NCBI GenBank assembly: GCA_964582085.1
Contig: CAZOPV010000006.1
Coordinates: 17,026-81,025, forward strand
Direction of reading: 5' to 3'
Length of the DNA stretch: 64,000 nucleotides
Source of the DNA: an uncultured Candidatus Bathyarchaeia archaeon
Lineage (GTDB): Archaea > Thermoproteota > Bathyarchaeia > Bathyarchaeales > Bathycorpusculaceae
Of this stretch, positions 1 through 64,000 are shown one piece after another. Positions within the stretch are counted from its first letter, which is position 1, and every line of letters begins with the position of its first letter. The position numbers and the translations under genes are program-made. A model generated the notes under the pieces. It was not told where the DNA came from and searched no databases. It saw only the letters and a list, made by a program, of their open reading frames with translations.

Positions 1-93
1 GAAGAAGAGGTTGCCCATCAACCCGACGAATACGCCAAAGTTCATAATATGATTGATGACGCCAAAGTTTTTGCGCTCTTAAGCGTCCTGTAA
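1..93 (+). CDS. 3' end of an unidentified CDS (partial, starts upstream of window)
   Basis: Frame 1 is open from the window edge to TAA at 91-93 (..DDAKVFALLSVL*). It is too short to assign a family. Confidence 0.3.
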   Translation, partial: EEEVAHQPDEYAKVHNMIDDAKVFALLSVL

Positions 94-177
94 CTTAAGC
101 TCCAGTTTGCTGTTCCTTTATGTGTCTTGCAGTGCAAAACGATTTTAAGGTAAACAATTTATTTATGCACTGCAGAC

Positions 178-906
178 TTGCGTAGCAAGGAGTTGCAACA
201 TTTGAATAAAACTGACAAAATTATCTTTCAAGCTAAAAAAGAAGGGCGTACAATACTGCTAGAGCCTGAAGCAAAAGCAGTCTGTATAGATTACGGCATT
301 CCAGTAACAAAGTTCAATGTTGCAAAAAATGAAAAAGAAGCGGCAGACTTTGCCACAAAGATTGGCTTTCCTGTAGTTTTAAAGATAATTTCGCCTGAAA
401 TTATCCACAAAACTGAAGCGGGCGGTGTAAAAGTTAACTTGAAAACCCCTGAGGAAGTCAAAGCCGCATACAACACAATTTTGATCAACACAAAAAAATA
501 CAACGCTAAAGCCAACATAGTGGGTATCTTGGTTCAGGAGATGGCTCCTCAATCAACCGAGGTCATCATTGGCTCCGTCAAGGATGCCACGTTCGGGCAA
601 ACCGTTATGTTCGGTTTAGGCGGAATCTTTGTCGAGATGCTCAAGGATGTAACCTTCAGAGTTGCCCCCCTAACCAGGCAAGATGCCTTAAGCATGGTCA
701 CTGAAATTAAAGCGTATTCACTTTTGAAAGGGTACCGAAATTCGCCAGCGGTTGACATAGATGCAATTGTCGATGCCTTAATGCGTGTCTCGAAACTCGT
801 TATGGATCATCCAGAAATTAAAGAGCTTGATTTAAACCCTATTATGGTCTATGAAACAGGAGCAAAAGCAGTGGACACAAGAATAATACTTGAGCCGTCT
901 TTTTAA
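178..906 (+). CDS. acdB: ADP-forming acetyl-CoA synthetase beta-subunit-like ATP-grasp protein
   Basis: Motifs LLEPEAKAVCIDYGIPV, GFPVVLKIISPEIIHKTEAGGVKVNL and ELDLNPIMV are typical of archaeal ACD beta / ATP-grasp_5 proteins. The TTG start is uncertain. Confidence 0.7.
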   Translation: MRSKELQHLNKTDKIIFQAKKEGRTILLEPEAKAVCIDYGIPVTKFNVAKNEKEAADFATKIGFPVVLKIISPEIIHKTEAGGVKVNLKTPEEVKAAYNTILINTKKYNAKANIVGILVQEMAPQSTEVIIGSVKDATFGQTVMFGLGGIFVEMLKDVTFRVAPLTRQDALSMVTEIKAYSLLKGYRNSPAVDIDAIVDALMRVSKLVMDHPEIKELDLNPIMVYETGAKAVDTRIILEPSF

Positions 907-1364
907 AAAGTACAAAACGTTCAAACTAACCAGCTTACATTGAACAACAGTAATTCAAATCTTGAACTTCTGATATTTTAACGCCGACATGCTTCTCTGT
1001 TTCTTTTGTTTACCTGTTCCTCTTTTTTCTAATTACAATTATTTTTTGCCAAAGCGTGAACAATTTAGCAGCGTAGACTTTATTGGTGGGCTCTATCGAC
1101 AAATGCGCATGTGCACATTTGCCATCGCACTCAAGATCCAAATCATCCTACATGTCTTCGGGGCCAGAGTCGTCATCGCCCACCGTGTGCTCTTTGGGTT
1201 TCTAACTTTAAAGCTTTCAGGTAAAATCTCAAGTTTTATTTTGTTTTTGTATTTCAGCTATCGTTACGTTTAAACTAAAATTTAGGAGATTTATCTACCA
1301 CACTTTTTGGCTGCTTTTTTGACCCTAATTGATTAAGTTTGACTGTTGCGAATACGCTACCTTG

Positions 1365-1844
1365 TCAGGTTGGAGAATGTTTAATGTTCTGTAAAAAGGG
1401 TTGATGAAGTTCTCTTGGCCAACTTTGATGTGCCCTGTAGAGTGTTATGTCCACTTCTTCGATGCCCTCTATTTCTGAGAGTTGTTTTTGAAAATTAAAA
1501 ATCTCTGCAAAGTTTCTGAATGGGACAAGGAAACACATATCCACAGCTCCAAGTAACACACCTCCCACTATAACGTTTGGTAACTTTGTTATTTTATCGT
1601 AAATCTGGTTGATTTCACTCTGTTTTTCTTTAGAAACCTTTATACAAAATCCTGCTGATGCTTTGAACCCAAGTTTTTCCAAATTAACCGTCACAGAGGA
1701 ATAAGAGAAAACTGTTTTTTTTAACTTGTTGTATCTTCTGCTTACCATTTGAGGCGAAATATTCAGTTGTTTTGCAATTTTCCTGAAAGAGACGCGGGCG
1801 TTTTTAGCTAAGATTTCGACTATTTTTAAGTCTGTTGCATCCAT
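1365..1844 (-). CDS. Lrp/AsnC family transcriptional regulator
   Basis: N-terminal HTH (DLKIVEILAKNARVSFRKIAKQLNISPQMVSRRYNKL) followed by a RAM-like C-terminal domain. Length of 159 aa is typical. Confidence 0.8.
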   Translation of the reverse strand: MDATDLKIVEILAKNARVSFRKIAKQLNISPQMVSRRYNKLKKTVFSYSSVTVNLEKLGFKASAGFCIKVSKEKQSEINQIYDKITKLPNVIVGGVLLGAVDMCFLVPFRNFAEIFNFQKQLSEIEGIEEVDITLYRAHQSWPRELHQPFLQNIKHSPT

Positions 1845-1846
1845 TA

Positions 1847-2323
1847 TTATGCCTCAGCGTTAACTTGAAGATTTGCGGGGAACACGTTTTCTGCTGTTGT
1901 GACCCAAAGGTTAGCTTCTACCTCAGTCACTCCGTTTAGTCCCCTTATTAGCTCTACAATTTTGTTGAGGTCTTTTATATTCCGAGTTATCGTGAAGCAA
2001 AGCAGGTTTTTTCTACCAATACCCTCAGCTACTTGAAGCACCTCAGGTATGGTTTTCAATTGGGCAACTACGCCTGCTACCTTGTTTATGTTAACCTTGA
2101 GGCGAAGAGTAGCCTTACAGTCGTACCCAAAAAATTCTGGACGTAATTCCATAATTTCCCCTGTAATTACGCCGTCCTTCTTTAACTTATTAAAATGTGT
2201 ACGTATGACGTTTGGTTGAACCTTACAAATTTTTGCGATATCCGCAAAACTAGTTCTTGCGTCCTTCAATAGGGCTTTTAAAATTTCTGCGTCTATTGAA
2301 TCAATTTTTCTTTGAATGCCCAA
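1847..2323 (-). CDS. Lrp/AsnC family transcriptional regulator (tandem paralog)
   Basis: HTH DAEILKALLKDARTSFADIAKICKVQPNVIRTHFNKLKKDGVI plus a RAM domain. It lies 2 nt upstream of the other Lrp gene and is divergent from the propeller gene. Confidence 0.8.
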   Translation of the reverse strand: MGIQRKIDSIDAEILKALLKDARTSFADIAKICKVQPNVIRTHFNKLKKDGVITGEIMELRPEFFGYDCKATLRLKVNINKVAGVVAQLKTIPEVLQVAEGIGRKNLLCFTITRNIKDLNKIVELIRGLNGVTEVEANLWVTTAENVFPANLQVNAEA

Positions 2324-2473
2324 ATTCCGTCCTCGTTCCTAATGATAATTGTGATTGCGATATTAAGTTTAGCCGATCTTTATTAATATTAAATCTAATT
2401 AGAGGGATTATTAACTTCAAAATTATCAAGAAACTAAGTTTTTGTTCCCTGATTTTTTGAATTGAGAGAAAAA

Positions 2474-2482
2474 TTTATATTA
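2474..2482 (+). promoter_or_regulatory. TATA-like box upstream of the propeller gene
   Basis: TTTATATTA lies about 48 nt upstream of ATG 2530, with a GGAG-like SD at about 2516-2521 in between. Confidence 0.35.
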
Positions 2483-2529
2483 CAACCTAATTAACTCAGT
2501 GTACCGAAAATATTCCGGAGAGAAAAAAA

Positions 2530-5034
2530 ATGAGAATACAGAAAAACAATTTTAGAATAGGCTTCACTTTGATTCTGCTGTTAACTCTATCTGTTCTGGT
2601 AACCTCAATACCGCTCTCCAACGCCGCAGACATCCCCACCTACTGCTTCTTGACAGTTAACCCAAACCCAATAGGTGTAGGGCAAACACTTAGTGTAAAT
2701 TTCTGGCTCGATAAAGTAACACCAAATGCTGCTACTCTCTTTGGAGACCGATGGACTGGATTAATTTTGACTATTACCAAACCCGATGGAACAACCGAAA
2801 CTAAAGGACCCTTTACATTAGATTCTGTAGCCTCAGGATATACGCTTTACACACCTACGCTTGTTGGCAAATACACCTTCCAAATTCGCTTTCCTGGCCA
2901 AGTTATCAACGTTAGTGCAACTGTGCAAAACAACTATCTACCTAGCCAAAGCTCAATTGTAGAGCTTACTGTGCAGCAAGCAGCTATTGCTCACTGGCAA
3001 GATTTACCTCTTCCGTCTGGTTATTGGACACGTCCCTTAAATGCTGAACTTAGAGGAGTCGCTTCAATTGCTAGCTACTGGCTTGCAGCGGGATCTACAG
3101 GTCCACACGGACCACGTGCCTATGACAGTATGGGTAACTTCCAACCGTACGGTAAAGCACCCAACACTGCACACATCTTATGGACAAGAGAAATCGCTTT
3201 CGGCGGTGCAGTCGGCGGGGCATTCGGTGACAACGTTTACTACCCAGGGGAAACATACGAACGCAAATTCCAACCCCCAATAATCATGAATGGACGACTG
3301 TACTACAACCTTAAACTCGGTTCGGGATCCAATTTATGGGACGGAGCTTACTGTGTAGACCTCTATACTGGCGAAACCATTTGGTACATAAATAGCACCA
3401 ATAAGAACTACCAATTCTTCACATTTGGTCAACTGCTGGACATGGAAACGCCTAATCAGCACGGTGTTATACCCTACCTTTGGAGCGTCCAAGGCTCAAC
3501 ATACAAGATGTATGATGCATTCACAGGCGACTGGATATTAGATCTAACAGGAGTGCCTTCGGGTTCCATGGTAATGGGAAACAGCGGAGAATTTCTCATA
3601 TACACTCTTAATGCAGCGGGTAACTACATGACTTTATGGAACTCAACGAAGGCAATCTATCCAAGCGTTGACACCAACTGGCGATGGATGATTTCACCCA
3701 CTACTCCTAACGTGACCGCAGGTTACCAATGGAATGTTTCCATACCTGATGTTCCTGGAACACAGAGCATAGCAAAAATTAGCAATGAATACATTTATGC
3801 AAGAGCCACACACCAAACTGTACCTACAACTATAACCACTGATGTTGCCTACGACATCAAAGATGGAAAACAACCCGTTCAGTTATTCGTACAAAACAGG
3901 ACATACGACGGAACAATCATGAATGGACCAATGGCAGACGGCGTCTTCACAACTTTCGTCAAAGAGAAGATGGTATGGTACGGCTACGATGTCCGCACAG
4001 GAGCTCAGAAGTGGGGTCCAACAGAACCGTACACCAGCGCATGGGGTATGTATCAACCCTACGCGGACACCAGCTATGGCTACGGTAAACTTTACGCAGG
4101 AGGATACGATGGCACAGTACACTGCTACGACCTTGCAACAGGGCAGAATTTGTGGAACTACTACTTTGGAAGTAGCGGCTTTGAAACACCCTACGGCACC
4201 TATCCGCTAAAAGACAACGCCTTTACAGTAGCTGACGGCAAAGTTTTCGTAGTAACAAACGAGCACTCGCCTAACACGCCATACTTCCACGGTTGGAGAA
4301 TCCACGTAATTGACGCGCAAACAGGAAAACCCGTATGGAACATGTCCTTCATGGGTCTTGCACCAATAATAGCTGATGGTTACGCCCTAAGCTTGAACTA
4401 CTTCGACAACCGCATATACTGCTTTGGCATAGGTCCCAGCGCAACAACCGTCACAGCCTCGCCAAAAGTCTCCACAGTAGGTTCAAGTATCCTCATTGAA
4501 GGAACCGTAACTGATCAATCTCCAGGCGCCAAAGGCACACCTGCAATTGCTGACGAAGATATGAGCGGATGGATGGAACACCTGTACCAGCAAAGACCTG
4601 CTCCAACAGACGCGAAAGGTGTACCAGTGAAGCTAATAGCTTACGACCCTAACGGCAACATCCAACAAATTGGCACAGTAACAACCGACGCGGGGGGTCT
4701 ATTCAAGAAACTTTGGACGCCTCCTGTTCCAGGAGAATACACAATTATAGCGATGTTTGAAGGATCAGCTTCATATGGTCCTTCTGAGGCAAGAACCGCA
4801 ATAGGCATAGTTGATGCCCCCTCGCCAGCCCCTACAGCAACTTCTGCACCCACAACTGCAGCGCCAGCACCGACCACCGTACCGACTGTATCCCCAACAC
4901 CGGCTGTGTCTCCCTCTGTAGTTCCTGAGCCAGAAGCGCCTACACCAGGCATGGACCTCTACATCATTGCTGCCGCCGTAATAATAATTGCGATCGTAGC
5001 CATCGCCGTAGTGTTTCTACGCAAACGTAAATAA
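2530..5034 (+). CDS. Secreted PQQ-like beta-propeller repeat protein with Ig-like end domains, Pro/Thr linker and C-terminal membrane anchor
   Basis: Signal peptide (LILLLTLSVLVTSIPLSNA). Repeated x-D-x-x-T-G-x-x-x-W blades (VDLYTGETIWY, YDVRTGAQKWG, YDLATGQNLWNYYFG, IDAQTGKPVWN). PT-rich linker, VVPEPE motif, TM helix and RKRK tail. Confidence 0.8.
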   Translation: MRIQKNNFRIGFTLILLLTLSVLVTSIPLSNAADIPTYCFLTVNPNPIGVGQTLSVNFWLDKVTPNAATLFGDRWTGLILTITKPDGTTETKGPFTLDSVASGYTLYTPTLVGKYTFQIRFPGQVINVSATVQNNYLPSQSSIVELTVQQAAIAHWQDLPLPSGYWTRPLNAELRGVASIASYWLAAGSTGPHGPRAYDSMGNFQPYGKAPNTAHILWTREIAFGGAVGGAFGDNVYYPGETYERKFQPPIIMNGRLYYNLKLGSGSNLWDGAYCVDLYTGETIWYINSTNKNYQFFTFGQLLDMETPNQHGVIPYLWSVQGSTYKMYDAFTGDWILDLTGVPSGSMVMGNSGEFLIYTLNAAGNYMTLWNSTKAIYPSVDTNWRWMISPTTPNVTAGYQWNVSIPDVPGTQSIAKISNEYIYARATHQTVPTTITTDVAYDIKDGKQPVQLFVQNRTYDGTIMNGPMADGVFTTFVKEKMVWYGYDVRTGAQKWGPTEPYTSAWGMYQPYADTSYGYGKLYAGGYDGTVHCYDLATGQNLWNYYFGSSGFETPYGTYPLKDNAFTVADGKVFVVTNEHSPNTPYFHGWRIHVIDAQTGKPVWNMSFMGLAPIIADGYALSLNYFDNRIYCFGIGPSATTVTASPKVSTVGSSILIEGTVTDQSPGAKGTPAIADEDMSGWMEHLYQQRPAPTDAKGVPVKLIAYDPNGNIQQIGTVTTDAGGLFKKLWTPPVPGEYTIIAMFEGSASYGPSEARTAIGIVDAPSPAPTATSAPTTAAPAPTTVPTVSPTPAVSPSVVPEPEAPTPGMDLYIIAAAVIIIAIVAIAVVFLRKRK

Positions 5035-5046
5035 CTGCAAAAATAC

Positions 5047-5072
5047 CTTTTCCTTCTTTTTTTATTATTTTT
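5047..5072 (+). terminator. Oligo-T terminator candidate
   Basis: CTTTTCCTTCTTTTTTTATTATTTTT follows immediately after the stop. A similar TTTCCTTCTTT motif follows the paralog at 15161. Confidence 0.35.
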
Positions 5073-5093
5073 CTGCATAACAAAGGTGTTTTA

Positions 5094-5405
5094 TTATAAG
5101 ACGTAAACTTCGTTGATACTTACCAGACCATTGTCGCCAATTAACCGTTTGAGGTCTGGAAGAAGTGGCTCCAGCCGAGCCTGCTCATCTACAACTTCGA
5201 TTATCAAAGGCATATTTATCGACACGCCTTCAAGATGCAATGTTGAGCTACCTCGTTTACCAAAGCCGTTTACACCTGTCCACACAGTTGCACCGCTAAC
5301 TCCCGCTTTAATGAGTAACTCCAAAAGAAGTGTGTGAAGGCGTTTTCCGTCAAGCTCGTCATTCTTTTTTATACGTATTGTAAGATTCCACATTTTCATC
5401 TTCAT
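5094..5405 (-). CDS. DUF190 (PII-like) protein, CrcB-associated
   Basis: 103 aa with GVSGATVWTGVNGFGKRG. It overlaps the crcB stop by 4 nt (ATGA). DUF190 is a classical crcB neighbour. Confidence 0.75.
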   Translation of the reverse strand: MKMKMWNLTIRIKKNDELDGKRLHTLLLELLIKAGVSGATVWTGVNGFGKRGSSTLHLEGVSINMPLIIEVVDEQARLEPLLPDLKRLIGDNGLVSINEVYVL

Positions 5406-5812
5406 TGAAGTAACCTCTCAATTAATACATTCCCGACTATTCTGCCGCAAATCACAGCAACCAAAGATAGACCCACATTTGCCAAAATATTCAGTAGTGC
5501 GAGATAAAAACGGTTATTGTCTAGTAGGTTGCTCGTTTCAAGCGCAAACGAGGACATCGTAGTGAAGGAACCACAGAAACCGATGGCTACAAACAGAGAG
5601 TATTTTGCATCTAGGTTCAGTGTCAATGTCGCTATAGAGAAAAAACCAACTACAAAACTGCCAATAATGTTAACTATTAATACGTTAACAGGCAAACCGC
5701 CTATTGCGAGAGGCGACTCAACAAGTTTGTAGCGAAGAAAAACTCCAACTAACGCACCAACTGCTAAGAGGAGGAATTCAATGCCTTTCATGTCACTCAC
5801 TTTTAGTCCCAT
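5402..5812 (-). CDS. crcB: Fluoride ion channel CrcB/Fluc
   Basis: Four TM segments with the GFCGSFTTMSSF signature, preceded by a fluoride riboswitch. Confidence 0.9.
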   Translation of the reverse strand: MGLKVSDMKGIEFLLLAVGALVGVFLRYKLVESPLAIGGLPVNVLIVNIIGSFVVGFFSIATLTLNLDAKYSLFVAIGFCGSFTTMSSFALETSNLLDNNRFYLALLNILANVGLSLVAVICGRIVGNVLIERLLQ

Positions 5813-5815
5813 CGA

Positions 5816-5884
5816 GATAAGGCATTATCAGCACCTTGTTGGTGCGGTTTTGACGTTAAGGTCAAGGCTAATGCCATAGCACTG
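5816..5884 (-). promoter_or_regulatory. Fluoride riboswitch (crcB RNA motif)
   Basis: Minus-strand RNA reads GCUAUGGCAUUAGC..(UUGAC-CUUAAC-GUCAA hairpin)..AAACCGCACC-AACAA-GGUGCUGAUAAUGCCUUA. This matches the conserved AUGGCAUU loop, the AAACCGC element, the P3 stem and the GCUGAUxAUGCCU pseudoknot strand of known fluoride riboswitches. Confidence 0.85.
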
Positions 5885-5905
5885 CTTTCTCAGAAAAGTT
5901 CAAGT

Positions 5906-5917
5906 TGATATTAAACA
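5906..5917 (-). promoter_or_regulatory. TATA-like box for the riboswitch-crcB transcript
   Basis: The minus strand reads TTTAATAT about 25-30 nt upstream of the first riboswitch stem. Confidence 0.35.
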
Positions 5918-6050
5918 TATCGTTTGAACATTGTTAAAATTTTTGTTGTTTATACATTTTCATATCTGTGCATAAAAAAGTGACAGCGCAAATAAATAAG
6001 ACTTCTTTTCGTATAAACTGCTAACTCAGTATAACCTAAATGGCGAGTGC

Positions 6051-7037
6051 ATGCTAAATAAAATAAAAGTTACCCCATTAGCTGCGGAGAGTTTTGGTGT
6101 CCGTTCGATGTGTACTTTTGTAGAGACACCTGACGTTAAAGTTCTATTAGACGCAGGAGCATCACTTGCACCTTACCGTTTCAGTCTGTTGCCACATCCT
6201 ATGGAGTTCCAAACGATCGCAAAACTCCGTCAACGTATCTCTTCTATAGCAGAGAAAGCTGAAGTGGTCACAATTTCACATTACCATTTTGACCACCACA
6301 CCCCCAGCTACGAGGATTGGGTCGTTAACTGGACGCAAGCCAACGAGACCGCCCAACAGATATACGAAGGGAAAACCATTCTGGCAAAGAACCCCAGGAA
6401 AAATATTAATTCCAGCCAACGCCAACGTGCATCAGTTTTTCAAAAAATAGGTGGAACATACGCCAAAACACTGGAGTCAGCTGATGGCAAATCTTACATT
6501 TTTGGCAAAGAAACAATTTTAAGTTTTTCTGAAGCTGTCCCTCATGGCACAACTGATTCTGCATTAGGCTGGGTTATAATGGTTACTGTACATTATGGTG
6601 ATGAGCGGTTCATGTTTGCTCCTGACGTTCAAGGACCAATATCTGCATATACCGCGAATTTAATTAAAACCGAAAAACCCGATGTGCTACTAATTGGCGG
6701 CCCACCATTTTATCTTGAGGGCTATAAAATTACTGCAACTTGCCTACAACAGGGCTTAGAAAACCTCAAACAACTCACTGAAATAATTCCAGTAGTAATC
6801 ATGGAGCACCATGCCCTAAGAGATGCTCAGTGGCAAAAACGAGTAAAAGCAATCTATAACGCTGCTAAAAGCAAAGGACATATGCTGCTTACTGCCGCCG
6901 ACTACGCAGGAGCTAAAAATACCTTTTTGGAGTCAAACCGTAAGCAACTTTACGCAAATTTTCCGCCATCTGAAGAGTTTCAAAAATGGATGAGACTCGG
7001 TGCCAAGGAGCTAACCCATGTTAAACCGCCAATTTAG
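6051..7037 (+). CDS. UPF0282-type metallo-beta-lactamase-fold protein
   Basis: The N-terminus KVTPLAAESFGVRSMCTFVETPDVKVLLDAGASLAP and the motif ISHYHFDHH match the archaeal UPF0282/MBL-fold family as I remember it. Confidence 0.6.
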   Translation: MLNKIKVTPLAAESFGVRSMCTFVETPDVKVLLDAGASLAPYRFSLLPHPMEFQTIAKLRQRISSIAEKAEVVTISHYHFDHHTPSYEDWVVNWTQANETAQQIYEGKTILAKNPRKNINSSQRQRASVFQKIGGTYAKTLESADGKSYIFGKETILSFSEAVPHGTTDSALGWVIMVTVHYGDERFMFAPDVQGPISAYTANLIKTEKPDVLLIGGPPFYLEGYKITATCLQQGLENLKQLTEIIPVVIMEHHALRDAQWQKRVKAIYNAAKSKGHMLLTAADYAGAKNTFLESNRKQLYANFPPSEEFQKWMRLGAKELTHVKPPI

Positions 7038-7057
7038 CCCCCAGTCTCAGTATATGA

Positions 7058-7360
7058 TTATTTTTGCTGCAGTTTTTGGTACTCAAGTTTTGTTTGTCTG
7101 ATTAACTCTTCCATAGCAGCTGGTTCCTGCAGATCTGCAATGACGTTATTTAATTCATACTTAATCAAATAGGACATCTGCATAGGCTGAAGAGGTTCAG
7201 ATGCGCCTGTTTGGTAGAGTTTAAGTGCACGCAGTCCAAACTTTACCATCAATTTTTGAAGTTCTGCTCTGAGGATTTCCAATTCATTTCGGCTTTCCGC
7301 CATGGTTTGAGAGTATTCTTTTGCCTTTTGAGGGTCAGTTAAGTTATCATGTTCAGTCAT
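7058..7360 (-). CDS. Hypothetical coiled-coil protein
   Basis: 100-aa ORF in a clean intergenic slot. No recognisable motif. Confidence 0.4.
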   Translation of the reverse strand: MTEHDNLTDPQKAKEYSQTMAESRNELEILRAELQKLMVKFGLRALKLYQTGASEPLQPMQMSYLIKYELNNVIADLQEPAAMEELIRQTKLEYQKLQQK

Positions 7361-7512
7361 TTTTCCACCAATAATTGCTTGTAGATAGTCGCAGTCGAAC
7401 CTTATAGCTTTTCCATTTTTAACTTTGAAATTGTAAAACCTTTGTCAGGCACAAACCTTTTAACCTCAATCACAGTTTCACTCTCTGTACTTTATAACAG
7501 GAACGCGCCAAC

Positions 7513-8892
7513 ATGCCTTCAGATAATATTAAATCAAAAAAAACTGTTGAGGAATTATTATCTAAAGCTAAAAAACCTGCTCAACTTGCACCTGCCATGC
7601 ACAGGTTTTATGAAGGCAAAATGCAAGTTATGCCAAAATGCGCCATTACAGGTCCAACAGACTTCTCTATATGGTACACGCCAGGTGTAGCAGCACCTTG
7701 CCGAGAAATTCAAGCTGACCCTGATAAATCATTCGAATTCACTAACCGTTGGAACAGCGTGGCTGTCGTCACCGATGGCACACGAGTTTTGGGTTTAGGC
7801 GACATCGGACCTGAAGCAGCTATGCCCGTTATGGAAGGTAAAGCCATGCTTTTCAAGTATCTAGGTGGCGTAGACGCGTTTCCTATTTGCCTGAAAACCA
7901 AAAACCCTGAAGAAATTGTCCGCACCTGCGAGCTTCTTGAACCAACTTTTGGCGGTATAAACTTGGAAGACATAGAGAAGCCTAAATGCTTTTACACCTT
8001 AGAAAAAGCTCGAGAAAAACTTCAGATTCCAGTTTGGCATGATGACCAACAGGGCACCGCAACCGTAATTCTTGCAGGGTTAATTAACTCCTTTAAAATT
8101 GTGGGGAAAAAACCCAAAGAGACCCTTATAACGTTGATAGGCGCGGGTGCCGCGAATATACGTACAGCCTATGTTCTTCAGCGTTGGGGCGTAAAACCAG
8201 CCAACATCATTATGGTAGACGCAAAAGGCGTAGTGCACAAAAACCGAAAAGACATAACCAAGGAAGCTGACCCGTGGAAGTACGAGTTAACTCAAATAAC
8301 CAACGGCGAAAACCGAGCAGGCAACATAGAAGAAGCCTTTAAAGGCGTCGACGCCGTTGTTGCTGCATCCAAACAGGGACCTGGAACAATTAAATCCGCC
8401 TGGATAAAAACCATGGCGGATGACGCTGTCATTTTTGCGTGTGCAAATCCTATTCCTGAAATTTGGCCTTGGGAAGCCGAAGAGGCAGGAGCACGTATTG
8501 TTGCTACAGGCAGAAATGATTTCCCCAATCAAGTCAACAACAGTTTAGGTTTTCCTGCAATATTCCGCGGTGTTTTAGATGTAAAAGCTAAAACTGTGAC
8601 AGACGATATGTGCATCGCAGCAGCACAAGAACTAGCAAACTTTGCAGAGGAGCGCGGCATTAACGAGAAAGACATCTTGCCCAGAATGGAGGAGTGGGAA
8701 GTTTTCCCCCGTGAAGCTGTTGCTTGCGCCTTAAAATCAATCGAGCAGGGCGTTGCCCGAGTTAAACCTAGCCGAAACGAGTTATACGAACGTGCGACAA
8801 CAATAATTCGAACTGCAAGAGAATCAACTCTGTTACTCATGAAAAAAGGCTTAATTAAGGCTCCTCCAAAAGAGCATGAACTCCTAAAATAA
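7513..8892 (+). CDS. NAD(P)-dependent malic enzyme
   Basis: DFSIWYTPGVAAPC, VAVVTDGTRVLGLGDIGPEAAMPVMEGKAMLFKYLGGVDAFPICL and the GAGAA Rossmann motif. Confidence 0.9.
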   Translation: MPSDNIKSKKTVEELLSKAKKPAQLAPAMHRFYEGKMQVMPKCAITGPTDFSIWYTPGVAAPCREIQADPDKSFEFTNRWNSVAVVTDGTRVLGLGDIGPEAAMPVMEGKAMLFKYLGGVDAFPICLKTKNPEEIVRTCELLEPTFGGINLEDIEKPKCFYTLEKAREKLQIPVWHDDQQGTATVILAGLINSFKIVGKKPKETLITLIGAGAANIRTAYVLQRWGVKPANIIMVDAKGVVHKNRKDITKEADPWKYELTQITNGENRAGNIEEAFKGVDAVVAASKQGPGTIKSAWIKTMADDAVIFACANPIPEIWPWEAEEAGARIVATGRNDFPNQVNNSLGFPAIFRGVLDVKAKTVTDDMCIAAAQELANFAEERGINEKDILPRMEEWEVFPREAVACALKSIEQGVARVKPSRNELYERATTIIRTARESTLLLMKKGLIKAPPKEHELLK

Positions 8893-8979
8893 ACCGTGTT
8901 CAAGATTCTTTTTCAGTTCACGTTTTTGAGGAAAATTATTTAAGCGCCATAACAAAAATAAGGAGGTAGTGATAGCAAA

Positions 8980-9480
8980 ATGCGTTTAGACTATACCTTT
9001 TACATTTTGGCTGTAGTGTTCTTCTTAGTAACAGCCTTTTCATTTGTCATGGTGACTGAACAAAACGGGCGTAACCTTTACGTTGTATCCACAGCAATTT
9101 TAGGTATTTTATGTGCCATTGTCGGCTTTTTTACTAAACCAAAAACGCAAACAAAGTTTACGTCTCAACAGCCAGAAGACACCACGCAGCAAGAAGCCCC
9201 CCCACCAGTCTTAACCATAGCAGAACCCAAGCCTCCTTCACCTCAAGTTCCAGTTGCTGTATTTCCTGAAAAACCGCCGGCTGCGACAGCTGATGTTACT
9301 TCAGAACTTACTCAAATAAGAGGAATAAGCAAAGCAAGAGCTGACCAGTTGAGGGCAAGTGGCATCGAAACTCTCAAAGCCCTAGCTGAGGCATCTCCAG
9401 AAGTTTTAGCTGCAAAACTCCAAGTTTCCCCTAAAATCGTCAAAATGTGGATTGGAAGCGCTAAGAAGCTGGTAAAATAA
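8980..9480 (+). CDS. Membrane protein with Pro-rich linker and C-terminal helix-hairpin-helix domain
   Basis: Two N-terminal TM helices, a P-rich spacer, then ELTQIRGISKARADQLRASGIETLKALAEA (HhH/DUF4332-like). Confidence 0.6.
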   Translation: MRLDYTFYILAVVFFLVTAFSFVMVTEQNGRNLYVVSTAILGILCAIVGFFTKPKTQTKFTSQQPEDTTQQEAPPPVLTIAEPKPPSPQVPVAVFPEKPPAATADVTSELTQIRGISKARADQLRASGIETLKALAEASPEVLAAKLQVSPKIVKMWIGSAKKLVK

Positions 9481-9512
9481 AAAGGCCTCTGGATGAGGCA
9501 ACAATATTTTTT

Positions 9513-9767
9513 TTACAATAATTTCACTATATTCCGCTTTTCTAGACGCTTGAGTGCATCCAAGAACTCGCTTCTTTTTTCTCCGCCCAAGTTAAGGTGA
9601 TGCATTATGTCCTTAACAGAGACTTCAACTTTGCCAAAGTTCTCATGACGCTTGTGAAGATGCTTGACAATTGATCGTTCAACTTTTCCGCAGCGCCACG
9701 TTGTATTCCTAATCAGGATAACAAGGTTCCTCATGAAGGGCTGCTCACTGCTTTGCTGCATAGCCAA
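9513..9767 (-). CDS. Hypothetical small protein (possible winged-helix)
   Basis: 84-aa ORF with a C-terminal FLDALKRLEKRNIVKLL helix. Weak evidence. Confidence 0.35.
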   Translation of the reverse strand: MAMQQSSEQPFMRNLVILIRNTTWRCGKVERSIVKHLHKRHENFGKVEVSVKDIMHHLNLGGEKRSEFLDALKRLEKRNIVKLL

Positions 9768-9877
9768 CTTCCTTTTACCCGTATTATGAAGAAGCTAACA
9801 TTTTTAAGCATTTTGTGCTCCAAGCCACTTCGTCAGACAGCAAACGAGCTTTCAATTGGTGTACCTTTATATGAAAT

Positions 9878-10327
9878 TTACAGGTTTTTCCTTAGGTATA
9901 AACCGTGACCACTGGGATAATAGTTCTCAAGTTTAGCAACTTTGCTATAACCTGATTTTTCATACAGCTTTAAAGCTGCAGTGTTGTCTTCCCGTACTTC
10001 CAAATGGCAGGTAGTGATAGCTTGTGCCCTAAAAATGTCTTCAATTACCTGTAACAGTTTTTGGGCAATGCCTCTGCGCTGAAAGGTAGGTGCCACATCT
10101 ATAGTGAGTATGTGCCCCACAGGAGTGTTCTGATCCATTTCTATTACGCCTATGATGAAACCTGCTAATTGATGGTTTACCTTTGCAACCAAACCTACCG
10201 AATTATATGCGCTCAGTAAGGCTCGAAGGTAAGCCTTTGAAAAAGCTTCCAGTTTGAAGCATTGCCTTTCTATCTCATATAACTCGTCAAGTAGTCCACT
10301 TGTTGCGTATTCAATTGTTATTTCCAT
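9878..10327 (-). CDS. rimI: GNAT N-acetyltransferase, RimI-like
   Basis: The Q/RxxGxA motif (FQRRGIAQKLL) and the overall RimI-like layout (LEVREDNTAALKLYEKSGY). Confidence 0.75.
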   Translation of the reverse strand: MEITIEYATSGLLDELYEIERQCFKLEAFSKAYLRALLSAYNSVGLVAKVNHQLAGFIIGVIEMDQNTPVGHILTIDVAPTFQRRGIAQKLLQVIEDIFRAQAITTCHLEVREDNTAALKLYEKSGYSKVAKLENYYPSGHGLYLRKNL

Positions 10328-10366
10328 TTGGGTGCCTTAAAATAAAAATAATGTAAAGCAAAAGTT

Positions 10367-11440
10367 TTAGGCTTTTTGCAGTGAAAATGCAGATTTTGCT
10401 TTAAAAACAGACTTCAACTCTATCCATTGTTGCACAGCAAAACCGAATCCCACTCGTATCCACAGCGTGATTATACGACTTAGAACTGTTGCGGTTGCGC
10501 TAATGCCTGCAGGTACACCCATGGAGGTGTAGAGTGTAGTCATTGTTATTTCTGGTAGCCCTACCTCGAAGGGTACACCTACAGGGATAGATTTGACAGC
10601 GACAACTATGGAAGATGTTATGAAGATTATCGTCCAGGATACTTGAACTCCTAACGAAAGAAACACAAGATAGGGGATTGCAAGACTGGAAATCCAATTT
10701 AGCACAAGCAGAGCAGTTGGCAAGATTAATGCTTGAGGTTTTCGTCCAAATTCTTTCATTGAATCATGGAACATTTTTGTTGCCTTTAATGTTTCCTCTC
10801 TAAGGGCGACGAACTTTTCTTTCCAACGTCCTCTGCTTATGAATTCTCCTGCTCTTATTAGGCCATCAATTATTTTTGTGCTCCAATTTTCTTTCCATGA
10901 AATTACCAGCAGCACACATAAGATAGCAGTTATCGAGGCTGTGAAAAGCACAATTGCATTGAAGATAATTGGATTAATGGTGGCGGTGTCAAAAAGAAAG
11001 ATAATCCCCATAAGTAGAACTGCCACGTTGATCGCCATCCCCAAGATTCTCTGCGTGACTACTGAGGCGACTGTTTTGCCGCTGGTGCCGTTTTGTTCTC
11101 GGTTAACAAGGTATATCCTGCAGACTTCGCCTGCGATTGACTCTGCTGGAATAACAAGATCCATAAATATGCCGTACCATGTGTAGAGAAAAGAACGCAC
11201 TATTGAGATTTTGACTTTGAGCGCTTTTAGTATAGTTTGCCAAGAAACTGCATAAAAAAATATCTCTATAAATCCTACGAGTACCGCTGCTGAGTAAAGC
11301 CACAGATTAGCGGTCTGGGCTGTAGCTATAATTTCCAGAATGTTTACGTTGAAGAGAAGGATGTATAAAAAAAAGGCAACTATCCCGATTATGGGCAACA
11401 GTATTGTTTTATGTGTCAGTTGAGCTTTCGGCGTCTCCAT
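10367..11440 (-). CDS. Polytopic membrane protein, UPF0104 / LPG-synthase-TM (flippase-like) family
   Basis: About 8 TM helices. Size and hydrophobic pattern fit flippase-like UPF0104 proteins. The assignment is tentative. Confidence 0.5.
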   Translation of the reverse strand: METPKAQLTHKTILLPIIGIVAFFLYILLFNVNILEIIATAQTANLWLYSAAVLVGFIEIFFYAVSWQTILKALKVKISIVRSFLYTWYGIFMDLVIPAESIAGEVCRIYLVNREQNGTSGKTVASVVTQRILGMAINVAVLLMGIIFLFDTATINPIIFNAIVLFTASITAILCVLLVISWKENWSTKIIDGLIRAGEFISRGRWKEKFVALREETLKATKMFHDSMKEFGRKPQALILPTALLVLNWISSLAIPYLVFLSLGVQVSWTIIFITSSIVVAVKSIPVGVPFEVGLPEITMTTLYTSMGVPAGISATATVLSRIITLWIRVGFGFAVQQWIELKSVFKAKSAFSLQKA

Positions 11441-11549
11441 TCGTTTTCGCAGCCTATTGATGACCGCAGAATGAGGTCGCCCTCGATTATATGCTTTATC
11501 CTAAAAAAGGAGTTGATACCTTTTTCAAGCATTACTTTTTGCATACAGA

Positions 11550-12446
11550 CTAATATTGTAGTACCGAAGAGTTAGTGTGTAATTTATGGTCAACTGTGTT
11601 TTTTCGAGTTAAGTTTAAATTTGGTTGTATCTCTTCCCTTTTTCCCACAGGTATGCTTTTTGAGGCTTTGCTCCAAATCTCTTCAAAATAGTTTAAGGCT
11701 AAACCTGTAATAATGCTGTTGCTTGACCACAGAGAGGAGGGCGAGTTGTCAGCAGGAGTTGAAATGCATATGCTAACTTCTCTTTTGTCCAGTATAGCCA
11801 TAGTGATAGGTGCAGGGGGAATTACAAATCTAACTTCATATAATGGATGCTTCTGCAAAGTTTTTACATAATTCGGTAACCTTTTTCCATTTGGCGGTTT
11901 TTCCGTAATTGCCCTTATTCTTACCCCTCGCTGGAGTGTCTTCTTAAAGTCCGACAATCCATTTGATGTAACTCCATCAAATGCTTCCCATGTTCCTATG
12001 GAATCAATGCTTACTTGGGACGCTCGAGTCCCGTTCATGAGTTTCTTGAAGAGAAGTGATAATTCCGAGATAATTAATAACTGTGGTTCTTCTTGTACCG
12101 CAAAGGCAATCTTGAAGTTGTCTTCCTTAAGACGATTGAGAAGCGCTGTAGTTTTTTTTGTCAATTTTTCTTGTTCTTGTAAGTGGTGTTGAAGTAAGCT
12201 ATAAACGCCGTTTTTTATTGGAACCGCGTGATATTTGGTTGGGTTAGAAATTATCTGTTCCACAAGACCCATCTTTTGAAGAGACGGCATAATGCGGTAG
12301 ACATCTTGACGTGCAAGGTTTGAAGTTTTCGAGATAGCCTTTATGGTGGCGCATTCTAATCGGCAAAGGGCAAGGTATGCTTTAGCTTGAACCAGTGTTA
12401 ACCCCAAGTCCATCAACGTTTGGAGATACTCATCCTGTAGCATCAA
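11550..12446 (-). CDS. TrmB family transcriptional regulator
   Basis: LMDLGLTLVQAKAYLALCRLECATIKAISKTSNLARQDVYRIMPSLQKMGLVEQ is the TrmB wHTH. It is divergent from the second propeller gene. Confidence 0.8.
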   Translation of the reverse strand: MMLQDEYLQTLMDLGLTLVQAKAYLALCRLECATIKAISKTSNLARQDVYRIMPSLQKMGLVEQIISNPTKYHAVPIKNGVYSLLQHHLQEQEKLTKKTTALLNRLKEDNFKIAFAVQEEPQLLIISELSLLFKKLMNGTRASQVSIDSIGTWEAFDGVTSNGLSDFKKTLQRGVRIRAITEKPPNGKRLPNYVKTLQKHPLYEVRFVIPPAPITMAILDKREVSICISTPADNSPSSLWSSNSIITGLALNYFEEIWSKASKSIPVGKREEIQPNLNLTRKNTVDHKLHTNSSVLQY

Positions 12447-12543
12447 AGGTGTTCCCCAATTTTTAGTAGGAGCAAATATGAAGCCTTTTAGTTTTAAGCT
12501 TTCGCATTGTCGTCAGTACTACTGATTACAAACGCTTAAAACA

Positions 12544-12551
12544 TTTTTAAT
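12544..12551 (+). promoter_or_regulatory. TATA-like box upstream of the second propeller gene
   Basis: TTTTTAAT lies about 32 nt upstream of ATG 12583, with GGAG at 12570-12573. Confidence 0.3.
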
Positions 12552-12582
12552 CGACTACTTCCAATAAAAGGAGAAATAAAAT

Positions 12583-15153
12583 ATGAAAAAACAAGAAAAA
12601 TTTGCTAACTCCGTTGCTGTTATCACGATAATACTGATGCTAGCTGTTACCTCGATATTTGCAGCAATACCTTTTGCGTCCGCTGAAACCAAGATGGTTG
12701 AAACATTCTCTTTTATTGCTGCTGCACCCAACCCTGTAGGTGTAGGTCAAAATCTGCTGGTTACATTTAGGCTTGACAAGGTCTCACCAAACGCAGGTGC
12801 ATTAGGAGCAGGTACGATGTTCACAGGCTTTACAGTAAAAATCACTTTACCTGATGGGTCAGTCTTCAACAAAACTGGTCTTACTACCGACCCTACGAGT
12901 AATGGCTGGTTTATCTATGTGCCTACCATGGTAGGTCAATATAAGCTGCAGACATTTTTCCCTGGCCAACGCATAAATGGTTCATCGTTTAGCTTGTTTG
13001 GGCTATCAGTTTACGATAACACATACCTTCCCAGTCAAAGTCCAGAAATTACAGTCAATGTGACACAGGAACCTGTTTTGCCAATGCCCAACAACCCCCT
13101 CCCAACCGGCTATTGGACAACCCCCATCTATGGAGAAAACAAAGGTTGGAACGAAATTGCGGACAATTGGTTAATGGAAGGCTACGATTTCATGACGCGC
13201 TCTTTTGGTAGCGGCAACAACGCTTTCTCTCCATACACGATAGCACCCAACAGCGCACACATACTTTGGACCAAACAAATTATGCTCGGTGGCCTCGTAG
13301 GTGGGCCTTTCGGAGACGTGAACTATTACCAAGGCTTATCATACGAAGAACACTACAACCCCCTCATACTTGACGGAAAAATAATCTTCACAGAGCACTA
13401 TCTAGACCAAACAGTAGTCTACCAGACTCGTTGTGTTGATTTATACACAGGGGAAGATGTATGGATACTGAATGACACCAGCATAAAATTCGCGCAGGTA
13501 GTTAATATCGATACGCCAAACGAGCACGGAGCACTTGCGTACCTATGGGACACGGGTCCAGGCGGTTTATTCTCGGCACCAAGCACCACTTGGAAAATGT
13601 ATGATGCTTACACCGGCAGATACATGTGTAGTATCGCAAACGTGACATGGGGCGGTCCAGGAGGATTCGGAGTATCAACCGCGATACCAGGACCAAAAGG
13701 TGAAATACTTGCATACACCCTTGACTCAACTAGGAACAGAATGATCCTCTGGAACTCAACCAAAGTTCTCTACAATCCAACCTTCCTAGACACGTGGGGA
13801 CCAACAATTGGAGCAACATACGACGGCAACAGAGGGGTCGAATGGAACGTATCAATACCTCCAGTGATCCCTGGGACATCACTTCAAGAAGTTAAAGATG
13901 GTTATGCACTGGCGACATACGCCGACAACTCAGTGGTTCCACCTACTCATGTTGACGTAATGTATGACGTGAGTCAAATGAAGAAAGACTCAAACGGAAA
14001 CTATCCCACCACACTGAGCCCATTGTGGACAGCCAATAGAACCGGCATCTTGGAGACATTCTACATTCCAGGTCCCATCGGCAGTGGCATATACACTATG
14101 TATGACGAAGCCAGACTTATAATGCACGCCTACAGTCTCAGAACAGGCGCAGAAGTTTGGTCAACTGAACCTTACACCAGCGGCTGGGCAAGCTTCAATT
14201 GGCAATGGCAAATCGCCTACGACAAATTATTTGTGTCAGGATACGACGGCCATGTTCGCGCTTACGACACTTCTAACGGAAGACTGCTGTGGGACTATTA
14301 CTTTGGAAGCTCAGGTTATGAAACGCCCTATGGTACGTACCCCGTCTATTCAGGCTTTACAATTGCTGACGGTAAACTGTACATAACTAACGATGAGCAC
14401 TCCCCTGACGGTATCCCATGGAGAGGTGGCAAACTTTGGTGCCTCGACGTTAACACCGGTGAACTAGTTTGGAGTATATCCGGAAAGTTACGTATGGGTG
14501 CCATCTCTAATGGATACTACACGGCGCTTAATTCCTTGGACGGAAAAATTTACACTTTCGGTAAAGGACCCAGCAGAACAACAGTTTCAGCTCCTCAAAT
14601 TGCAGCTCCATTAGGAACCGCAATAGTCCTCACAGGTACAGTAACCGACCAGTCGCCTGGCTCAAAAGATACTCCTGCTATATGCGATACCGACATGAGT
14701 GCGTGGATGGAATATCTTCATCAACAGAAGCCCATGCCTACTAATGCAAAGGGTGTCGACGTCAAACTGACAGCAATAGACCCAAATGGCAACTTCCAAA
14801 ACATCGGAACAGCAACGACAGACATAGCTGGAACCTTTGGCATAACATGGGTTCCTCCTGTCGAAGGATTATATCAGATTACTGCAACCTTTGAAGGAAC
14901 CAACTCTTACGCTGGCTCATTTGCTACAACTTACCTGGCAGTTGGGCCAGCCGCTGTTGCGCCTCAGCCAACTGAGACTGTTGCTCCTACGGTTGCTCCG
15001 TCTGTTGTTCCGTCTCCGTCTGTTTTGCCTAGTGTGGTTCCTGAGCCTGAGTCTGCTGCTGTAGGCGTGGACGTCTACGTTGTCGCCGCCGCGGTAGTTG
15101 TCATCTTGGTGGTTGTTGCTGTAGCTGCGGTGTTTCTGCGTAAACGCAAATAA
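12583..15153 (+). CDS. Secreted PQQ-like beta-propeller repeat protein (paralog of 2530..5034)
   Basis: Collinear with 2530..5034 (NPVGVGQ, PTGYWT, PNSAHILWT, YDTSNGRLLWDYYFGSSGYETPYGTYP, TVTDQSPG). It has the same VVPEPE..TM..FLRKRK C-terminus. Confidence 0.8.
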   Translation: MKKQEKFANSVAVITIILMLAVTSIFAAIPFASAETKMVETFSFIAAAPNPVGVGQNLLVTFRLDKVSPNAGALGAGTMFTGFTVKITLPDGSVFNKTGLTTDPTSNGWFIYVPTMVGQYKLQTFFPGQRINGSSFSLFGLSVYDNTYLPSQSPEITVNVTQEPVLPMPNNPLPTGYWTTPIYGENKGWNEIADNWLMEGYDFMTRSFGSGNNAFSPYTIAPNSAHILWTKQIMLGGLVGGPFGDVNYYQGLSYEEHYNPLILDGKIIFTEHYLDQTVVYQTRCVDLYTGEDVWILNDTSIKFAQVVNIDTPNEHGALAYLWDTGPGGLFSAPSTTWKMYDAYTGRYMCSIANVTWGGPGGFGVSTAIPGPKGEILAYTLDSTRNRMILWNSTKVLYNPTFLDTWGPTIGATYDGNRGVEWNVSIPPVIPGTSLQEVKDGYALATYADNSVVPPTHVDVMYDVSQMKKDSNGNYPTTLSPLWTANRTGILETFYIPGPIGSGIYTMYDEARLIMHAYSLRTGAEVWSTEPYTSGWASFNWQWQIAYDKLFVSGYDGHVRAYDTSNGRLLWDYYFGSSGYETPYGTYPVYSGFTIADGKLYITNDEHSPDGIPWRGGKLWCLDVNTGELVWSISGKLRMGAISNGYYTALNSLDGKIYTFGKGPSRTTVSAPQIAAPLGTAIVLTGTVTDQSPGSKDTPAICDTDMSAWMEYLHQQKPMPTNAKGVDVKLTAIDPNGNFQNIGTATTDIAGTFGITWVPPVEGLYQITATFEGTNSYAGSFATTYLAVGPAAVAPQPTETVAPTVAPSVVPSPSVLPSVVPEPESAAVGVDVYVVAAAVVVILVVVAVAAVFLRKRK

Positions 15154-15160
15154 AACCCAA

Positions 15161-15182
15161 CTTTCCTTCTTTCTTTTTTCTT
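15161..15182 (+). terminator. Oligo-T terminator candidate
   Basis: CTTTCCTTCTTTCTTTTTTCTT lies directly after the stop. Confidence 0.35.
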
Positions 15183-15249
15183 ATAAGCGAATGACTTAAA
15201 GTGGCATTGTGGCAAGCCATAAAAGATAAAAACAATGTTATTTGTAAAA

Positions 15250-16878
15250 TCATGAGAAGGTAGGTTTTGGGTTCCCTATTTTTTTGCTTAAGCATGCAGC
15301 GATGAAACCATAGTATTCAGGTGATGCTTTACCTGGGCGGCTTTTGAATTCACCGTGGAATTGCGATGCAAAAAAGAAGTAATGATTAGGCAGTTCTAAC
15401 GTTTCCATCCTTCTGCCATCGACGCTTTTGCCTGAAAAAACTAAGCCGTTTTTGGTTAAAACTTCTCGGTAGTCAAGGTTGACTTCGAATCTGTGGCGGT
15501 GTCTTTCTTGAATTTCTTCGGCTTTGTAGAGGTTGTATGCCAGTGTGTCTTTTTCGAGCATGATTTTATGTGCTCCCAATCGCATGGTGGCGCCTTTGTA
15601 TTCGATGCCGCGTTGCTCAGGCATGAGGTCTATGACTGGGTAGGGTGTGTTGGGGTTGATTTCTGTACTGTTTGCGTCTTTTAGGTTGCAGACGTTTCTT
15701 GCGAATTCGATAGTTGCTAGTTGGAAGCCGTAGCATATGCCGAGGAATGGTATGTCTTTTTCTCGAGCAAATTTTATTGCTGCGATTTTTCCTTCGGTAC
15801 CGCGTGATCCGAAACCGTAGGGAACAAAGATGCCGTCATAGTTTTTGAGGTCAGAGATACATTCTGGATTTTGTTCAAGTTTTTCTGCTTCAAGATATGT
15901 TATGCAGACACGGGTTTTGCAGGCTGCGCCGGCGTGGCGTAGTGCTTCGCTCATGCTGACGTAGCTGTCAGTTAAGCCTGCGTATTTTCCTACAAGCGCA
16001 ATGTTCACTTCGTGGTTGGGTTTTATGACGGCGTCGACAAATTGTTTCCATTCTGTGAAATCTGTATCTTTGCATTTATGTCCAAAGCGTTGACATATGA
16101 AGTCTCCCATGCCTTGTTTATCTAGTATAAGCGGTACTTGATAGACTGAATCTGCGTTGTAGCTACAAAATACGGCATTTTCGGGAATAGTTCCGAACAA
16201 GGCAATTTTACGTAATGCTTCAACGTCAATCATTTTTGGGCTTCGGGCGACAATCACATCTGGTTGAATGCCGATGCGACGTAATTCGTTGACGCTGTGT
16301 TGCAGAGGTTTGGTTTTCATCTCCATTGTGACATCCAGTATGGGGACTAATGCCACATGAACATAGAGCGTGTTTTCGTAGCCTTCTTCGAGGCGCATTT
16401 GCCGTATGGCTTCTAGGAAGGGTAAGCCTTCAATGTCGCCAACTGTGCCGCCTACTTCAGTTAGGACAACTTCAGCGGTTGAAGTTCGAGCTATAGCGCG
16501 TAGGCGGTTTTTTATTTCGTTGGTTATGTGGGGAACAATTTGAACACATCTGCCCAGGAAGTCTCCGCGGCGTTCCTTTTCGATGACGGATTTGTAAACT
16601 AGACCTGTGGTTATGTTGTTTTCTTGTTTTAGGCTCAAATCGAGAAAGCGTTCGTACCAGCCTAGGTCTAAGTCCGTTTCGCCTCCGTCATCTGTGACGA
16701 AAACTTCTCCGTGCATGTAGGGGTTCATCGTTCCAGCGTCAACGTTAACGTATGGATCAATTTTAATGACTGTGACTTTCAATCCGCGTGTTTGAAGCAT
16801 TTTGCCAATTGAAGAAGTTAATATGCCCTTTCCGACGGAACTTAAAACTCCGCCTGTAACGAAAATATACTTCGCCAT
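15250..16878 (-). CDS. pyrG: CTP synthase
   Basis: MAKYIFVTGGVLSSVGKGI N-terminus, the GICYGFQ glutamine amidotransferase Cys motif and the HRHRFEVN motif. Confidence 0.95.
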   Translation of the reverse strand: MAKYIFVTGGVLSSVGKGILTSSIGKMLQTRGLKVTVIKIDPYVNVDAGTMNPYMHGEVFVTDDGGETDLDLGWYERFLDLSLKQENNITTGLVYKSVIEKERRGDFLGRCVQIVPHITNEIKNRLRAIARTSTAEVVLTEVGGTVGDIEGLPFLEAIRQMRLEEGYENTLYVHVALVPILDVTMEMKTKPLQHSVNELRRIGIQPDVIVARSPKMIDVEALRKIALFGTIPENAVFCSYNADSVYQVPLILDKQGMGDFICQRFGHKCKDTDFTEWKQFVDAVIKPNHEVNIALVGKYAGLTDSYVSMSEALRHAGAACKTRVCITYLEAEKLEQNPECISDLKNYDGIFVPYGFGSRGTEGKIAAIKFAREKDIPFLGICYGFQLATIEFARNVCNLKDANSTEINPNTPYPVIDLMPEQRGIEYKGATMRLGAHKIMLEKDTLAYNLYKAEEIQERHRHRFEVNLDYREVLTKNGLVFSGKSVDGRRMETLELPNHYFFFASQFHGEFKSRPGKASPEYYGFIAACLSKKIGNPKPTFS

Positions 16879-17032
16879 CTACGTTTACTCCGTAATAGAC
16901 TACACCTTTTACCCTGTTGTAATATAACTTTTTTTGTCAACAGACGTGAATAAGCGTTTGATACTTTTCTTTTTCTCTAACTAATTGTCTGTATGTATTA
17001 GACAAATAAAATGGGGGAACTGCCTTAGTTGC

Positions 17033-17365
17033 TCAGTAGCGTCTCTGTTGCCGCATTACTGCTCGTGCAAGGAGCCAAATACCTACTGCAATTATGGCAA
17101 GTGGCCACCATGGAATATTTATATTATAGACCTCAGAAATCAAGAAACTAAAACCTATTATGATTATTATTACGCCCGCAATTAAAGCACCTGTACCTGC
17201 CCGTTGGCGGTGATGACGTGTTTCCATAAATCCTCTTGAGTGTTTGATGAGTATAGCACCACATTTAACGCAGACGTTTGCATCCTCAGGGTTTAATTTC
17301 CCACATTTATAACAGTAAACCATAACTTGGCCTTCTACAGTAACCCGTAGTAACGGACTGCTCAT
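17033..17365 (-). CDS. Zinc-ribbon membrane protein
   Basis: CYKCGKLNPEDANVCVKCG zinc ribbon followed by two TM helices. Confidence 0.55.
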   Translation of the reverse strand: MSSPLLRVTVEGQVMVYCYKCGKLNPEDANVCVKCGAILIKHSRGFMETRHHRQRAGTGALIAGVIIIIIGFSFLISEVYNINIPWWPLAIIAVGIWLLARAVMRQQRRY

Positions 17366-17473
17366 AAGACTTTTGGTGCAGCTTTCTTCAAATTGTTTAT
17401 TTGTGTGTCTTTCTAGCTAAAGTTTAAACTCTGCTGTTTACAATACCTACAGGCACTCAAAGAGGAACTAAAA

Positions 17474-19702
17474 ATGTCGCTTCCACAGCGTGCCCGTGGA
17501 GTTAAAGTTCTCAAAGCCGTTTCGTCTCCTATTAGGTTGCAAATTTTAAATCTCCTTTTTGATAAAGGTGCTCTTTCTTACACAGAGCTTATGAACGCCT
17601 TAAAGATGAATCCTGGTCGTGATGCTGGGAGGTTTGCATACCACTTAAAATTTCTTTTGAAGGCAAGTTTGGTGGAGGCTGATGTTGAAACAAAAAAGTA
17701 CTTACTGACGGATCTCGGCAAAATGGTTATAGATGTAGCGGATAGGGTGGAAAAAAGAGCAGTTAAATCCAAGGGTGTGCTTGTCCGTACATCGCATTTA
17801 ACTTTTGAAGAGTTTGACGCAAACAAAATCTCTAATTCGCTTATAAAAGAGGCAAAAATGCCTGTTGATTTGGCGCAGAAAATCGCCAAAGAGGCTGAAA
17901 AAATTATCCTTAAATCTAAAACTAAATATTTAACTGCACCTTTAATTCGTGAAATCGTAAACGTGCTTCTTATTGAAAAAGGTTTTGAAGATTACCGTCA
18001 CAAGTTGACAAGGCTAGGCTTGCCTGTTCATGAAGTTACCGCTTTAATTGAAGCAAAGGATAAAGAGCACTCAGACGAAATTGAGGAACTGTTGTTAACC
18101 GTTGGAAAATCAGTGCTTCGAGAATACACTCTTTTGAACGTTTTTCCCCGCGACATAGCGGATGCTCACCTAGCTGGTGTGCTTCACGTTAGCGGTCTAG
18201 GTACTTGGATTTTGAAACCCTGTGAAGTTGTTCATGACCTACGTTTCTTTCTACAAAACGGTCTGCGTGTGGATAACTATAATGTACTTTATCATTCTGA
18301 TGCTCCTGCCGAGAACTTCCAAGCTGCGCTATCAATGGTTTTTAACCTCTTGTTGTTGTGCTGCCAAGAAGTGAGTACAACTCAAACGATTGCCCACTTC
18401 AATGTGTTTCTGGCGCCTTACGTTAAGTGTTTAGACCCTGAAAAAGTGAAAGAGACTTTACGTTTGTTTATTTTGGACCTAAATAGGCATGTGAATGTTT
18501 CTTTAGTTCTTGATTTGTCAATTCCCACTACCCTCGCTGAAAAAAACGCTGTAGGCGCAAAGGGTAAGATAGTGGGTAAATATGGCGATTTTATTGATGA
18601 AAGCCAACTTTTAGTTAATCTTTTGTTTGACATTTTTTTGGAAAAAAGTCAGCTTAAACCTGTAGTAAATCCAAAAATTATCTTCAGAATCAGCCCTGAA
18701 GATCTTAAGGATGAGAAAAAGTACGCTATAATTCTTAAAGCTCACGGTGTAGCTGCAGAAAAAGGGTCCATTTACTTTGCTAGTGTCGTGCAAAGACAAA
18801 AAGGCGAAAAAACCACGGTTTTTTCTGCAAGTGGGCTTACACTTGAAGCTGATTTTACTGGTGACTGGGAAACAGATACTTTGAGAACTGGTTGCTTAGG
18901 GTATGTCGGGATTAATTTGCCCCGCATTGTTCAGGAGAGCGAAAAGGACAAAAATAGATTTCTGACTCTTCTCAAGGAGCGGTGTGAACTTGCGGAACGT
19001 GCATTAGGTATAAAGCAGCGTGCCCTTAGGCAACACGGTAAAACTATTTTGCCTTTTATGATGCAGGATACCAACGGCGATGTTTACTTTAGATTGGAAA
19101 ACTGTGCTGGCATAATAAATCTTGTGGGGTTAAAAGAAGCTGTGGAGAACTTCACCTCAAAAGGGCTTTGTGATAAAGAAAGTCTAAGCTTCGCCAAAGA
19201 AGTCGTGCATGAGAGTTTAGCTTTTGTTAATAAGACAGGGAGGAAACATGGAAAACGTCTGTTTCTCTCTATTTTGCCCAGTCCAGAAGCCTCTTTAAGG
19301 TTTGCCCGTCTTGACATTGAAAAATATGGGATTGCAAAAACCAAATTCTCCGGTGCTAGGGAGAAGCCTTTTTATTCAACTGTACATCGGTTGCAGCTCC
19401 AACCAGGTGATTTTTTGTCTGTTCCTTCTGAACAGTTAGAGGTTGAGCGAAGCTTGAGAGGGTTAAATGGAGGTGGAAATTTAACAATTATAGATGTTGA
19501 TGGAGTGGAAATTAAACCGCAAGAGTTGTTGAAGTTGACTTGCCATTTGATGGAAAATCAAAATGTGACTTTTTTAACTTACAATCGCAAAGTTACCTAT
19601 TGCGTTATCTGCCAAAAAAGCTGGTTTGGAGCGTTGCATAAATGCCCTTCATGTGGGGCTATTAGTAGCGTTGTGACTTTTGACCGGTTCAAATTTACAT
19701 AA
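17474..19702 (+). CDS. ArsR-type wHTH + ATP-cone + anaerobic RNR (NrdD)-like domain protein, probably non-catalytic
   Basis: N-terminal SSPIRLQILNLLFDKGALSYTELMNAL (ArsR HTH). ATP-cone (VRTSHLTFEEFDANKISNSLI..APLIREIVNVLLIEKG). NrdD-like core (AHLAGVLHV.., GYVGINLPRIV). C-terminal CVICQ..CPSCG zinc ribbon. The protein ends ..VVTFDRFKFT with no RVxGY glycyl-radical motif. Confidence 0.7.
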   Translation: MSLPQRARGVKVLKAVSSPIRLQILNLLFDKGALSYTELMNALKMNPGRDAGRFAYHLKFLLKASLVEADVETKKYLLTDLGKMVIDVADRVEKRAVKSKGVLVRTSHLTFEEFDANKISNSLIKEAKMPVDLAQKIAKEAEKIILKSKTKYLTAPLIREIVNVLLIEKGFEDYRHKLTRLGLPVHEVTALIEAKDKEHSDEIEELLLTVGKSVLREYTLLNVFPRDIADAHLAGVLHVSGLGTWILKPCEVVHDLRFFLQNGLRVDNYNVLYHSDAPAENFQAALSMVFNLLLLCCQEVSTTQTIAHFNVFLAPYVKCLDPEKVKETLRLFILDLNRHVNVSLVLDLSIPTTLAEKNAVGAKGKIVGKYGDFIDESQLLVNLLFDIFLEKSQLKPVVNPKIIFRISPEDLKDEKKYAIILKAHGVAAEKGSIYFASVVQRQKGEKTTVFSASGLTLEADFTGDWETDTLRTGCLGYVGINLPRIVQESEKDKNRFLTLLKERCELAERALGIKQRALRQHGKTILPFMMQDTNGDVYFRLENCAGIINLVGLKEAVENFTSKGLCDKESLSFAKEVVHESLAFVNKTGRKHGKRLFLSILPSPEASLRFARLDIEKYGIAKTKFSGAREKPFYSTVHRLQLQPGDFLSVPSEQLEVERSLRGLNGGGNLTIIDVDGVEIKPQELLKLTCHLMENQNVTFLTYNRKVTYCVICQKSWFGALHKCPSCGAISSVVTFDRFKFT

Positions 19703-19706
19703 CGGC

Positions 19707-20693
<987 letters not shown>

Positions 20694-20777
20694 TTACAAA
20701 TTTTTGTAGGTCCCATTTTTGCATAAGCTTTTTAATTTCGGCTTCTTTTAATATCTATAAATGTGGAGAGAATTTGT

Positions 20778-21011
20778 ATGCCTAGAGCCTTTGTGTTGAT
20801 AAATGTGGAGTCTGGTTCAGAAGATGATGTCTTGAGGGGGTTACGGGGTGTTGAGGGTGTTGAGGAAGCCTACTTTTCCTACGGAGTGTACGACATTATC
20901 GCTAAAATCAAGGCTAGTAGTATGGAAGAGCTCAAAGAGATGGTTACTAAAAAAGTGAGGGCGCTATCTAAAGTGCGGTCAACCCTTACTTTGATAATGA
21001 TGGAAGAGTGA
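20778..21011 (+). CDS. Stand-alone Lrp/AsnC ligand-binding (RAM) domain protein
   Basis: The 77-aa MPRAFVLINVESGSEDDVLRGLRGVEGVEEAYFSYGVYDIIAKIKA.. sequence is a RAM domain without an HTH. The ATG at 20778 is preferred over the GTG at 20763. Confidence 0.65.
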   Translation: MPRAFVLINVESGSEDDVLRGLRGVEGVEEAYFSYGVYDIIAKIKASSMEELKEMVTKKVRALSKVRSTLTLIMMEE

Positions 21012-21485
21012 GCTTCTTCAAAATTTAACTTAAACATATTTTTGTTTTTGCTGTTAATCTGCTATTGTCGAGTTTTTAGATGTATTAGGTAGGTTTGTGT
21101 AACGTAACTGATTGTATAAAACTTGGTTGTACAAAACCTGTGTGGTGTGCTCTACTACGCACACAAATACAATAGGCGACGTCGAGATTGTGTTTGTGAG
21201 CAAAAGCGTGTGGTTGCAAGTATTTGCGATTGCTGTGTGTTGTGTGTAAATTGATTTTTGCTTCTGAGTTTTAAACAAGATGGTGAATACTGAATCTTAC
21301 GACAGAATATATTTATAAGAAAAACGCTATTCCATGTTTCAAAGAAAAAAGTCGGCGAAAACCATGAAACCACCCAAAACATTCCAATTTAAAGTAAATT
21401 TCAGGACACGAATCAATTGGTTCGCCTTTTCTACAGTTAGCCGACCATTGCTAAACGCAATTGGTTTAGGAGGTGAAAAGGTTCA

Positions 21486-22100
21486 ATGAATGCTCTAAGC
21501 AAGCTACTAAAGAACCGATACGCGTTAAGCACCGTTGTCACTACGTTAATTATACTCGTCATTTCCGTGTTACTTGCAAGTGTTGTAACTTACTTCGCCA
21601 TCAACGTCGTTAGCACTCGTGTACAGGAAGAAAGTTTGCACTTAACTAAGCAGCACATCTGGCACAATTCCACCGCCACTTCGGGTACAGTTGCTTACTC
21701 GCAGGCTTCACTGATGGTGATTAACACAGGAGGCAGAGATATAGTAATTGATAAGTTGGCTGTTCGAGGTCAAGAATGCTCTTGGAATAACTCAGATAGC
21801 TCAAACAAGCAACTTGTACTCTACTGTACAACTAACAATCCAATATCTGCAGACATGTCCTACATATATAACTTTAACATCACTGGTACTAACACAGTGA
21901 ACTTTGACGGTACAGACTACACCTTCCAAGTGGCAAACAGTGACCTAGTGTTGCAGTCAGGATACACGTTGCTGTTATACATCGTCAACCCAGACTCAAT
22001 TACAATCAACGACATTGGCTTGACCGTAAGCATAACGTTGTACACCGCCCAAGCAATGTACTACAGAGAGGCTAACGTACAAGCAGTATCAGCTACATAA
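21486..22100 (+). CDS. Archaeal type IV pilin (class III signal peptide), paralog 1
   Basis: KNRYA|LSTVVTTLIILVISVLLASVV is a prepilin-like N-terminus. A perfect GGAGGTGA SD sits at 21469-21476. The C-terminal domain is beta-rich. Confidence 0.8.
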   Translation: MNALSKLLKNRYALSTVVTTLIILVISVLLASVVTYFAINVVSTRVQEESLHLTKQHIWHNSTATSGTVAYSQASLMVINTGGRDIVIDKLAVRGQECSWNNSDSSNKQLVLYCTTNNPISADMSYIYNFNITGTNTVNFDGTDYTFQVANSDLVLQSGYTLLLYIVNPDSITINDIGLTVSITLYTAQAMYYREANVQAVSAT

Positions 22101-22104
22101 AACA

Positions 22105-22129
22105 CCTTTTTTCTTTCTTTGTTTTTTGT
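22105..22129 (+). terminator. Oligo-T tract after pilin 1
   Basis: CCTTTTTTCTTTCTTTGTTTTTTGT follows the stop. It may attenuate rather than fully terminate. Confidence 0.3.
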
Positions 22130-22209
22130 GCTCGTCTGTAATGTGTAGCTTTTTTATACGCACAAATTTACTTATCCAAAACTTGCTTATTGCTTTTTCA
22201 GTGATAAAA

Positions 22210-22764
22210 ATGAGAAATATACTGAAAAATCGATATGCTCTAAGCACGGTTGTAACTACACTGATTATCCTTGTTGTTTCAGTGCTACTCGCAGGTGTCG
22301 TCACTTACTTTGCCATCAACGTAACTAGCACACGGGTTCAAGAGGAAAGTTTGCACCTCACCAAGCAACATGTATGGTACGCAGCGAACGGTACTTCATA
22401 TTCTTCCGAAGCAGCCATCATGATTATAAACACTGGCGGACGCGACGTTGTCATTGATAAATTAACCGTTCGAGGTCAAGAAGTTGCATGGACTAACGTA
22501 TTCTACAACATCACCACAGACTCAGTATCTGCCGATCTATCTTTCAACTCTACACTGGTAGATGGTGGTTCTATAAGCGTTGGTAGCTCATACATATTTA
22601 AGCAGGCATCAACTGACCTGACGCTCGAATCAGGCAAAACCATGTTGATCTACATCGCTAGCCCAGATAGCATTACCGTCAACGACATCGGCTTGACAGT
22701 TGCCATAACGGTCTTTACATCGCAGGCAATGTACTATAAAGAAACCAACGTAGAATCAAGCTAA
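22210..22764 (+). CDS. Archaeal type IV pilin (class III signal peptide), paralog 2
   Basis: MRNILKNRYA|LSTVVTTLIILVVSVLLAGVV. The first ~55 residues are near-identical to paralog 1. The ATG at 22210 is preferred over the track start at 22126. Confidence 0.8.
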   Translation: MRNILKNRYALSTVVTTLIILVVSVLLAGVVTYFAINVTSTRVQEESLHLTKQHVWYAANGTSYSSEAAIMIINTGGRDVVIDKLTVRGQEVAWTNVFYNITTDSVSADLSFNSTLVDGGSISVGSSYIFKQASTDLTLESGKTMLIYIASPDSITVNDIGLTVAITVFTSQAMYYKETNVESS

Positions 22765-22793
22765 AAGAGCCAACCAAAAACAAAAACCCCCCA

Positions 22794-22811
22794 CTTTTCC
22801 TTTTCTTTTTA
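22794..22811 (+). terminator. Oligo-T terminator candidate after pilin 2
   Basis: CTTTTCCTTTTCTTTTTA. Confidence 0.3.
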
Positions 22812-22939
22812 TACCAAGAATTTTCGTTGATTTTAGTACCTTATTGCTTTTTGTGGCTTATCTAACTTTACTTTTAAAAGTGGCGTTTCAAGCTGAATGT
22901 CGGTGCAATATGTAGTTGGTATGACGCACAAATAGCTTA

Positions 22940-23842
22940 ATGCATTTTTCACGAACTCTTTTTATCGAAGTTAGCCACAGGGAAGCGAATGCACTGTTGT
23001 CAAGACCTCAAAATAAATGTCTATACTTAAAATCAAGTTTCTTTAAATCTAAAAAAGCGTTAGCTCTGCCCGCCACCTTTCTTATACTCTTCGTTTCTAC
23101 GCTCGGCTTAATTTCTGTTACATACTATTTTGCCGTCGAAAAGGTGAACGCTCGAAGTCAAAACCTCAAGATTTCAACGGCGAAGCAGGATTTTTTGGCT
23201 ATTGATGAAGGTGTTTTGGCTGTTGTGTGGCAACCAGGTTCTTCGCGGGCACTCGAAATTAGTGATTCAGGTGGAAAACTTTGCGTAGAGCCTACAAGCA
23301 GTGCGCTTTCAATTAGAATTTCAGACGGCAGAGACATAAACCAGACAGTTTTCAATAAAACTGTAGGGCAAGTCACATATCAACTGCCGTATTCTGAATC
23401 TCCTGAGACTGGGTTGTACCTGAAAGGTGACAGTCGCTCCGTGGCCAACCAGTCTGGCTCGTTAATTTCTCAAGTTTCCATACAAAATGGTGCTGAACAC
23501 CCTGAACTTCTTTTGCGTTATCGTCCTGCGGTGTCACATGCAGTATTAGGCATCGAGGGTGGTCGTCCAGTTAACAGTGTGCGTGTCTATGTGGTCAACA
23601 TGAATTCTTCGGAAACCATTGCTTTGCACGGCCGAGTTCCTCTGAAAATTTCTTGCTGTAGCACACGGATAACAACCACGACTTACACTGTATCCTACAG
23701 TGTTGCATCTCTGACTATAACCTCTTTTCTGGAAGAAAGTAGCGGGCAGGTCGCAATTCCAATTTCAAGTACAGAAGTCGGTGCAGTAATTAACTTTGAC
23801 ATTGTCGAGGCGGACATAAAAATTGAGAGGTGTCTGCGGTAA
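22940..23842 (+). CDS. Pilin-like protein (class III signal-like N-terminus)
   Basis: KSKKA|LALPATFLILFVSTLGLISVTYYF. The stop TAA abuts the next ATG. The true start may be the TTG at 22997. Confidence 0.65.
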   Translation: MHFSRTLFIEVSHREANALLSRPQNKCLYLKSSFFKSKKALALPATFLILFVSTLGLISVTYYFAVEKVNARSQNLKISTAKQDFLAIDEGVLAVVWQPGSSRALEISDSGGKLCVEPTSSALSIRISDGRDINQTVFNKTVGQVTYQLPYSESPETGLYLKGDSRSVANQSGSLISQVSIQNGAEHPELLLRYRPAVSHAVLGIEGGRPVNSVRVYVVNMNSSETIALHGRVPLKISCCSTRITTTTYTVSYSVASLTITSFLEESSGQVAIPISSTEVGAVINFDIVEADIKIERCLR

Positions 23843-24292
23843 ATGCCTTCTGTTATTCCGGGGTACGTTTACACTCTGTTTGCCTCAGTTATCATCGGAA
23901 CTCTTGTAATCACTACCTGTGCCTTTTCAGTTGCTGGAATAAAACATGAAGTAGAAGAACAACAGCTTTACAGTATAGCAAAGTACGTCGCGACAAAAGG
24001 TGTTGAGTTAACAAGTCAGAATCGCGCAGAAAACTTCACTGCCATTGTACATTTAGACCTCCCACCGATGATCGGAAATCAAAGATATTGGATCCAAATA
24101 TCAAATGACTCCACGAGAGCATGGGCTGAAGCAGGATTTGGGTCAACAGTAATTTCAGGTCAAAAACGTGTGGATATACCTGTTGAAGTTGCCGCATCAG
24201 GCACCTACCTAAGTGGGTCAGCTTCATCGGCTTTTCTCCAATACGCCTCTGGTGTCGATGGCGCAAGTTTAATGCTTTATGGAGGTAGCTAA
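23843..24292 (+). CDS. Small N-terminally anchored pilus-operon protein
   Basis: MPSVIPGYVYTLFASVIIGTLVITTCAF is a hydrophobic N-terminus. The gene is translationally coupled on both sides. Confidence 0.6.
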   Translation: MPSVIPGYVYTLFASVIIGTLVITTCAFSVAGIKHEVEEQQLYSIAKYVATKGVELTSQNRAENFTAIVHLDLPPMIGNQRYWIQISNDSTRAWAEAGFGSTVISGQKRVDIPVEVAASGTYLSGSASSAFLQYASGVDGASLMLYGGS

Positions 24293-24294
24293 AA

Positions 24295-25875
24295 TTGAAA
24301 CTTGGGAAAAAGAAAGATGAAGAAGTCGAAGAAGAAAAAAACTGCATTTCAGAAGAAGAACTGCTTGGTTACTTAGGTATCCAAGGTTGGCGTGTACCTG
24401 AAGGATATACGCAGATAGAAAGCTACCCTCTCAAGCCTCCGTTTTCCTACGCGTGGATATTCCAAGATGAGTCTGAAGGAGGTTACCTCTACATAGTGGA
24501 CGAGTTGGCTATGACGCGTGAGGAGCGTGCTGCTTTCAATCAGTTGAAAAACATTCTCGAGTTCGAGTTGAAAGCTCCGCGTGCAGATGAAACCCTTGAA
24601 GATTCTTTCAAAAGACAGTTTCCGATGATCCTTGATGAAAATAAAGCGGCGGTGGCAGGAATCAACCAGATTAGTTTACGAAAAATAACCTACTATCTTG
24701 AAAAAGAGCTCATTGGTTACGGAAAAATTGACGGGCTCATGTGTGACCCTCACATCGAAGATATTAGTTGTTTGGGGGTCAACAAACCTGTATTTTTGTA
24801 TCATAGAAAATACGAAAACATGCGGACAAACATACTCTATACAGATGAAGAGGAACTGGATGACTTTATAACTCGTATAGTGCATAGACAAGGCAAACAT
24901 GTTAGCATTGCTCATCCAATAGTGGATTTGACTTTACCTGGGAAACATCGACTGGCGGTTTCCTTTGGCAAAGAAACAACGCCGGCGGGCACCAGTTTTA
25001 CTATACGAAAATTCCGTGAAGACCCTATAACCATTGTGGATTTAATAACCAACGAAACCATCGATGAGTCAATTGCGGCTTACCTTTGGTTGCTGATGGA
25101 AAACAAAATGTCTGTGATGGTGGTGGGTCCAACTGGCGCAGGTAAAACTACTGCATTAAATGCTATTGCTTGCCTTGTTAGACCTGATTTCAAAATGATA
25201 TCTGTCGAAGAGGTTTCTGAGATTAACTTGCCCCAAGAAAACTGGGTTTCCACAATTTCCCGTCCTGGCTTTGGCGGTTTAAGCGAAGGTGAAGTCTCTT
25301 TGTATGACCTCATTAAGTCAGCAGTACGTCATCGCCCAGCTTTGATTCTTGTAGGAGAGGTTAGAGGAGAAGAGGCTTACGTTCTATTTCAGGCTTTAGC
25401 TACAGGGCACGGTGGGATGTGTACTCTGCATGCTGAGGATGTGGAAACTGTAATTAAGCGTCTAACTCAGCCTCCTATGAATATTCCACAAGGAATCTTG
25501 CCGCTTATGAATTGCGTCATAGTGGTCAAGCAGGTTAAAACCCCGACTTTTATAGGTTTAGATAAAAAAACTTCTAGTAGAAAATTTGTGCGCATTTCAG
25601 AGATTGATAACAATGGTGGTATTCATGATGTGTTTAGGTGGAATCCTTCAGGAGATTACTTTCAAGCAGATCTTGAAAATAGCTACCTGTTGGATAAAAT
25701 CGCTAGAAGTTTAGATGTCCCCTACAGCGTTGTCATGCAGGAGTTTGAGCGTAGAAAGCAGATACTGCTGAAAATGGTGGAGCGAGGGTTACGTGACTTT
25801 CGAAGTGTGCACAAAGCACTCTACAGTTCAATCAATGTTGAGGATGCAAATAATTCTGCTGTTAAAGGAGTTTAA
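24295..25875 (+). CDS. FlaI/PilB-type (T2SS-E family) secretion ATPase
   Basis: Walker A VVGPTGAGKTT, Walker B LILVGEVRGEEA and His box GHGGMCTLHA. IEDISC is a motif typical of archaeal FlaI-like ATPases. Confidence 0.9.
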   Translation: MKLGKKKDEEVEEEKNCISEEELLGYLGIQGWRVPEGYTQIESYPLKPPFSYAWIFQDESEGGYLYIVDELAMTREERAAFNQLKNILEFELKAPRADETLEDSFKRQFPMILDENKAAVAGINQISLRKITYYLEKELIGYGKIDGLMCDPHIEDISCLGVNKPVFLYHRKYENMRTNILYTDEEELDDFITRIVHRQGKHVSIAHPIVDLTLPGKHRLAVSFGKETTPAGTSFTIRKFREDPITIVDLITNETIDESIAAYLWLLMENKMSVMVVGPTGAGKTTALNAIACLVRPDFKMISVEEVSEINLPQENWVSTISRPGFGGLSEGEVSLYDLIKSAVRHRPALILVGEVRGEEAYVLFQALATGHGGMCTLHAEDVETVIKRLTQPPMNIPQGILPLMNCVIVVKQVKTPTFIGLDKKTSSRKFVRISEIDNNGGIHDVFRWNPSGDYFQADLENSYLLDKIARSLDVPYSVVMQEFERRKQILLKMVERGLRDFRSVHKALYSSINVEDANNSAVKGV

Positions 25876-25879
25876 GTGA

Positions 25880-27388
25880 TTGCGAGCTCAAAGTGGTTTC
25901 ATAGGTAAAATTTTGGGTAAAATTACCAGCGCGGCAAGTGAAGAACGGGAGAAACTTGAGCGCGAATTACCCTTTGTGGTCATGATTTTTACTTTGCTAT
26001 CAGCCGGTGGCGTTTCGCCTTATGACAGCTGGAAACGTATGCGCAAACTCTCTTTTTTGCCCACTTTTAGAAAAGAAGCTGAAGAAGTAATCAGACAAGT
26101 GGAGATTTTAGGTAAAGACCCCCTTGCTGTGCTACATCAACGGGCGGAAGTTACGAAATCGAAGCTCTATAGGAATTTTCTAGGAGGCTTTGTATCTTCT
26201 GTGCGGAGCGGCGGTAAACTGGTCGATTTCTTGCGTAGCGAGCTTAAGGTAATTTTTGAGTTACGGAACAACGCTATGACGCGTTCAATCGAAAAAATAG
26301 CCACTTTAGTTGAAGCTTACACCGTAATGTTGATTGTGGTTTTATGCACTTACATTTTATTTGTTGTTTTCTCCTCAACAAGCGTGATAGATATTTTATC
26401 TGCCAGTTCCTTGCCTATTTCGCCTGTAATGTCTTATATTATAGCGTTTATCTTTATGCCGGTGCTTTCCTTTATCTTTATAATGCTTGCTCATAATATG
26501 CAGACAAGCGCTTTTGTCGGCTTATCGCAACTTTACAAAAAGGCTGCCATAATTGTTGTTGCAGATATCGCCCTGATTTTTTTGCTTGTTATGTTTCCTT
26601 CCATGTTTGATTCTTCGGCGCCGCTTGGGTTGCCTGAAATCGCTGTGATTGCTCTAGTCATTGGTTCACTTATTCCTGCTGTTCAATACCGCAGAATTGC
26701 CAAGATTAACTACAATGCAGAGGATTCTGTTCCTTATTTCATTCGAGACGTTACAGAGGCAAATAAGATTGGTCTTTCACCTGAAAAAAGCCTTATACAA
26801 GCGGCAAAGCGTAAGGGTTATGGCAACTTTTCAAAGTTTTTGGAGCTTTTGCGTAGCCAGATTGAGTGGGGTGTGCCTTTACGTAAAACTTTTGCTAACT
26901 TGAGCAAGGAAATTAAGAGTTGGTTTGTTACGCTTAATTTTGCAATGATGATTGAGACTATTGAAATCGGTGGAAATGTTACTCCGTCTTTGGAGATACT
27001 TTCCGAGTATAGTGAAAAGGAACGTGAATTGCAAATTAACAAACGTGCTTTGTTGCGTCCCTACATTATGCTTGCTGTTATCTGGAGTATTTTGATTGCC
27101 GTAACTACCACAATTGTGGCTATAACGACTTATATGATGTCCTCTGTTGTCGGTAGTAGTCTTTCTTCTGTTGCGTTCATGGCGATGCAAAGTCAAATGC
27201 GGATTTTCTCAGTAGGTATTATTCTTCAATGTTGGATTTCAGGTTTTTTCATTGGGAAAATAAGCGAAGGTAACTTCGGAGCAGGTTTCCAGTATTCTGC
27301 ATTGCTTGCTGGAGTTGCTTATGTATCTTTGGTGTTGTCTCAGCAACTGCTATCCGGTATGTTTGGGTTATCGCCGGTGATGAGTTAA
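25880..27388 (+). CDS. FlaJ/TadC-type polytopic platform protein (two T2SS-F domains in one chain)
   Basis: 502 aa with two cytoplasmic helical domains, each followed by TM clusters. It lies directly downstream of the ATPase. Confidence 0.8.
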   Translation: MRAQSGFIGKILGKITSAASEEREKLERELPFVVMIFTLLSAGGVSPYDSWKRMRKLSFLPTFRKEAEEVIRQVEILGKDPLAVLHQRAEVTKSKLYRNFLGGFVSSVRSGGKLVDFLRSELKVIFELRNNAMTRSIEKIATLVEAYTVMLIVVLCTYILFVVFSSTSVIDILSASSLPISPVMSYIIAFIFMPVLSFIFIMLAHNMQTSAFVGLSQLYKKAAIIVVADIALIFLLVMFPSMFDSSAPLGLPEIAVIALVIGSLIPAVQYRRIAKINYNAEDSVPYFIRDVTEANKIGLSPEKSLIQAAKRKGYGNFSKFLELLRSQIEWGVPLRKTFANLSKEIKSWFVTLNFAMMIETIEIGGNVTPSLEILSEYSEKERELQINKRALLRPYIMLAVIWSILIAVTTTIVAITTYMMSSVVGSSLSSVAFMAMQSQMRIFSVGIILQCWISGFFIGKISEGNFGAGFQYSALLAGVAYVSLVLSQQLLSGMFGLSPVMS

Positions 27389-27454
27389 AGGAGGGAAACA
27401 AAAATTCCTACAATTGCCATTGATACTTTCTTTGCATGTTCGCTAGTAGTTAGT

Positions 27455-28447
27455 GTGGCAGTGCTGGCGACTGCTTTCTTAGCGGGTACCATGCAAACGC
27501 AAATAAACAGTGCTCAAGACTTAAACAAGTGCAATTACTTGCAGGCAATAGCTGAACACATAGTTACTGGTACGGGTTCTCCTGCGGAGTGGGGTTCCAA
27601 AGGGGTGACTCCAACATTTTTCGGTCTTGCATCATCTGATTCTTCATGTCCGTACGCTTTAGACATAGACAAGCTAAGTAGGTTAAGCAGTGAAAACTTG
27701 TACGCACTTCCTTACTTGGAGCTCTCTAAGAGTGCAAGGTTGACTAACTTAGCTTTTGGTGTTTCCCTAAGACAAATGCTAGACATCGACATTGTAATTT
27801 CAGGCAACAGTAGCGCAGGCAGTTTCATCAATTATACTTTTACTGTTTCTGTGAGCCACGAAGCAGAAAGTGTACAAGCGAATCTGCAAGGTTACCTTGT
27901 TACGCGTAATTTTGTAGGCAGTGCTTCCAATTCAACTTCGCCTTCTGGTGTGAGCTACTTGACTATTGGGGTACCAGTCACTTCCAATGGTTCTGCTTTA
28001 CTTGTAGTGTTCGCCCGTGCCTCATTTGATGAAAGGATAACTGCGTACGGCATTTACTCCTTTGGTCACTTAGCAGTAGATCCGCAACCAAATCATACGT
28101 TTTTAGGTCAAAGTCCTCTCAACTACTCTTTGACAGTTTCAAAAAATTATCCAACTGTTACTTTATCCAGCAGCATTGCTCTCTCATACAGTTACGCTTC
28201 TAACCTCACATCTACCTCAACTACCTCCTACATGATACCTGAGTTTTTAGACAGAAGTCCAATTGTGCTTGTGACACTTGGCACAAATGGAACAGAAAGC
28301 TTCTCGGAGTGGACTTCGTATCCTCAGTTGCCCCAAAATGTAGGCGCTGACTTTTCAAACGCAGAGAAAAACCTCTTTGTTTATCCCGTTTTGGTCAAAG
28401 GTGCTCTATACAAACTTACACTCTGCTTTGGAGATGTTCCGAAGTGA
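27455..28447 (+). CDS. Pilus-operon protein with hydrophobic N-terminus (start possibly at ATT 27404)
   Basis: The frame is open from 27389. A GGAGGG SD at 27390-27395 precedes ATT-CCT-ACA-ATT, which gives (M)PTIAIDTFFACSLVV and resembles the MPSVIPGYVYTLFASVII N-terminus of 23843. Confidence 0.6.
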   Translation: MAVLATAFLAGTMQTQINSAQDLNKCNYLQAIAEHIVTGTGSPAEWGSKGVTPTFFGLASSDSSCPYALDIDKLSRLSSENLYALPYLELSKSARLTNLAFGVSLRQMLDIDIVISGNSSAGSFINYTFTVSVSHEAESVQANLQGYLVTRNFVGSASNSTSPSGVSYLTIGVPVTSNGSALLVVFARASFDERITAYGIYSFGHLAVDPQPNHTFLGQSPLNYSLTVSKNYPTVTLSSSIALSYSYASNLTSTSTTSYMIPEFLDRSPIVLVTLGTNGTESFSEWTSYPQLPQNVGADFSNAEKNLFVYPVLVKGALYKLTLCFGDVPK

Positions 28448-28878
28448 ATTTTGTTAGAAACAAAAAAGGCCAAATTCGTGTTATCGAGGCTTTTTTTGCC
28501 TCCGTCTTGCTGCTTTCCTCGCTTTCTCTTATTCCTCTGTCGCAGAAATTTCCTCGTTATTCTGAGGACGAAGCCGATGTTTTTTCTTCTGTAGCGCACA
28601 GAACGCTGATTAGCCTAGACGCCGAAGGTCAGATAGCTGAACTGATTGCTAGCCGCAACTGGTCTGCCATCAAAAATCTTATCCAGTCATGTTTTTCCGC
28701 TGCTATATGGTTTAATTTGACGGTGTTTGACCAAAACCTATCTTACCTTAACGATGAAGTCATATGTAACGGCGGCTTAATTAGCGACAGAATTTATTCT
28801 GTTGACTACGTTTGTGCCAGCAGAAGCACAAACTATACCGTCTGGCTTATTCGACTGCAATTGGCAACGGTGAGTTGA
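28444..28878 (+). CDS. Minor pilin-like protein
   Basis: RNKKG|QIRVIEAFFASVLLLSSL is a class III-like signal. There is a GTGA overlap with the upstream gene. Confidence 0.65.
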   Translation: MNFVRNKKGQIRVIEAFFASVLLLSSLSLIPLSQKFPRYSEDEADVFSSVAHRTLISLDAEGQIAELIASRNWSAIKNLIQSCFSAAIWFNLTVFDQNLSYLNDEVICNGGLISDRIYSVDYVCASRSTNYTVWLIRLQLATVS

Positions 28879-28879
28879 A

Positions 28880-29656
28880 ATGAGGTCTTTGCGAACTCAA
28901 CGTGGAACTTCTGGGCAAGTGTTGGTTATCACTTCTTTGATAGTTGTTATGTTGCTTTTGTCAACGGTTATTTATGTAAGAGAAACTGCAATGGACGCCC
29001 CTGTCTACGCTTCTTCGTCAAATTTGAGTTTTGTAGCACTTAAGCAAGCAATACGCCACACAGTTATAAGTGCGTTGGCAAATGTTTCTAACGGTGGGCA
29101 CCCATCAGTTTTGGAAGCTGATTTGAGTCAGCTAAAATATGTTGTAGCAAATGGTTATTATCCTGCACTTGTAGCTATTAATCACACTGCCCTTAACCGT
29201 GGTGATTACAGTGACGGTTTTTGGATTTATTGGGCGTCAACTGGAACTGGACTTTCTAGTGCCTATGTGGATTTCAGTTTGCTATCGTCAGATATTTCCA
29301 CAGGTTATTTTTCAGAGTTTTTTGTGAATGTGACTTCAAAAATTGTTGTGACAGGGGAATATGTGCTTTTGGAAGGAACTGAAAAGCAAGTAAACGTAAC
29401 ATGTACCTTCTACAACGAGGATAGTTATGCTCTTGCAAAAAATTTTACGGTGTACTATGAGTATGACGGTCTGCTTTCGCCTGAAGAGTGGTTAACTCCC
29501 GCGTCGCTTAATGTTTTGGATTATGGCAACGGCACATATTTCTGCTCTTTTACTGCGACTACCAAACACCGCCATGATCCAATGATGGTTTCAGTGCGGG
29601 GTGTTGACGGCAGGGGAATTCTAACTGTGGCCAATGTGACCTGTGTGTTACGATGA
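28880..29656 (+). CDS. Minor pilin-like / TadE-like protein
   Basis: RTQRGTSGQVLVITSLIVVMLLLSTVIYV N-terminus. It is the last gene of the coupled operon. Confidence 0.6.
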   Translation: MRSLRTQRGTSGQVLVITSLIVVMLLLSTVIYVRETAMDAPVYASSSNLSFVALKQAIRHTVISALANVSNGGHPSVLEADLSQLKYVVANGYYPALVAINHTALNRGDYSDGFWIYWASTGTGLSSAYVDFSLLSSDISTGYFSEFFVNVTSKIVVTGEYVLLEGTEKQVNVTCTFYNEDSYALAKNFTVYYEYDGLLSPEEWLTPASLNVLDYGNGTYFCSFTATTKHRHDPMMVSVRGVDGRGILTVANVTCVLR

Positions 29657-29815
29657 GCAGTAGTGTTTTAGTTGTTTCTGTTTTGTTGAGTAGCTTTATG
29701 GTTGAGTTAAAAGTGAATTTGTGATTCATATTTCTAATTTAGATTTCGAGGTCATAAGTATCTAATATGTAGTAGGCTAAAATCAGTAGGCAAAATACAG
29801 ACTTGAAAACTAAAG

Positions 29816-30751
29816 GTGAAACCTGTAATGGAACTTATGGTCCAAAAAAGAAACAGCGACGTAGTGAAAGTTTATGATGAAAAGACCGACGCAGTCAAGT
29901 TTGTTAAACGTGACAAAGGCTTTACTAAACAGCTTTCGACAATTGAGGAAACTTTAGCGCGGTTCGGACTTTTGAAGAATGAAATTAAAGTTTACCTTTA
30001 CCTTGCGAGGGTAGGTGAAAAGAAGGCTGGTGAAATTGCTGAGGCTATCAGTTTGCATAGGACTGAAACGTATCGTATTTTGCGTGATCTTGAGAAGAAG
30101 GGAATTTTGTTTTCGATTTTTGAGAAACCCCTAAAGTTTACCGCGGTACCGCTCGAAAAGGCCATAGATATCCTTGTTGAAGCGCAGAAGATGAAGATTA
30201 AGTTGCTTGAAAAAGAAAAACAAAACCTGGTGGAACTTTGGCTGTCTGTTCCCCAGATGAAGGTAGAGAGCGCTAAAAAAGAGCTGTTTCAGATGCTGGA
30301 GGGTGAGCAGCAAGTGGTTCTGAAAGCTAATGAACTGCTTGAGCGCACTCAAAAGGAGTTTCAAATCTTTGCGGCTGACGAGTATTTGGCTCAACTTTAC
30401 TATAGCGATTTTACTGACAAACTTAAACAGAAACAGGATAAAATTGACATTATGTTGCTGACTGAGAATTCTCCGAAAAGCCTTTTCTTCGTTGAGCAGA
30501 TTGATCTAGCGAAAGACAGGGTTGGTGTTGTTGCAGCGCAAAGTTTGCCTTGCTTTATGATATCTGACAAAAAGGAGTTGCTAATTGCTTTCCACGAGAA
30601 CGATGTTACCAGTGACTCAGGTGACAAGAAGAAATTCAAAACGGCAGCAATATGGACAAATTACACGGCTTTCGTTTGGACTCTTCAGATGCTTTTCTCT
30701 AAGCTGCTGGAGAGTGGGCAGTCGTCATCTGTTGTTTCTGTTCCAGCTTAG
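29816..30751 (+). CDS. TrmB family transcriptional regulator
   Basis: LARFGLLKNEIKVYLYLARVGEKKAGEIAEAISLHRTETYRILRDLEKKGIL is the TrmB wHTH, followed by a coiled coil and a C-terminal domain. Confidence 0.8.
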   Translation: MKPVMELMVQKRNSDVVKVYDEKTDAVKFVKRDKGFTKQLSTIEETLARFGLLKNEIKVYLYLARVGEKKAGEIAEAISLHRTETYRILRDLEKKGILFSIFEKPLKFTAVPLEKAIDILVEAQKMKIKLLEKEKQNLVELWLSVPQMKVESAKKELFQMLEGEQQVVLKANELLERTQKEFQIFAADEYLAQLYYSDFTDKLKQKQDKIDIMLLTENSPKSLFFVEQIDLAKDRVGVVAAQSLPCFMISDKKELLIAFHENDVTSDSGDKKKFKTAAIWTNYTAFVWTLQMLFSKLLESGQSSSVVSVPA

Positions 30752-30793
30752 ACCTTCTGCTTCTTGTTTCTCACGAGGAGAGAAGGTGAGATA

Positions 30794-32002
30794 ATGTTTC
30801 AACAGAAAAAGAGGTTATTTGTGTTTTTTTCCCTATTTTTGGCGGTGGCGCTTGCTGGTTCTTTTCTTTGCTTGACGCTGCTTGGTAATGTGGGGTCTTT
30901 GCAGGTAGCCAAAGGCGCTGAATTAGTTTGGGAAAGAAACTATGGCGGGTCGGGGGACGATCGATGCTTCTCTGCGGTGGCTACTGAAGATGGCTATATT
31001 CTTGTTGGGTCGTCCACCTCTTTTGGGCGGGGAGAAACCGTAGGGTGGGTTTTGCGTGTTGATGCATATGGTGAGAAGCTTTGGAATTGGACCTTCAATG
31101 AGGGCTTTGGAGCTGAATTTAGACAAGTGCTAAACGTGGAAGATGGTTTTCTGCTTTTAGGCAACATCTTTTTTGCTTCGGGTGAAACAGAGGGCTTGGC
31201 AGTTAAACTTGACAAAGCAGGTAATTTGCAGTGGAAAACTGCTTTGTCATGTGGTAGTGGTGTTAATAAACTTTTTTCTGCAGTTAAATCGGAGGATAGT
31301 TTTCTTCTTTCTGGTTTGGTTGAGTCTTCTGAAGGTGATGGCAGTCACGTTTGGTTAGTTAAACTAGATTTTGATGGAAACCTCTTGTGGAATAAGGTTT
31401 TCAGTAATTTGCGTGATGCTGCGGGACGCGGTGTAATGGTGACTCAGGATGGTTATTATGTGGTTGTAGGTTATATGGATGCTGGGGGAAGCGGGGACTA
31501 TGATTTTTTGGTGCTCAAACTTGACGTCTCAGGGGTGGTCTTGTGGAATCATACTTATGGTGGATGCGAAAGTGATAAGGCATATGCTGTAGCTTCAGCG
31601 TTTGATGGTTATGTGGTTGTTGGTGATACGCGTTCTAAAGGTTCAGGTGACAGCGATGTTTGGATTGTAAAAATTGATTTTGACGGCAATCTGATTTGGG
31701 AGACTGTTTTTGGGGGCGAAGACTTTGATGCGCCTACCTGTGTTTCTCAATTGACTGGTGGTAAATACTCTGTGGGAGGCGTTACGTTTTCTTATGGGAA
31801 TGGCTTACGGGATTTTTTGCTTTTAAGCGTTGACGATGGGGGTCAAGTTGTTTGGAGTTGTACTGTTGGACGAAGTGATTATGAAGAAGCCTACGCTGTT
31901 GTCCCCAGTGTCGTTGGCGAATTTGTTATTGCAGGTTGGACTAGTAGCCTTGGGCAGGGGCGCTATGACTTTTATGCAGTAAAGGTGAGAGTTAATTCTT
32001 AG
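30794..32002 (+). CDS. Secreted seven-repeat (beta-propeller-like) protein
   Basis: Signal/anchor KKRLFVFFSLFLAVALAGSFL followed by seven ~50-aa repeats of the pattern DG[YF]xxxGxTxSxGxGxxDxxLxKxDxxGxxxW. AGGTGAG SD precedes ATG 30794. Confidence 0.7.
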   Translation: MFQQKKRLFVFFSLFLAVALAGSFLCLTLLGNVGSLQVAKGAELVWERNYGGSGDDRCFSAVATEDGYILVGSSTSFGRGETVGWVLRVDAYGEKLWNWTFNEGFGAEFRQVLNVEDGFLLLGNIFFASGETEGLAVKLDKAGNLQWKTALSCGSGVNKLFSAVKSEDSFLLSGLVESSEGDGSHVWLVKLDFDGNLLWNKVFSNLRDAAGRGVMVTQDGYYVVVGYMDAGGSGDYDFLVLKLDVSGVVLWNHTYGGCESDKAYAVASAFDGYVVVGDTRSKGSGDSDVWIVKIDFDGNLIWETVFGGEDFDAPTCVSQLTGGKYSVGGVTFSYGNGLRDFLLLSVDDGGQVVWSCTVGRSDYEEAYAVVPSVVGEFVIAGWTSSLGQGRYDFYAVKVRVNS

Positions 32003-32048
32003 TTTATGTCTGTTTAACTTAAAACTTGTTTCTGAAATTTTTCTTTGG

Positions 32049-32234
32049 TTAAACTATGTATTGAAGTTGTGGTTTTTCAAGTTGTAGTTGTATCTTGTCC
32101 TCAAAATCTATCTGAACGTGCCCTATTAGCCAATCATTAAATTTGGCGCAGTTGTTTGGGTTGCAGCTGAACGTTTTCTTATCTTTATTCCAAAAAGCAC
32201 ATGAAACACATGGTATTTCCGAGTTATCTTTCAT
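32049..32234 (-). CDS. Small Cys-rich hypothetical protein
   Basis: 61 aa with CxxC..C....C spacing. It stands alone in the intergenic region. Weak evidence. Confidence 0.3.
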   Translation of the reverse strand: MKDNSEIPCVSCAFWNKDKKTFSCNPNNCAKFNDWLIGHVQIDFEDKIQLQLEKPQLQYIV

Positions 32235-32323
32235 TTATTATCGCTATGTAATCATTTGAGAGTTGATTTATCGCTTGTGAACTGGTAATCACTATTTTCA
32301 ATAACTGGGCTATTATAGAATTT

Positions 32324-33952
32324 TTAGGCGGAAAATTTGTGTTTTTTTCTTTGGAGGTTAAATTCTTCTCTCATTTTTATCTGACGTCTTTTTACGTTAT
32401 ATCTAACAGAGAAGTTGTGCGCTGCGTCTCGCATCTGCCGCAGTAGCAACATTATGCGGTTGTTTTTATCGACTTGTCTTGGTGTGTCCTCGTTTGGTAA
32501 GTAAATTTCCTCATGTTCCTTTGCTAATCCAATAAGTGGTAGTTGTAGTCCAAGCGATTTCAGAGCTGTTTCTGCTGCACTAACTTGTCCTGCTCCTCCG
32601 TCTATTACGACTAAGTCTGGTAGCTGTGCTTTTTCCTCTATTAGTCGTTTATATCTTCGGGTGACAACCTCGTTGATGGCTGCGAAGTCGTCTTGTTTTG
32701 TGATGGTTTTTATTTTGAATTTGCGGTAGTTGCGCTTGTCAGGTTTGGCGTTTGTGAAGCGCACCATGCCTGCAACTAGATGTTCCTGCCCCAAGTTGGA
32801 GATGTCAAAGCATTCAATAATGTGTGGGATGCTGGATAGGTTGAGAAAGTCCTGTAGATCTACGAGGGCATTGTCGTCTTCTATTGTAGTTTCAAGGTTT
32901 TTCTCTGCAAGTTGAACCAGTTCTAGTCGGTTTCCTCGTCTTGGCACTGTAAGCGTTGTTTTTGCTCCTCTTTTTTCGGAAAAAAACTGCTCTAATGCTG
33001 CTTTTTCTTCGGAGTCGTGCCAGACGGGTCTGTTTAGCAGAATTTCTCTAGGAATTGAATTCGCTTCGTAGAACGCTTTTAGAAATTCTTCTTCCACCTC
33101 TGGCTGTAAATCCATTGTGAATTCTTTTTTGCCTAAGAGAACCCCTTTACGTACACCCATGTGCACGGCTAAAACTTTTTCTCCTATTCGGCGGAAGGTG
33201 AGAACGTCTTGGTCGTACAGTCTTTCTTTGTCTACAATTTGTCGTTGTGTAAGCAAGCTGATGGAAGAAATTTGGTTACGGAGCTCCAGTGCCTCTTCGT
33301 ATTTTTGTTCATCTGCTGCCTTCTTCATAAGTTCTTGGAGTGCTATTGCGGTTTGTTCGTAGTTGCCTTTAAGAAAAGACCTTGCCTGTTCAACTTGCTT
33401 TGCGTACTGTTCCGCGGTGACTTTTCCTGTGCATGGAGCTGTGCAGATGCCTATGTGAAAATTAAGGCATGCTCGTTTGGGTAGTGTTTTGCATGTACGA
33501 AGTTTAAAGACTCTCACTACGAGTTTTTGGAGGTCTTGCCGTGTGAAGCCGTCTGTGTAGGGTCCAAATGATTCGAGTTTGCGGGAAACTTTGCGGCTGG
33601 TGAGTATCCTTGGGAATGTTTCTTTTGTAAGTGCTATGTAGGCAAATGTTTTGGCGTCTTTGAGGTCTATGTTGTAACGGGGGGTGTGTTGCTTAACTAG
33701 TTTGTTCTCTAAAAGTAGTGCTTCCACTTCGTTGTTTACGATGATCCAGTCTATGTTTCGGATTTTAGAGACTAGTTGCCGTGTTTTGGTGGGTTGGTTG
33801 CTGTTGGCAAAGTAGCTTTTGACGCGGGCGCGGAGGTTTTTAGCTTTTCCGATATAGAGTATTTCGTCTTTTTCGTCTTTGAAGATGTAGACGCCGGAGT
33901 TTGTGGGAACCTCGGAGCTTTTGAATTCTGCAGGTGAAGCTATCGCTATCAT
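32324..33952 (-). CDS. uvrC: Excinuclease ABC subunit C
   Basis: GIY-YIG motif (GVYIFKDEKDEILYIGKAKNLRARV) and a UVR domain. ATGA overlap with the uvrA stop. Confidence 0.9.
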   Translation of the reverse strand: MIAIASPAEFKSSEVPTNSGVYIFKDEKDEILYIGKAKNLRARVKSYFANSNQPTKTRQLVSKIRNIDWIIVNNEVEALLLENKLVKQHTPRYNIDLKDAKTFAYIALTKETFPRILTSRKVSRKLESFGPYTDGFTRQDLQKLVVRVFKLRTCKTLPKRACLNFHIGICTAPCTGKVTAEQYAKQVEQARSFLKGNYEQTAIALQELMKKAADEQKYEEALELRNQISSISLLTQRQIVDKERLYDQDVLTFRRIGEKVLAVHMGVRKGVLLGKKEFTMDLQPEVEEEFLKAFYEANSIPREILLNRPVWHDSEEKAALEQFFSEKRGAKTTLTVPRRGNRLELVQLAEKNLETTIEDDNALVDLQDFLNLSSIPHIIECFDISNLGQEHLVAGMVRFTNAKPDKRNYRKFKIKTITKQDDFAAINEVVTRRYKRLIEEKAQLPDLVVIDGGAGQVSAAETALKSLGLQLPLIGLAKEHEEIYLPNEDTPRQVDKNNRIMLLLRQMRDAAHNFSVRYNVKRRQIKMREEFNLQRKKHKFSA

Positions 33953-36819
33953 GCTGGATCTTTCTGGAGTATTTTTTTGAGGAACTTGCCTGTATGTGAG
34001 TTGGGGTTTTCTGCCACTTCTTCTGGGGTTCCTTGTGCTATGACTTGTCCGCCTTCTTCTCCTCCTTCGGGACCAAGGTCGATGAGGTAGTCACAGCTTT
34101 TTATTACGTCCAAGTTGTGTTCGATTACGTAGACGGTGTTGCCTTTTGCAACCAGTCTGTTGAGTACTTTTATGAGGCGTTTGGTGTCGTCAAAGTGCAG
34201 TCCGGTTGTGGGTTCATCTAGTAAGTAAACTACATGTCCCGATTTGTGTTTGCTGAGTTCGCGGGTAATTTTTATGCGTTGACTTTCTCCTCCTGAGAGC
34301 GTGGTGGAGCTTTGTCCAAGTTTAATGTAGCCTAGCCCCACGTCCAGTAGGGTTTGAAGTTTGCGTGATATCAGAGGCATGTTTTCGAAGAATTGTGCTG
34401 CTTCTTCCACTGTCATGTCTAAAATCTCTGCTATATTTTTTCCCTTGTAGAGTACGCTAAGAGTTTCTTTGTTGTATCTTTTGCCTTTGCATTCGCTGCA
34501 TTGTACGTAGATGTCGGGTAAAAAGTTCATTTCTATGCGTAATACACCATCTCCTTGGCAAGTTTCGCATCTTCCTCCTTTCACATTGAAGCTGAATCGT
34601 CCTGGGCTGTAGCCGCGGACTTTCGCTTCTTTAGTGGAGGCGAAAATTTTTCTGATTTCATCAAAAAGCTTAGTGTAGGTGGCGGGGTTGCTTCTGGGGG
34701 TTCTGCCGATTGGATCTTGGTCGATAACTATGACGTTATGTACAAAACTTGGGACATCCATTTTGTCGTATTTTCCGATTTTATCTACTCTTTCTCCATA
34801 CATCTGGCGTAGTGCAGGCATAACTGTTTGGTTCATCAGTGTGCTTTTGCCTGAACCTGAAACGCCTGTGATTCCGCATAGCACGCCAAGGGGCAGTTTT
34901 ACGTTTAGGTTTTTGAGGTTGTTCTCTTTGGCTCCGTAGACTGTAATGTAACCAGTGGGTTTTCGTCTTTCTTTTGGGACTTCAATTTTTAGCTCGCCTG
35001 AAAGATACTTGCCTGTTAAGCTTCGTTTATTTTTCATGATGTCTTGGGGAGTGCCCTCTGCGACAATGTGTCCTCCGTGGACGCCTGCGCCTGGACCCAT
35101 GTCTACGATGTAGTCTGCGTTTCGAATGGTTTCTTCGTCGTGTTCCACTACAATTAGTGTGTTGCCTAAATCGCGGAGTCTATGGAGGGTACTGATGAGT
35201 TTTGTGTTATCTCTTTGATGTAGGCCGATGCTGGGCTCGTCTAGTATGTAGAGTACACCCATGAGGTTGCTGCCTATCTGTGTGGCTAACCGGATTCGTT
35301 GGGCTTCTCCACCTGAGAGTGTGCGGGCGGCTCGGGAAAGTGACAGGTAGCCTAAGCCGACGTTTTTGAGAAAGCTGAGGCGGTCGTTTATTTCTTTGAG
35401 TACTTGTTTTGCAATAATCATTTCTTTTTCGTTCAAGTGAGCTGGGAGGTCTGCAAAGAAACTTATCGCTTGGTCGATGGAGAGGTCGGTGACGTCAATT
35501 ATGCTTTTGCCTTGAATTTTTACTGCTAGAACCACGGGTTGCAGCCTTTTGCCTTGGCAGGTGTTGCAGATTCGCGACTTCATGAATTTTTCTATTTCCT
35601 CTTTGCGCCATTCGCTTTCGGTTTGTTTGTACAGTCTCATGGTTTGTGGTATGACGCCTTCCCAACCGTTTTGCATCCACATGGTTGCACCGTTTGACCA
35701 GTTGCCACTGATGGGTTCTCTGTCGCCGTACAATAGGACTTGGAGTTGTTTATCTGTGAAGTCTTTGATAGGTGTGAAGATGTCAAAGCCGTGTTTTTTG
35801 CCAACCATAGCAAGTTGCTGCACCCGCCATGTCAAATCCATTTTGCCGTAAACTGCTAGGGCGCCGTCCATGATGGATTTGTTTTTGTCGGGGATAACTA
35901 AGTCCTCGGAGACTTCGGTAATTTCTCCCAGTCCATGGCAGGTGGGGCATGCGCCAAAGGGTGAGTTAAATGAGAACATGCGGGGTTCTAAGCTTTCAAA
36001 CACGATTTCTGGATGGTTAGGGCAGGCTCCAAAGGTGCTATAGACTGTTTCGCCTTTGAATCTTTCTAGTTCACGTTTTTTCTCTTTGTTTGTGTCTTGG
36101 GCGTTTATAACAATCATAGTGCCTTTGCCTGTTAAAAGCGCTTGTTCTACCGCTTCGGCTATGCGGCAGTGTTCTTCGTTGTCGATTTTTATGGTGTCTA
36201 TGACTGCCTCTATCCAGTGCTTTTCGTAGCGAATCAGTTTCACTTCTTCTTTGATGGAGTCTGCGTCGTAGATTTTTTGGTCCACTCTGATTTTGGTAAA
36301 ACCCTGTTTTTTGAGATCGTCAAAAACCTGTTCGTGTGTGCCTTTCATGCCTCTAATTATGGGCGCAAGAAAAATGAGCGTCTTGCCTTGTTCTGCCATG
36401 ATGAGACTGGTTATGTTTTCGGGGCTTTGGGGGCGAATAGAGTTGCCGCATTTTGGGCAGTGGTGTATGCCGATGCGTGCGTAAAGCAGCCTAAGGTAAT
36501 CGTAGATTTCCGTTACGGTGCCTACGGTGGAGCGGGGGTTTTTGCTGGTGCTTTTTTGTTCAATGGAGATGGCTGGAGATAAACCGTCAATTGAGTCGAC
36601 GTCGGGTTTATCCATGAGTCCCAGAAACTGCCTAGCGTATGCGCTTAGGCTCTCTACGTACCGTCTTTGGCCTTCAGCGTATATGGTGTCAAATGCTAAT
36701 GTGGATTTGCCTGAGCCTGACAGCCCCGTAATCACAATCAGCTTGTTTCGCGGTAGCTCCACGTCTATGTTTTTGAGATTGTGTTCTCGGGCGCCTTTAA
36801 TAGAAATCGTGTCTCGCAT
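33949..36819 (-). CDS. uvrA: Excinuclease ABC subunit A
   Basis: Two ABC modules ([18 protein letters not shown]; [16 protein letters not shown]) plus zinc-finger CxxC pairs. 956 aa. Confidence 0.95.
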
Positions 36820-36913
36820 TACTGTAACCTGTTTTGGTGTTTAACAATGGGATTTTACTTGTTTCAGCTTGATGCTTTTCTACCTTTTTGCGTTGAAAAT
36901 GTAATTCTGACGG

Positions 36914-38857
36914 TTAACTTTGGTTTTTCTCTTTTTGTGCCATGATTGCCGTCAATTCTTTGATTGTGTCTCTTAGTTCAATTGCCCTTTCAAAATCTAG
37001 TCGCTCTGCTGCTTCCCGCATTTTTGCTTCTAACTCGACCAGTTGTTTGTGAATGTCGGCTTTAGCTAAGTGCTTGACGCTTTTGATTGTGCCTTCTTTT
37101 AGGGAGACGCTCTTCACGATGGTTTTTGGTGTGATGCCGTGGAGGCGGTTGAAGTTCATTTGGAATTTGCGTCTGTACGCGGTGATTTCCATGGCGCGTT
37201 TAATTGATTGTGTTTTCACGTCGGCGTACAGTATAACTTTGCCTTTTTCGTTGCGGGCTGCTCGTCCAATTGTTTGAATTAGGCTGCGTTCATCACGTAG
37301 AAAGCCTTCTTTGTCGGCGTCTAAAATGAAGATTGTGGCAACTTCTGGTATGTCTAGACCTTCGCGGAGCAAGTTTATTCCGACGAGTATGTCGTATTCT
37401 CCTATCCGAAGTTGCCGTACGAGCTCTATGCGGTCGAGGCTATCTATGTCTGAGTGCATGTATCTGACGCGGAATCCTTCTTTGACTAAGTAGTCTGTGA
37501 GATCTTCTGCCATACGTTTTGTTAGCGTTGTAATTAGCACACGGTTGCCCTCATTGATTGTTTTTTTTGCTTCCGACATGAGGTGTTGCATCTGGTCTGT
37601 GATGGGGTGCAGTTCCACTTGAGGGTCCAAAAGTCCTGTAGGGCGGGTGATTAGCTCTACAGGTGGACCGCTTTTTTCTAGCTCGTATTCCGCGGGTGTT
37701 GCTGAAACAAACAGTGTTTTTCCCATTTTCTGCTCGAATTCTTCGAATTTTAGTGGGCGATTATCAAATGCGCTGGGGAGTCTAAAGCCGAAGTCCACTA
37801 GATTCTTTTTGCGTGAGTAGTCGCCGTTGTACATTGCGCGGGCTTGGGGTATGGTTTGGTGGCTTTCATCTATAATTAGCAGGTAGTCTTTTGGGAAGTA
37901 ATCCATTAACGTGAACGGTGGTTCACCTGGTTTGCGTCCGTCGAAATGTCTGCTGTAGTTTTCCATGCCTGAGCAGAATCCCATCTCTCGAATCATTTCT
38001 AAATCGTAGTTTGTGCGTTGTTTGAGGCGTTGCGCTTCAAGTGGTGGCAATTGTGGTAGTCTTTCTTCTAGTTCTCGTTGTATCTGTTGCAGTGCGCGTT
38101 CATGTTTTTCTTGGGGCACTACATACTGCCGCGCCGGGTACAGTGTGATCTTGTCGACGGTGTTTTTTACGTCGGCTGTGAGTGCGTTGACTTCTTTGAT
38201 TTTCTTGATTTTGCCTGAGTCAAGTTCTATTCTTAAAATATCTTTCTCGTAAGCCGGGATTACGTCTATGGTTTCTCCGCGAACGCGAAATCTGCCGGCT
38301 TCCAGAAAAGCATCGTTGCGTTCATATTGCATATCAACTAAGGTGTGAATTAGCTTTTGCCTGTTTATCTCTTTGCCTACTTCTAGTTCGACAGCCATGC
38401 TTTTGAAGTCGTCAGGGTTGCCTAAGCTGTAGATGCAGCTTATACTAGCAACTATAATTGTGTCACTTCTGCTTACGATGCTTGAGACCGCGTGCATACG
38501 CATCTTTTCGATCTCTGCGTTTACGTCTGAGTCTTTTTCTATGTAGGTGTCTGTTGTTGGAATGTAAGATTCGGGTTGATAGTAATCGTAGAAAGAGATG
38601 AAATATTCAACTCTGTTCTTGGGGAAAAACTCTTTCAACTCAGCGTAAAGCTGAGCTGCCAGCGTTTTGTTGTGTGCGATGATGAGCGTTGGTTTCTGAA
38701 GTCGGTTAATTACGTTGGCCATGACAAATGTTTTGCCGCTGCCTGTTATCCCTAGAAGTGTCTGTTTGTCTTTTTTTGAGAATCCTGCCACTATCTTTTC
38801 AACTGCTTCTTCTTGTCCAGGTGATGTTTTGAATGGTGCAATTAGTTCGAACTGCAT
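36914..38857 (-). CDS. uvrB: Excinuclease ABC subunit B
   Basis: GITGSGKTF Walker A, DESH box, helicase motifs and a C-terminal UVR domain (ERLDFERAIELRD). Confidence 0.95.
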   Translation of the reverse strand: MQFELIAPFKTSPGQEEAVEKIVAGFSKKDKQTLLGITGSGKTFVMANVINRLQKPTLIIAHNKTLAAQLYAELKEFFPKNRVEYFISFYDYYQPESYIPTTDTYIEKDSDVNAEIEKMRMHAVSSIVSRSDTIIVASISCIYSLGNPDDFKSMAVELEVGKEINRQKLIHTLVDMQYERNDAFLEAGRFRVRGETIDVIPAYEKDILRIELDSGKIKKIKEVNALTADVKNTVDKITLYPARQYVVPQEKHERALQQIQRELEERLPQLPPLEAQRLKQRTNYDLEMIREMGFCSGMENYSRHFDGRKPGEPPFTLMDYFPKDYLLIIDESHQTIPQARAMYNGDYSRKKNLVDFGFRLPSAFDNRPLKFEEFEQKMGKTLFVSATPAEYELEKSGPPVELITRPTGLLDPQVELHPITDQMQHLMSEAKKTINEGNRVLITTLTKRMAEDLTDYLVKEGFRVRYMHSDIDSLDRIELVRQLRIGEYDILVGINLLREGLDIPEVATIFILDADKEGFLRDERSLIQTIGRAARNEKGKVILYADVKTQSIKRAMEITAYRRKFQMNFNRLHGITPKTIVKSVSLKEGTIKSVKHLAKADIHKQLVELEAKMREAAERLDFERAIELRDTIKELTAIMAQKEKNQS

Positions 38858-39083
38858 TTTCGTCTCTCGTGAACTCGCTAGCAGGAGGGGTTTTGGTTTA
38901 TAAGAGTTTTTAATAGGTCTTTTGTGTTTGTTGGTGTTTTATTTTGTTGTGTGATTAATTGTGGGTTTATGATTGTGGTTTTTTCTTTGGGCGTTTTGTG
39001 TGTTGTTGTAGTGGTGTAGTACAAAAAATGAATAAGGTTTATTAATACTTACGATAAATGTTGATGTGGATGTGGGGGAAACT

Positions 39084-40022
39084 ATGGCGCAGCCAATGGT
39101 CGATTCGGCGTTGCCTTTAGCCGTGACTAAGTTGAAGAAAATGGGAATCCAAAAAGGCGGCAAACCTCTTTTAGGAGGCGAGGCAACCTATAGAAAATTG
39201 TTCAACACCTTTGCTGAGCCGGTTTTTATTGCTGATTATGAGACTGGAGTAATTCTTGACTGTAACACGGCTTCTTTTGAGTTGACGTCTTTTTCGAAAG
39301 CAGAGTTGGTTGGCGTGAAAATAAATTCTTTGTTTTATAGTGCGCCTGAAAAGATTGCCGCGGCGTCTGTTGAGCAGTTTCTGGGGTGTACTGAAGGGCA
39401 AGTTGTTAATGCGACGCTGATCACAAAGGGGGGTGTCAAAAAGGAGGTTGCGGTTCGGTTTGATACTTTAATGTTTAACCGGCGGAAAATTGTGCGTTTG
39501 ATGTTTTGGGATGTCACGGAGAAAAAGCGACTTGAGGAATTATTGGTCAAAGTGGTTTACAAATTAAGTGGGCTCTCGCCTGGTGACAGTGTGATTTATG
39601 GTTCTCATGAGCGGTGTTTTAATGTCTATGAGAGTCTTGTATGTATCAGCTTGCCCTCTTTGTGTATTGTTCATGGTGATCCGCAGAAGTTAATAGATAT
39701 GTATGATGTTCCTGTGGAGTCCGTTAGATTGTTGGCTTCTAAATCTATTAAGGGGTTTAGTGTTTTGCCTAATCTACAGGAGCTTTCTCTTGAGTTATCT
39801 AGGTTTTTGAATACCTATAAGAGGGGGGTTATTCTTCTTGATGGTTTGGAGCGTTTAATTAGTACTTATGGTTTTGAGGCGGTATATCAGTTTATTCAAG
39901 AGAAGCATTTTGATTTGTTGGAGCATGATTCTTTTTTGCTTATGCCTATGAATTTAGATGCGCTCAGTAAAGTGGAAAAGGCATATTTGGCAAGTGAAGT
40001 TAAAATTATTGAGGGAAACTAG
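39084..40022 (+). CDS. Cytoplasmic PAS sensor with C-terminal DUF835 domain
   Basis: PAS (YRKLFNTFAEPVFIADYETGVILDCNTAS..WDVTEKKRLEE). The C-terminus LCIVHGDPQKLIDMYDV..VILLDGLERLISTYGFEAVYQFIQEKHFDLL matches the DUF835 pattern. ATG 39084 follows a GGGGGA SD-like run. Confidence 0.75.
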   Translation: MAQPMVDSALPLAVTKLKKMGIQKGGKPLLGGEATYRKLFNTFAEPVFIADYETGVILDCNTASFELTSFSKAELVGVKINSLFYSAPEKIAAASVEQFLGCTEGQVVNATLITKGGVKKEVAVRFDTLMFNRRKIVRLMFWDVTEKKRLEELLVKVVYKLSGLSPGDSVIYGSHERCFNVYESLVCISLPSLCIVHGDPQKLIDMYDVPVESVRLLASKSIKGFSVLPNLQELSLELSRFLNTYKRGVILLDGLERLISTYGFEAVYQFIQEKHFDLLEHDSFLLMPMNLDALSKVEKAYLASEVKIIEGN

Positions 40023-40163
40023 GGGGCGGGTTCTTCAGGGGTGCGAGGTAATTAGTTTTTTGTTGTGGTTTGTTTTTTTGGTGTAAGTGTTTAATTTAGA
40101 GGTTGTGTTCGACAAAAAATTAATTATGTTAGACGTCGCTTATCTGTTATCGCTGGTTGTTTG

Positions 40164-41654
40164 ATGACTGAGAAACAACTGACTTCTAAAAGGCGCATTT
40201 TAGAGACTTTTAAAATTAATGAACCTTTTCAGTTTGCTGTCCTCTCAGAGGACCCTGCTACTCATGAGCTTTGGTATGAAGTCTTTGAGCCTACTCTTCA
40301 GGAGGCGGAAAAAAAGTATTTTACGGATATTAGAAATTTTTTGGTTGAGGAAATTGATGTTACTTTTTCTGAGTTGGGGTCGGAGGAGAAAGCTAGGGAG
40401 TATTTAAGTGATCAGGTTAAGCGGATTGTTAAAAAGTTTCGTATTCGTGTGGGTGAAGCGAGTTTAGCGAAGATCCTTTATTATATTAATCGAGATTTTG
40501 TTGGTTACGGCAAGATTGATGTGATGATGCGTGATCCTCTGATTGAGGATATCAGTTGTAATGGGGTTTCGGGTCCTGTTTATGTTTGGCACAGGGAGTA
40601 TGAGTCTATTCCTACGAATGTTAGTTTTGATTCGGAGGATGAGTTGAATTCTTTTGTTATAAAATTGGCTTATAGGACTGGGCGCATGATTTCTGTGGCT
40701 AATCCGATTTTGGATTCGATTCTTGCGGATGGTAGCCGTATTCAGATGACTTATGGGAAAGCAGTTACTAGGGGCGGGTCGACGTTTACTATTCGGAAGT
40801 TTAAGGCTGATCCGTTGACTATAATTGATTTGATAAAGTTTAAGACGGTTCCTCTTAAGTTGGCTGCGTTTTTGTGGTACTTTGTAGAGAATAAGCTGGA
40901 CATTTTTGTTTGTGGTCCTACGGCGTCAGGTAAGACTACTACGCTTAATTGTTTGTCAGCTTTTATTCAGCCTGATTTTAAGATCATTACTATTGAGGAT
41001 ACGCCTGAGTTGCAGCTTCATCATAAAAACTGGCTTAGATCTGTTTCGCGTCCCAGTGGTGGTTCTTCTGCGGAGATTAGTCTTTATGATCTTTTGAGGG
41101 CGGCTATGCGGCAGAGACCTGATTATATTATTGTGGGGGAGATAAGGGGTGCTGAGGCGTATACGCTTTTTCAGGCGATGGCGACTGGGCATGGGGGTTT
41201 TTCGTCTTTGCATGCTGAGTCTGTGGCTTCGGTTGTGCATCGTCTTGAAACTGAACCGATGAATATACCGCGGACGTTAGTTACGAGTTTGGATTTTGTG
41301 CTTATCCAGCAGAAGTTGCAGGTGGAAGGTAAGCCTGTTAGGCGAGTTACTTCTGCTACTGAGTTTGTTGGTTTGGATACGCGGACTAATGAGATAATTA
41401 CTAATGAGGTGTTTAGCTATAATGCTAATAATGATGCGTATCAGTATTCAGGTAGGTCTTATCATTTGGAGAAGATTGCTAAAAGCAGTGGAAAGAGCCT
41501 AAAGGACGTTATGGAGGAGGTTGAGAAGAGAAGTTTGATTCTTGATTGGATGGTGAAGAATGATATTCGGCGGTTCAAAGATGTAACTGAGGTTATTCGT
41601 GGCTTTTACAGTAATCCTGAGGAGATTTATAGTCGGATTAAGGTTGGGTCATGA
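40164..41654 (+). CDS. FlaI/PilB-type (T2SS-E family) secretion ATPase, second copy
   Basis: Walker A VCGPTASGKTT, Walker B YIIVGEIRGAEA, His box GHGGFSSLHA. It is collinear with 24295..25875. Confidence 0.9.
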   Translation: MTEKQLTSKRRILETFKINEPFQFAVLSEDPATHELWYEVFEPTLQEAEKKYFTDIRNFLVEEIDVTFSELGSEEKAREYLSDQVKRIVKKFRIRVGEASLAKILYYINRDFVGYGKIDVMMRDPLIEDISCNGVSGPVYVWHREYESIPTNVSFDSEDELNSFVIKLAYRTGRMISVANPILDSILADGSRIQMTYGKAVTRGGSTFTIRKFKADPLTIIDLIKFKTVPLKLAAFLWYFVENKLDIFVCGPTASGKTTTLNCLSAFIQPDFKIITIEDTPELQLHHKNWLRSVSRPSGGSSAEISLYDLLRAAMRQRPDYIIVGEIRGAEAYTLFQAMATGHGGFSSLHAESVASVVHRLETEPMNIPRTLVTSLDFVLIQQKLQVEGKPVRRVTSATEFVGLDTRTNEIITNEVFSYNANNDAYQYSGRSYHLEKIAKSSGKSLKDVMEEVEKRSLILDWMVKNDIRRFKDVTEVIRGFYSNPEEIYSRIKVGS

Positions 41655-41716
41655 TTATGTTTCAGTTATCCTTCGCTGTGGGTTGGTTTACTTGGTTTCT
41701 GGTGGGGTGTTGAATA

Positions 41717-42643
41717 GTGAAACCTGAGTCGGTGGCGCTCAAAGGTTCTTCGTTTAGTTTTCATGAGTTTGGGTACCGTGTGTTGGGTGTTGCTCCTGCT
41801 CGTTTTTTTCCTTTGTCTGAGAGGCTGAGGCGGAATCTCCTTAGAGCAAATGTTAAGGTGAATCACGTTGTTTATGTGAGTTCGATGTTTTTTTGGAGTT
41901 TAGTTGCTTTTTTTGCGTCGTTGGTTTTGGTGCCTGTTTTGTTTGTTTCTTTTTCTTCTTTTCTCGGGGTGGTTTTTCCTTTGTCTTTTGTTGCTGTGGT
42001 GGGTTTGTTGGCTGGTGGGGTTAGTTTTGGTGTTTGTTTTGTGGTGTTTTTGTATTATCCGAGTTACAAGGCTTCTGTGTTGAAGATGAAAATTGAGAAG
42101 AATCTTGTGTATGTTGCTAATTATATGGCTATTCTTAGTGGTGCCGGTGCTACGCCTGGGGAGACTTTTAGTTCTCTTGCTAGGATTGGGGAGGTTTTTA
42201 GTTTGAAGGAGAGTGCACAGAGTGTTGTGCGTAGTGTTGAGTTGTTGGGGGAGGATTTGATAGCTGCTTTGGATGAGGAGAGTAAGCGAACTCCTAGTAG
42301 GGAGTATTCCAGTTTTCTTCAAGGTTATATTTCTACGGTGCAGACTGGTGGTAATTTGCATTTTTATTTGATGACTATGGCGAATAAGTTTACTGAGACT
42401 CGTCGTCGTCGGTTGAGTAAGATGATTTCTCAGTTGGGGTTGGCGGGGGAGCTTTACATCACGTTATTGGTTGCTTTTCCAATAATTATGATTACGTTGT
42501 TGGTTATTATGGGTGTTTTTGGCGGTGAGGTTATTGGTGGGCTTTCAGCTGCTCAGCTTTTGCCTCTTTTGGTTTATTTGTTGTTGCCGTCTGCTGCGGC
42601 GTTTGTGTTAGTTTATGTGGATGCTATAATGTCGAGTTGGTGA
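41717..42643 (+). CDS. Platform protein, N-terminal T2SS-F half (FlaJ/TadB-like)
   Basis: One T2SS-F domain (ANYMAILSGAGATPGETF..VQTGGNL) plus TM helices. It ends at TGA 42641-42643, in frame with the next ORF. Confidence 0.75.
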   Translation: MKPESVALKGSSFSFHEFGYRVLGVAPARFFPLSERLRRNLLRANVKVNHVVYVSSMFFWSLVAFFASLVLVPVLFVSFSSFLGVVFPLSFVAVVGLLAGGVSFGVCFVVFLYYPSYKASVLKMKIEKNLVYVANYMAILSGAGATPGETFSSLARIGEVFSLKESAQSVVRSVELLGEDLIAALDEESKRTPSREYSSFLQGYISTVQTGGNLHFYLMTMANKFTETRRRRLSKMISQLGLAGELYITLLVAFPIIMITLLVIMGVFGGEVIGGLSAAQLLPLLVYLLLPSAAAFVLVYVDAIMSSW

Positions 42644-42646
42644 AGT

Positions 42647-43477
42647 ATGAGGTTGTTTGGGTTTTTTTCTCTTAGAACCAAGCGGTTTGTCTATGTTGTA
42701 TCTTTGATTATGGCGTTTGTGGTGGTTGTTGTGGGGTACATGTCGGTGTCGTTGAGTTTCGTTTTTCATGCTTATGTCGCGGTTGGGTTTGCTGTTGGGT
42801 TGTTTTTTCCGTCTATTATTGTGCATTTGGAAAATCGGCGGAAGCGACTTATTGATAATGCTTGGCCTGTGCTTCTTGATAATTTGGCTGAGAGCCAAGC
42901 TGTTGGTTTGACTTTGCTTCAGGGGTTGGAGGATGTTTCTCGCCGGAATTATGGTCCTGTTACTGAGGAGTTACGTAAGTTGACTGCGAAGTTGACTTTT
43001 GGTGTGGAGTTTGAGAAGGCGTTTTTGGATTTTAGTAAGCGTATTGGCACGGAGTTTTCTGCTAAGGTGAGTGCGCTTATAGTTGAGGCGGTACGGTTGG
43101 GTGGTGATTTGAAGAGTTCTCTTAATTCTACGGCTCAATTTGTGAGGGAGATGATTGAGGTGAGGGATGAGCGTGAGTCTCAGCTTCGTCCTTATTTGTT
43201 TATAATTTACATCAGTTTTTTTGTTTTTGTTGGGGTTATTGTGCTTTTGTATCAGAGTTTGTTTGTGCCTATGGCGCAGTCTCAGCAGACTCAGTTCTTG
43301 AACATAACAATTTCGTTTGAGAGTTTTAGGGCGTTGTTATTTGATTTGGCTATTGTGGAAGCAATATTTGGGGGTTTGGCTGCTGGGAAACTTAGTGAGG
43401 GCATTATGTTGAATGGGCTGAAGCATTCTGTTGTTATGCTTGTAATTGTGACTGTTATCTTTACGTTCCTGCTTTGA
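42647..43477 (+). CDS. Platform protein, C-terminal T2SS-F half (FlaJ/TadC-like)
   Basis: Second T2SS-F domain (WPVLLDNLAESQAVGLTLLQGL..RLGGDL) plus TM helices. The ATG lies one codon after the in-frame TGA. Confidence 0.75.
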   Translation: MRLFGFFSLRTKRFVYVVSLIMAFVVVVVGYMSVSLSFVFHAYVAVGFAVGLFFPSIIVHLENRRKRLIDNAWPVLLDNLAESQAVGLTLLQGLEDVSRRNYGPVTEELRKLTAKLTFGVEFEKAFLDFSKRIGTEFSAKVSALIVEAVRLGGDLKSSLNSTAQFVREMIEVRDERESQLRPYLFIIYISFFVFVGVIVLLYQSLFVPMAQSQQTQFLNITISFESFRALLFDLAIVEAIFGGLAAGKLSEGIMLNGLKHSVVMLVIVTVIFTFLL

Positions 43478-43538
43478 ATTTTGAAGAAGTTTTTTTGGTT
43501 TACTCTTCTTTGGTTTGTGAAAAGAGTGAGAGGGTGTT

Positions 43539-44651
43539 TTAGTTTTTGTTGTCTTGTTTGTTTCTTTTGAAGAACCCGCCTATTTTTCCTGTCTTCTTGT
43601 CTGGCTCTTTTTTAGGTGGGGGTGTTGGAGCTGTGAATTGTTCTATGATGTCGAGTTTTTCTGTTTTTTCTTTTTTTTGTTTTGTTTTTTCTGGTTGCAT
43701 CCTATTTATCAATTCGTTTAGCGCTATGGTTGGGGATGCCTCTATTATGTTTAGTTTGTAGAATTGGATGAGTTTTTTTGCTTCTTCGTTGAAGGCGGAG
43801 GCGATTATGTAGGTTTCTATTTTTGCGTCGGATATTTTTTCGTGTTCCATGGTTATTTGGAATTTGTTGACGGGTTGGTTGGAGAATAGTGCGTCTATGG
43901 CGAGTTGTTTGCCAGCGTTTGTGTCGATTATGGCGTCAAATTCGTGTTGTATGCCTGATGCGCCTGTGATTTTGCCTGGGATGTGTACTTGGTGGTTTAG
44001 TTTTGTTAGGCTTTTTTCTACGAAGAAGGGAAAGAGTGCTCCGTTGTTGATTTCATTTTTGGTGGTGTCGCTGAGAGTGTAGTTGTGTGTTTCGACGTAT
44101 TTTGCGTCGTTGAAGTCGAATTTTTCTCCGCAGTTTCTACAGGTGTGGAGTGGTTGTGGGTTTTCGATACGTTTTTTGCAGTTGGCGCATTCGTACCATC
44201 TTCCTGCGCTTCTAACATCTGTTCTTTTGAGGGGAGCTTTGCATTTTGGGCAGATCAGGTTGTCGTCGACTTTGAAGTAGGGAAGGGTGTTTATGTAGCC
44301 GCAGGTAATGTGTTCGATGAGGGCGTTCCGTATTATTTGTGGAGAGCCGCAAGAGGGGCAGGTATAAGTGGTTGATATGTTGGCGTTGTTGCATTCTGGG
44401 CAGTGGAGTGCCATATCAATTGTTTTTTGGTTTAGGATGCCTAGGGCTGAGAGTTTTTTTAGAGTTTTTTCGGTGCTGGCGGGGTCTTTGTTTAGGAGAG
44501 CTTCGATTTCTGGGTAGTGATAGCCGTGGTTTGTGTCGTAAGTGGGGTTGAGGTTACCGTTTGCTTCGATGATTTTGAGGAGTAAGTGTGCTGTTTCAGC
44601 TTCTTTGTAGGCTTCATGTCGCTCTTTTGTTTCCTCTTGTGTTGTGCTCAT
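43539..44651 (-). CDS. Multi-zinc-ribbon protein with wHTH-like N-terminus, alpha/beta C-domain and Lys-rich tail
   Basis: CPECN..CPSCG, CPKCK..CANCK and CRNCG motifs. The K/E/P-rich C-terminal tail ends in GGFFKRNKQDNKN. Confidence 0.65.
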   Translation of the reverse strand: MSTTQEETKERHEAYKEAETAHLLLKIIEANGNLNPTYDTNHGYHYPEIEALLNKDPASTEKTLKKLSALGILNQKTIDMALHCPECNNANISTTYTCPSCGSPQIIRNALIEHITCGYINTLPYFKVDDNLICPKCKAPLKRTDVRSAGRWYECANCKKRIENPQPLHTCRNCGEKFDFNDAKYVETHNYTLSDTTKNEINNGALFPFFVEKSLTKLNHQVHIPGKITGASGIQHEFDAIIDTNAGKQLAIDALFSNQPVNKFQITMEHEKISDAKIETYIIASAFNEEAKKLIQFYKLNIIEASPTIALNELINRMQPEKTKQKKEKTEKLDIIEQFTAPTPPPKKEPDKKTGKIGGFFKRNKQDNKN

Positions 44652-44739
44652 AGGGGTGTTCCTGTTTTGTTTTTGGTTGTATGTGTATTTACGTTTTGGC
44701 GTTTATTAGCCTGTTGTCTGTGTTTCTTTTGGATTGGTT

Positions 44740-44955
44740 TTATGCAGTTTTTATGTATGAATAGTTACCTCTAAAGTCGCCAAGCCTGATCCGATAAGAA
44801 TCTGTTAATCCTTTCAGTTTCTTTATGTCGTAATATTCTGCTGGGACAGGGTTTTCACGTAAGATCAAAAGGGACTCAAAAATTCTCCGTTTAATATGTT
44901 CAGGTAACTTCTTGGAACTTATTTGGGCTTGTTTTGCAATGATAATGTTGAACAA
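44740..44955 (-). pseudogene. RelE/ParE-family toxin remnant (C-terminally truncated)
   Basis: ..LRENPVPAEYYDIKKLKGLTDSYRIRLGDFR.. matches the RelE/ParE core. The ORF stops about 20 aa earlier than typical family members. Confidence 0.55.
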
Positions 44956-44959
44956 TAGG

Positions 44960-45165
44960 TCAGCAACCGAGTTCCTCAATAAACTCTTGTAAATCTATCT
45001 TTGACCCCTTCGCTAATTCACGTTTAGCTCTTTTGATCTTTTTTCTATCTCGGTTGCCTCTTCCTCAGGTATTAGCAGAGCTCTTAATCTAAGGAGTTAG
45101 AGTTTGACTTCATCTATTTTGTTGAGAACTATCTTCAAGTTTTCGTCGCTGACTGTAACGGTCAC
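44960..45165 (-). pseudogene. Cognate antitoxin remnant (in-frame stop plus frameshift)
   Basis: The minus strand reads VTVTVSDENLKIVLNKIDEVKL*LLRLRALLIPEEEATEIEKRSKEL, then shifts frame to KRELAKGSKIDLQEFIEELGC*. Its stop overlaps the toxin start region. Confidence 0.45.
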
Positions 45166-45362
45166 AGTTTATAGCCTATCTTTAATATGGGCACAGCAAG
45201 AAGATTTCTCCTCTATTTAGGTATTCGTTAGAAGGCAGTAAAGTAGTTGGTAAATGGAGAGATTTATGCTTTTGTAGATTTAATGTTGCTTTTTTATTGT
45301 TCTTCAAGTTGATTTTGTGATAGCTTTTTTTGCTTTGGTTGCGCAGTTATTTTTTGAGGCTT

Positions 45363-45767
45363 ATGAACCGTGTGAGTAGAGCTCTTTTGGCGTTTACTCT
45401 TTTTGTGGTGACGTTTGCTTTGGCTTTCTGCTGTGTTGTGTGGTTGAGGAGTCCTGTCGTTGTTAGCCTTAGTGGTTTTGATGGGGAAACTTTTAGTGGT
45501 GTGTTTGAAGTTAAAGGGGGTAATTGTGATGTTGAAGTTGTGTATTTTCAGCGTTGGAGTTTGGGGTGGAGTTTGAGGGTTGAGCTTTTTGAGGAGGGAA
45601 AAAGTGAAGTGCCTGTGTTTTCAGCTACTGCTGTTCGCTATGTCCTTCCTGGTGGAACGGAGACTGTTGAGTTGAGTGCTCATCCGAGTCTTTCGCCTGG
45701 ACGATATTATCTTCGAGTTGAGTCTGTGGGTGTTCAGTGGACTGTGCACGTTGTTGAGTGGGAGTGA
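45363..45767 (+). CDS. Hypothetical N-terminally anchored beta-rich protein
   Basis: MNRVSRALLAFTLFVVTFALAFCCVVWL anchor followed by a ~100-aa beta-rich domain. Confidence 0.5.
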   Translation: MNRVSRALLAFTLFVVTFALAFCCVVWLRSPVVVSLSGFDGETFSGVFEVKGGNCDVEVVYFQRWSLGWSLRVELFEEGKSEVPVFSATAVRYVLPGGTETVELSAHPSLSPGRYYLRVESVGVQWTVHVVEWE

Positions 45768-45896
45768 CGGGGTTGTTTTTGTAAAGTAAAGTTAGACGAT
45801 GTAAGCGAGGGTTTTGTTTGGTGTTGTAGTTTTTTGTGTGTTTTGGGCGGTTTGTTTTTTGTTTTCTTTTTGTTGTATCATGTTTGTCGCTCCTGT

Positions 45897-46817
45897 TTAG
45901 GTTATTCTTGCTGCTGTGTCTATGTTGATGCCGTTTTCGTCGGTTGTGAATGTTAGCACCAGTGGCTTTAGGAGGCCTTTCATTTTTCTTATTGTGAGGT
46001 TATTTTCGAATTCGTGTGGTCCTTGTTTGAGTGTGAATTCTATGACGCCGTCTGCTAAGTTTTTGAGGGCGTTTATTTGGTTTTCTGCGTGGATGCCTAT
46101 AGGTATCACTGCAAAGTGTAGCCCTCCGTGGGTGCGTGTGACTGCTCTCCAGTAGAGCATGAGGTTGCTGATTTCTTTTGTGTCGTAGTTGGAGAGTAAA
46201 TGTCCCAGTTCGATGGTTGTCCAGTAGCCTTCTTTGGTTTTTGTTAGGAGGTCTGTTTTGAGTGCGTTTAGTCCTGTGGTTAATTTTATGCTGTTTCTGT
46301 TTGTGAGTCTTTTTGGGGAGAGGTCGGCTAGTTGTTGTAGGTCTGGAGTTTGTATGTCAATGAATTTCCAGTTTTCACTGTTTACGGCGTCTTTTATTGT
46401 CCAGTTGAATTTTTCCATTTTTTCTTGGATGTCTATGCTTAAGGTTTCAGCGAGGTAGCAGGCGGTTTTTCCGTTTTCCAAGGTGTGGTTGTATAGGATT
46501 TGCTGGGTGAAGACGTCGTAATTGCTGCCTACTTCGCCGCAAATGAGGATGAGACAGTGGTCAGGTATGCCTCCGCCTAAAGCGGCATCTATGCCTGATA
46601 TGCCTGTGCTGACAATTTTTTGGGCGGCGTTTTCTGTTTTGGTCATGAGCTGCTCCGGCTCTTGCTTCTCTTCGCGAGGGACGCGTTGAGGGGGTTCCCC
46701 GATTTTTGGAAGCGGCGGGGGCGTTTCCTCTTTGGGTTCGTAACGTGCAAAGGTTTCTTCTATCACGTCACGCGTCCGCTTCTTCTGTACGGTGTTTTGG
46801 TCGGAGTTTTTACTCAT
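45897..46817 (-). CDS. KaiC/RecA-like protein with degenerate Walker A and a disordered N-terminal extension
   Basis: GISGIDAALGGGIPDHCLILICGEVGSNYD replaces the GxxGxGK[ST] P-loop. A ~75-aa E/P/K-rich N-terminus precedes it. Confidence 0.7.
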   Translation of the reverse strand: MSKNSDQNTVQKKRTRDVIEETFARYEPKEETPPPLPKIGEPPQRVPREEKQEPEQLMTKTENAAQKIVSTGISGIDAALGGGIPDHCLILICGEVGSNYDVFTQQILYNHTLENGKTACYLAETLSIDIQEKMEKFNWTIKDAVNSENWKFIDIQTPDLQQLADLSPKRLTNRNSIKLTTGLNALKTDLLTKTKEGYWTTIELGHLLSNYDTKEISNLMLYWRAVTRTHGGLHFAVIPIGIHAENQINALKNLADGVIEFTLKQGPHEFENNLTIRKMKGLLKPLVLTFTTDENGINIDTAARIT

Positions 46818-47001
46818 GGCAAGTAACCTGACTTAAATTTTATTTTTTTCAGTAAGAAACTTGAGGGGTTGATGAATGCGCGTCTTTGGCGTCAGCAGCA
46901 AGAGATAAAGAACGACCAGGCAGGACATATGGAAATGGATATTTTATCATCCCTGAACCTGCCTCGGTCTCTCTTGTTATGTGGCTTTTTTTCCTCTTTT
47001 A

Positions 47002-47532
47002 TTACCACTCGCCGGGCGTGTAGTAAGTGCCTTCAACCACGAAACCAGTGCTCGTTACCAGTTTCAGCGTATAAGCAGTGTTCACGGCAAGATCAGTTCG
47101 TATGGTTACGGTTTTTGTTGTTTCTGGTATTGGCAATGAGAGACCACCAGATTTAAAACCAATCGAGGCTGTCCAAGTTGTGGCGTTTGTGAAGCCTGAG
47201 TTTAGGACGTCGCCCTGTGGGACAGTCAGGCTGCTTACTGATTCGCTGATTATGATTTGGCTTCCCTTTACGAGGTGGATGGCTTCAATTGTAGCTGCTA
47301 CTGAGCCGGTGTTTCTTATGCTCACATAGATACCATATGTGTTGTCTGTCGTGTTTTTGCCGAAATAGACTGCGTCGAGTTTTATTCCTGTTTGGGCTTG
47401 CTGGGATTGGTTGGTTGCCAGCGACATGGTCCACGTGTATGTTACTATCGCAGCTGCTACGGCTATGGCTACGAGAAGCAACGTGGCTATGATTGGGCTA
47501 ACTCCGCGCCGATTTAGTTTGAGTTTTTGCAT
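47002..47532 (-). CDS. Archaeal type IV pilin (DUF361-type class III signal peptide)
   Basis: MQKLKLNRRG|VSPIIATLLLVAIAVAAAIVTYTW. GGAGG lies 9 nt upstream of ATG 47532. The track start at 47550 lies inside the SD. Confidence 0.85.
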   Translation of the reverse strand: MQKLKLNRRGVSPIIATLLLVAIAVAAAIVTYTWTMSLATNQSQQAQTGIKLDAVYFGKNTTDNTYGIYVSIRNTGSVAATIEAIHLVKGSQIIISESVSSLTVPQGDVLNSGFTNATTWTASIGFKSGGLSLPIPETTKTVTIRTDLAVNTAYTLKLVTSTGFVVEGTYYTPGEW

Positions 47533-47610
47533 TTTTGTTTTTTCCTCCAATTTGTTTAGTTTAATCTTATGTGGATCTTGCGCTTAAAGGTGGTGCTGCC
47601 GCAAGTGTAT

Positions 47611-47642
47611 GTTAATTGTATTTCATTTGTACTACAATTAAC
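47611..47642. promoter_or_regulatory. Perfect 10-bp inverted repeat (candidate operator) in the divergent pilin / KaiC-like intergenic region
   Basis: GTTAATTGTA-N12-TACAATTAAC. Confidence 0.4.
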
Positions 47643-47886
47643 TTACAAACGAAAAACTTCAGAAAAATAAGCAAAAAAACGTAAATTTTAAACAAATAAA
47701 AACTGAACATTAACAAAAATAGAGCATAAACCAGCAATGTGAATTAACCTCTACACTGCCCTTGTCAGCAAAAACAGTGCCTCAAAAACAATCCAAATGT
47801 ACGTCAACGCCAACACGTCAAGTCGCCCCATCTAAACAACAATATAAATACATCATGCACCAAAATAGACTAAAGAGAGGCAAAAC

Positions 47887-48603
47887 ATGAGCCAACGTGT
47901 ACCTACAGGTATCAAAGGTTTTGACGAACTCGTCGAAGGCGGCTTCCCAAACGAGAGCCTAATTCTAATGGCAGGCGAACCGGGTGCAGGAAAAACAACC
48001 TTCTCAGCCCAATTTCTCTACGAAGGCGCAACCAACTTTGGAGAAAGAGGCGTCTACGTATGTTTCGCTGAAACAAAAAAGGCCCTCCTCCGCAACATGC
48101 TCCGGTTCGGGTGGGACTTTGAGCGTCTCGAACTAGAAAAACGCTGTCTCGTTTTAGACCTCTCCACCTCAAAAGAAGCAGGTATCCAAAACAACCTTGA
48201 CATTATGTTGCGCGAAGTCACAGCTCTAAAAGCTAAAAGACTCGTCATAGACTCCTTCACATCCATGGCTATGGCCATGAAAGAAAGCATAGAAATACGC
48301 CACCTTGCACACTTACTCTACAAATTTCTCCAAAGCGTAGGCTGCACAACCGTCATGATCTCCGACACGCCATGGGGCTCAAAAAAAATAGGCTCCGGCA
48401 TCGAGGAATTCATAGCTGACGGCATAATCCTTATGCACACATACTTCAACAAAACCGGCGAACTCAACAGAAAACTCCGCATCATCAAAATGCGAAACAC
48501 CAAACACTCACTGATGACCCACAAATACCATATCCTCTCCACAGGAATCAACATTTCACCAGCCGAAACAACAAAACAAAAAGGAGAAAGAAAAGGTGCC
48601 TAA
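47887..48603 (+). CDS. Single-domain KaiC-like ATPase (ArlH/RadA-like fold)
   Basis: GIKGFDELVEGGFPNESLILMAGEPGAGKTTF Walker A and KRLVIDSFTS Walker B. 238 aa. Confidence 0.8.
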   Translation: MSQRVPTGIKGFDELVEGGFPNESLILMAGEPGAGKTTFSAQFLYEGATNFGERGVYVCFAETKKALLRNMLRFGWDFERLELEKRCLVLDLSTSKEAGIQNNLDIMLREVTALKAKRLVIDSFTSMAMAMKESIEIRHLAHLLYKFLQSVGCTTVMISDTPWGSKKIGSGIEEFIADGIILMHTYFNKTGELNRKLRIIKMRNTKHSLMTHKYHILSTGINISPAETTKQKGERKGA

Positions 48604-48811
48604 AATCAAATCAGAAACCAAAGACTCCATAATCTACCTCCGCATAACGAACACGATAAAAAGCCTTGTAACCTACCAAGCAACTCAAGAAGGCATAACC
48701 CCTTCAGAGTGGCTTCGGAAAATTATAATAAAAGAACTCCGAGAACGCAATGCCCTACCCGCTACGTTCAAAGTGCCCACAGTCCCAAGAACACTCGAAG
48801 ACCAACAATAG
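48596..48811 (+). CDS. Ribbon-helix-helix (CopG/Arc-like) DNA-binding protein
   Basis: IIYLRITNTIKSLVTYQATQEGITPSEWLRKIIIKELRE fits a beta-alpha-alpha RHH layout. The GTG start overlaps the KaiC-like gene by 8 nt. Confidence 0.55.
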   Translation: MPKIKSETKDSIIYLRITNTIKSLVTYQATQEGITPSEWLRKIIIKELRERNALPATFKVPTVPRTLEDQQ

Positions 48812-48831
48812 CAGTATGCTGTTCCAGTTAG

Positions 48832-50487
48832 TTAAGGCGCCACTTGCACTACGGCACCACAATACGCTGAAGTTATTGAAGGTGAAAAATTCGGGTAATA
48901 TGCGGTAATTGCCAAATTATACAGTGTAGTTGCCAAAACTGCAGGCGTAATAGCGCTAAACTGGTAAACTAAGTAGTTGCCGCCTGCAAGGGTTGAAGAA
49001 GATGATTCTACAGAAATTCTCCACGAACCATCCTCCTGCTGCGTTATTAATTGAGAGCTATAGTTCCACCCAGTTTGAGCACCTGCAGTTACATTACGCC
49101 ACCCTGTGGGAATTTGCAAAAGCAGATTAATTTTCGAAGTTAAGGTATCTGCACCAGCGCTATTATAAATCACCACATTGAAGGTCTGGTTAGACGAGGG
49201 TAAAACATTTGAAAGACAATACTGCCTATTTGATAGCGGAGTATTTGGTGTTCTGGTAAGATATACGTTGATAGCGGGATACGTGTTAGCTGTGGAGGTT
49301 GCAAAATTCTTAAGAAATCTGCCTTCAGTAGTTATTGCTTCTACCGTAACCTGTGTTTCAATCACCTCAACGTTGTCAATTTCAACAGTGAAGGTGAAAT
49401 TATAAACAGAAAGCGGTGGTATCGTTATCGGTGCACTACCTGCCCTGCCAGCCTCCCAAAAAACACCTGAATATACCCCAGAGGATCTCCGTGCATACCA
49501 CCCAGTTGCAGGGTTCACGCCGGTTAAAGAGTTTGGATCAAAAATGTTCAAGGCTGTTGATATCACAGCTACAGAATAGACCGTAATGGAACGATTATAA
49601 GGGTTAGCCAAGGCGACACCCCAATAGGTGAGAACGCCATCGGTAGTATCAAGAAGCGCAGGTATACTACCAAACGCATCTAAATGTATCAGCGGCATAG
49701 ATGTAACTTCCGCCGAAACCTGCAACGAGGTCGCATAGATCGTAGTCATGGCGTAATTGCCTGCAGGAGCGCCAACAAACGACCCGTTTAACGTAGAACT
49801 TAAACCTGAGCCAGTTACCTTGTAAACGTAAACAAAATAGGCAGCGCTTCCAGCAGGCAACAACTCTATAATTGGAGGGTTAGGACCATCTACTAATTCC
49901 AAACTTGATGGCGGATTTACATCCAGTGTAGGAGTCAAATTATAAATGTTGTTTCCTGACGTGTCGTTGTTGGTTACGCATAAAATGACTGTCACGTTAT
50001 TACCAATATAGTTGGTGGAAGTTGCCATTATGCTAATCCGCGCTTTAATCGAAGCCACTATATTGTAACTAGCAACATTACCCCTTTCAGTAACGACGCG
50101 TACAGCATAATTCTTACCAGAAGTCAATGGTAGGCTTGTAACGTTACTTATAGACATGCCTGGAGTAATGTAAAGACTAGAAAAATTAACTGAGAGATGT
50201 TCATTGTTAGTTTGGTTAATTATCCATAAACGCATGAGCCTAGCTGTAACAGAGCCTTGATTGGTAATGTTAAGAACCAAATGATTATCAGAATTTAAAT
50301 AAGCCGCAGTTATCACAACGTGCTCCTGAGAACGTTCAGTATCCAAACGCCGCATCCTCTCTTGGATTTGATAAACCTCAGTGAGAAACGCCGCCATCAA
50401 AACAATTAAACTGAGAAACAGCACCGCACCTATGGCTGTCGCTTGGCCGCGCTTTGACTGCCTAAAGCGCCGCAAATTCTTCAGCAA
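48832..50487 (-). CDS. Large pilin-like surface protein (class III signal peptide)
   Basis: RQSKRG|QATAIGAVLFLSLIVLMAAFL followed by a pilin-type beta domain (LVLNITNQGSVTARLMRLWI) and a ~400-aa extension with many N-x-S/T sequons. Confidence 0.7.
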   Translation of the reverse strand: MLKNLRRFRQSKRGQATAIGAVLFLSLIVLMAAFLTEVYQIQERMRRLDTERSQEHVVITAAYLNSDNHLVLNITNQGSVTARLMRLWIINQTNNEHLSVNFSSLYITPGMSISNVTSLPLTSGKNYAVRVVTERGNVASYNIVASIKARISIMATSTNYIGNNVTVILCVTNNDTSGNNIYNLTPTLDVNPPSSLELVDGPNPPIIELLPAGSAAYFVYVYKVTGSGLSSTLNGSFVGAPAGNYAMTTIYATSLQVSAEVTSMPLIHLDAFGSIPALLDTTDGVLTYWGVALANPYNRSITVYSVAVISTALNIFDPNSLTGVNPATGWYARRSSGVYSGVFWEAGRAGSAPITIPPLSVYNFTFTVEIDNVEVIETQVTVEAITTEGRFLKNFATSTANTYPAINVYLTRTPNTPLSNRQYCLSNVLPSSNQTFNVVIYNSAGADTLTSKINLLLQIPTGWRNVTAGAQTGWNYSSQLITQQEDGSWRISVESSSSTLAGGNYLVYQFSAITPAVLATTLYNLAITAYYPNFSPSITSAYCGAVVQVAP

Positions 50488-50692
50488 GAAATCCCCTCAA
50501 CATCCAAGAGCTCTGCAAGCAAATTATCAGTTCGCCCCAGCAGTAATGTCCATTTTTTACATCATTGAGAATAATAATTGCTACTATTAATAAAACTAAT
50601 TCCGTCAGACATCAAAACTACACAACAACACTATCCTCGGGAAACCAGACTGACAAAGAAGCAAACAACGTAAGCCCGCCCAAAGCGCGTTG

Positions 50693-52039
50693 CTACCGTA
50701 GGAGCACCACAGGAAAGAAAGCAAAAAAGAAAACCACAGTTACCAACAGTTGGACAACCAACGCTCCCTTCTTTATTCTATCTGAAAGCGGAAGGCTACG
50801 CCAGAAGTAAGGAATCCCCAAAGCCAAAGCGGGGATCGTATAGATAAAATAATAATTGAACGTCATGCGCTGCACAAACAACCCAAACAAGAACCACGGC
50901 AAATACGTCGCAGTTATCCAAGAAATATAAAACAAGGCCACCTTGACGTTACTTTTCTTTAAAAGACTCCAAAGCGCCACAGCCAAAATGGGAACCAGCA
51001 TATACGCAACCGTAGGCGTCACCTGAGAAACATAGTCCACAGTAACCTTTGAAACATTATCCGAAGTCACCGCCACCGAGAAGTAATGCGGCGAATTGAA
51101 TACGTCGCCAATTGGCAGTATCCACGACCATGGTGGACGGTAATTTGCTTCTGTAGTGTTAATGGTGGGCGCTAAACCTGAAAAGTAACCAAATGCAAAC
51201 AACATATGCTCAACAGGGTTAGTTATGTAATTTGACACCGTAAAATTGGAAGTCGACGTTATCGTCGTTAAAGTGGCACCATTCGCGTCAACAACAATGT
51301 TTTCATTTATGTTCTGCACAAGAACCGTCGAAGTCGTCGGCTTATAGACTACGTCATAAACCCAAAGTCCTCCTCCACCAACCAAAAGAAGCACCAAAAA
51401 GAAAGAACCAAATTTTTGGATGTTCACTTTGCTTAAATGCTTCTTTAGTGAAAGGTGAGTTAGTATGTGATAAATAAAAACAGCGCCAATTAAAAGTAGC
51501 GCCAGTTCCTTCATCAAGAACGCCACGCCGAAGGCAACAGCAGACCACTTGTACCGCTTAGCAAAATAAAGTTCAATGCCCAAGAGCCCAAACAAAATCG
51601 CAGGCAAATCTAAAATAAAAATTGAACCATTAACAAAATACATGACATCAAACGAGAGAAAAGCCGTAGCCAACAAGGCATACTTGCCATCTAGGAACCG
51701 TCTTGCGATTAAATAGAAAACGTAAAGCGACAAAACCGACATAACAACTATCGGTAATCGCCATGCCAACCAATAATTCCCAAAAACCGCGATTGACAAC
51801 CCAACAACGATCTTCGCCAGGGGCGTATGCTCAGCATTAGCCGCCTCCAAATGAAGCGTCTTCAAAGCAGCAGGGACATAATGTGCCTCATCAAAAACGT
51901 AGCCGTCAGAGGGCGTAGACATAATAAGGAAATGCAACGCCAAAACCAAAAGAAGCAAATAACCTATGTTAAACTTCTTCAAAAACGCTTGCGTCTTATT
52001 CCACACGGAATATAAATCTAACTCCAGTTTTATGCTCAA
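50693..52039 (-). CDS. GT-C fold glycosyltransferase, PMT_2 / ArnT-like (dolichyl-phosphate-mannose-protein mannosyltransferase family)
   Basis: About 11 TM helices. The first extracytoplasmic loop carries DGYVFDEAHY, which matches the family DE motif. Confidence 0.7.
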   Translation of the reverse strand: MSIKLELDLYSVWNKTQAFLKKFNIGYLLLLVLALHFLIMSTPSDGYVFDEAHYVPAALKTLHLEAANAEHTPLAKIVVGLSIAVFGNYWLAWRLPIVVMSVLSLYVFYLIARRFLDGKYALLATAFLSFDVMYFVNGSIFILDLPAILFGLLGIELYFAKRYKWSAVAFGVAFLMKELALLLIGAVFIYHILTHLSLKKHLSKVNIQKFGSFFLVLLLVGGGGLWVYDVVYKPTTSTVLVQNINENIVVDANGATLTTITSTSNFTVSNYITNPVEHMLFAFGYFSGLAPTINTTEANYRPPWSWILPIGDVFNSPHYFSVAVTSDNVSKVTVDYVSQVTPTVAYMLVPILAVALWSLLKKSNVKVALFYISWITATYLPWFLFGLFVQRMTFNYYFIYTIPALALGIPYFWRSLPLSDRIKKGALVVQLLVTVVFFFAFFPVVLLR

Positions 52040-52091
52040 CGTGCAGCTCAGCTTCCGTTTTATATAAAGCTACGCGCAAATAAACTTTTTT

Positions 52092-52694
52092 TTATATCAC
52101 TCTGCAGAGGAACAGTTTTCCTATAAAAACAATTGTCTGTAAGCCATCACGGATATTGCGAAGTTTAACATAATTCCCCAACTTGCTTTTCGCAAACACA
52201 ATCGGGTACTCAGCTATGGTGAACCTGTGATTTGCCTGCATCAAAATCGAAACCCCAATTTTGTACCCCACAGTCTCAATACGTAACTGATCCAGCACCG
52301 ATTTCTTGATCACTATAAACCCACTCATCACATCAGAGATTTCCTGTAGTCCAAGAAGAAGCCGAGTGCATTTGCAGAAAAACCTGCTAATCAACCGCCT
52401 TATCAGCAAATCATCAGACCGCGCCCCAACAACATAACGCGAACCTATCACTATATCCGCCCGCTTCAAAAGATTAAACATACCCTGAAAATAAACAGGA
52501 TTATGTGATCCGTCACAATCCATAATCACAACAACATCCCCTTTAGCCTTATTAAAACCCGACAGAACCGCATTCACATAAGATGGCTCAGTCTGAACAA
52601 GAATTTCATAATCCCCTTTCATGCCAGCTTCAATTGACTCAAGCAAAGACCGCATTAACGTCGGCTTAAGCGAAGGAATCACAACAGAGATCAT
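52092..52694 (-). CDS. GT2 glycosyltransferase, Dpm1/Ppm1-like polyprenol-phosphate sugar synthase
   Basis: ISVVIPS.., GDVVVIMDCDGSHNP (DxD region). It is small and soluble. The ATG at 52694 is preferred. Confidence 0.7.
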   Translation of the reverse strand: MISVVIPSLKPTLMRSLLESIEAGMKGDYEILVQTEPSYVNAVLSGFNKAKGDVVVIMDCDGSHNPVYFQGMFNLLKRADIVIGSRYVVGARSDDLLIRRLISRFFCKCTRLLLGLQEISDVMSGFIVIKKSVLDQLRIETVGYKIGVSILMQANHRFTIAEYPIVFAKSKLGNYVKLRNIRDGLQTIVFIGKLFLCRVI

Positions 52695-52908
52695 ACAAGA
52701 CACACGTTTGATAGCTTTTATAACAAAGGTACTGATACTTCTTACTTGTGGTCAAACTAAAGTAAAAACCCTCAAACAGTACAGGAAACAATTCAACTAT
52801 GAACAAGCTAACACGCTCATTCAACAGCAAAGCAACATGCTTCACCACCCTAAAACACCGCAGGTACCTCTTTAAATGGGGTACCAAAAAAAGAAGGCGC
52901 ACAGACAA

Positions 52909-53883
52909 ATGCGAATAGCCTTCTGTCACCACCTATCTTTAGGATACTACGGCGGAGGAGAAAAATGGGTCATAAACGTAGCCAAAGAATTATCCCGCAG
53001 AGCATACCACGTTGAAATATTCGCGCTACCCTTCATGCTAGAAGGAAAAGCAAAAATCAACCCAACCGAAGAATTAGAAGACATCCCATACCAAGAACGC
53101 ATAAACCACAAAGTGAAGGCAGACATAGTTTACGTCACATATAACCCACTTAACTGGCTCAACTTTCAAACAACTACACCAAGAATAGCAGGAATTCACG
53201 CACAAACATACTGGACAAAAATAAACCCCAGATACGGCTTCAAACCCAACCTCGCCAACATGCTGCACAAAATAAACGGCAACTTTGAACTAAAACGCTT
53301 CAACGCAGTCCACATGGTAACCAACGCCTACAAAATAACACACTCAAGAGTCTACTACATCCCAAACTTTGTCGACAGCCAAACCTACAAACCAACCCAA
53401 AACAAAGACCCAGACTTCACGGTAGTCTACTCAAGCAGACTAGTCTGGCAAAAAGGCTGGCAAGTATTCCAGGAAGCAATTAAGCATTTAGAAAAATACG
53501 AAAAACGCATCAAAACAAAAGTCGCCGCAAGTAAAATCAAAGAACAAGACATGCCAGAGTTTTTATCCCGATCACACGTAGCTCTCCTACCAAGCGAAGT
53601 AGACACCTTCGGATTAGCCATCGTAGAAGCACTCCTATGCGGAACCCCAGTTATCACAACATCATTAACCACACACAAAGCACTACAGCTACCCTTGATC
53701 TACGCAGATTCAGCTAAAACGTTCGCAGAAGAAACCAGAAAACTCTGCAATTTATGGTACAACAACAAAGAAAAATACTTCAAGTTGGCTCAACACTGCA
53801 GACAACAAGCCCTAAAATACGACAAAAACAACATCATGAACAAACTAGAAAACATGTTCGAGGAAGTGTACAACAAACCTTGA
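52909..53883 (+). CDS. GT4 (GT-B fold) glycosyltransferase
   Basis: MRIAFCHHLSLGYYGGGEKWV N-terminus. C-terminal SEVDTFGLAIVEALLCGTPVI matches the E-x7-E region. Confidence 0.75.
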   Translation: MRIAFCHHLSLGYYGGGEKWVINVAKELSRRAYHVEIFALPFMLEGKAKINPTEELEDIPYQERINHKVKADIVYVTYNPLNWLNFQTTTPRIAGIHAQTYWTKINPRYGFKPNLANMLHKINGNFELKRFNAVHMVTNAYKITHSRVYYIPNFVDSQTYKPTQNKDPDFTVVYSSRLVWQKGWQVFQEAIKHLEKYEKRIKTKVAASKIKEQDMPEFLSRSHVALLPSEVDTFGLAIVEALLCGTPVITTSLTTHKALQLPLIYADSAKTFAEETRKLCNLWYNNKEKYFKLAQHCRQQALKYDKNNIMNKLENMFEEVYNKP

Positions 53884-54413
53884 CTACAACAGAACCACGC
53901 ATACTAAATTTAGGCTGCGGAAACCAAACCTACGGCACATACCGCGTAGATATCACACCCACAAAAACCACAACCCACGTCTTCGACGTAGAAAAAGGCC
54001 TGGTGTTCCCTGACTCTTACTTTGACGAGGTCTACGAACAAAACCTCTTCGAACACCTAAAAAACCCCAACTTTCACCTAATGGAAATCCGCCGCGTCCT
54101 TAAACCAGGTGGCCGTCTAACGTTGATAACAGACAACGCTGCCTGCATCAGATACTACCTGCTCAGAACACACACAGGCGGTTACATGGGGCACCGGAAT
54201 TTACTAACCCGCAGCAGCGATAAGCACTACGCTATATACACAAAGGAACACCTAAAAAATCATGTTGTAAGCGCTGGCTTCGAAGTCGTGAGCATACACT
54301 TCGTGGAAACCGACTACGTTACGCGGTTTATGGACAAGTTGTTCAGAAAAATTTTTTTTCCGCTCAAAAGTTTAACCTATCCCAGAATTTGCGTGGTCAG
54401 CAAGAAAATTTAA
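53880..54413 (+). CDS. Class I SAM-dependent methyltransferase
   Basis: ILNLGCGN motif I and LKPGGRL. The TTG start overlaps the GT4 stop (cTTGA). The track ORF from 53754 is an overlap artefact. Confidence 0.7.
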   Translation: MTTTEPRILNLGCGNQTYGTYRVDITPTKTTTHVFDVEKGLVFPDSYFDEVYEQNLFEHLKNPNFHLMEIRRVLKPGGRLTLITDNAACIRYYLLRTHTGGYMGHRNLLTRSSDKHYAIYTKEHLKNHVVSAGFEVVSIHFVETDYVTRFMDKLFRKIFFPLKSLTYPRICVVSKKI

Positions 54414-54439
54414 AACTCCAAACGTATTGTCTTGCATAC

Positions 54440-56611
54440 CTAATACGTCGTCGTGGTCGTAATCGTGGTTATGTAGGTTGTAGTGCCCAATGTGGTTGAC
54501 GTTGTAACCGTCGTAACCTCGGTTGAACTATAAGTCGTAGTGCCTGACGTTATGGTCGTCGTAATTGTGGTGGTGTAATTTGAAGTTACAGTTGTCACCG
54601 TGGTCGTTGTAGACGTGGAAGTGCTCGTCCCTGACGTGCTGGTGCTTGTCATCGTGGTGGTTCCCGAAGTAATTGTCGACGTTGACGGTGAAGTCGCCGT
54701 CGTGGTTGTAGTCGTGGCTATAATTAGCGTAGTTGTCGTAGAGGTTGTGGTGGTCACAGTTAAAGTGGCAGTTGTCTGGGTCGTTGTTGTGATCGTAGAA
54801 GTTGTAGTCGTCGGGCTTGTTGTTGTAATTTGAGAAGTCGTAGTGGTCGGAGTCGTGGTTATCACAGTTGTCGTTGTCAAACTCGTTGTAGTCACATTTG
54901 ACGTACTTGTTGTAGCTGAAGAAGTCACGACCGTACTTGTACTTGTAGTCGAAGTGGTCGTTGTTACCTGACTTGTTATAGTGGTAGTTATGGGGTCTTT
55001 AGGTTTCAACGCAAACGCCCTCACACCCCAAGGATCTGAAGCACCCATAGTGTAACTTCCGCCGCTTATTGTCCCCGCAGACGGCATAGCAGCAGTTTGA
55101 AGCTGAATACAACCGTCAGCGCCTGCAGTGCTGGTGAACTCTCCTACAGCTTCTGTCCAATCCCCACCCGTTTCTCCAGTAAAAGAGCCAACAGCGTTGT
55201 CATCATTTACGAACACAAAAGCAACCGCCAGTCTGTATGTGTCCGACGTCGTAACCGACGGCGCCGCAATAGTGTTTGACGTAGCCGATAAGAAGCCACC
55301 TCCCTCAGTAAAGCTTGAGGTTGCAGCATTGCGGAACGCATACATCCTAGCCATTTTGTTCGCCGGGCCGCCAACAGTGATTGTGATAGTTCCCGACTCG
55401 GTGCCATCGCTTATTCTGTAGTAAATCCATTGTCGCCCAGTTCCTGTTGAATCGGGACCATACAGTAAAGTAAATCCGCTTGGAGTTGTTGGACTATTTC
55501 CTATATCTCGAACTGTAACCTGGAGCAAGATCAAGTCACCTGATTGAAGACCCGACGGATACGACGGTGTAGGATTGCCTGTGGTGCCCGAACCTGTTCC
55601 AGCCGAAACATAGGTTACTTGGCTTTTCGGAATAGTTGACGTAGTGGTTGTCTGAGAGGTTGTAGCAAACGTCGACGTAGTGGTAGTTGGTGATGTTGTA
55701 GTTACTGTTTGAGTGGTTGTTGTAAGCGTTGTGGTTGTAACCGTTGATGTTGAAGCTGAAGTTGTCGTAACCTGAAGTGTACTAGTGGTTTGAGTGGTGG
55801 TTGTAACCTGAGAAGTGGAAGAAGACGACGTAGTGGTAGTCACCTGTAAGGTTGTAGTAGTTGGTGTAGCCGTAGTTACAGTACTAGTAGAAGTCGTCTG
55901 GGTTGTAGTCGTTACTGGATAAGTGGTGGTTGAGGTGGTTGTCAAAGTTGAAGTGCCAGAAGTTGTTGTTGAAGTTAGCGTAGTTGTGCCCGAAGTTGTA
56001 GTGGACTTCAGAGTAGATGTACCTGGAGTAATTGTTGTAGTAGTTAGCGGCGTGGTAGTGGTGGTCTGAGTTGAGGTGCCGCTTGTGCTTGTAATTGTGA
56101 CCGTTGATGTAGTCACAGTCGTAGTGAAAGTGCTGGTTGCGGAAGTTGAGGATGTTGTAACTGTAGAAGTAAGCGTTACGGTAGTAAGAACGCCTGTAAA
56201 GGGCGCAGCAACTTCTATTCTTGTCCCACGGGAACTTACAAGCCTAAATATGTATGCTGAGTTATCAGAGAATCCAAGCGGGTAAGTTATATTTATCCAA
56301 GCGCTGTCGCCTGGCAGAATGTAAGTGCCAGACGATATAATCGTGCTAATACTTCCATTTATATCGACGCTGACTATCTCCACGTCTGCTTCTCCAACAT
56401 TAAACACATACAACGAAGCTGTGGTGTACGAATTGAAACGTATATTCTCAACGGTTATGCGTTCTTGGAGTTCTAAAATTGGCCCACGCCTTTGACTGTT
56501 AATCCAACTGCTGTATGCCCCATAAATTAGTCCGAATGCAACAATAGTTACTACAATGAGCAACAGAGCAGTAACTACCGTTTCAACACCAGCGTTTTTC
56601 CGAAATGGCAT
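54440..56611 (-). CDS. Mucin-like poly-Thr/Ser pilin-domain surface protein
   Basis: MPFRKNAG|VETVVTALLLIVVTIVAF class III signal and a pilin beta domain. Two ~185-aa Thr/Ser tracts flank a ~210-aa globular domain. Confidence 0.8.
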   Translation of the reverse strand: MPFRKNAGVETVVTALLLIVVTIVAFGLIYGAYSSWINSQRRGPILELQERITVENIRFNSYTTASLYVFNVGEADVEIVSVDINGSISTIISSGTYILPGDSAWINITYPLGFSDNSAYIFRLVSSRGTRIEVAAPFTGVLTTVTLTSTVTTSSTSATSTFTTTVTTSTVTITSTSGTSTQTTTTTPLTTTTITPGTSTLKSTTTSGTTTLTSTTTSGTSTLTTTSTTTYPVTTTTQTTSTSTVTTATPTTTTLQVTTTTSSSSTSQVTTTTQTTSTLQVTTTSASTSTVTTTTLTTTTQTVTTTSPTTTTSTFATTSQTTTTSTIPKSQVTYVSAGTGSGTTGNPTPSYPSGLQSGDLILLQVTVRDIGNSPTTPSGFTLLYGPDSTGTGRQWIYYRISDGTESGTITITVGGPANKMARMYAFRNAATSSFTEGGGFLSATSNTIAAPSVTTSDTYRLAVAFVFVNDDNAVGSFTGETGGDWTEAVGEFTSTAGADGCIQLQTAAMPSAGTISGGSYTMGASDPWGVRAFALKPKDPITTTITSQVTTTTSTTSTSTVVTSSATTSTSNVTTTSLTTTTVITTTPTTTTSQITTTSPTTTTSTITTTTQTTATLTVTTTTSTTTTLIIATTTTTTATSPSTSTITSGTTTMTSTSTSGTSTSTSTTTTVTTVTSNYTTTITTTITSGTTTYSSTEVTTVTTSTTLGTTTYITTITTTTTY
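54443..54991 (-). repeat. Coding low-complexity Thr/Ser tract 2
   Basis: About 183 codons, Thr-dominated, running to the C-terminus (..ITTITTTTTY*). Confidence 0.8.
55628..56191 (-). repeat. Coding low-complexity Thr/Ser tract 1
   Basis: About 188 codons that are almost entirely ACN/TCN/GTN, with imperfect TTSGT(S/T)TL- and QVTTTT-type repeats. Confidence 0.8.
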
Positions 56612-56866
56612 ACAAAAGTATACTACTATACACCACACGTTATAAAACTAATCATCAAAGTATGTGTATTCAAGACTGTGCACATTTGGAAACCGCCCGC
56701 CCCTCATAAACACTATCAAAATAGTGGGTACTTAGACTTATAAATAGCAAATGATGCCTTAAAACATAAAAAAATATTTACATTAATCGTAAATTTTAAT
56801 TTTGATGAGCAAAAAACACAAAAAAACTTATATCCAACTTAAGATTACTCAACACACGGAATTACT

Positions 56867-59071
56867 GTGAAAAAATTTATTCTAATACTCCTAATACTCT
56901 TCACCTCAATAGCAACTGCAGCTTCATGCGGTTGCACCCGCGCAGAATCCACAGTAATAATGACAGTAAACTACATCATCGTCGGCGGCGGAACAGGCTA
57001 TTCACCACCCACATTTCATTATATTAATGCAAACGGTGAACAGGCTAACTTAACCCTAAGTCAAAACCCCACAGTAGTGACCGTTCTTTCTTCATCTTCA
57101 TGGTCCGTTACACCTGCTTCACTTGAAGGATCAATGGAAAACGAGAGATGGTGCACCGGCGAAGCAGCAACTGGAACCGCATCCTCCGTAGCCATAACAT
57201 TCACATTTTACCACCAGTACAAAGTCAACACAAGCTTTTCTACTTCTGATAGCTCCCAACCATCAGCGGCAGTTATTCTCTCAGGTGTTTCATTAGGCGG
57301 CGCGTTTGATGCGCCCTTGTCGAATACAACAACCTTTGTATGGCTAGACGCCGCGTCAAATTGGACCGTAACCAACCCCATAATATCCTCTTCAGGAACT
57401 GAACGATGGTATGCTACAAACGAAACCAATGGCACGGTAACTCCAACTACAGTAATTGCACCACACTACCACCACCAGTACAAGGTCACTTTCGCTCAAT
57501 CAGGTCTCGGTTCAGACTATTCAGGCACAATTTTAACGGTAAATGAAACAACAAACCTTGAGTCGTTGCCAACCAGCACGTGGGCTGATAGGGGCACTTC
57601 AGTAAGTTTCAATTATACCCCTGAAGTTCCAAGTACACTTCCAAACAAAAAATATGCACTGGTAGCAACAAACGCTTCATCCCCACTGACAATTTCAGCT
57701 GCAACCACCATCAGCGGCAACTACACAACACTCTATTACATAACAATCAACAGCCCACACGGCAATCCAAATAAAACCTCGCAATGGGTCAACGCAGGAG
57801 ACACCTTCACAGTATCGGTCACTAACCCAGACATTATCGAGCCAGGTCACCAGTGGAGCCTCACCGCTACATCGCTCGATGGCGTAGTTCAACCTCCCTC
57901 AAACTCATTAACCCTCACAAACATACAAACAGCCCACAACATAGTCTTCACCTGGATCGAACAATACGTAATCTCTGCCTCAACAACCCCCAACGGCCAA
58001 ATTTCCCCAAACGGAACCCTCCCGCTCAAAGCTGGAAGCAACCAAACCTTCACAATAACACCAAACCCCGGCTACCACATAGTTAACGTGGTAGTAGACA
58101 ATATCTCTATGGGGCCAATCACCTCTTACACTTTTACAAACGTTAACGCCCCCCATCACATATCTGCTACATTTGAAGCAAACCCCAACTTAAGTAACGT
58201 GACCTTCATAGTCACCGGTCTCCCAAACGGAACACGCTGGAACCTAACAGTAGGCAACAGAACATTAACCTCAACATCAAACACCCTAACAGTCAGAGAC
58301 CTACCAAGCGGCATACACCCATGGAACATAACAGCAACTATCCCAGGTTCAGAAGGAACACGGTATTTAGCCGCCATATCCAGCGGCTACGCGTCAAGCA
58401 ACAACGTATCAATAACTTACACAACTCAATATAGCTTAATTGTCACCTCGCCCTATGGCTCTGCAAGAGGCTCAGGCTGGTACAACAAAGGCGCCACTGC
58501 ATTTGCAATTCTTGACAGAGACGTAATAGACGAAAATGACACTCTAACATACACCTTCACAGGTTGGACAGGAGATGCAACAGGAACAAGCTTGACAAGC
58601 AACCCTATTGTAATGAACGAACCAAAAAATGCCTTGGCTAAATGGACAACCACCTGTCGCCTAAACCTAACAAACCTAGACGTCACACTAGAAACTAACA
58701 GTACACTCAACGAATTAGCAACCAACGAAACAAACATAACACTTGCCGTTGATGGCAAAACCGACACCAACGGCTACTTAATCATCACACTACCCAAACA
58801 ACCAAGCGACATCGCAACACAACTACGCGTTTTCTTAGACGGAATCGAAATAACACCCCAAATAATCCCAGGTAACACAACAGACTTCCTATACATCACC
58901 TACCCAAATAAGCCACAAACCATAACCATATCAAACCCAGCCGCGGGCGCAGCTGAAAACGAAGAAGGCATCGACTGGTCCCTAATTGCAGCAATACTCA
59001 CATTGATAATCTCATTTGTCATAGTAGTATACCTAATAAGGTCCCTGCGTAAATCCACACAAAGTTTTTGA
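56867..59071 (+). CDS. Sequon-dense surface glycoprotein candidate with B-repeat-like domains and C-terminal TM anchor
   Basis: Signal peptide KKFILILLILFTSIATAAS. More than 20 N-x-S/T sequons. Repeats of the type YxLxVxSxYGxxxGSGWYxxG..FTGWTGD. C-terminal IAAILTLIISFVIVVYLIRSLRK. Confidence 0.75.
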   Translation: MKKFILILLILFTSIATAASCGCTRAESTVIMTVNYIIVGGGTGYSPPTFHYINANGEQANLTLSQNPTVVTVLSSSSWSVTPASLEGSMENERWCTGEAATGTASSVAITFTFYHQYKVNTSFSTSDSSQPSAAVILSGVSLGGAFDAPLSNTTTFVWLDAASNWTVTNPIISSSGTERWYATNETNGTVTPTTVIAPHYHHQYKVTFAQSGLGSDYSGTILTVNETTNLESLPTSTWADRGTSVSFNYTPEVPSTLPNKKYALVATNASSPLTISAATTISGNYTTLYYITINSPHGNPNKTSQWVNAGDTFTVSVTNPDIIEPGHQWSLTATSLDGVVQPPSNSLTLTNIQTAHNIVFTWIEQYVISASTTPNGQISPNGTLPLKAGSNQTFTITPNPGYHIVNVVVDNISMGPITSYTFTNVNAPHHISATFEANPNLSNVTFIVTGLPNGTRWNLTVGNRTLTSTSNTLTVRDLPSGIHPWNITATIPGSEGTRYLAAISSGYASSNNVSITYTTQYSLIVTSPYGSARGSGWYNKGATAFAILDRDVIDENDTLTYTFTGWTGDATGTSLTSNPIVMNEPKNALAKWTTTCRLNLTNLDVTLETNSTLNELATNETNITLAVDGKTDTNGYLIITLPKQPSDIATQLRVFLDGIEITPQIIPGNTTDFLYITYPNKPQTITISNPAAGAAENEEGIDWSLIAAILTLIISFVIVVYLIRSLRKSTQSF

Positions 59072-59143
59072 TTACACCAAACAAACCATAAATTCAAATA
59101 ATCACATCAACAAAAAACCTAAACAAGAAAACAGGTGCAATCA

Positions 59144-59893
59144 ATGATAGAAAGAATCAAATCAGGCATACAAGGATTAGACGAACTAATCGAAGGCGGT
59201 TTCCCCAAAGACTTTTGCTACGCCATAGTAGGTGGTCCAGGAGCAGGAAAAACAATCTTTGGCTCACAATTCATCTACCACGGAATAAGCCGATACAACG
59301 AAAACGGTCTATACATTACGCTCGAAGAGCCCCCGCACTCCATTGCTAACAACATGCTGAGATTCGGCTGGAACTTCTACGAGCTAGAAAAAAGAGAAAA
59401 ATTAGCCCTCATAAACGCCACTCCAATAAAAGAACCAGGTCAAAGCAAATACACCCTCAAAGGTGAACTAGTAACAGAAGCCTTCGATGTCGACGGACTT
59501 TTAGGCTTAATAGCTGAAGCCAAAAGAAAAATTAACGCTAAAAGATGCGTAATCGACTCTCTCACCGCCTTATCCCTAAAGTACAAAGAAGAATTTGAAA
59601 TGCGCCAACAAAGTTTAAAACTAATCCGCGGTTTAATGGAGATGAACCTGACAACCCTTCTCCTCACTGAAAAATCTGAAGAATCTGCAGACCAGAAAAA
59701 ATTTAGCCCTGTAGAATTTTTAGCTCAAGGCATAATACACCTCCACGTTTACCGCATACGAGACTTTATCATACGCGCAGTAGAAGTAAGAAAAATGAGG
59801 GGCACAAAAATAATCAACAAACTCTGCCTCTACGACTTTACCGAGCAAGGCATAATGGTTTACCCACAAGAAACAATCTTCCGAAACGCCTAA
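59144..59893 (+). CDS. Single-domain KaiC-like ATPase
   Basis: GIQGLDELIEGGFPKDFCYAIVGGPGAGKTIF Walker A, the YITLEE catalytic Glu pair and RCVIDSLTA Walker B. GGTG SD precedes ATG 59144. Confidence 0.8.
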   Translation: MIERIKSGIQGLDELIEGGFPKDFCYAIVGGPGAGKTIFGSQFIYHGISRYNENGLYITLEEPPHSIANNMLRFGWNFYELEKREKLALINATPIKEPGQSKYTLKGELVTEAFDVDGLLGLIAEAKRKINAKRCVIDSLTALSLKYKEEFEMRQQSLKLIRGLMEMNLTTLLLTEKSEESADQKKFSPVEFLAQGIIHLHVYRIRDFIIRAVEVRKMRGTKIINKLCLYDFTEQGIMVYPQETIFRNA

Positions 59894-59976
59894 ACTACAA
59901 TTCACCGCCAGCTATTGAGGCTTAAGATTAAACATCAAACTGAAATTGTTTATTCACAACAAAAAATAAAAGGTAA

Positions 59977-60909
59977 TCATTGCCGTGCAGATTTCTTCTT
60001 AACCACCAACACAGCAACGATTACCACAACAACCACTACCACAATTGCTGCTACAGCAGTACTTAACGTTGAAGACGGCGAAGAGGGACTTGGTGACTGA
60101 GTTGGCGGCTCTGTTACAGAAGGCGATCCGCTGACAGAAACGCTGGTAGTACCTGTAGAAGTAGGCGTCGGCGAAGATGTTGGCTCAGGTTCTTTACTCT
60201 GAATCAACAAAGAGTAACCAGCAATTTGAGCCGACATCTCGGGCGTAGCATCAAGAGGCTTAAGAGAAAACTGGACAGACTCGTTAGGCGCAGTATAATT
60301 AGCTAAGTAGTTAGTGAACCCTGTTCCTATAACCGCGCCGGATGCATTGTAAAACGTGCCTGTTACCCACACTTTGCCGCTCTGCTGGCTACCCACGTTT
60401 TGCAGGTAACCTACCACATTGTAAATGCCGTTGTTGTCAACGTACGAAGTGTTAGCCACAATTCTTAAGCCATCATACTGGCGTACATCTGTTTCATCAG
60501 CTAAAATCACCCGAAAACTCACATGATCCAGCAGTGGTGTCCAAGTGAGGTTGCCTGAAAGGGTACTCATCACGTCAAAGAGCATGTAGAAGGGTGCTTT
60601 TTGCTGAGGCAAAAGGTTGTTGACAAACGCAATGCTGTAGGAAGCTGCTTGTGGTTCACCATCTGTGGTGTAAGCTATGCCTTCTAAACGCACAAAATCT
60701 ATAACGCTTGAACCCACATTCTGTATTTCCCCCACCACAACAAGGTCACCCGGCATAGCATAGTAACCGTAGTTTTGTGGCACATACCATGAATAGCTCA
60801 GAATCTGTATGTCCTCTCTAGCAGCACTGACGCTTGAAACAGACACACATAGACCCATCAAAAACAAAGTAATCATTAAAATCGTCATCAATTTTTTCAT
60901 GAAGCTCAC
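59977..60909 (-). CDS. Secreted two-repeat beta-sandwich protein with Ser/Pro/Thr linker and C-terminal TM anchor
   Basis: Signal peptide. Internal duplication (VVGEIQNVGSSVIDFVRLEG / VVGYLQNVGSQQSGKVWVTG). PTSSPTPTSTGTT linker. AIVVVVVVVIVAVLVVKKK anchor. Confidence 0.7.
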   Translation of the reverse strand: MSFMKKLMTILMITLFLMGLCVSVSSVSAAREDIQILSYSWYVPQNYGYYAMPGDLVVVGEIQNVGSSVIDFVRLEGIAYTTDGEPQAASYSIAFVNNLLPQQKAPFYMLFDVMSTLSGNLTWTPLLDHVSFRVILADETDVRQYDGLRIVANTSYVDNNGIYNVVGYLQNVGSQQSGKVWVTGTFYNASGAVIGTGFTNYLANYTAPNESVQFSLKPLDATPEMSAQIAGYSLLIQSKEPEPTSSPTPTSTGTTSVSVSGSPSVTEPPTQSPSPSSPSSTLSTAVAAIVVVVVVVIVAVLVVKKKSARQ

Positions 60910-61141
60910 TCTCTCTTATGCTTTTAACTTTGAAGTGGTTTTTACTATTAAAGTTTTTTAGGATTCCCCCAAATTATACCCAAATCTTAAACCAAAAATG
61001 CCTATCTTAGAAAATTCCTGTATTGCAAGTTAATCGGAGCATAAGCGGAACAGCAGTTCTATTGAAACTGTTAATTTTATATAGTATACCATTGTCTCTT
61101 AAGATTGTTGACGAAAATCAACGTGTAGGTGTGGTGGAGAG

Positions 61142-63319
61142 TTGAATTTACTTTTTAATAGTTGTTTTGAGACGCAGAAGGAACAATTGGACGTACTGCT
61201 TGTTGACGACGAGAAAGATTTTTTGGAGGTTGCAAAGGAACTTCTGGAAAGAGAACGCAATTTTAAAGTAGCTGTGGCATCTTCCGTGGATGAGGCTCTA
61301 AAAAAGCTGTCTAAAAGCGCTTTCGACGTGGTTGTTTCAGATTACAAATTGGGCGAAAAGAGCGGGTTAGATCTTCTACAATTGTTAAAAAAAGAGAGCC
61401 CTCAGCTGCCAGTCATTTTCTTTACCGGTAAAGGTAGCGAGGAGGTTGCTGTTAAAGCGCTCAATTGTGGTGTGGACGGCTATGTATCTAAACATGGCTC
61501 CACAGAAATAGTCTATGGCGAACTATCCAGTTTGATACGCCTAGTGGCAGAAAAAAAGAAGACGCAATTAACTTTAGAAAAAAGCCGGAAATGCTATCAC
61601 GCAATTATCGACCAAGCGGTTGACTCAATTTTTGTTCTTGATTTAAGCAATAAAATCTTGGATGTGAACCAGCAAGCGTGCAGAAGTCTTCAGTACACAC
61701 AAAGAGAACTGCTTTCATTGAATATAACTGATCTCTTTGCTGAGCCAACAAAAGAGGAGTTGAGAGTCTGCTTGAGCGAACTTTCAAAGTCTAACCCCGT
61801 AGTTTTTGAAGGCACCCAAAAACGCAAAGACCAAAGCACCTTTCCAGTAGAGCTGTCTTTGAATAAAATAGGGCTAAACGGGGAAGCAATTATTGTTTTG
61901 ACGGCAAAAGACCTGACTGAACGCAAAAAGGCTGAGGCAAAACTTTCTAGGTATGCTCAACTGCAAGCGGCAACGGCTGAACTTGAACAATTAGCGTTAA
62001 CTCAACCAGACCTAAATGTTTTCCTAAATGAGGTGATAAAGAGGTCTTCTTCGGTTCTTAGACTAGACAGTTGTGCATACTTTGAGTTCTCTCCTAATAA
62101 AAGAGTGCTTTCACTTCGCGCCTGCAAAGGACTGAATGAAGATTTAGTTAACGCTTTAACCTACAGAGTGGATGACTTTTCACAGTTATGGACTACTTTG
62201 CTTCGTGAAGGCATGCTCGTTATTGAAAATTGGGCTTCAGAGAAACATTTCGAGCTGCCTCAGGATGTGGCTACTGTTAGCGTAAGAAGTAGTATCTGTG
62301 CAGTTGTTGGCTGCGCTGAGAAACCCTTTGGCTTACTCGGAGGCCACGTTCACGAGCCAAACGAGCGAAGTTTTGAATCAGACGAACGTGGCTTTTTCAG
62401 ATCCATAGCTACTTTAATAGCCCAAGTTATTGACCACAAAAACATGCTTGATAAACTACACGAGTCTGAGACAACCTACCGCGATCTGTTTAATGGCATG
62501 AACGAATCTGCATGGGTAATCAGTTTTGACGGAAAATTCATCGACTTAAACGACACCGCAGTCAACGTTTTAGGATATTCTAAAGAAGAACTCCTCTCAA
62601 TGGGACCAGTAGATATCGATAGTAATTTGAGCAGAGAACAAATTGACGAGTTAATCAAACGGTTACCCTCAGATAGACAGCAAATCTTCGAAACCGAACA
62701 CACCGCCAAGGATGGCAAGAAAATTCCAGTGGAGATAAGCTCCACTTTAATAAACTATAAAGGCCAGACAGCAATTTTGAGCATTGCACGAGATATTTCT
62801 GAGCGAAAAGTACTACAAGCGCGCCTACGCAATTTAAGTTACCAACTAAACGGCTTAGCCGCCGGAGAAAGTTATCTCTGCGAAGCACACACACAAGCAT
62901 TTAAAGCGTATGCAGACTTGACGTTTTACGGCGTACCAGGATTATGCATCGTACGTGAAGACCCGCACAGGATAATCAAAGACTACGGCGTTAAATCCGA
63001 AGATACACGACTGCTTTCATCTAAAAGCGTAAAAGGATTTGTAGCATTGTCTGATCTGCAGTCGGTATCTCTTACAATCTCCGACTTTCTCAAGCTACAC
63101 GGTAATGGCATAGTACTCTTGGACGGTTTAGAGTACCTTATCAGTCTGTTTGGGTTTGACGCGGTCTTCAGACTTATTCAAGAGAAACGATTCGACTTCC
63201 TTGAAAACGGCGGAGTGCTCCTTGTGCCTGTTGATGTTGCCGCACTTACCGCGAAAGAAAAGGCTCTCTTATTAAGTGAGCTTAAACCGTTAGCCCCTGC
63301 AACAACCAGCAAACCCTAA
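61142..63319 (+). CDS. Response regulator: REC + PAS + GAF + PAS + DUF835
   Basis: The REC domain has an intact acidic pocket (LLVDDE), phospho-acceptor (VVVSDYKL), T (FFTGKG) and K (YVSK). Two PAS domains end in DLTERKKAE and DISERK, with a GAF domain between them. The C-terminal GLCIVREDPHRIIKDYGV..IVLLDGLEYLISLFGFDAVFRLIQEKRFDFL is DUF835. Confidence 0.8.
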   Translation: MNLLFNSCFETQKEQLDVLLVDDEKDFLEVAKELLERERNFKVAVASSVDEALKKLSKSAFDVVVSDYKLGEKSGLDLLQLLKKESPQLPVIFFTGKGSEEVAVKALNCGVDGYVSKHGSTEIVYGELSSLIRLVAEKKKTQLTLEKSRKCYHAIIDQAVDSIFVLDLSNKILDVNQQACRSLQYTQRELLSLNITDLFAEPTKEELRVCLSELSKSNPVVFEGTQKRKDQSTFPVELSLNKIGLNGEAIIVLTAKDLTERKKAEAKLSRYAQLQAATAELEQLALTQPDLNVFLNEVIKRSSSVLRLDSCAYFEFSPNKRVLSLRACKGLNEDLVNALTYRVDDFSQLWTTLLREGMLVIENWASEKHFELPQDVATVSVRSSICAVVGCAEKPFGLLGGHVHEPNERSFESDERGFFRSIATLIAQVIDHKNMLDKLHESETTYRDLFNGMNESAWVISFDGKFIDLNDTAVNVLGYSKEELLSMGPVDIDSNLSREQIDELIKRLPSDRQQIFETEHTAKDGKKIPVEISSTLINYKGQTAILSIARDISERKVLQARLRNLSYQLNGLAAGESYLCEAHTQAFKAYADLTFYGVPGLCIVREDPHRIIKDYGVKSEDTRLLSSKSVKGFVALSDLQSVSLTISDFLKLHGNGIVLLDGLEYLISLFGFDAVFRLIQEKRFDFLENGGVLLVPVDVAALTAKEKALLLSELKPLAPATTSKP

Positions 63320-63328
63320 AAACAAAAC

Positions 63329-63733
63329 ATGATAAAGCTAAACCTAATATCACAGGCTACCTACCATCTAAATTCTATGATCCGAACGGTGAACCTTGAC
63401 ACCAACAACCAAACAGAAGTAACCCCAACTGCACTTAAAACCCTCAACCTGCGAAACACTTGGCTAGAACTAGTCGAGACAACAAAAGAAGAAGTAGAAT
63501 GCGTCTCTGATAAAATTAGTGTAGCGCAGAACTTTCTAGATTTACCCACCTCCGCTGGCTTAGTTAACCTGCGATTAGAAGATGACTTCACCGTAGTAAA
63601 CTTCGTTATAATCCAAGATATAATAGCATCCAAAGAAGTACACCCAATAGTTATGATTTTATGCAAAGACTTCCTCGTTACCGTTGCAAAAAAGCCGACC
63701 AACACATTATTAATTTGGTTAAAAAAAGAATGA
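63329..63733 (+). pseudogene. corA: CorA-like divalent cation transporter, N-terminal fragment (frame broken at an A7 run)
   Basis: NTWLELVETTKEEVECVSDKISVAQNFLDL..LRLEDDFTVVNFVII..ILCKDFLVTV resembles the CorA cytoplasmic N-domain. The frame ends at TGA 63731-63733, right after AAAAAAA. Confidence 0.5.
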
Positions 63734-64000
63734 GCAAAACCAAAATTGATCCCCCCTCACAAGTAATATACTTCATAATCGACGAAATAGTCTCAAGTCA
63801 TTTTGTTCAACTTGAAAAAATTGAAGAACTAACCAGCACCTTAGAAGAACAGGTGCTCGAAAAAACCTCAGGGGAAACCCTCAAAAACATTTTTATCCTA
63901 AAATCAAATCTAATCGCCCTAAATAAAATCCTCTGGTACGAACGAAGCCTCGTCTTCAACCTCAAAAAATGCAGCGACACCTACATGCCAGCTAAAATGC
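63730..64000 (+). pseudogene. corA: CorA-like transporter, continuation in the -1 frame (partial, runs off the window)
   Basis: VIYFIIDEIVSSHFVQLEKIEELTSTLEEQVL..LKSNLIALNKILWYERSLVFNL matches the CorA helical stalk. ATG 63730 overlaps the upstream stop (ATGA). Confidence 0.5.

What the first reader, a model, noticed from the sequence alone, without database searches (positions are those of the whole stretch)
17474..19702. HTH + ATP-cone + NrdD-like protein that seems to lack the glycyl-radical and thiyl-radical sites, placed between pyrG and pyrB
Seen in sequence:
- An ArsR-type wHTH.
- An ATP-cone.
- A class III RNR-like core with recognisable blocks (AHLAGVLHV.., FLAPYV, GYVGINLPRIV).
- A C-terminal CxxC..CxxC zinc ribbon.
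- The protein ends ..SSVVTFDRFKFT* where NrdD enzymes carry the R-V/T-x-G-Y glycyl-radical motif.
- I find no Cys in the stretch ~30-40 residues before the INLPR block, where I remember the catalytic MGC motif to be (here ..FSASGLTLEAD..).
- The HxHD-like block reads HVSGLG.
- No nrdG activase gene is nearby.

Established knowledge: the ATP-cone senses ATP/dATP in RNRs and in the repressor NrdR.

Inference: this may be an RNR-derived pseudoenzyme repurposed as a nucleotide-sensing transcription factor. That would be an archaeal functional analogue of NrdR with a much larger sensor. Its position between CTP synthase and aspartate carbamoyltransferase fits nucleotide-pool control.
Basis: partly seen in the sequence, partly recalled or inferred. 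Interest (0 to 1): 0.65.

Follow-up and report, generated by a model that had tools for sequence, protein, structure and literature searches.

The report
Dead RNR turned archaeal regulator
This archaeal gene encodes a copy of the anaerobic ribonucleotide reductase that has lost every catalytic site, gained a DNA-binding domain, and in related archaea sits right next to working reductase genes, so it is most likely an undescribed nucleotide-sensing switch for DNA-precursor synthesis.

Summary
The ORF at 17474-19702 (+) encodes a 742-aa protein with a winged HTH, an ATP-cone, a class III RNR (NrdD) barrel and a Zn ribbon. Profile and structure comparisons show that every catalytic element is gone: the NxN flap, the second half of HxHD, the bottom Cys (now Glu251), the finger-loop thiyl Cys, and the glycyl-radical domain (the protein ends one residue after the Gly position). 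It is not a pseudogene: dN/dS is 0.05-0.06 in the HTH and cone and 0.17 in the barrel.

It belongs to a large, apparently undescribed archaeal family (Bathyarchaeia, Nitrososphaerales, Asgard; at least 587 GTDB species genomes). None of 84 HTH-bearing cluster representatives keeps all three catalytic motifs.

In relatives the gene lies directly upstream of a working RNR: B12-dependent class II in Nitrososphaerales (5/5 contexts), or glutaredoxin plus intact NrdD elsewhere (19/37). Convergent pyrB and pyrI follow.

In the query's clade the RNR slot is empty and pyrB abuts the gene (76/80 loci). pyrG adjacency is coincidental (1/80).

Best reading: a nucleotide-sensing transcription factor for RNR, possibly also pyrBI, analogous to NrdR. 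DNA binding, ligand and targets are inferred, not shown.

The parts
17474..19702 (+). Complete ORF, 742 aa: wHTH + ATP-cone + catalytically dead NrdD barrel + Zn ribbon
   Evidence: AF2 model pLDDT 86.6. Foldseek top hits are all NrdD structures.
17507..17734 (+). Winged helix-turn-helix (ArsR-like / DUF7347), residues 12-87. The putative recognition-helix motif DAGRFAYHL lies at 17621-17647.
   Evidence: Pfam HTH_5 26.6 bits (cutoff 22), DUF7347 32.2 (cutoff 27.6). G52, Y56 and H57 are invariant across 44 sequences at 26-80% identity. dN/dS 0.064.
17783..17998 (+). ATP-cone, residues 104-175, a divergent 'VRTS' variant of the canonical KRDG start
   Evidence: Pfam ATP-cone 31.4 bits, cutoff 25.8. 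V104, R105, F114, I119, L123, E126, P130, E142, L153 and L157-R159 are invariant. dN/dS 0.048. The same VRTS variant occurs in three of six neighbouring or related intact NrdDs.
17999..18076 (+). Cone-to-barrel linker, residues 176-201. The LTRLGLPV block is kept; the NxN flap (ENANLQ.NPET in active NrdDs) is absent.
   Evidence: The flap's role is described in PMC11226230. pLDDT is low here.
18077..19588 (+). NrdD-type alpha/beta barrel, residues 202-705, with degenerate active site: HVSG (18185-18196) for HxHD, Glu251 (18224-18226) for the bottom Cys, finger loop TVFSASGLTLE (18815-18847) without Cys, Cys474 (18893-18895) at the T4 Asn311 position. NLPR (18914-18925) is retained.
   Evidence: TIGR02487 scores 223.8 bits, below the 326 cutoff. 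dN/dS 0.17.
19601..19654 (+). NrdD-type Zn ribbon CxxC-x10-CxxC (Cys710, 713, 724, 727)
   Evidence: Invariant in 121/121 close relatives and 44/44 distant relatives.
19655..19702 (+). Truncated remnant of the glycyl-radical domain: ..FDRFKFT*. Phe741 sits at the radical-Gly position and the stop codon follows one residue later.
   Evidence: Position 741 is S73/A15/G14/F7 in the clade.
17421..17452 (+). Own promoter region: palindromic AGTTTAAACT (contains TTTAAAC, 17423-17429) and the downstream element AATACCTACAG (17442-17452). This is a candidate TATA box and operator. The SD-like GAGG is at 17462-17465.
   Evidence: TTTAAAC lies 40-60 nt upstream of the start in 55/75 clade promoters against 33/896 other genes, and in 32/75 against 9/519 in other lineages. 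The composite is found in 32/76 regulator promoters, 0/69 pyrB and 0/1081 other genes. Coordinates.
19707..20645 (-). pyrB (aspartate carbamoyltransferase catalytic chain), convergent, 4 bp from the stop codon. It is the only conserved neighbour.
   Evidence: TIGR00670 scores 392 bits, cutoff 237. Present in 77/80 loci, 76 of them tail-to-tail. Cluster analysis.

Best explanation
The gene encodes a non-catalytic descendant of the class III ribonucleotide reductase catalytic subunit (NrdD). It most likely arose by duplication of nrdD and fusion to an N-terminal winged HTH, and it now acts as a ligand-controlled transcription factor.

Shown from sequence and structure prediction: the NrdD fold, the Zn ribbon and an ATP-cone are kept. 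The radical chain (Gly, thiyl Cys, bottom Cys) and the substrate-handling motifs (HxHD, NxN flap) are all lost. Purifying selection is strongest on the HTH and the ATP-cone.

Inferred:
(i) The HTH binds an operator at or near promoters, including the gene's own unusually conserved TTTAAAC-containing promoter.
(ii) The ATP-cone reports the ATP/dATP or (d)NTP state by changing conformation or oligomeric state, as it does in NrdD and NrdR. The former allosteric and nucleotide sites of the dead barrel may also contribute.
(iii) The regulon is centred on the cell's working RNR. The basis is that relatives sit immediately upstream of nrdJ or grx-nrdD.
(iv) The regulon may extend to pyrBI.

In the organism of this window the RNR gene has left the cluster. 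The regulator would then act in trans on an RNR encoded elsewhere, and its tight convergent pairing with pyrB is what remains of an older regulator-RNR-pyrB-pyrI cluster.
For: Architecture and fold.

Catalytic decay, motif by motif, against intact archaeal NrdDs and solved structures. The query fails the NrdD equivalog cutoff (224 vs 326 bits), while NrdDs next to its relatives pass at 522-553.

Family-wide pattern: 84 HTH-bearing 50%-identity cluster representatives, none with all three catalytic motifs, forming one clade in an NJ tree. Intact NrdDs nearby carry a second ATP-cone, never an HTH.

Selection: dN/dS is 0.064 (HTH), 0.048 (cone) and 0.17 (barrel), with no in-frame stops in six orthologues. 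Invariant columns cluster in the HTH, cone, linker and Zn ribbon.

Synteny with working RNRs: Nitrososphaerales 5/5 distinct contexts, with nrdJ (TIGR02504 550-767 bits) next and co-directional. One P0130-type locus has an intact NrdD next. In metagenome loci, 19/37 have an intact NrdD directly downstream, 11 of them with a glutaredoxin in between.

Occurrence in Nitrososphaerales and Tara ocean samples, where an O2-sensitive glycyl-radical RNR is implausible.

A gene-specific conserved promoter is compatible with autoregulation.

NrdR is rare in archaea (PMC9110341). ATP-cone signalling in NrdD runs through the flap and the glycyl-radical domain (PMC11226230).
Against: There is no direct evidence for DNA binding, nucleotide binding or any target gene.

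The ATP-cone is weak and divergent (KRDG becomes VRTS; 31 bits here, and flagged 'weak' or 'faint' in several relatives). In NrdD the cone signals through the flap and the glycyl-radical domain, both of which are missing here, so the coupling mechanism would have to differ.

In the query's own clade no RNR lies within 10 kb in 80 loci. The RNR link is therefore by homology to other lineages.

No motif is shared between the regulator promoter and the pyrB, pyrI or NrdD upstream regions. Thaumarchaeal promoters lack TTTAAAC, and TTTAAAC could simply be an unusual TATA box.

The loci are phylogenetically related, so the counts overstate independence. 18 of 37 metagenome loci have no RNR downstream.
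Confidence: 0.6

Rival explanations
1. It is a transcription factor whose main target is pyrimidine synthesis (pyrB/pyrI) rather than RNR, sensing nucleotides to tune ATCase expression.
For: pyrB is the single conserved neighbour in the query clade: 76/80 loci tail-to-tail, and 51/53 loci with enough flank. pyrB/pyrI also lie close to the gene in Nitrososphaerales (4 of 5 distinct contexts), in P0130-type Bathyarchaeia (3/3) and in 19/37 metagenome loci. The linkage has survived extensive gene-order scrambling.
Against: The orientation is convergent, not divergent or operonic. The regulator's promoter elements are essentially absent from pyrB promoters (composite 0/69; TTTAAAC 3/71 and 0/24), which carry a different conserved block. 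Where an RNR gene is present it, not pyrB, is the co-directional downstream gene.
Confidence: 0.2
2. It is a non-DNA-binding regulatory pseudo-subunit. It would heterodimerise with, or otherwise bind, the active RNR (or ATCase) and modulate the enzyme directly, with the HTH serving protein-protein contacts.
For: It is a paralogue of NrdD, which works as a dimer. It often sits directly upstream of an intact NrdD, and the barrel is still under purifying selection at dN/dS 0.17. The C-terminal Zn ribbon is invariant.
Against: In Nitrososphaerales the adjacent RNR is class II, not NrdD, so heterodimerisation through the NrdD interface is unlikely. The most conserved segment of the whole family is the putative HTH recognition-helix motif DAG[KR]F.YHL. 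That pattern is typical of a DNA-reading surface.
Confidence: 0.1
3. It is still an enzyme: an unconventional reductase or other radical or redox enzyme using different residues, for example the clade-conserved Cys474, Cys504 and Cys544.
For: Cys474 and Cys544 are 97.5% conserved in the close clade. NLPR, RLxxLD, YY/FY and the GG loop are partly kept.
Against: Every element of the NrdD radical path and the substrate-triphosphate motif is missing. Those Cys residues are not conserved in the other HTH-bearing groups. There is no activase in the window. The family is present in Nitrososphaerales and Tara ocean samples, a largely aerobic lineage (own knowledge), and sits next to a bona fide RNR. 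The query fails the curated NrdD cutoff.
Confidence: 0.03
4. It is a decaying pseudogene or an annotation artefact of no function.
For: Loss of the catalytic residues and a truncated C-terminus.
Against: Intact ORFs of constant length occur in hundreds of genomes. dN/dS is 0.05-0.18 in all domains, and the truncation point is the same (..FDRFxxT*) across the clade.
Confidence: 0.01

Closest known systems
NrdR (bacterial RNR repressor: Zn ribbon + ATP-cone)
   Same: It contains an ATP-cone joined to a DNA-binding module, and relatives are genomically tied to RNR genes. The proposed logic is the same: nucleotide state read by the cone controls transcription of RNR genes and probably of the regulator itself. 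NrdR is rare in archaea (PMC9110341), so the niche is open.
   Different: The DNA-binding domain is a winged HTH, not an N-terminal Zn ribbon. The protein is about five times larger because it carries a whole dead RNR barrel. There is no sequence relationship outside the cone. No NrdR-box-like paired palindromes were identified. The function is untested.
NrdD, class III (anaerobic) ribonucleotide reductase catalytic subunit
   Same: Clear homologue. Pfam NRDD E 1e-58; Foldseek TM 0.72-0.74 (normalised to target) against T4 and T. maritima NrdD. It has the same ATP-cone-linker-barrel-Zn-ribbon order, and shares VRTS (with some), LTRLG.PV, ADAH.SG and NLPR motifs with neighbouring intact archaeal NrdDs.
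   Different: It lacks the glycyl-radical domain and Gly, the thiyl Cys, the bottom Cys, the second His/Asp of HxHD and the NxN flap. It is below the TIGR02487 cutoff, carries an extra N-terminal HTH, and occurs in Nitrososphaerales and Tara ocean samples.
Bacillus subtilis PurR-type regulators (winged-helix DNA-binding domain fused to a catalytically inactive phosphoribosyltransferase domain that senses PRPP); also PyrR and other enzyme-derived regulators. This comparison rests on my own knowledge and was not tested here.
   Same: The same design principle: a nucleotide-metabolism enzyme fold that lost catalysis serves as the ligand sensor of a wHTH transcription factor controlling the same pathway.
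   Different: Unrelated folds and ligands. Here the sensor is a roughly 540-residue radical-enzyme barrel plus an ATP-cone.
ArsR/SmtB family metalloregulators
   Same: The N-terminal domain matches HTH_5 above the Pfam cutoff, and several databases name the protein 'ArsR family transcriptional regulator'.
   Different: It is below the NCBIfam HTH_metalloreg cutoff (30 vs 55 bits). It is not a small stand-alone dimeric metal sensor. The best N-terminal match is to the archaeal DUF7347 wHTH.

Membership tests
Class III RNR catalytic subunit (NrdD) | NrdD-type 10-stranded alpha/beta barrel fold and Pfam NRDD match | tested here: met
   PF13597 E 9.8e-59. Profile vs PDB NrdDs E 1e-32 to 1e-42. AF2 model and Foldseek give TMt 0.72-0.74.
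Class III RNR catalytic subunit (NrdD) | C-terminal glycyl-radical motif R-[IV]-x-G-[YFW] within an intact glycyl-radical domain | tested here: not met
   The protein ends ..DRFKFT*. Phe741 aligns to the Gly, and the column is S/A/G/F in the clade. About 25 C-terminal residues of the domain are absent.
Class III RNR catalytic subunit (NrdD) | Thiyl-radical Cys at the tip of the finger loop (MGC / CC motif) | tested here: not met
   Finger loop 448-458 is TVFSASGLTLE with no Cys. Three alignment methods place the Cys on S453, G454 or L455. Column 455 is C/I/V/L, i.e. not selected for Cys.
Class III RNR catalytic subunit (NrdD) | Bottom-face Cys (T4 Cys79) and the substrate-triphosphate HxHD motif | tested here: not met
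   Glu251 (E in 120/121) replaces the Cys. HxHD reads HVSG. The role of the motif is described in PMC11226230.
Class III RNR catalytic subunit (NrdD) | Score above the curated equivalog cutoff (NCBIfam TIGR02487) | tested here: not met
   223.8 bits vs cutoff 326.35. Intact NrdDs next to relatives score 522-553.
Class III RNR catalytic subunit (NrdD) | C-terminal four-Cys Zn ribbon | tested here: met
   Cys710, 713, 724 and 727 are invariant.
Class III RNR catalytic subunit (NrdD) | Partner radical-SAM activase NrdG in the genome | tested here: inconclusive
   No CxxxCxxC ORF in the 64-kb window and none recurrent in related loci. The rest of the genome could not be searched.
NrdR | [quoted passage not shown] | tested here: not met
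   The N-terminus is a wHTH. The Zn ribbon is C-terminal and of NrdD type. The protein is 742 aa, and no NrdR model appears among the NCBIfam hits.
NrdR | ATP-cone that binds ATP/dATP | tested here: inconclusive
   The domain is detected above the Pfam cutoff (31.4 vs 25.8) and is under the strongest purifying selection. However, it is a KRDG-to-VRTS variant, and binding cannot be tested in silico here.
NrdR | Binds paired NrdR boxes at RNR promoters; genomic association with nrd genes | tested here: inconclusive
   Association with RNR genes holds in relatives but not in this window. No NrdR-box-like motif was found, and binding is not testable with these tools.
ArsR/SmtB metalloregulators | ArsR-type wHTH above curated cutoffs; small dimeric metal sensor | tested here: not met
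   Pfam HTH_5 26.6 exceeds 22, but NCBIfam HTH_metalloreg 30.1 is below 55. The protein is 742 aa and multidomain.

The most novel reading that the evidence does not exclude
This would be the ancestral archaeal (TACK plus Asgard) solution to controlling DNA-precursor supply. A whole RNR subunit is converted into a transcription factor that keeps two nucleotide-reading devices: the ATP-cone for ATP/dATP, and the former specificity and substrate sites of the dead barrel for dNTP balance. It couples them through an HTH to transcription of whichever RNR class the cell uses, and of pyrBI. That makes it a single protein integrating overall dNTP level, dNTP balance and pyrimidine synthesis, with no known counterpart.
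Probability: 0.25. Interest if true: 0.9.

Novelty: new variant of a known kind. Interest (0 to 1): 0.75.

Why it matters
How archaea control RNR transcription is largely unknown, and NrdR, the bacterial answer, is rare in them. This family gives a concrete, testable candidate present in major uncultured and cultured lineages: Bathyarchaeia, ammonia-oxidising Nitrososphaerales, and Asgard relatives.

It is also a clean case of a radical enzyme becoming a pseudoenzyme sensor. Intermediate states are visible, because some relatives keep full-length glycyl-radical-like tails, with or without the Gly.

There is a practical point as well. Many database entries name these proteins 'anaerobic ribonucleoside-triphosphate reductase (formate)', so metabolic reconstructions of Nitrososphaerales and of Bathyarchaeia may wrongly credit them with a class III RNR.

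Tried and rejected
1. Shared operator between the regulator and pyrB. The conserved promoter elements of the regulator (TTTAAAC; AATA[CG][CG]TA[CG]AG) are essentially absent from pyrB promoters, which have their own block AAAGTGTTATTTAGCAGTT. Rejected as evidence for direct pyrB control.

2. A motif common to all lineages. Thaumarchaeal regulator promoters have TAAAATAC[CT]TT instead of TTTAAAC. The regulator-to-grx/nrdD intergenic region has TATACA-N6-TATACA. No single operator could be defined.

3. Decaying pseudogene. Rejected by dN/dS and length conservation.

4. Search for an activase by the CxxxCxxC motif in the window and in 170 loci. Nothing recurrent was found.

5. Search for an RNR near the gene in the query clade using tblastn with nrdJ and intact nrdD. 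None was found in 80 loci or the window.

6. Technical missteps, corrected. The first downstream analysis merged the tandem intact NrdD into the anchor (fixed). The first tree labelling used too strict an HTH regex (fixed with an HTH HMM). My first Cys regexes missed the 'FCQDWDLR / QCC' NrdD subclass (resolved by reading the sequences).

7. Finger-loop register. The register differs by 1-2 residues between phmmer, MAFFT and the profile search (S453, G454 or L455). The conclusion does not depend on it.

8. Literature. Nine full-text searches and two targeted reads found no description of an HTH-fused or catalytically dead NrdD. Subscription-only papers were not searchable.
Full report
**1. What is there**

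The ORF at 17474-19702 (+) is real and encodes 742 aa. Pfam finds four parts. An N-terminal winged HTH matches HTH_5 at 26.6 bits and DUF7347 at 32.2, over residues 12-87. An ATP-cone follows (31.4 bits, cutoff 25.8). Then comes an NRDD domain at residues 202-732 (E 9.8e-59). The protein ends with a CxxC-x10-CxxC ribbon.

The curated NrdD equivalog TIGR02487 scores 223.8 bits, below its cutoff of 326. An AlphaFold2 model built on a 44-sequence alignment is confident (pLDDT 86.6, pTM 0.75). It has a low-confidence hinge between the HTH and the cone. Its best structural matches are exclusively class III RNRs, with TM 0.72-0.74 (normalised to target) against T4 and T. maritima NrdD. Class I R1 and PFL-like enzymes score far lower.

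**2. Catalytic sites**

I compared the protein with solved NrdDs by single sequence and by family profile. I also compared it with intact archaeal NrdDs recovered during this work. T4 numbering was checked by counting in the alignment.

- The thiyl-Cys motif ('pmGCR', 'QCC', 'MGC') falls on the finger loop TVFSASGLTLE (448-458), which the model shows as a beta-hairpin. It contains no Cys. Three alignment methods place the Cys on S453, G454 or L455. Column 455 is C52/I32/V24/L9 in 121 close relatives, which is hydrophobic exchange rather than selection for Cys.
- The bottom Cys (T4 Cys79; 'P.C..HDLR' in intact archaeal NrdDs) aligns with Glu251, which is Glu in 120/121. The query's Cys250 is incidental, because that column is Asn or Ser in 110/121.
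- HxHD, which binds the substrate triphosphate (PMC11226230), reads HVSG.
- The NxN flap (ENANLQ.NPET in intact archaeal NrdDs) is absent from the linker.
- The glycyl-radical motif SR[IV]TGY aligns with FDRFKFT*. Phe741 is at the Gly position (S73/A15/G14/F7 in the clade), and the stop follows one residue later.

The pyrB stop lies 4 bp beyond, so there is no room for a missed C-terminal extension.

**3. Not a pseudogene**

Against six orthologues there are no in-frame stops. Against the closest one (L001), dN/dS is 0.064 in the HTH, 0.048 in the ATP-cone and linker, 0.17 in the barrel and 0.18 in the ribbon and tail.

Across 44 HTH-bearing sequences at 26-80% identity to the query, the invariant columns cluster in four places: the HTH (R21, L28, G52, Y56, H57, Y76, G82), the cone and linker (V104, R105, F114, I119, L123, E126, P130, E142, L153, L157-R159, R175, R180, G182, P184), and the four Zn Cys. 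The barrel contributes few. Selection has moved from catalysis to the DNA-binding and nucleotide-binding modules.

**4. The family**

The 120 best database hits (63-96% identity) all share the architecture, are 725-783 aa long (nearly all 734-742), and end at ..F-D-R-F-x-x-T*. An exhaustive search of 1.84 billion cluster representatives gives 1743 relatives at E <= 1e-3 and 319 at E <= 1e-30.

Among 105 full-length representatives, 84 carry the HTH (scored with an HTH HMM), and none of them has all three catalytic motifs. Six intact NrdDs in the set carry a second ATP-cone or nothing at the N-terminus, never an HTH. In a neighbour-joining tree of the cone and barrel rooted on the intact NrdDs, the HTH-bearing proteins form one clade, with one HTH-less leaf inside it. 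This is only a distance tree.

The tails show a decay series. Some are roughly 42-aa glycyl-radical-like tails that keep a Gly (RISGM, RVNGM). Some are the same length with Ala, Ser or Thr at that position. Others are truncations of 11-27 aa.

On taxonomy, the 80 best of at least 587 GTDB species genomes are almost all labelled Bathyarchaeota or Bathyarchaeia. More distant groups come from Thorarchaeota, Atabeyarchaeum (Asgard), Brockarchaeota, Nitrososphaerales/Thaumarchaeota and 'Ca. Methylarchaceae', and include Tara ocean samples. Sources name them 'ArsR family transcriptional regulator', 'helix-turn-helix domain-containing protein' or, very often, 'anaerobic ribonucleoside-triphosphate reductase (formate)'.

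**5. Genomic context: the main new evidence**

In the query's clade, only one neighbour is conserved. pyrB lies tail-to-tail, typically 7-30 bp away, in 76 of 80 loci. One further locus (L054) has it on the other side, and the three misses are contig ends. pyrG and the small Zn-ribbon membrane protein are adjacent only in the closest relative. The next most frequent neighbour cluster occurs in 27 loci. The window's pyrB is a bona fide ATCase (TIGR00670, 392 bits against a cutoff of 237).

In other lineages the picture widens. In Nitrososphaerales, five of five distinct contexts show the gene directly upstream of, and co-directional with, a B12-dependent class II RNR (TIGR02504, 550-767 bits against a cutoff of 400). 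In four of the five, convergent pyrB and then pyrI follow. B12-synthesis or transport genes, or thymidylate synthase, lie on the other side in three of the five.

In P0130-type Bathyarchaeia, one locus has an intact NrdD in that slot. It is 712 aa, carries CQGHDLR, SQCCR and SRITGYYQ, and scores 553 bits on TIGR02487. Two other loci have an empty slot. All three have pyrB and pyrI.

Among 37 metagenome loci with enough downstream sequence, 19 have an intact NrdD directly downstream. Eleven of these have a roughly 100-aa glutaredoxin (PF00462) in between, and 13 have pyrB beyond.

In the query clade the figure is 0 of 53, and no RNR of either class lies within 10 kb or anywhere in the window.

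The simplest history is an old cluster of regulator, RNR (class II or III, interchangeable), convergent pyrB and pyrI. The query's lineage then lost or moved the RNR gene. That would explain why a convergent pair is so stubbornly conserved.

**6. Cis elements**

The gene's own promoter is unusually conserved. In the window, the palindrome AGTTTAAACT lies at 17421-17430. The element AATACCTACAG follows at 17442-17452, then an SD-like GAGG.

TTTAAAC lies 40-60 nt upstream of the start in 55/75 clade regulators, against 33/896 other genes in the same loci. In the other non-thaumarchaeal lineages the figures are 32/75 against 9/519. It is essentially absent upstream of pyrB, pyrI and the NrdD ORFs. 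The composite with the second element occurs in 32/76 regulator promoters, 0/69 pyrB promoters and 0/1081 other genes.

This is compatible with autoregulation at a TATA-overlapping site, or with an unusual TATA box. Relatedness of the loci inflates the statistics.

The regulator-to-grx/nrdD intergenic region carries a different recurrent element, TATACA-N6-TATACA. Thaumarchaeal regulator promoters carry TAAAATAC[CT]TT. I could not define one operator shared by regulator and targets.

**7. Mechanism**

Shown: a dead NrdD barrel with a retained Zn ribbon; a strongly constrained wHTH and ATP-cone; and a conserved position next to working RNR genes in relatives.

Inferred: the HTH reads DNA, and the cone reports nucleotide state, possibly together with former nucleotide sites of the barrel. 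Some of the barrel's conserved motifs survive (ADAH.SG, NLPR, RLxxLD, YY and the GG loop). Output would be transcription of RNR, possibly of pyrBI, and probably of the gene itself.

In true NrdD, ATP or dATP at the cone shifts a dimer-tetramer equilibrium and orders or disorders the flap and the glycyl-radical domain (PMC11226230). NrdR uses cone-driven oligomerisation to gate DNA binding (PMC9110341). Since the flap and the glycyl-radical domain are gone here, an oligomerisation-type switch seems the more plausible of the two.

A caveat: the cone is a KRDG-to-VRTS variant. Three of six neighbouring or related intact NrdDs share it, so it is not obviously defunct, but binding is untested.

**8. 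Comparison and novelty**

Functionally the closest known system is NrdR. By membership the protein is neither NrdR (no N-terminal Zn ribbon) nor a functional NrdD (five defining features fail) nor a typical ArsR/SmtB sensor.

The design resembles B. subtilis PurR, a winged helix plus an inactive PRTase sensor (my own knowledge, not tested here).

Nine full-text searches and targeted reads of an RNR phylogeny paper and a 2026 glycyl-radical-enzyme review found no description of this family. Subscription-only literature was not covered.

I rate it a new variant of a known kind: an ATP-cone-based regulator of nucleotide supply, with an unprecedented sensor module.

**9. Verdict**

The pseudoenzyme status is near certain (about 0.95). 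A transcription-factor role is likely (about 0.8). RNR as the main target is plausible (about 0.6) and rests on synteny in other lineages. The pyrG adjacency is coincidental. Interest 0.75.

Noticed in passing
window 17421-17452: The gene's promoter has a perfect 10-bp palindrome AGTTTAAACT, followed 11 nt later by AATACCTACAG. In sister lineages the core flips to AATAGGTAGAG (TACCTA becomes TAGGTA) at the same position. The composite is specific to this gene's promoters.
   Followed up: partly
L116, L133, L144, L153, L164 (intergenic between the regulator-like gene and grx/nrdD): A recurrent TATACAGAATTTTATACA element (TATACA-N6-TATACA) lies upstream of the glutaredoxin-NrdD genes. It is a candidate RNR-operon promoter or operator, and it differs from the regulator's own TTTAAAC box.
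   Followed up: partly
P0198, P0199, P0186, P0213, P0232, P0240, P0248, P0249, P0262, P0266 (representative proteins): A second set of NrdD-like proteins has no HTH, and also lacks the finger-loop Cys and/or the Gly-radical tail. Their N-terminal extensions align like those of the double-ATP-cone NrdDs (two cones confirmed by Pfam only for P0198). One cluster comes from 'archaeon BMS3Abin16' and Euryarchaeota MAGs. They could be further non-catalytic NrdD derivatives, or divergent enzymes that my motif patterns missed.
   Followed up: partly
window 19707-21011 and loci L001-L090: pyrB is uncoupled from pyrI. pyrI is divergent from pyrB in 8 of the 11 query-clade loci where the ORF clustering found it, and is not found anywhere in the 64-kb window. 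In the window, the gene divergent from pyrB is an 82-aa stand-alone Lrp/AsnC ligand-binding domain (20763-21011), which recurs in 7 related loci.
   Followed up: partly
window about 20646-20700 (- strand) and the pyrB upstream regions of L002-L057: The pyrB promoter carries its own strongly conserved block, AAAGTGTTATTTAGCAGTT...CTTTCTTGT..GGTG, across the clade. It is unrelated to the regulator's promoter elements.
   Followed up: no
Database names of P0012-P0120 and P0310-P0427: Many members, including those from Nitrososphaerales and Tara ocean samples, are annotated 'anaerobic ribonucleoside-triphosphate reductase (formate)'. This looks like systematic misannotation that could mislead metabolic reconstructions.
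   Followed up: partly
window 39066-48603: By inspection of the translated sequences only, this looks like an archaeal type IV pilus or archaellum-like assembly locus: a secretion-type ATPase (40161-41654), two polytopic membrane proteins (41717-43477), KaiC/RecA-like ATPases (45897-46817, 47887-48603) and a pilin-like protein (47002-47550). It coincides with extreme GC skew (+0.42) and AT skew (-0.43). No tandem repeats were found.
   Followed up: partly
window 21486-24292: Tandem paralogous proteins (204 and 212 aa, then 300 and 149 aa) have N-terminal hydrophobic segments like archaeal class III (pilin-type) signal peptides.
   Followed up: no
window 32324-38857 (-): A bacterial-type nucleotide-excision-repair cluster, uvrC-uvrA-uvrB, in what appears to be a Bathyarchaeial genome.
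   Followed up: no
P0176, P0179, P0189, P0193, P0204, P0206, P0222, P0243 and others: Intact NrdD representatives of 1100-1700 aa match the query in 2-5 separate stretches and keep the RITGY motif. They are probably intein-containing NrdDs.
   Followed up: no
window 17033-17365 (-): A 110-aa Zn-ribbon plus LiaF-TM-like membrane protein is transcribed divergently from the regulator and lies upstream of pyrG. It is conserved only in the closest relative (L001).
   Followed up: partly

Follow-up and report, generated by a model that had tools for sequence, protein, structure and literature searches.

What kind of machine is encoded at positions 39084 to 50487 of the window, a 64,000-nucleotide stretch of DNA from an uncultured Bathyarchaeon, and is it governed by a control logic of its own? 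A first-pass annotation had read this region as the window's second type IV filament module, different from the first and not an archaellum. All of the genes it named exist in the positions and with the features it ascribed to them (open reading frames, Pfam and NCBIfam), and profile searches of the open reading frames with Pfam and NCBIfam models confirm the T2SSE, T2SSF, KaiC, DUF835 and class III pilin assignments. The grouping goes beyond chance; the same gene set recurs in relatives, and the KaiC-family genes and pilins are members of this conserved neighbourhood. The locus products are a PilB/GspE2-like ATPase, a platform encoded by two genes, a pilin with a class III signal peptide, a 551-aa class III protein and a small membrane-anchored protein. 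From this gene content we judge, with high confidence, that the region is a chromosomal locus for the biogenesis of a non-archaellar type IV pilus (TFF). The fuller reading, that this pilus locus is also under a KaiC-superfamily control layer, which we infer, has in our estimate a probability of roughly 0.55.

Motor ATPase and split platform

The assembly ATPase (40164–41654, forward strand) matches Pfam T2SSE at 138 bits, and a motif scan found all four of its motifs intact: Walker A (GPTASGKT, residue 252), the Asp box (IEDTPE, 278), Walker B (DYIIVGEIR, 321) and the His box (TGHGGFSSLH, 342). Its best sequence match in the PDB is A. fulgidus GspE2 (2OAP), at 417 bits versus 304 bits for FlaI. 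Homologs number in the thousands, the top named ones being from Bathyarchaeota/Bathyarchaeia, and some of them match PilB3_N or PilB3_C. Downstream on the same strand lies a TadC/PilC-like N-terminal half of the platform (41717–42643), which has one T2SSF domain (Pfam) and matches the N half of the ArlJ, UpsF and BasF models. The C-terminal half (42647–43477, forward strand) starts 3 nt later, carries the other T2SSF domain (Pfam, 68.5 bits) and matches the C half of the ArlJ and UpsF models. Split platforms are already known in TFF systems 1, 4A and 4B.

We compared the locus with 80 species-level relative loci, most of them from MAGs of Bathyarchaeia. Of the 68 that have enough downstream sequence, 58 have two half-size platform genes after the ATPase, and in Bathyarchaeia this motor with its split platform is the standard version. 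One or both of a pair of cytoplasmic accessories accompany it, a convergent TackOD1 gene downstream and a gene for an inactivated KaiC-like protein (iKaiC) immediately upstream. The module is not a copy of the operon at 21.5–29.7 kb, as the first-pass annotation had also held; that operon's ATPase shares 40% identity with this one, and the platform gene there, in contrast to the two half-genes here, is unsplit. The window contains no prepilin peptidase gene.

Pilins and a small membrane-anchored protein

The pilin that is probably the major subunit (47002–47550, reverse strand) has the class III signal peptide RRG followed by VSPIIATLLLVAI. It matches TIGR02537 at 35.9 bits (cutoff 20) and Pilin_N at 24.9 bits, slightly under the Pfam cutoff of 25.2. 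A signal peptide scan revealed a second class III signal peptide, KRG followed by QATAIGAVLFLSLIVLMAAF (KRG/QATAIG...), on the 551-aa protein (48832–50487, reverse strand), which has 14 N-x-S/T sequons and matches no Pfam or NCBIfam model. In the related locus L002, a 563-aa gene product is 57% identical to it over the full length and adjoins both a KaiC gene and a small pilin that is 32% identical to the window's. The sub-module of pilin, 551-aa protein and KaiC-RHH pair is thereby kept in L002, and the 551-aa protein is a candidate large, glycosylated minor pilin or adhesin.

A further conserved gene (45330–45767, forward strand), missing from the earlier list, encodes a 145-aa protein that combines a hydrophobic anchor at its N-terminus with a β-rich domain. 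L001 and L002 have homologs in the corresponding place, and L170 has a 144-aa gene. Relative to L001, 46 substitutions fall at codon position 3, versus 22 and 18 at the other positions. The protein has no Pfam match and is a candidate minor pilin or membrane component.

KaiC-like proteins

The window's iKaiC (45897–46817, reverse strand) gives a partial match to Pfam KaiC and scores under the cutoffs of the ArlH and KaiC models. Its Walker A reads GEVGSNYD instead of GxxGxGK[ST], and throughout the family this degenerate motif is kept as GxPGSG[NH][EY], without the Lys-Ser/Thr; the family profile aligns with active KaiC at a probability of 99.9%. The proteins encoded just 5' of the ATPase in L004 and L006 share 47% and 27% identity with it, respectively, and it belongs to a family usually found immediately upstream of this ATPase clade. 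A KaiC-like gene without the P-loop lysine holds that place in 17 of the 80 loci. Of the 33 KaiC-like ORFs in those loci, 20 fall in the 1.2 kb before the ATPase, a zone that makes up about 6% of the span searched; a P-loop-less copy is included in all 13 loci with sufficient flank. The genes run KaiC, iKaiC, ATPase in one direction in L066–L068 and L072, with a 4-nt overlap between the iKaiC gene and the start of the ATPase gene.

An active-type, single-domain KaiC-like ATPase (47887–48603, forward strand) matches Pfam KaiC over its full length at 213.5 bits and has the P-loop GEPGAGKT. The stop of its gene is overlapped by 8 nt by the start of a 71-aa ORF (48596–48811, forward strand), which is conserved in L011 and in L002, where it is paired with, and again overlaps, the KaiC ortholog. 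All sub-threshold matches of this ORF are to families with the ribbon-helix-helix (RHH) fold (NikA-like, 18.4 bits; RelB, 15.7 bits), in line with the earlier RHH call, but none reaches its Pfam cutoff; the assignment is plausible but weakly supported. The AT-rich intergenic region between the divergent pilin and KaiC-RHH genes holds a 20-nt imperfect palindrome (47606–47647; 85% complementary, 2-nt spacer, 56–97 bp upstream of the pilin start), a candidate operator that could have arisen by chance in such AT-rich DNA.

A second active KaiC-like ATPase (59135–59893, forward strand; Pfam KaiC, 211.7 bits) is 33% identical to the first. Near it is the window's second DUF835 protein (61142–63319, forward strand), a response-regulator-type sensor with the architecture REC-PAS-GAF-PAS-DUF835 (Pfam Response_reg, PAS_9, GAF_3, PAS_4 and DUF835, the last at 69 bits), a class included by Galperin (2018). 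The second KaiC may belong to the same KaiC/DUF835 signalling network.

The PAS-DUF835 sensor beside the motor gene

The gene upstream of the ATPase (39084–40022, forward strand) encodes a sensor that has no transmembrane segment and is predicted to be cytoplasmic, with a PAS domain (Pfam PAS_9, 28.1 bits, cutoff 27) and a DUF835 domain (42.7 bits, cutoff 33.1). DUF835 has been labelled an inactivated KaiC domain, "iKaiC" (Galperin 2018). The AF2 model of the domain has alternating β and α elements at pLDDT 83–94. A DUF835 profile built from 134 sequences aligns with the iKaiC family at an hhalign probability of 84.6% (E = 6.8e-6), and the alignment keeps the Walker-A and Walker-B strands in register. 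The hhalign comparison with active KaiC was not significant, BLASTP found no DUF835-KaiC match, and PAS matches dominated a fold search. Together these comparisons moderately support the view that DUF835 is a degenerate KaiC/RecA-like domain without a P-loop. The first-pass annotation had seen no ArlH-I-J order; with DUF835 taken as an inactivated KaiC-like domain, however, the succession PAS-DUF835, ATPase, platform reproduces the ArlH-ArlI-ArlJ order of the archaellum, and in relatives a P-loop-less KaiC-like gene sits at the same upstream position.

Does the sensor gate the motor? In the reading of the first-pass annotation, this would be a dedicated machine, for a filament or for secretion, that is gated by a signal through a novel control logic: PAS-DUF835 would gate the ATPase directly, and the active/inactive KaiC pair and RHH protein would control the pilin. 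In the window, L001 and L170 the sensor gene lies directly 5' of the ATPase gene, co-oriented with it and 139 bp away, and a 15-nt inverted repeat is present in the spacer. DUF835 is itself KaiC-like, and the KaiC-like ArlH binds ArlI. Against this, the adjacency is confined to one narrow clade of four closely related contigs, and relatives whose ATPases are 66–68% identical have a plain iKaiC or unrelated genes in the slot. A link of DUF835 to assembly ATPases is not general, since a T2SSE gene is present in none of 80 other DUF835 loci from metagenomes, where the neighbours are KaiC-like genes. The control logic is also less novel than had been supposed: comparative genomics has already tied KaiC-family ATPases and the arCOG06883/TackOD1 zinc-ribbon protein to archaeal T4P loci as candidate regulators or partners (Makarova 2016, Galperin 2018). 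We consider a gated machine of this kind unlikely.

Just as unlikely, in our view, is that PAS-DUF835 is a mere neighbour, belonging to a general archaeal KaiC signalling network as partner of the KaiC at 47887 and/or that at 59135, with iKaiC and TackOD1 the only true pilus accessories. In about 589 diverse sensor clusters DUF835 is the C-terminal module, and a KaiC-like gene lies within 1.5 kb of 10 of 68 metagenomic DUF835 genes while none has a T4P gene nearby. The window's second KaiC/DUF835 pair is unrelated to pili, and in L009, the fourth contig with the sensor upstream of the ATPase, 2.4 kb of inserted DNA, with a toxin-antitoxin pair in it, lies between the two. Yet the orthologs, 69–83% identical, keep the ATPase 5' side in all four contigs although the flank beyond them varies (Uvr genes in some; ribosomal protein, ELP3 and GatDE genes in L009), and the candidate KaiC partners are themselves inside the pilus cluster.

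TackOD1 and a possible role in DNA uptake

The arCOG06883-type TackOD1 protein (43539–44651, reverse strand; Pfam TackOD1, 107 bits, cutoff 32), a multi-CxxC protein, is encoded convergently with the platform genes. Its AF2 model (pLDDT 84.9) has a helical N-terminus, a β domain of multiple zinc ribbons, a C-terminal PD-(D/E)xK-like domain and a disordered Lys/Pro tail, and 11 Cys/His residues are invariant. The predicted C-terminal domain is a new detail; Foldseek matched it to NucS/EndoMS (1e-5), AF1548 (2.6e-5; rmsd 4.0 over 121 columns), Can2, MspJI and Hjc. In 38 of 56 relatives, the 6 kb downstream of the ATPase include a TackOD1 gene. TackOD1 and KaiC-like genes occur together in none of 41 well-flanked relatives (30 TackOD1 only, 6 KaiC only, 5 neither), so the window is atypical in combining them, and the parts of this combination may not work together.

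The nuclease-like fold raises the alternative of a filament for DNA uptake or exchange rather than adhesion, with TackOD1 as its cytoplasmic DNA-handling part and a link to DNA damage as with Ups pili. Methanogen transformation requires T4P-like pili. In the window and L001, uvrC-uvrA-uvrB directly adjoin the locus, and UpsA and UpsF models weakly match the pilin and the platform. These matches, at 32 and 52 bits, are however far under the cutoffs of 130 and 400, the Uvr adjacency is missing in L002, L004, L005, L007 and L009, the canonical (D/E)xK lysine is absent (AID-A-L), and no Ced, ComEC or ComEA-like genes were seen. TackOD1 is moreover a response-regulator output domain (Galperin 2018), a better fit to regulation. 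DNA uptake is thus very unlikely.

A degenerate or divergent archaellum with its remaining Arl genes elsewhere in the genome has next to no chance of being correct: the ATPase's best NCBIfam match is the FlaI equivalog, the platform halves match ArlJ models and the KaiC-like genes recall ArlH, but the FlaI score of 442 bits is under the cutoff of 550, the ArlJ scores are far under theirs (400–570) and the KaiC-like genes reach 47–51 bits against 215 for ArlH (NCBIfam), the ATPase is closer to afGspE and some of its homologs are PilB3-like, the platform is split, and searches for archaellin, ArlF/G, ArlCDE and ArlX families found no match in the window or the neighbourhoods of eight relatives.

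Discussion

For the pilus locus with a KaiC-superfamily layer, the regulatory mechanism that we infer is plausible. The KaiC-like CirA represses motility in Haloferax, and here the layer would act on the motor as ArlH does on ArlI. The iKaiC, predicted to lack normal ATP binding, would dock on or co-oligomerise beneath the ATPase hexamer, while PAS-DUF835 would fill the ArlH-like gene position in this lineage and carry a PAS-sensed signal into mixed KaiC/iKaiC/DUF835 oligomers. The active KaiC would be translationally coupled to the putative RHH protein and form with it a transcriptional arm on the divergent pilin gene. TackOD1, with its helical N-terminus, zinc ribbons and nuclease-fold domain, would most likely be a nucleic-acid-binding regulator of the locus. 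We put the odds that the KaiC layer regulates this pilus at about even; direct docking of PAS-DUF835 on the assembly ATPase is a more tentative idea, and rather improbable.

The pilus cluster is of the non-motility kind that is common in Bathyarchaeia, and the connection of KaiC-family regulator genes to archaeal pili was already known from comparative genomics. What is new is only the fusion of a PAS sensor to DUF835 beside the motor gene, in a few close relatives.

Gene content of the second pilus locus

The second type IV pilus (T4P) module of the window spans 39084–50487 and its core is a non-archaellar T4P assembly system. ORF mapping combined with Pfam and NCBIfam searches recovered every gene that the first-pass annotation had listed. 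The module opens with a soluble protein that carries PAS and DUF835 domains (39084–40022, + strand; Pfam), with DUF835 (PF05763) scoring 42.7 bits against a gathering threshold of 33.1. The second gene encodes a T2SSE-family assembly ATPase (40164–41654, +; PF00437, 138 bits), which harbors four intact motifs, Walker A GPTASGKT (residue 252), an Asp box IEDTPE (278), Walker B DYIIVGEIR (321) and a His box TGHGGFSSLH (342). [quoted passage not shown] Convergent with the platform, and 61 bp from it, lies the gene for a multi-CxxC protein with a TackOD1 zinc-ribbon domain (43539–44651, −; PF18551, 107.3 bits, cutoff 32).

Downstream of these genes, at 45330–45767 (+), a conserved 145-aa gene that was absent from the first-pass list encodes a hydrophobic N-terminal anchor and a β-rich domain, with no Pfam family assigned. 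Homologs occupy the same position in L001 and L002, two loci around homologous ATPases in relatives, and a third such locus, L170, has a 144-aa gene there; in the comparison with L001, third codon positions carry most of the substitutions. The remainder of the module consists of a KaiC-like protein (45897–46817, −) whose sequence reads GEVGSNYD at the GK[ST] site of the P-loop (hereafter iKaiC), a pilin with a class III signal peptide (47002–47550, −), a full-length KaiC-like ATPase with an intact P-loop (47887–48603, +; PF06745, 213.5 bits; Walker A GEPGAGKT, Walker B LVIDS), a 71-aa ORF (48596–48811, +) whose start overlaps the KaiC stop by 8 nt, and a 551-aa protein (48832–50487, −). The pilin scores 35.9 bits on TIGR02537 (cutoff 20), with cleavage predicted between RRG and VSPIIATLLLVAI. 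The 551-aa protein was identified by a signal-peptide scan as the second protein with a class III signal peptide and contains 14 N-x-S/T sequons. No Peptidase_A24 match that would indicate a class III signal peptidase (PibD/ArlK/EpdA) was found among the scanned window ORFs of at least 110 aa; the gene for this peptidase often lies elsewhere in the genome. The PAS-DUF835 protein is present in identical form on JGI metagenome contig Ga0212092_1000104, and the nearest deposited relative is the Candidatus Bathyarchaeota MAG GCA_026414485.1, the ATPase of which is 95% identical.

The 71-aa ORF gave only sub-threshold matches, all to ribbon-helix-helix (RHH)-fold families, including NikA-like (18.4 bits, cutoff 27) and RelB (15.7 bits, cutoff 22.4). 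Its sequence displays a β-α-α pattern and it is conserved in the relatives' loci L002 and L011. In the intergenic region between the divergent pilin and KaiC-RHH genes, 56–97 bp upstream of the pilin start, there is a 20-nt imperfect palindrome (47606–47647; core GTTAATTGTA / TACAATTAAC), which is a candidate RHH operator predicted from the DNA sequence, although this DNA is AT-rich and the palindrome may have arisen by chance. A 15-nt inverted repeat (40049–40063 / 40112–40126, 93% complementary, 48 nt apart) is located in the 139-bp spacer between the PAS-DUF835 and ATPase genes.

Window positions 38000–46000 show a strong strand asymmetry, with GC skew to +0.42, AT skew to −0.43 and long spurious antisense ORFs such as 41900–42361 (−). 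This skew, including its strong G+T component, is accounted for by amino-acid composition, as membrane proteins are encoded on the + strand and a Lys/Glu/Asn-rich protein on the opposite one. No tRNA gene or Rfam family was detected in scans of the window.

A uvrC-uvrA-uvrB cluster (32324–38857, −) is situated between the two pilus loci of the window and is divergent from PAS-DUF835; L001 shares this arrangement, which more distant relatives lack, and the proximity to the pilus genes is therefore probably fortuitous. On the other side, the 551-aa gene is followed by genes for PMT_2, GT2 and GT4 glycosyltransferases and a methyltransferase, and the 48832–54413 region may be a cluster for glycosylation of pilins or surface proteins. 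Three PQQ/β-propeller-type proteins are also encoded, at 2530–5034 (+), 12583–15153 (+) and 30764–32002 (+), two of which are large and contain Ig or filamin repeats. The latter two genes directly follow TrmB regulator genes (11550–12446 and 29816–30751, respectively) and the first follows two AsnC-type HTH genes (1365–2323); these may be regulated surface proteins.

Relationship to the archaellum and other type IV filaments

The first-pass annotation had described a type IV filament (TFF) module that is no canonical archaellum, and profile searches bear this out, as the scores on ArlI, ArlJ and ArlH equivalogs are all under cutoff and the ATPase matches GspE2 better than FlaI. The ATPase scored 442.5 bits on the FlaI/ArlI equivalog NF058587 against a cutoff of 550 (NCBIfam; a comparison of scores), the platform halves scored 27–59 bits on ArlJ models with cutoffs of 400–570, and both KaiC-like proteins scored 47–51 bits on the ArlH model with a cutoff of 215. 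Among PDB sequences, the closest solved structure to the ATPase is A. fulgidus GspE2 (2OAP), a non-archaellar protein, with 417 bits compared to 304 bits for S. acidocaldarius FlaI. Families for archaellins, ArlF/G, ArlX and ArlCDE were found neither in the window nor in the relatives' neighbourhoods that were examined. Membership of the archaellum was therefore rejected on the basis of the equivalog cutoffs. The Ups pilus was rejected with 32 bits for UpsA (cutoff 130) and 52 bits for UpsF (cutoff 400), and the bindosome with 242 bits for BasE (cutoff 1000) and 57 bits for BasF (cutoff 1300). A defence island is argued against by a PADLOC scan, which returned a P-loop-level 'mad8' match for KaiC (34.7 bits), two marginal matches (~18 bits) to the REC portion of the 61142–63319 product and none for the other seven proteins scanned.

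It had also been stated that the module is no copy of the operon at 21.5–29.7 kb, which holds, as the two ATPases are 40% identical and the platform of the first locus is unsplit. That first T4P locus (21486–29656, or 21486–30751 with a TrmB-family regulator gene included) comprises two pilins, a DUF7266-like protein, a 526-aa ATPase, an unsplit 502-aa platform and three unknown genes, one of whose products starts with a signal peptide resembling class III. Its ATPase is likewise nearer to afGspE than to FlaI in the PDB sequence search.

The archaellum motor module is one point of comparison. It shares with the loci described here the order of a KaiC-like gene, a hexameric ATPase and a polytopic platform (ArlH-ArlI-ArlJ), and some relatives of the window locus show translational coupling between the KaiC-like and ATPase genes. 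In the archaellum, the KaiC-like ArlH forms a complex with ArlI that is controlled by the phosphorylation state of ArlH. In contrast to ArlH, which binds ATP, the KaiC-like partner in the window lacks the Walker A lysine; the window locus further differs in its platform, which is divided over two genes, in the lack of archaellins, ArlF/G, ArlX and ArlCDE and in the low scores of its ATPase, platform and KaiC-like proteins.

Among non-archaellar systems, there is a likeness to thaumarchaeal/TACK T4P loci. As described by Makarova et al. 2016 and Galperin et al. 2018, these combine a VirB11/FlaI-family ATPase, a TadC-type platform and class III pilins with a cytoplasmic Cys-rich arCOG06883/TackOD1 protein in the locus and nearby KaiC-family genes as proposed regulators, all of which are features of the window locus. 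The latter differs in its Bathyarchaeon host, in its split platform, in the P-loop-less KaiC gene as the KaiC gene nearest the motor and in the PAS-DUF835 gene upstream of the ATPase. Euryarchaeal T4P of clade/system 2 (A. fulgidus GspE2; Haloferax PilB3-PilC3 adhesion pili) resemble the module in that 2OAP is the nearest structure and some homologs of the ATPase show weak or faint Pfam matches to PilB3_N or PilB3_C, while the window ATPase itself gave no PilB3_N or PilB3_C match at E ≤ 0.01. The platform of that clade is a single gene according to the 2026 TFF census, whereas it is split in the window, and the clade likeness derives from scores. [quoted passage not shown] Two-gene platforms, like that of the window, occur in TFF system 1 (Epd) and subsystems 4A and 4B (Sivabalasarma and Albers 2026, preprint); the same source describes 4A from certain Bathyarchaeota, where accessory genes follow the platform, and ties 4B to RecA/KaiC-like ATPases. 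Unlike the Epd major pilin, the window pilin contains a globular domain. No PilY-like adhesin was recognised in the window locus.

DUF835 as a proposed KaiC-like domain and its genomic company

A word-indexed database yielded five non-identical close homologs of the PAS-DUF835 protein, and an exhaustive representative search yielded 589 DUF835 clusters at E ≤ 1e-3. The 150 best of these matches are sensor proteins that differ widely in length and carry the domain at, or close to, the C-terminal end. Iterated profiles of whole ORFs (DUF835, PAS, pilin and the 551-aa protein) drifted onto unrelated PAS/pilin proteins and were discarded, and the DUF835 profile was constructed from 134 domain segments only. 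When compared by hhalign, this profile aligned with that of iKaiC over 140 columns with a probability of 84.6% and an E value of 6.8e-6, and the alignment is in register at the Walker-A-position strand, the Walker-B-like strand ('LLDGLE') and the next strand. With active KaiC the alignment was co-linear and non-significant (E 0.012); hhalign with six DUF835 sequences only was also non-significant, and in a BLASTP comparison PAS-DUF835 showed no similarity to the KaiC-like gene at the syntenic position in L004, another relative's locus. The AF2 model of the DUF835 domain (pLDDT 83–94) shows alternating β/α, Rossmann-like secondary structure, whereas a Foldseek search with the full-length model returned PAS structures for all of the top 50, which masked the DUF835 fold. 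The assignment of DUF835 as a degenerate KaiC/RecA-like domain is moderately supported by these data and is also asserted in the literature: Galperin et al. 2018 class DUF835 (PF05763) as 'iKaiC', a KaiC-like domain that has become inactive, and list REC-DUF835 and REC-PAS-PAS-DUF835 proteins that contain it. Inactivated KaiC homologs, including the type joined to input domains, would then be represented in the locus by both iKaiC, with its GEVGSNYD, and PAS-DUF835. With DUF835 as a degenerate KaiC-like domain, the succession of PAS-DUF835, ATPase and platform mimics the ArlH-ArlI-ArlJ order, which the first-pass annotation had believed to be missing.

An enrichment of DUF835 genes at pilus motors, also raised in that annotation, proved largely absent. 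In 80 metagenomic DUF835 loci (642 kb in total) there were no T2SSE, TadC or TackOD1 genes, whereas KaiC-like genes were present in 15 of the 80 and within 1.5 kb of 10 of 68 DUF835 genes. KaiC-like ATPases therefore appear to be the general partner of DUF835 sensors. Adjacency of PAS-DUF835 and ATPase genes was limited to the window, L001, L170 and L009, another relative's locus, all with ATPases sharing at least ~70% identity; in L009, insertions comprising a 411-aa gene and a MazE/ParE pair separate the two genes. The pilus link of DUF835 is thus lineage-specific and may be mediated by the iKaiC and KaiC proteins encoded within the pilus cluster. Sensor-DUF835 proteins described by Galperin 2018, and reportedly by Makarova 2017, similarly have N-terminal input domain(s) and a C-terminal DUF835, and KaiC-like genes are frequent neighbours; the text consulted does not link them to type IV pilus motors, whereas in the window lineage one is fixed beside the ATPase gene.

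A second KaiC and DUF835 pair of the window is found ~10 kb from the pilus module, where a KaiC-like ATPase with an intact P-loop (59135–59893, +) is encoded beside a REC-PAS-GAF-PAS-DUF835 protein (61142–63319, +; DUF835, 69 bits), and this pair suggests that DUF835 sensors generally pair with KaiC-like ATPases. A surface-type protein of 734 aa with an InlB B-repeat and a further protein of 310 aa are encoded nearby.

Conservation of the locus among relatives

Neighbourhoods of ATPase homologs at 53–95% identity were inspected individually, and a species-level scan with one genome per species provided 80 loci (L010–L089), mostly from Bathyarchaeia with a few from Asgard and others, which were annotated with HMMs made from the window proteins. 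The architecture of the locus is common in Bathyarchaeia. In 58 of the 68 loci with sufficient downstream sequence, the ATPase gene precedes a pair of half-size platform genes, and a TackOD1 gene, usually on the opposite strand, is located within 6 kb downstream of the ATPase in 38/56 relatives. Of 33 KaiC-like ORFs in the 80 loci, 20 lie within 1.2 kb upstream of the ATPase, an interval that represents ~6% of the span searched. Such an upstream gene is present in 17 of the 80 loci, and in 13 of the 67 with at least 1.5 kb of upstream flank. All 13 of these well-flanked loci contain at least one copy without the Walker A Lys-Ser/Thr; the iKaiC family motif at the P-loop is GxPGSG[NH][EY]. In four loci (L066–L068 and L072) genes for active KaiC (347 aa), iKaiC (~262 aa) and the ATPase are co-directional, with iKaiC overlapping the ATPase start by 4 nt. 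This arrangement is an ArlH-ArlI-ArlJ-like operon in a non-archaellar system; the Dormiibacterota label of L066 is probably a binning error. The window iKaiC shares 47% identity with the gene just upstream of the ATPase in L004 and 27% with its counterpart in L006, another relative's locus.

Of the 41 loci in which the ATPase is flanked by at least 6 kb to either side, 30 contain TackOD1 only, six a KaiC-like gene only, five neither and none both, and the two proteins may be alternative partners of one motor. The window sub-clade (the window, L001, L004, L011 and also L087) is unusual in that it combines TackOD1 and KaiC-like genes. The sub-module of pilin, 551-aa protein, KaiC and RHH genes is kept in L002, which encodes a 563-aa homolog with 57% identity and retains the KaiC-RHH overlap.

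The MazE/ParE pair of L009 (8432–8967), a weak MazE-like match in L002 (19852–19998) and a 79-aa window ORF (44740–44979, −) that appears RelE/ParE-like by eye, with no Pfam match, are read here as toxin-antitoxin genes or remnants inserted in these pilus loci.

Features of the TackOD1 protein

The TackOD1 family is defined by ~11 conserved Cys (five CxxC plus HxxC), and residues C84, C87, C98, C101, H114, C117, C134, C137, C155, C158, H169, C171 and C174 are invariant. An AF2 model from a 14-sequence alignment (pLDDT ~90 over residues 10–320) consists of a helical N-terminus, a zinc-ribbon β domain, a C-terminal α/β domain (~205–320) and a disordered Lys/Pro tail that ends with a conserved GG[FIL]FK+ motif. 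Foldseek searches with the C-domain revealed similarity to the PD-(D/E)xK proteins NucS/EndoMS, AF1548, Can2/Card1, MspJI and Hjc (probability 1.0, E 1e-5 to 1e-3, TM on target 0.29–0.45). In this domain D239 and D253 are conserved, a hydrophobic residue replaces the canonical (D/E)xK lysine, and the following helix carries two invariant residues, K272 and D275. As the canonical lysine is missing, catalysis by the modelled domain is uncertain. A nucleic-acid-binding regulator fits best, given the domain make-up, the use of the domain as a response-regulator output elsewhere and the convergent transcription; a DNA-handling component for the pilus is a low-probability alternative. Galperin et al. 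2018, who named the TackOD1 domain, note its presence in Bathyarchaeota and T4P loci, and the predicted extra PD-(D/E)xK-like C-domain described here is not mentioned in the excerpted text of Makarova 2016 or Galperin 2018.

Discussion

What the window shows is one lineage's variant of an association that comparative genomics had already predicted, and no new kind of system. The first-pass annotation had considered the control logic undescribed; this is correct for PAS-DUF835 beside the ATPase, which is new here, but the association of KaiC and TackOD1 with T4P had been predicted before. In Haloferax, motility is repressed by CirA, a KaiC-like protein.

A mechanism by which the KaiC-like layer might act on the pilus can be proposed. 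The iKaiC protein would be an ArlH-like partner of the ATPase, PAS-DUF835 would pass a sensed signal into KaiC/iKaiC oligomers or straight into the motor, and the KaiC-RHH pair would control the divergently transcribed pilin. By analogy to ArlH, KaiC might autophosphorylate and bind partners in a phosphorylation-dependent manner. A further-reaching reading posits an ArlH-like clutch of the KaiC superfamily that provides post-translational control of non-motility archaeal pili, and we would put its probability at roughly one in five. A P-loop-less iKaiC ring would dock below the PilB-like hexamer; in the window lineage, PAS-DUF835 subunits and active KaiC would complete or replace that ring, such that a sensed ligand or redox signal would switch pilus assembly, and KaiC-RHH would set transcription of the pilin gene. 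TackOD1 would engage the same motor as an alternative to the KaiC-type partners, each excluding the other. Were this reading correct, ArlH-ArlI would be one case of a wider and older coupling between KaiC proteins and motors.

Bathyarchaeia are abundant, uncultured archaea of sediments and hot springs, and we know of no study of their surface structures. The locus type described here is a common pilus machine of these organisms. KaiC-like proteins are reported to have been described by Makarova, in mBio in 2017, as signalling hubs of archaea, and the locus represents a compact test case for such hubs, in which one motor is surrounded by genes for an iKaiC fused to a sensor, an iKaiC without such a fusion, an active KaiC and a putative DNA-binding protein. 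Proof that a P-loop-less KaiC-like protein binds a non-archaellar assembly ATPase would carry the ArlH-ArlI paradigm over to pili and give the uncharacterised TackOD1 and DUF835 domains a functional context.

Follow-up and report, generated by a model that had tools for sequence, protein, structure and literature searches.

A candidate O-glycosylation module encoded beside threonine- and serine-rich surface proteins in Bathyarchaeia

A PMT-like GT-C glycosyltransferase, a compact Dpm1/AglJ-like GT2, a GT4 glycosyltransferase and a SAM-dependent methyltransferase make up a conserved gene set in a clade of Bathyarchaeia, and this set almost always adjoins the gene for a very large Thr/Ser-rich secreted protein. 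Judged by homology and gene neighborhood, the set is probably a dedicated module for the lipid-linked, extracytoplasmic O-glycosylation of Thr/Ser-rich, "mucin-like" surface proteins. It is a concrete, testable candidate for the machinery that glycosylates Ser/Thr residues on archaeal surface proteins. What is chiefly new is a comparative finding, the linkage of the GT-C clade to Thr/Ser-rich proteins. In the 64,000-nucleotide stretch of DNA analyzed here, termed the window, the enzymes are encoded inside a type IV pilus locus, and the relevant features are:

40161-41654 (+): PilB-like ATPase (Pfam T2SSE, E 4e-40)
41717-42643 and 42647-43477 (+): two PilC-like T2SSF proteins (Pfam T2SSF, E 3.5e-12 and 7e-19)
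47002-47550 (-): archaeal type IV pilin (Pilin_N), 182 aa (Pfam PF07790, E 3.8e-5)
48832-50487 (-): class III-signal-type protein, 551 aa, N-terminus KRG/QATAIGAVLFLSLIVL
50693-52039 (-): GT-C, PMT_2/GT39-like, 448 aa, TTG start (Pfam PF13231 PMT_2, E 1.7e-11)
52092-52694 (-): compact Dpm1/AglJ-like GT2, 200 aa from ATG, without a TM helix
52876-53883 (+): divergent GT4 glycosyltransferase, 335 aa (Pfam Glycos_transf_1, E 2.5e-13)
53880-54413 (+): class I SAM-dependent methyltransferase, 177 aa (Pfam Methyltransf_11, E 2.3e-9)
54440-56611 (-): Thr/Ser-rich pilin-like surface protein, 723 aa, the proposed acceptor
54443-55009 (-): its Thr/Ser tract 2, aa 535-723, 71% Thr+Ser, reaching the C-terminus
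54992-55627 (-): its central all-beta domain, aa 329-540 (AF2 pLDDT 97)
55592-56209 (-): its Thr/Ser tract 1, aa 135-340, 69% Thr+Ser
56867-59071 (+): secreted, C-terminally anchored surface protein, 734 aa, with a Flg_new_2 repeat

All five genes described in the initial annotation of this region (GT-C, GT2, GT4, methyltransferase and Thr-rich protein) are present, as are three other anchored proteins with P/T/S linkers and a TM helix. The overlap of the GT4 TGA stop with the TTG start of the methyltransferase (cTTGA) was confirmed, and the same coupling is found in the related loci L001 and L165. The GT2, which had been placed downstream of the GT-C, lies upstream of it on the minus strand with a 52-nt spacer, and the gap between the methyltransferase and the Thr-rich gene is 26 nt rather than 27. 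The GT2 ORF opens at a GTG at 52703; the GT4 is transcribed divergently from GT2 and GT-C, and its true start may be Met12 at 52909.

The GT-C has about 11 TM helices. Residues 44-55 read "SDGYVFDEAHYV", which places Asp50-Glu51 in the first extracytoplasmic loop, and a beta-rich outer loop of about 115 aa (residues 235-345) falls between TM7 and TM8 by helix count. D50, E51, Y54, N68, E70, K76 and R94 are invariant in 52 homologs. The enzyme groups with PMTs, not with ArnT. A Foldseek search with its AF2 model (pLDDT 90.3) returned yeast and fungal Pmt1, Pmt2 and Pmt4 at the top (E 1e-8 to 1e-7, TM 0.61-0.66), with ArnT ranking after them (E 8e-6, TM 0.54). Pfam PMT_2 is matched by 52/52 family members, Pfam PMT by 33/52 and NCBIfam Pmt by 30/52, and none of the 52 matches NCBIfam ArnT. 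The sole match of the family profile among PDB sequences is fungal Pmt4, the family motifs FDEaHY/EHtPLaK/aWR aligning with FDEVHF/vHPPLGK/AFR, and a near-identical NCBI sequence is annotated "GT39 family protein, Bathyarchaeia archaeon". The Asp-Glu motif noted in the initial annotation is present but is not specific to PMTs: "PDETRY" of E. coli ArnT aligns with it, and the motif is common to this lipid-directed enzyme. At 35 bits against an NCBIfam Pmt cut-off of 800 bits, the GT-C lies far below bona fide Pmt thresholds and is therefore not a Pmt ortholog; the PMT_4TMC and MIR domains are absent from it. It is PMT_2/GT39-like, divergent, and invariant in its loop-1 Asp-Glu.

The best PDB sequence match of the GT2 is the Pyrococcus (P. 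furiosus) Dol-P-Man synthase DPMS (5mlz, E 7e-19). Its best NCBIfam match is AglJ (E 5e-12), followed by a Dol-P-hexose transferase model (E 1.7e-7) and, weakly, PgfS (E 3e-6). It retains DCDGSH, GSRY and DvMSGF; alignment with ArnC and canonical relatives indicates that it lacks the DDxS nucleotide-binding segment of about 30 aa, a loss common to the GT2 proteins of this clade. The missing DDxS counts against the earlier scheme of a Dpm1 acting before a PMT, and the regularly present cytoplasmic GT4 and methyltransferase do not fit it in its simple form. Orthologs of the GT4 (E 1e-90 to 1e-163) occur alongside the GT-C in nearly all clade loci, and in L001, L165 and L166 the methyltransferase ortholog (162-178 aa) is coupled to the GT4, the GT-C or both.

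The suggested pairing of the GT-C with Thr/Ser-rich proteins proved to be strongly conserved in relatives. Within the Bathyarchaeia clade, 14/17 loci have a Thr/Ser-rich secreted protein of 720-2200 aa within 2.5 kb, and the majority of these partner genes begin no more than 50 nt downstream of the GT-C. Among non-redundant loci, a Thr/Ser-rich ORF is found within 3 kb in 13 of the 16 whose GT-C scores at least 350 bits and in 15 of 154 others (Fisher p 1.6e-9, overstated like any p-value for this linkage because the loci are phylogenetically related); L174, a seventeenth locus, is also positive. No more than 250 bp separates the GT-C from 16 of the 35 Thr/Ser-rich ORFs, where 2.6 would be expected, an enrichment of about 6-fold. 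After masking, the partners fall into at least 7 groups, plus L174, between which no homology is seen (at least 8 unrelated families), and the module adjoins very large Thr/Ser-rich surface proteins here and in at least 8 related lineages. The GT4, methyltransferase and GT2 travel with the GT-C in an order that varies between lineages, and the clade GT2 is missing from some Thr/Ser-positive loci (L001, L166 and L171). The Thr-rich tracts contain almost no N-glycosylation sequons, with none in the 1593 aa of the L001 protein. Farther afield, GT-C and GT2 are paired with poly-Thr proteins of 2187 and 2722 aa in DPANN loci L024 and L050, and seven bacterial loci (from Chloroflexi in the records that name an organism) have a GT-C with small Thr/Ser-repeat proteins within 250 bp, C-terminally anchored in those inspected. 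A cis-prenyltransferase and a GT2 are directly upstream of the GT-C in L006 and L014. Thr-rich neighbors are mostly absent from sister clades (L007, L090, Nitrososphaerales and Aigarchaeota).

In the window, the module's target is likely to be the pilin-like protein, in which a phage-tail-like β-domain sits between two Thr-rich stalks. Its composition is 35% Thr and 13% Ser, 49% overall rather than the more than 50% first reported, rising to about 70% in the two tracts (aa 135-340 and 535-723). No other ORF in the window reaches 50% Thr/Ser over any 100-aa stretch, and the median Thr+Ser content among ORFs of at least 200 aa is 13%; the Thr-rich ORF is thus not a chance feature. From the N-terminus, the order is a class III-type sequence (RKNAG/VETVVTALLLIVV), an Ig-like domain, tract 1, the beta-sandwich and tract 2, and there is no C-terminal anchor. 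The Pilin_N match is sub-threshold (E 0.014; E 8e-4 for the L165 ortholog), and homologs of about 365 aa with a canonical class III N-terminus are named "flagellin-like protein". P0246, a homolog that lacks the Thr tracts, is encoded with none of these enzymes within 10 kb. The central domain gave no convincing match in PDB; BFVD matches (E 1.5e-16, TM 0.82) include mycobacteriophage minor tail proteins, and as modeled the domain structurally resembles a domain of tailed-phage minor tail proteins and of uncharacterized proteins. A pilin-like class III partner, as originally envisaged, is confined to the window/L165 lineage; the other lineages have mucin-like partners of Sec type that are anchored at the C-terminus. 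The window's Thr-rich gene lies 2.4 kb from the GT-C in convergent orientation and is not its immediate downstream gene. The gene for the 551-aa protein follows that of the GT-C after 205 nt in the same orientation, and L165 encodes a 545-aa counterpart; the 551-aa protein carries 14 N-X-S/T sequons and is not Thr-rich. The 734-aa protein has 27 N-glycosylation sequons and, at 26%, the second-highest Thr+Ser content in the window.

These results partly support the O-glycosylation interpretation put forward in the initial annotation: of the outcomes it named as refuting, neither a grouping of the GT-C with ArnT-type enzymes nor an absence of the pairing in relatives was observed. In the mechanism we propose, the GT2 would put a hexose on dolichyl phosphate at the cytoplasmic face, and the lipid-linked sugar, possibly extended by the GT4 and methylated by the methyltransferase, would be flipped across the membrane; a search for a flippase candidate found none. 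At the outer face, the GT-C would use its loop-1 Asp-Glu to transfer the glycan to Ser/Thr hydroxyls in the Thr-rich tracts of the emerging protein, and the glycosylated tracts may form stiff, protease-resistant stalks presenting the beta-sandwich binding domain.

The presence of the GT4 and methyltransferase suggests either a lipid-linked oligosaccharide or cytoplasmic pre-glycosylation. It is possible, if somewhat unlikely, that a glycan begun on dolichyl phosphate by the AglJ-like GT2 is extended by the GT4 and capped by the methyltransferase before the PMT-fold GT-C transfers the whole short oligosaccharide to Ser/Thr, paralleling haloarchaeal AglJ-to-AglB N-glycosylation with the PMT-like enzyme replacing AglB. 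AglJ-initiated, Dol-P-linked oligosaccharides are established in haloarchaea, and AglJ is the GT2's best NCBIfam match. Neither the GT4 nor the methyltransferase shows a signal peptide or a TM helix, and both need a cytoplasmic acceptor; the two are translationally coupled, and in relatives this coupling extends to the GT-C. Extension or decoration of the glycan might, in other loci, also involve additional GT2/GT7C-like enzymes, radical-SAM enzymes and a PLP decarboxylase: the L174 operon adds three cytoplasmic GTs and a radical-SAM enzyme, and L003, L167, L168 and L169 each have a decarboxylase, sometimes accompanied by a radical-SAM enzyme. Against such transfer, the GT39/PMT-type enzymes characterized so far, like the related GT-C enzymes that use Dol-P-sugars, all transfer one sugar, and those O-oligosaccharyltransferases that are known (PglL, PilO) come from another family. 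Since linkage to Thr-rich proteins is equally tight for the GT4 and the GT-C, with the GT4 accompanying such partners in all positive loci but L171, the GT4 could itself be the primary protein O-glycosyltransferase, acting in the cytoplasm before export, with GT2 and GT-C adding a second, extracytoplasmic decoration. GT4-modified giant Ser/Thr-repeat adhesins are a known theme in bacteria, as with GtfA/GtfB on serine-rich-repeat adhesins and SdgA/SdgB on SD-repeat proteins. The GT4's weak NCBIfam match to SdgA (E 7.7e-4), however, is one of 16 generic GT4 matches, all far below cut-off, and its PDB matches are likewise generic, confined to the EX7E region. We saw no accessory Sec system or GtfB-like partner, export of heavily glycosylated proteins of 700-2200 aa by the Sec or pilin pathway would be problematic, and the DPANN and bacterial loci with Thr-rich neighbors have a GT-C and no homolog of this GT4; a primary role for the GT4 is accordingly improbable.

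We regard as equally doubtful a GT-C acting on a non-protein acceptor, whether the final sugar of an N-glycan, a lipid (as for ArnT) or a surface polymer, with the Thr-rich adjacency reflecting mere clustering of cell-surface genes. The precedent is H. volcanii AglS, a PMT-like, Dol-P-Man-dependent enzyme that acts on a protein-bound N-glycan (PMC4973528). In addition, 39/52 family members weakly match the model "AZOBR_p60025 cell surface glycopolymer formation", a Thr-rich neighbor is missing in many relatives beyond the clade, and the 551-aa and 734-aa neighbors are rich in N-glycosylation sequons. Yet the adjacency is too specific for clustering, being about 6-fold within 250 bp, with unrelated partners and across domains of life. 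N-X-S/T sequons are nearly absent from the Thr-rich partners, arn-type genes are lacking, and the GT-C resembles PMTs more closely than it does ArnT.

Among known systems, the best structural and profile matches of the GT-C are GT39 PMTs (yeast Pmt1/2/4, M. tuberculosis Rv1002c, C. glutamicum Cg_1014), which act with Dpm1/Ppm1. Both share the GT-C fold with about 11 TM helices, an invariant Asp-Glu in the first outer loop, HPPL-K-like and Arg motifs, a Dpm1-like GT2 and, presumably, Ser/Thr-rich acceptors. Identity is just 11-16%, and by helix count the beta-rich insert occupies the loop that holds the MIR domain in eukaryotic PMTs. The present system differs in its GT2 without DDxS, tight GT4 and methyltransferase linkage, adjacent substrate gene and archaeal origin. 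Haloarchaeal Agl pathways (AglJ, soluble GTs, the AglP methyltransferase and AglB; AglD/AglS) likewise rely on Dol-P as carrier, with a Dpm1-like GT2 for initiation, cytoplasmic GTs and a SAM methyltransferase ahead of GT-C transfer outside the cell, but there AglB (GT66) is the transferase and Asn or an N-glycan the acceptor, whereas here a PMT-like GT-C accompanies Thr/Ser-rich partners almost devoid of sequons. Pseudomonas aeruginosa TfpW is also a GT-C whose gene neighbors that of a type IV pilin, and it uses a lipid-phosphate sugar donor to O-glycosylate several Ser/Thr residues of that pilin; TfpW is bacterial, belongs to another GT-C family as an arabinofuranosyltransferase, and acts on a small pilin that is not mucin-like. 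In the Streptococcus mutans cnm-pgfS-pgfM1-pgfE-pgfM2 cluster, the GT2 PgfS and a PMT_2 membrane protein are co-transcribed with the adjacent adhesin, whose threonine-rich repeats are modified and so guarded against proteolysis (PMC5856776). As here, a GT2 and a PMT_2-family protein are encoded beside a Thr-rich partner; that system is bacterial, with 16 predicted TM helices in PgfM1, an epimerase, a second membrane protein, no GT4 or methyltransferase, and small LPXTG adhesins instead of mucin-like proteins of 700-2200 aa. The Caldicellulosiruptor bescii GT39 Cbes_1864, encoded near the acceptor gene celA, is needed for Thr/Pro linker glycosylation (PMC6151902) and recalls L014, where the GT-C is paired with a secreted 857-aa protein bearing a (PT)n linker; it differs in being bacterial, in having enzyme-linker acceptors and in that no GT2/GT4/methyltransferase set is described. 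The C. bescii GT39-celA and S. mutans cnm-pgfS-pgfM1 arrangements are experimentally supported precedents that follow the same logic as the module proposed here.

All five genes that the initial annotation had grouped as a candidate O-glycosylation module are present in the window, and three details of its description were corrected. With the gene that follows the GT-C, they are arranged as follows:

48832-50487, minus strand: protein of 551 aa with a class III-type N-terminus, 205 nt beyond GT-C
50693-52039, minus strand: GT-C, 448 aa, TTG start
52092-52694, minus strand: GT2, 200 aa
52876-53883, plus strand: GT4, divergent from GT2 and GT-C
53880-54413, plus strand: SAM methyltransferase, 177 aa, its TTG start overlapping the TGA stop of GT4
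54440-56611, minus strand: Thr/Ser-rich gene, 723 aa, 35% Thr and 13% Ser

GT2 lies upstream of GT-C on the minus strand, not downstream of it as first described. TATA-like sequences read by eye precede both genes, TTTATATA ahead of the GT-C start in the 52-nt spacer between the two and TTATAAAA ahead of the GT2 start. The Thr/Ser-rich gene is convergent with the methyltransferase gene and, as had been noted, adjoins it, its 3' end lying 26 nt rather than 27 nt past the methyltransferase stop. Its product had been called more than 50% Thr/Ser; this holds for two tracts of about 70% (aa 135-340 and aa 535-723) but not for the whole protein, at 49%. The ORF is the only one of its type in the 64-kb window, in which the median Thr+Ser content of ORFs of at least 200 aa is 13%.

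The GT-C is a distinct, mainly archaeal branch of the PMT_2/GT39-like superfamily, nearer to the protein O-mannosyltransferases (PMTs) than to ArnT. It matches Pfam PMT_2 (PF13231) with an E-value of 1.7e-11 and no other Pfam PMT model; among 52 aligned homologues, PMT_2 was matched by all 52 and PMT (PF02366) by 33 at E≤0.01. Residues D50, E51, Y54, N68, E70, K76 and R94 are invariant in these homologues, and D50-E51, in the first extracytoplasmic loop, align to FDEVHF of C. thermophilum Pmt4. The PDB was searched with a profile of the GT-C family in place of single-sequence phmmer, whose only matches, to polyubiquitin repeats, were rejected as spurious. At E≤1 the profile found one PDB sequence, the fungal Pmt4, in which FDEVHF/vHPPLGK/AFR pair with FDEaHY/EHtPLaK/aWR of the family. 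The AlphaFold (AF2) model of the GT-C has about 11 long helices (pLDDT 90.3, pTM 0.87) and a PMT-like fold: in Foldseek the first 7 places go to yeast Pmt1/Pmt2 and fungal Pmt4 (E 1e-8 to 2e-6, TMq 0.61-0.66), while ArnT falls below all PMTs (E 8e-6, TMq 0.54) and is followed by PglB, ALG12 and other OSTs.

Comparisons to NCBIfam agree with this placement. Actinobacterial Pmt is the top match for the window GT-C and for 30 of the 52 relatives, and the ArnT model matched none of the 52 family members. However, the window GT-C scores 35 bits against the Pmt model NF058602, whose equivalog cut-off is 800 bits (best relative, E 6.5e-14), and it is therefore not a Pmt orthologue. The DE motif was dropped as diagnostic of PMTs: hhalign, with a probability of 15% over 106 columns, aligned PDETRY of E. 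coli ArnT to FDEAHY, so the motif alone cannot tell PMT from ArnT. A Pfam search of the window for ArnA/B/D/E/F-like genes near the GT-C found none. PMT_4TMC (PF16192) and MIR domains were not detected in the window GT-C, and PF16192 occurs only in the remote homologues P0071 and P0076. Eukaryotic PMTs carry a MIR domain in the TM7-TM8 loop. The GT-C has a beta-rich segment of ~115 aa between the helices counted as TM7 and TM8, which, from the order of secondary structure, probably sits in the loop corresponding to the MIR loop. At E≤1e-30, a set of 1.84 billion proteins contains 540 representative clusters of the family; members of the cluster at 90% identity to the GT-C belong to a metagenome-assembled genome of Bathyarchaeia and are named GT39-family protein by NCBI.

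The GT2 is a homologue of DPMS and AglJ, matching the catalytic domain of the Pyrococcus Dol-P-Man synthase (5mlz) with E 7e-19 and AglJ with E 5e-12. Its DCDGSH/GSRY/DvMSGF align to DADLQH/GSRY/DPVSGF of 5mlz, so that the DXD, GSRY and D-x-x-SGF motifs are retained. All 9 GT2s aligned from the Bathyarchaeia GT-C clade (GT-C scoring at least 350 bits) are compact, at 192-209 aa, lack a TM helix and have lost a ~30-residue segment with the (V/I)DDxS nucleotide-binding motif. The segment is present in ArnC and in the GT2s beside DPANN and bacterial (Dehalococcoidales/Chloroflexia) GT-Cs, and belongs to canonical Dpm1, ArnC and AglJ-type enzymes. The compact form, seen at 52092-52694 (minus strand) of the window and in loci L003, L085, L086, L165 and L167-L170, is conserved and often overlaps the GT-C start. 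GT4 and the methyltransferase gave only generic family matches in Pfam, NCBIfam and PDB sequence searches, the last of which returned no match assigning a function to either. Both lack a signal peptide and a TM segment, which predicts that they are cytoplasmic. No gene for a GtrA, Wzx or small-multidrug-type flippase was found between 48.8 and 59.9 kb of the window. Some related operons contain small unannotated ORFs of 60-72 aa.

We examined 170 non-redundant loci around GT-C homologues, with close relatives added singly by exact protein look-up. A six-frame scan identified ORFs of at least 150 aa in which Thr+Ser reaches 50% or more over 100 aa, and homologues of the window GT2, GT4 and methyltransferase were also sought. 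A Thr/Ser-rich ORF lies within 3 kb in 13 of the 16 clade loci versus 15 of the 154 others (Fisher p 1.6e-9, the loci not being phylogenetically independent). A further locus fetched later, L174, is also positive, with a 1263-aa protein of 54% Thr+Ser starting 41 nt past the GT-C. In L001, L003, L085, L086, L166, L168, L169, L170, L171 and L174 such an ORF follows the GT-C on the same strand, starting 0-50 nt past it; at L001 its start and the GT-C stop overlap (ATGA). Placement within 250 bp of the GT-C was seen for 16 of 35 Thr/Ser-rich ORFs, compared with 2.6 expected at random, and none of 200,000 simulations gave as high a number. On a neighbour-joining tree the association is found in at least 7 deep lineages with differing gene orders. 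The partner proteins fall, after low-complexity masking, into at least 7 groups mutually without detectable homology; it is thus their composition that is conserved, rather than a protein family. Most partners combine a Sec-type signal with a C-terminal TM anchor, the class III N-terminus being confined to the lineage of the window and its close relative L165.

The three negative clade loci are L005 and those of the L006/L014 and L007 types. The L005 contig stops 530 bp upstream of the GT-C, and a Thr/Ser-rich fragment is visible there. L014 and L008 were rejected as positives, their neighbours having just short P/T or moderate Thr content; in L014, 1.4 kb upstream, lies a gene for a secreted protein of 857 aa that has a (PT)n linker. 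In L006 (205-3103) and L014 (8569-11467), the GT-C shares a co-directional block with a cis-prenyltransferase (UPP/dolichol synthase-like) and a full-length GT2; these two genes immediately precede it, which agrees with a sugar donor of the polyprenyl-phosphate type. In two DPANN loci (L024 and L050, Woesearchaeota/Nanoarchaeia) the GT-C stands beside a canonical Dpm1-like GT2, and proteins of 2187 and 2722 aa that contain near-pure poly-Thr runs (up to 94% Thr/Ser in 100 aa) are encoded within 1.4-3.4 kb. Seven bacterial loci (Chloroflexi where the organism is named) encode small Thr/Ser-repeat proteins 0-250 bp from the GT-C, with a C-terminal anchor in those whose sequences were read. Some loci add to the operon two or three further cytoplasmic GTs, radical-SAM enzymes or a PLP decarboxylase. 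The conserved element is a rearranging set of GT-C and GT4, with or without the methyltransferase and GT2, adjoining Thr/Ser-rich secreted proteins. This recurrence in relatives and the nearness of the GT-C to PMTs are the outcomes of two computational comparisons that could have refuted the O-glycosylation pathway proposed in the initial annotation; both favoured it, and the proposal is partly supported.

At several loci, the giant Thr-rich gene is missing from public gene calls, which instead list series of small Val-rich ORFs running the other way. The Val-rich calls are the antisense of ACN codons, and the missed genes encode 1500-2200 aa. The pattern was seen at L001 (9350-14131), L166 (11143-16275), L003 (9401-16000), L168, L169 and the contig of the homologue P0022, whose gene table has the small antisense calls downstream of the GT-C. 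Mucin-like archaeal proteins are probably under-counted in protein databases.

Several units of GT cassette plus mucin lie beside mobile-element-type genes (L003, 608-4408; L168, 141-5026; L169, 3292-5580 and 19702-20373; L174, 19813-21455), among them an intein-containing P-loop NTPase, an HNH endonuclease, a DNA_pol_B_thumb protein and a D5-type primase-helicase. A PHROGs search of the conserved block upstream of the L003, L168 and L169 cassettes gave intein and HNH matches only and no structural proteins. The cassettes may travel on archaeal viruses or integrated elements.

By Pfam, the window module is located inside an archaeal type IV pilus locus, so that genes for a PilB-like ATPase and PilC-like membrane proteins accompany the Thr-rich pilin-like gene:

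40161-41654: PilB-like ATPase (T2SSE)
41717-43477: two PilC-like proteins (T2SSF, two copies)
43539-44651: TackOD1 protein
45897-46817, 47887-48603 and 59135-59893: three KaiC-like ATPases
47002-47550: Pilin_N pilin

The L165 locus, whose GT-C is 74% identical to that of the window, is syntenic throughout. Genes for the three KaiC-like ATPases and the TackOD1 output-domain protein lie in among those of the pilus, a set also syntenic in L165, and PAS-DUF835 sensor proteins are encoded on both sides of the locus (39066-40022 and 61142-63319). This gene set suggests that pilus expression is regulated. A further type IV pilus-like locus (Pilin_N, 22126-22764; T2SSE, 24295-25875; T2SSF, 25880-27388) is separated from this one by a bacterial-type UvrC/UvrA/UvrB block on the minus strand; together these features take up 21486-27388 and 32324-38857 of the window. 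A strong compositional skew of the plus strand at 30000-46000 (GC skew to +0.42, AT skew to -0.43) covers genes of both strands. Two paralogous PQQ_2 beta-propeller surface proteins (2530-5034 and 12583-15153) end in near-identical P/T/S/A/V-rich linkers, a TM helix and then FLRKRK. These and a 310-aa protein (59977-60909) are the other possible linker acceptors named initially.

The class III-type motif RKNAG/VETVVTALLLIVVTIV is visible in the 723-aa protein, whose N-terminus (MPFRKNAG/VETVVTALLLIVVTIVAFGLIY) scores a sub-threshold 16.6 bits (E 0.014) against Pilin_N, whose cut-off is 25.2 bits; for the orthologue in L165 the match has E 8e-4. Homologues such as P0246, which JGI names flagellin-like, have a canonical class III N-terminus (KGLSPVIASIILIAVTV). 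For the central domain (aa 329-540), over 120 homologues were found, among them ~365-aa proteins with the JGI name "flagellin-like". In P0246, which has no long Thr tracts, the class III N-terminus is followed by an Ig-like domain, then by a PT linker of 15 aa and a domain of the central type. From such homologues, the window protein can be described as a two-domain pilin-like protein with two large Thr/Ser expansions. GT-C, GT2, GT4 and methyltransferase are all absent from 10 kb around P0246, a single observation that agrees with a link between these enzymes and the Thr tracts.

The central domain (54992-55627, minus strand) is modelled as all-beta with pLDDT 97. A PDB fold search with this model gave no convincing relative; in BFVD it matched uncharacterised Caudovirales proteins and mycobacteriophage "minor tail proteins" (E 1.5e-16, TM 0.82, 26% identity). 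Its sequence homologues carry varied fused N-termini, for example the collagen-like GATGPAG repeats of P0284. We infer that the domain may be a binding or adhesion head on glycosylated stalks.

The partners speak to what the GT-C might act upon. An acceptor other than protein, as for AglS or ArnT, is weakened as an explanation, since the adjacency to Thr/Ser-rich genes is too specific and the partners are nearly without N-X-S/T sequons, which also argues against an N-glycan-directed activity. The 1593-aa protein of L001 (9350-14131; 68% Thr+Ser) has no such sequon, and 12 of its 19 Asn residues are in N-P-L, a repeat that looks like avoidance of N-glycosylation sites. We consider it rather probable that the GT-C O-glycosylates the adjoining Thr/Ser-rich protein. 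GT2 would make a dolichyl-phosphate sugar, GT4 and the methyltransferase would modify the lipid-linked donor before flipping, and the GT-C would move the sugar, outside the membrane, onto Ser/Thr of the tracts.

A plain scheme of Dpm1 followed by PMT appears incomplete, since GT4 is predicted to be cytoplasmic and is present in nearly all clade loci. This near-constant enzyme is accommodated if a short oligosaccharide is assembled on Dol-P and transferred en bloc, which could be an Agl-like process that is O-linked. GT4 could also glycosylate the protein before its export, as happens to the serine-rich-repeat adhesins. Extending the en bloc scheme, the PMT-fold GT-C would be an archaeal O-oligosaccharyltransferase: a minimal AglJ-like GT2, GT4 and accessory enzymes would build a short methylated, decorated Dol-P glycan for transfer to hundreds of Ser/Thr on mucin-like proteins, the cassette and its substrate moving as a unit between chromosomal pilus loci and mobile elements. 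We regard this full proposal as rather unlikely; if true, it would provide the first identified archaeal O-glycosylation enzyme and a type of reaction new to the PMT family.

Archaea have for decades been known to carry O-glycans on S-layers, pili and threads, and reviews and primary papers continue to term the pathway "elusive" (PMC8241124; PMC11607397). The locus and its relatives define a minimal gene set of GT-C, GT4 and methyltransferase, with or without GT2, and single out one enzyme family and one class of acceptor as candidates. They also show that giant mucin-like proteins are encoded by Bathyarchaeia, a group abundant in sediments. If the GT-C is a PMT relative acting on proteins, it bears on the proposed PMT-like ancestry of the eukaryotic lumenal GT-C enzymes. 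Our literature searches returned no paper tying this GT-C family to Thr-rich proteins, which is weak evidence given their incomplete coverage.

The logic of the module, a GT2 with a GT-C, resembles that of actinobacterial Ppm1/Pmt. It is likewise similar to that of C. bescii, in which a GT39 enzyme encoded near celA is needed to glycosylate the Thr/Pro linkers of the celA product (PMC6151902), and to that of cnm-pgfS-pgfM1 in S. mutans, where a GT2 and a PMT_2 protein are co-transcribed with an adhesin and modify its Thr-rich repeats (PMC5856776). What is familiar here is this GT2/GT-C logic of extracytoplasmic glycosylation; what appears new, as read from the genes, is the distinct archaeal branch of the enzyme, the truncated GT2, the seemingly obligatory GT4 and methyltransferase partners and the giant mucin-like putative substrates.
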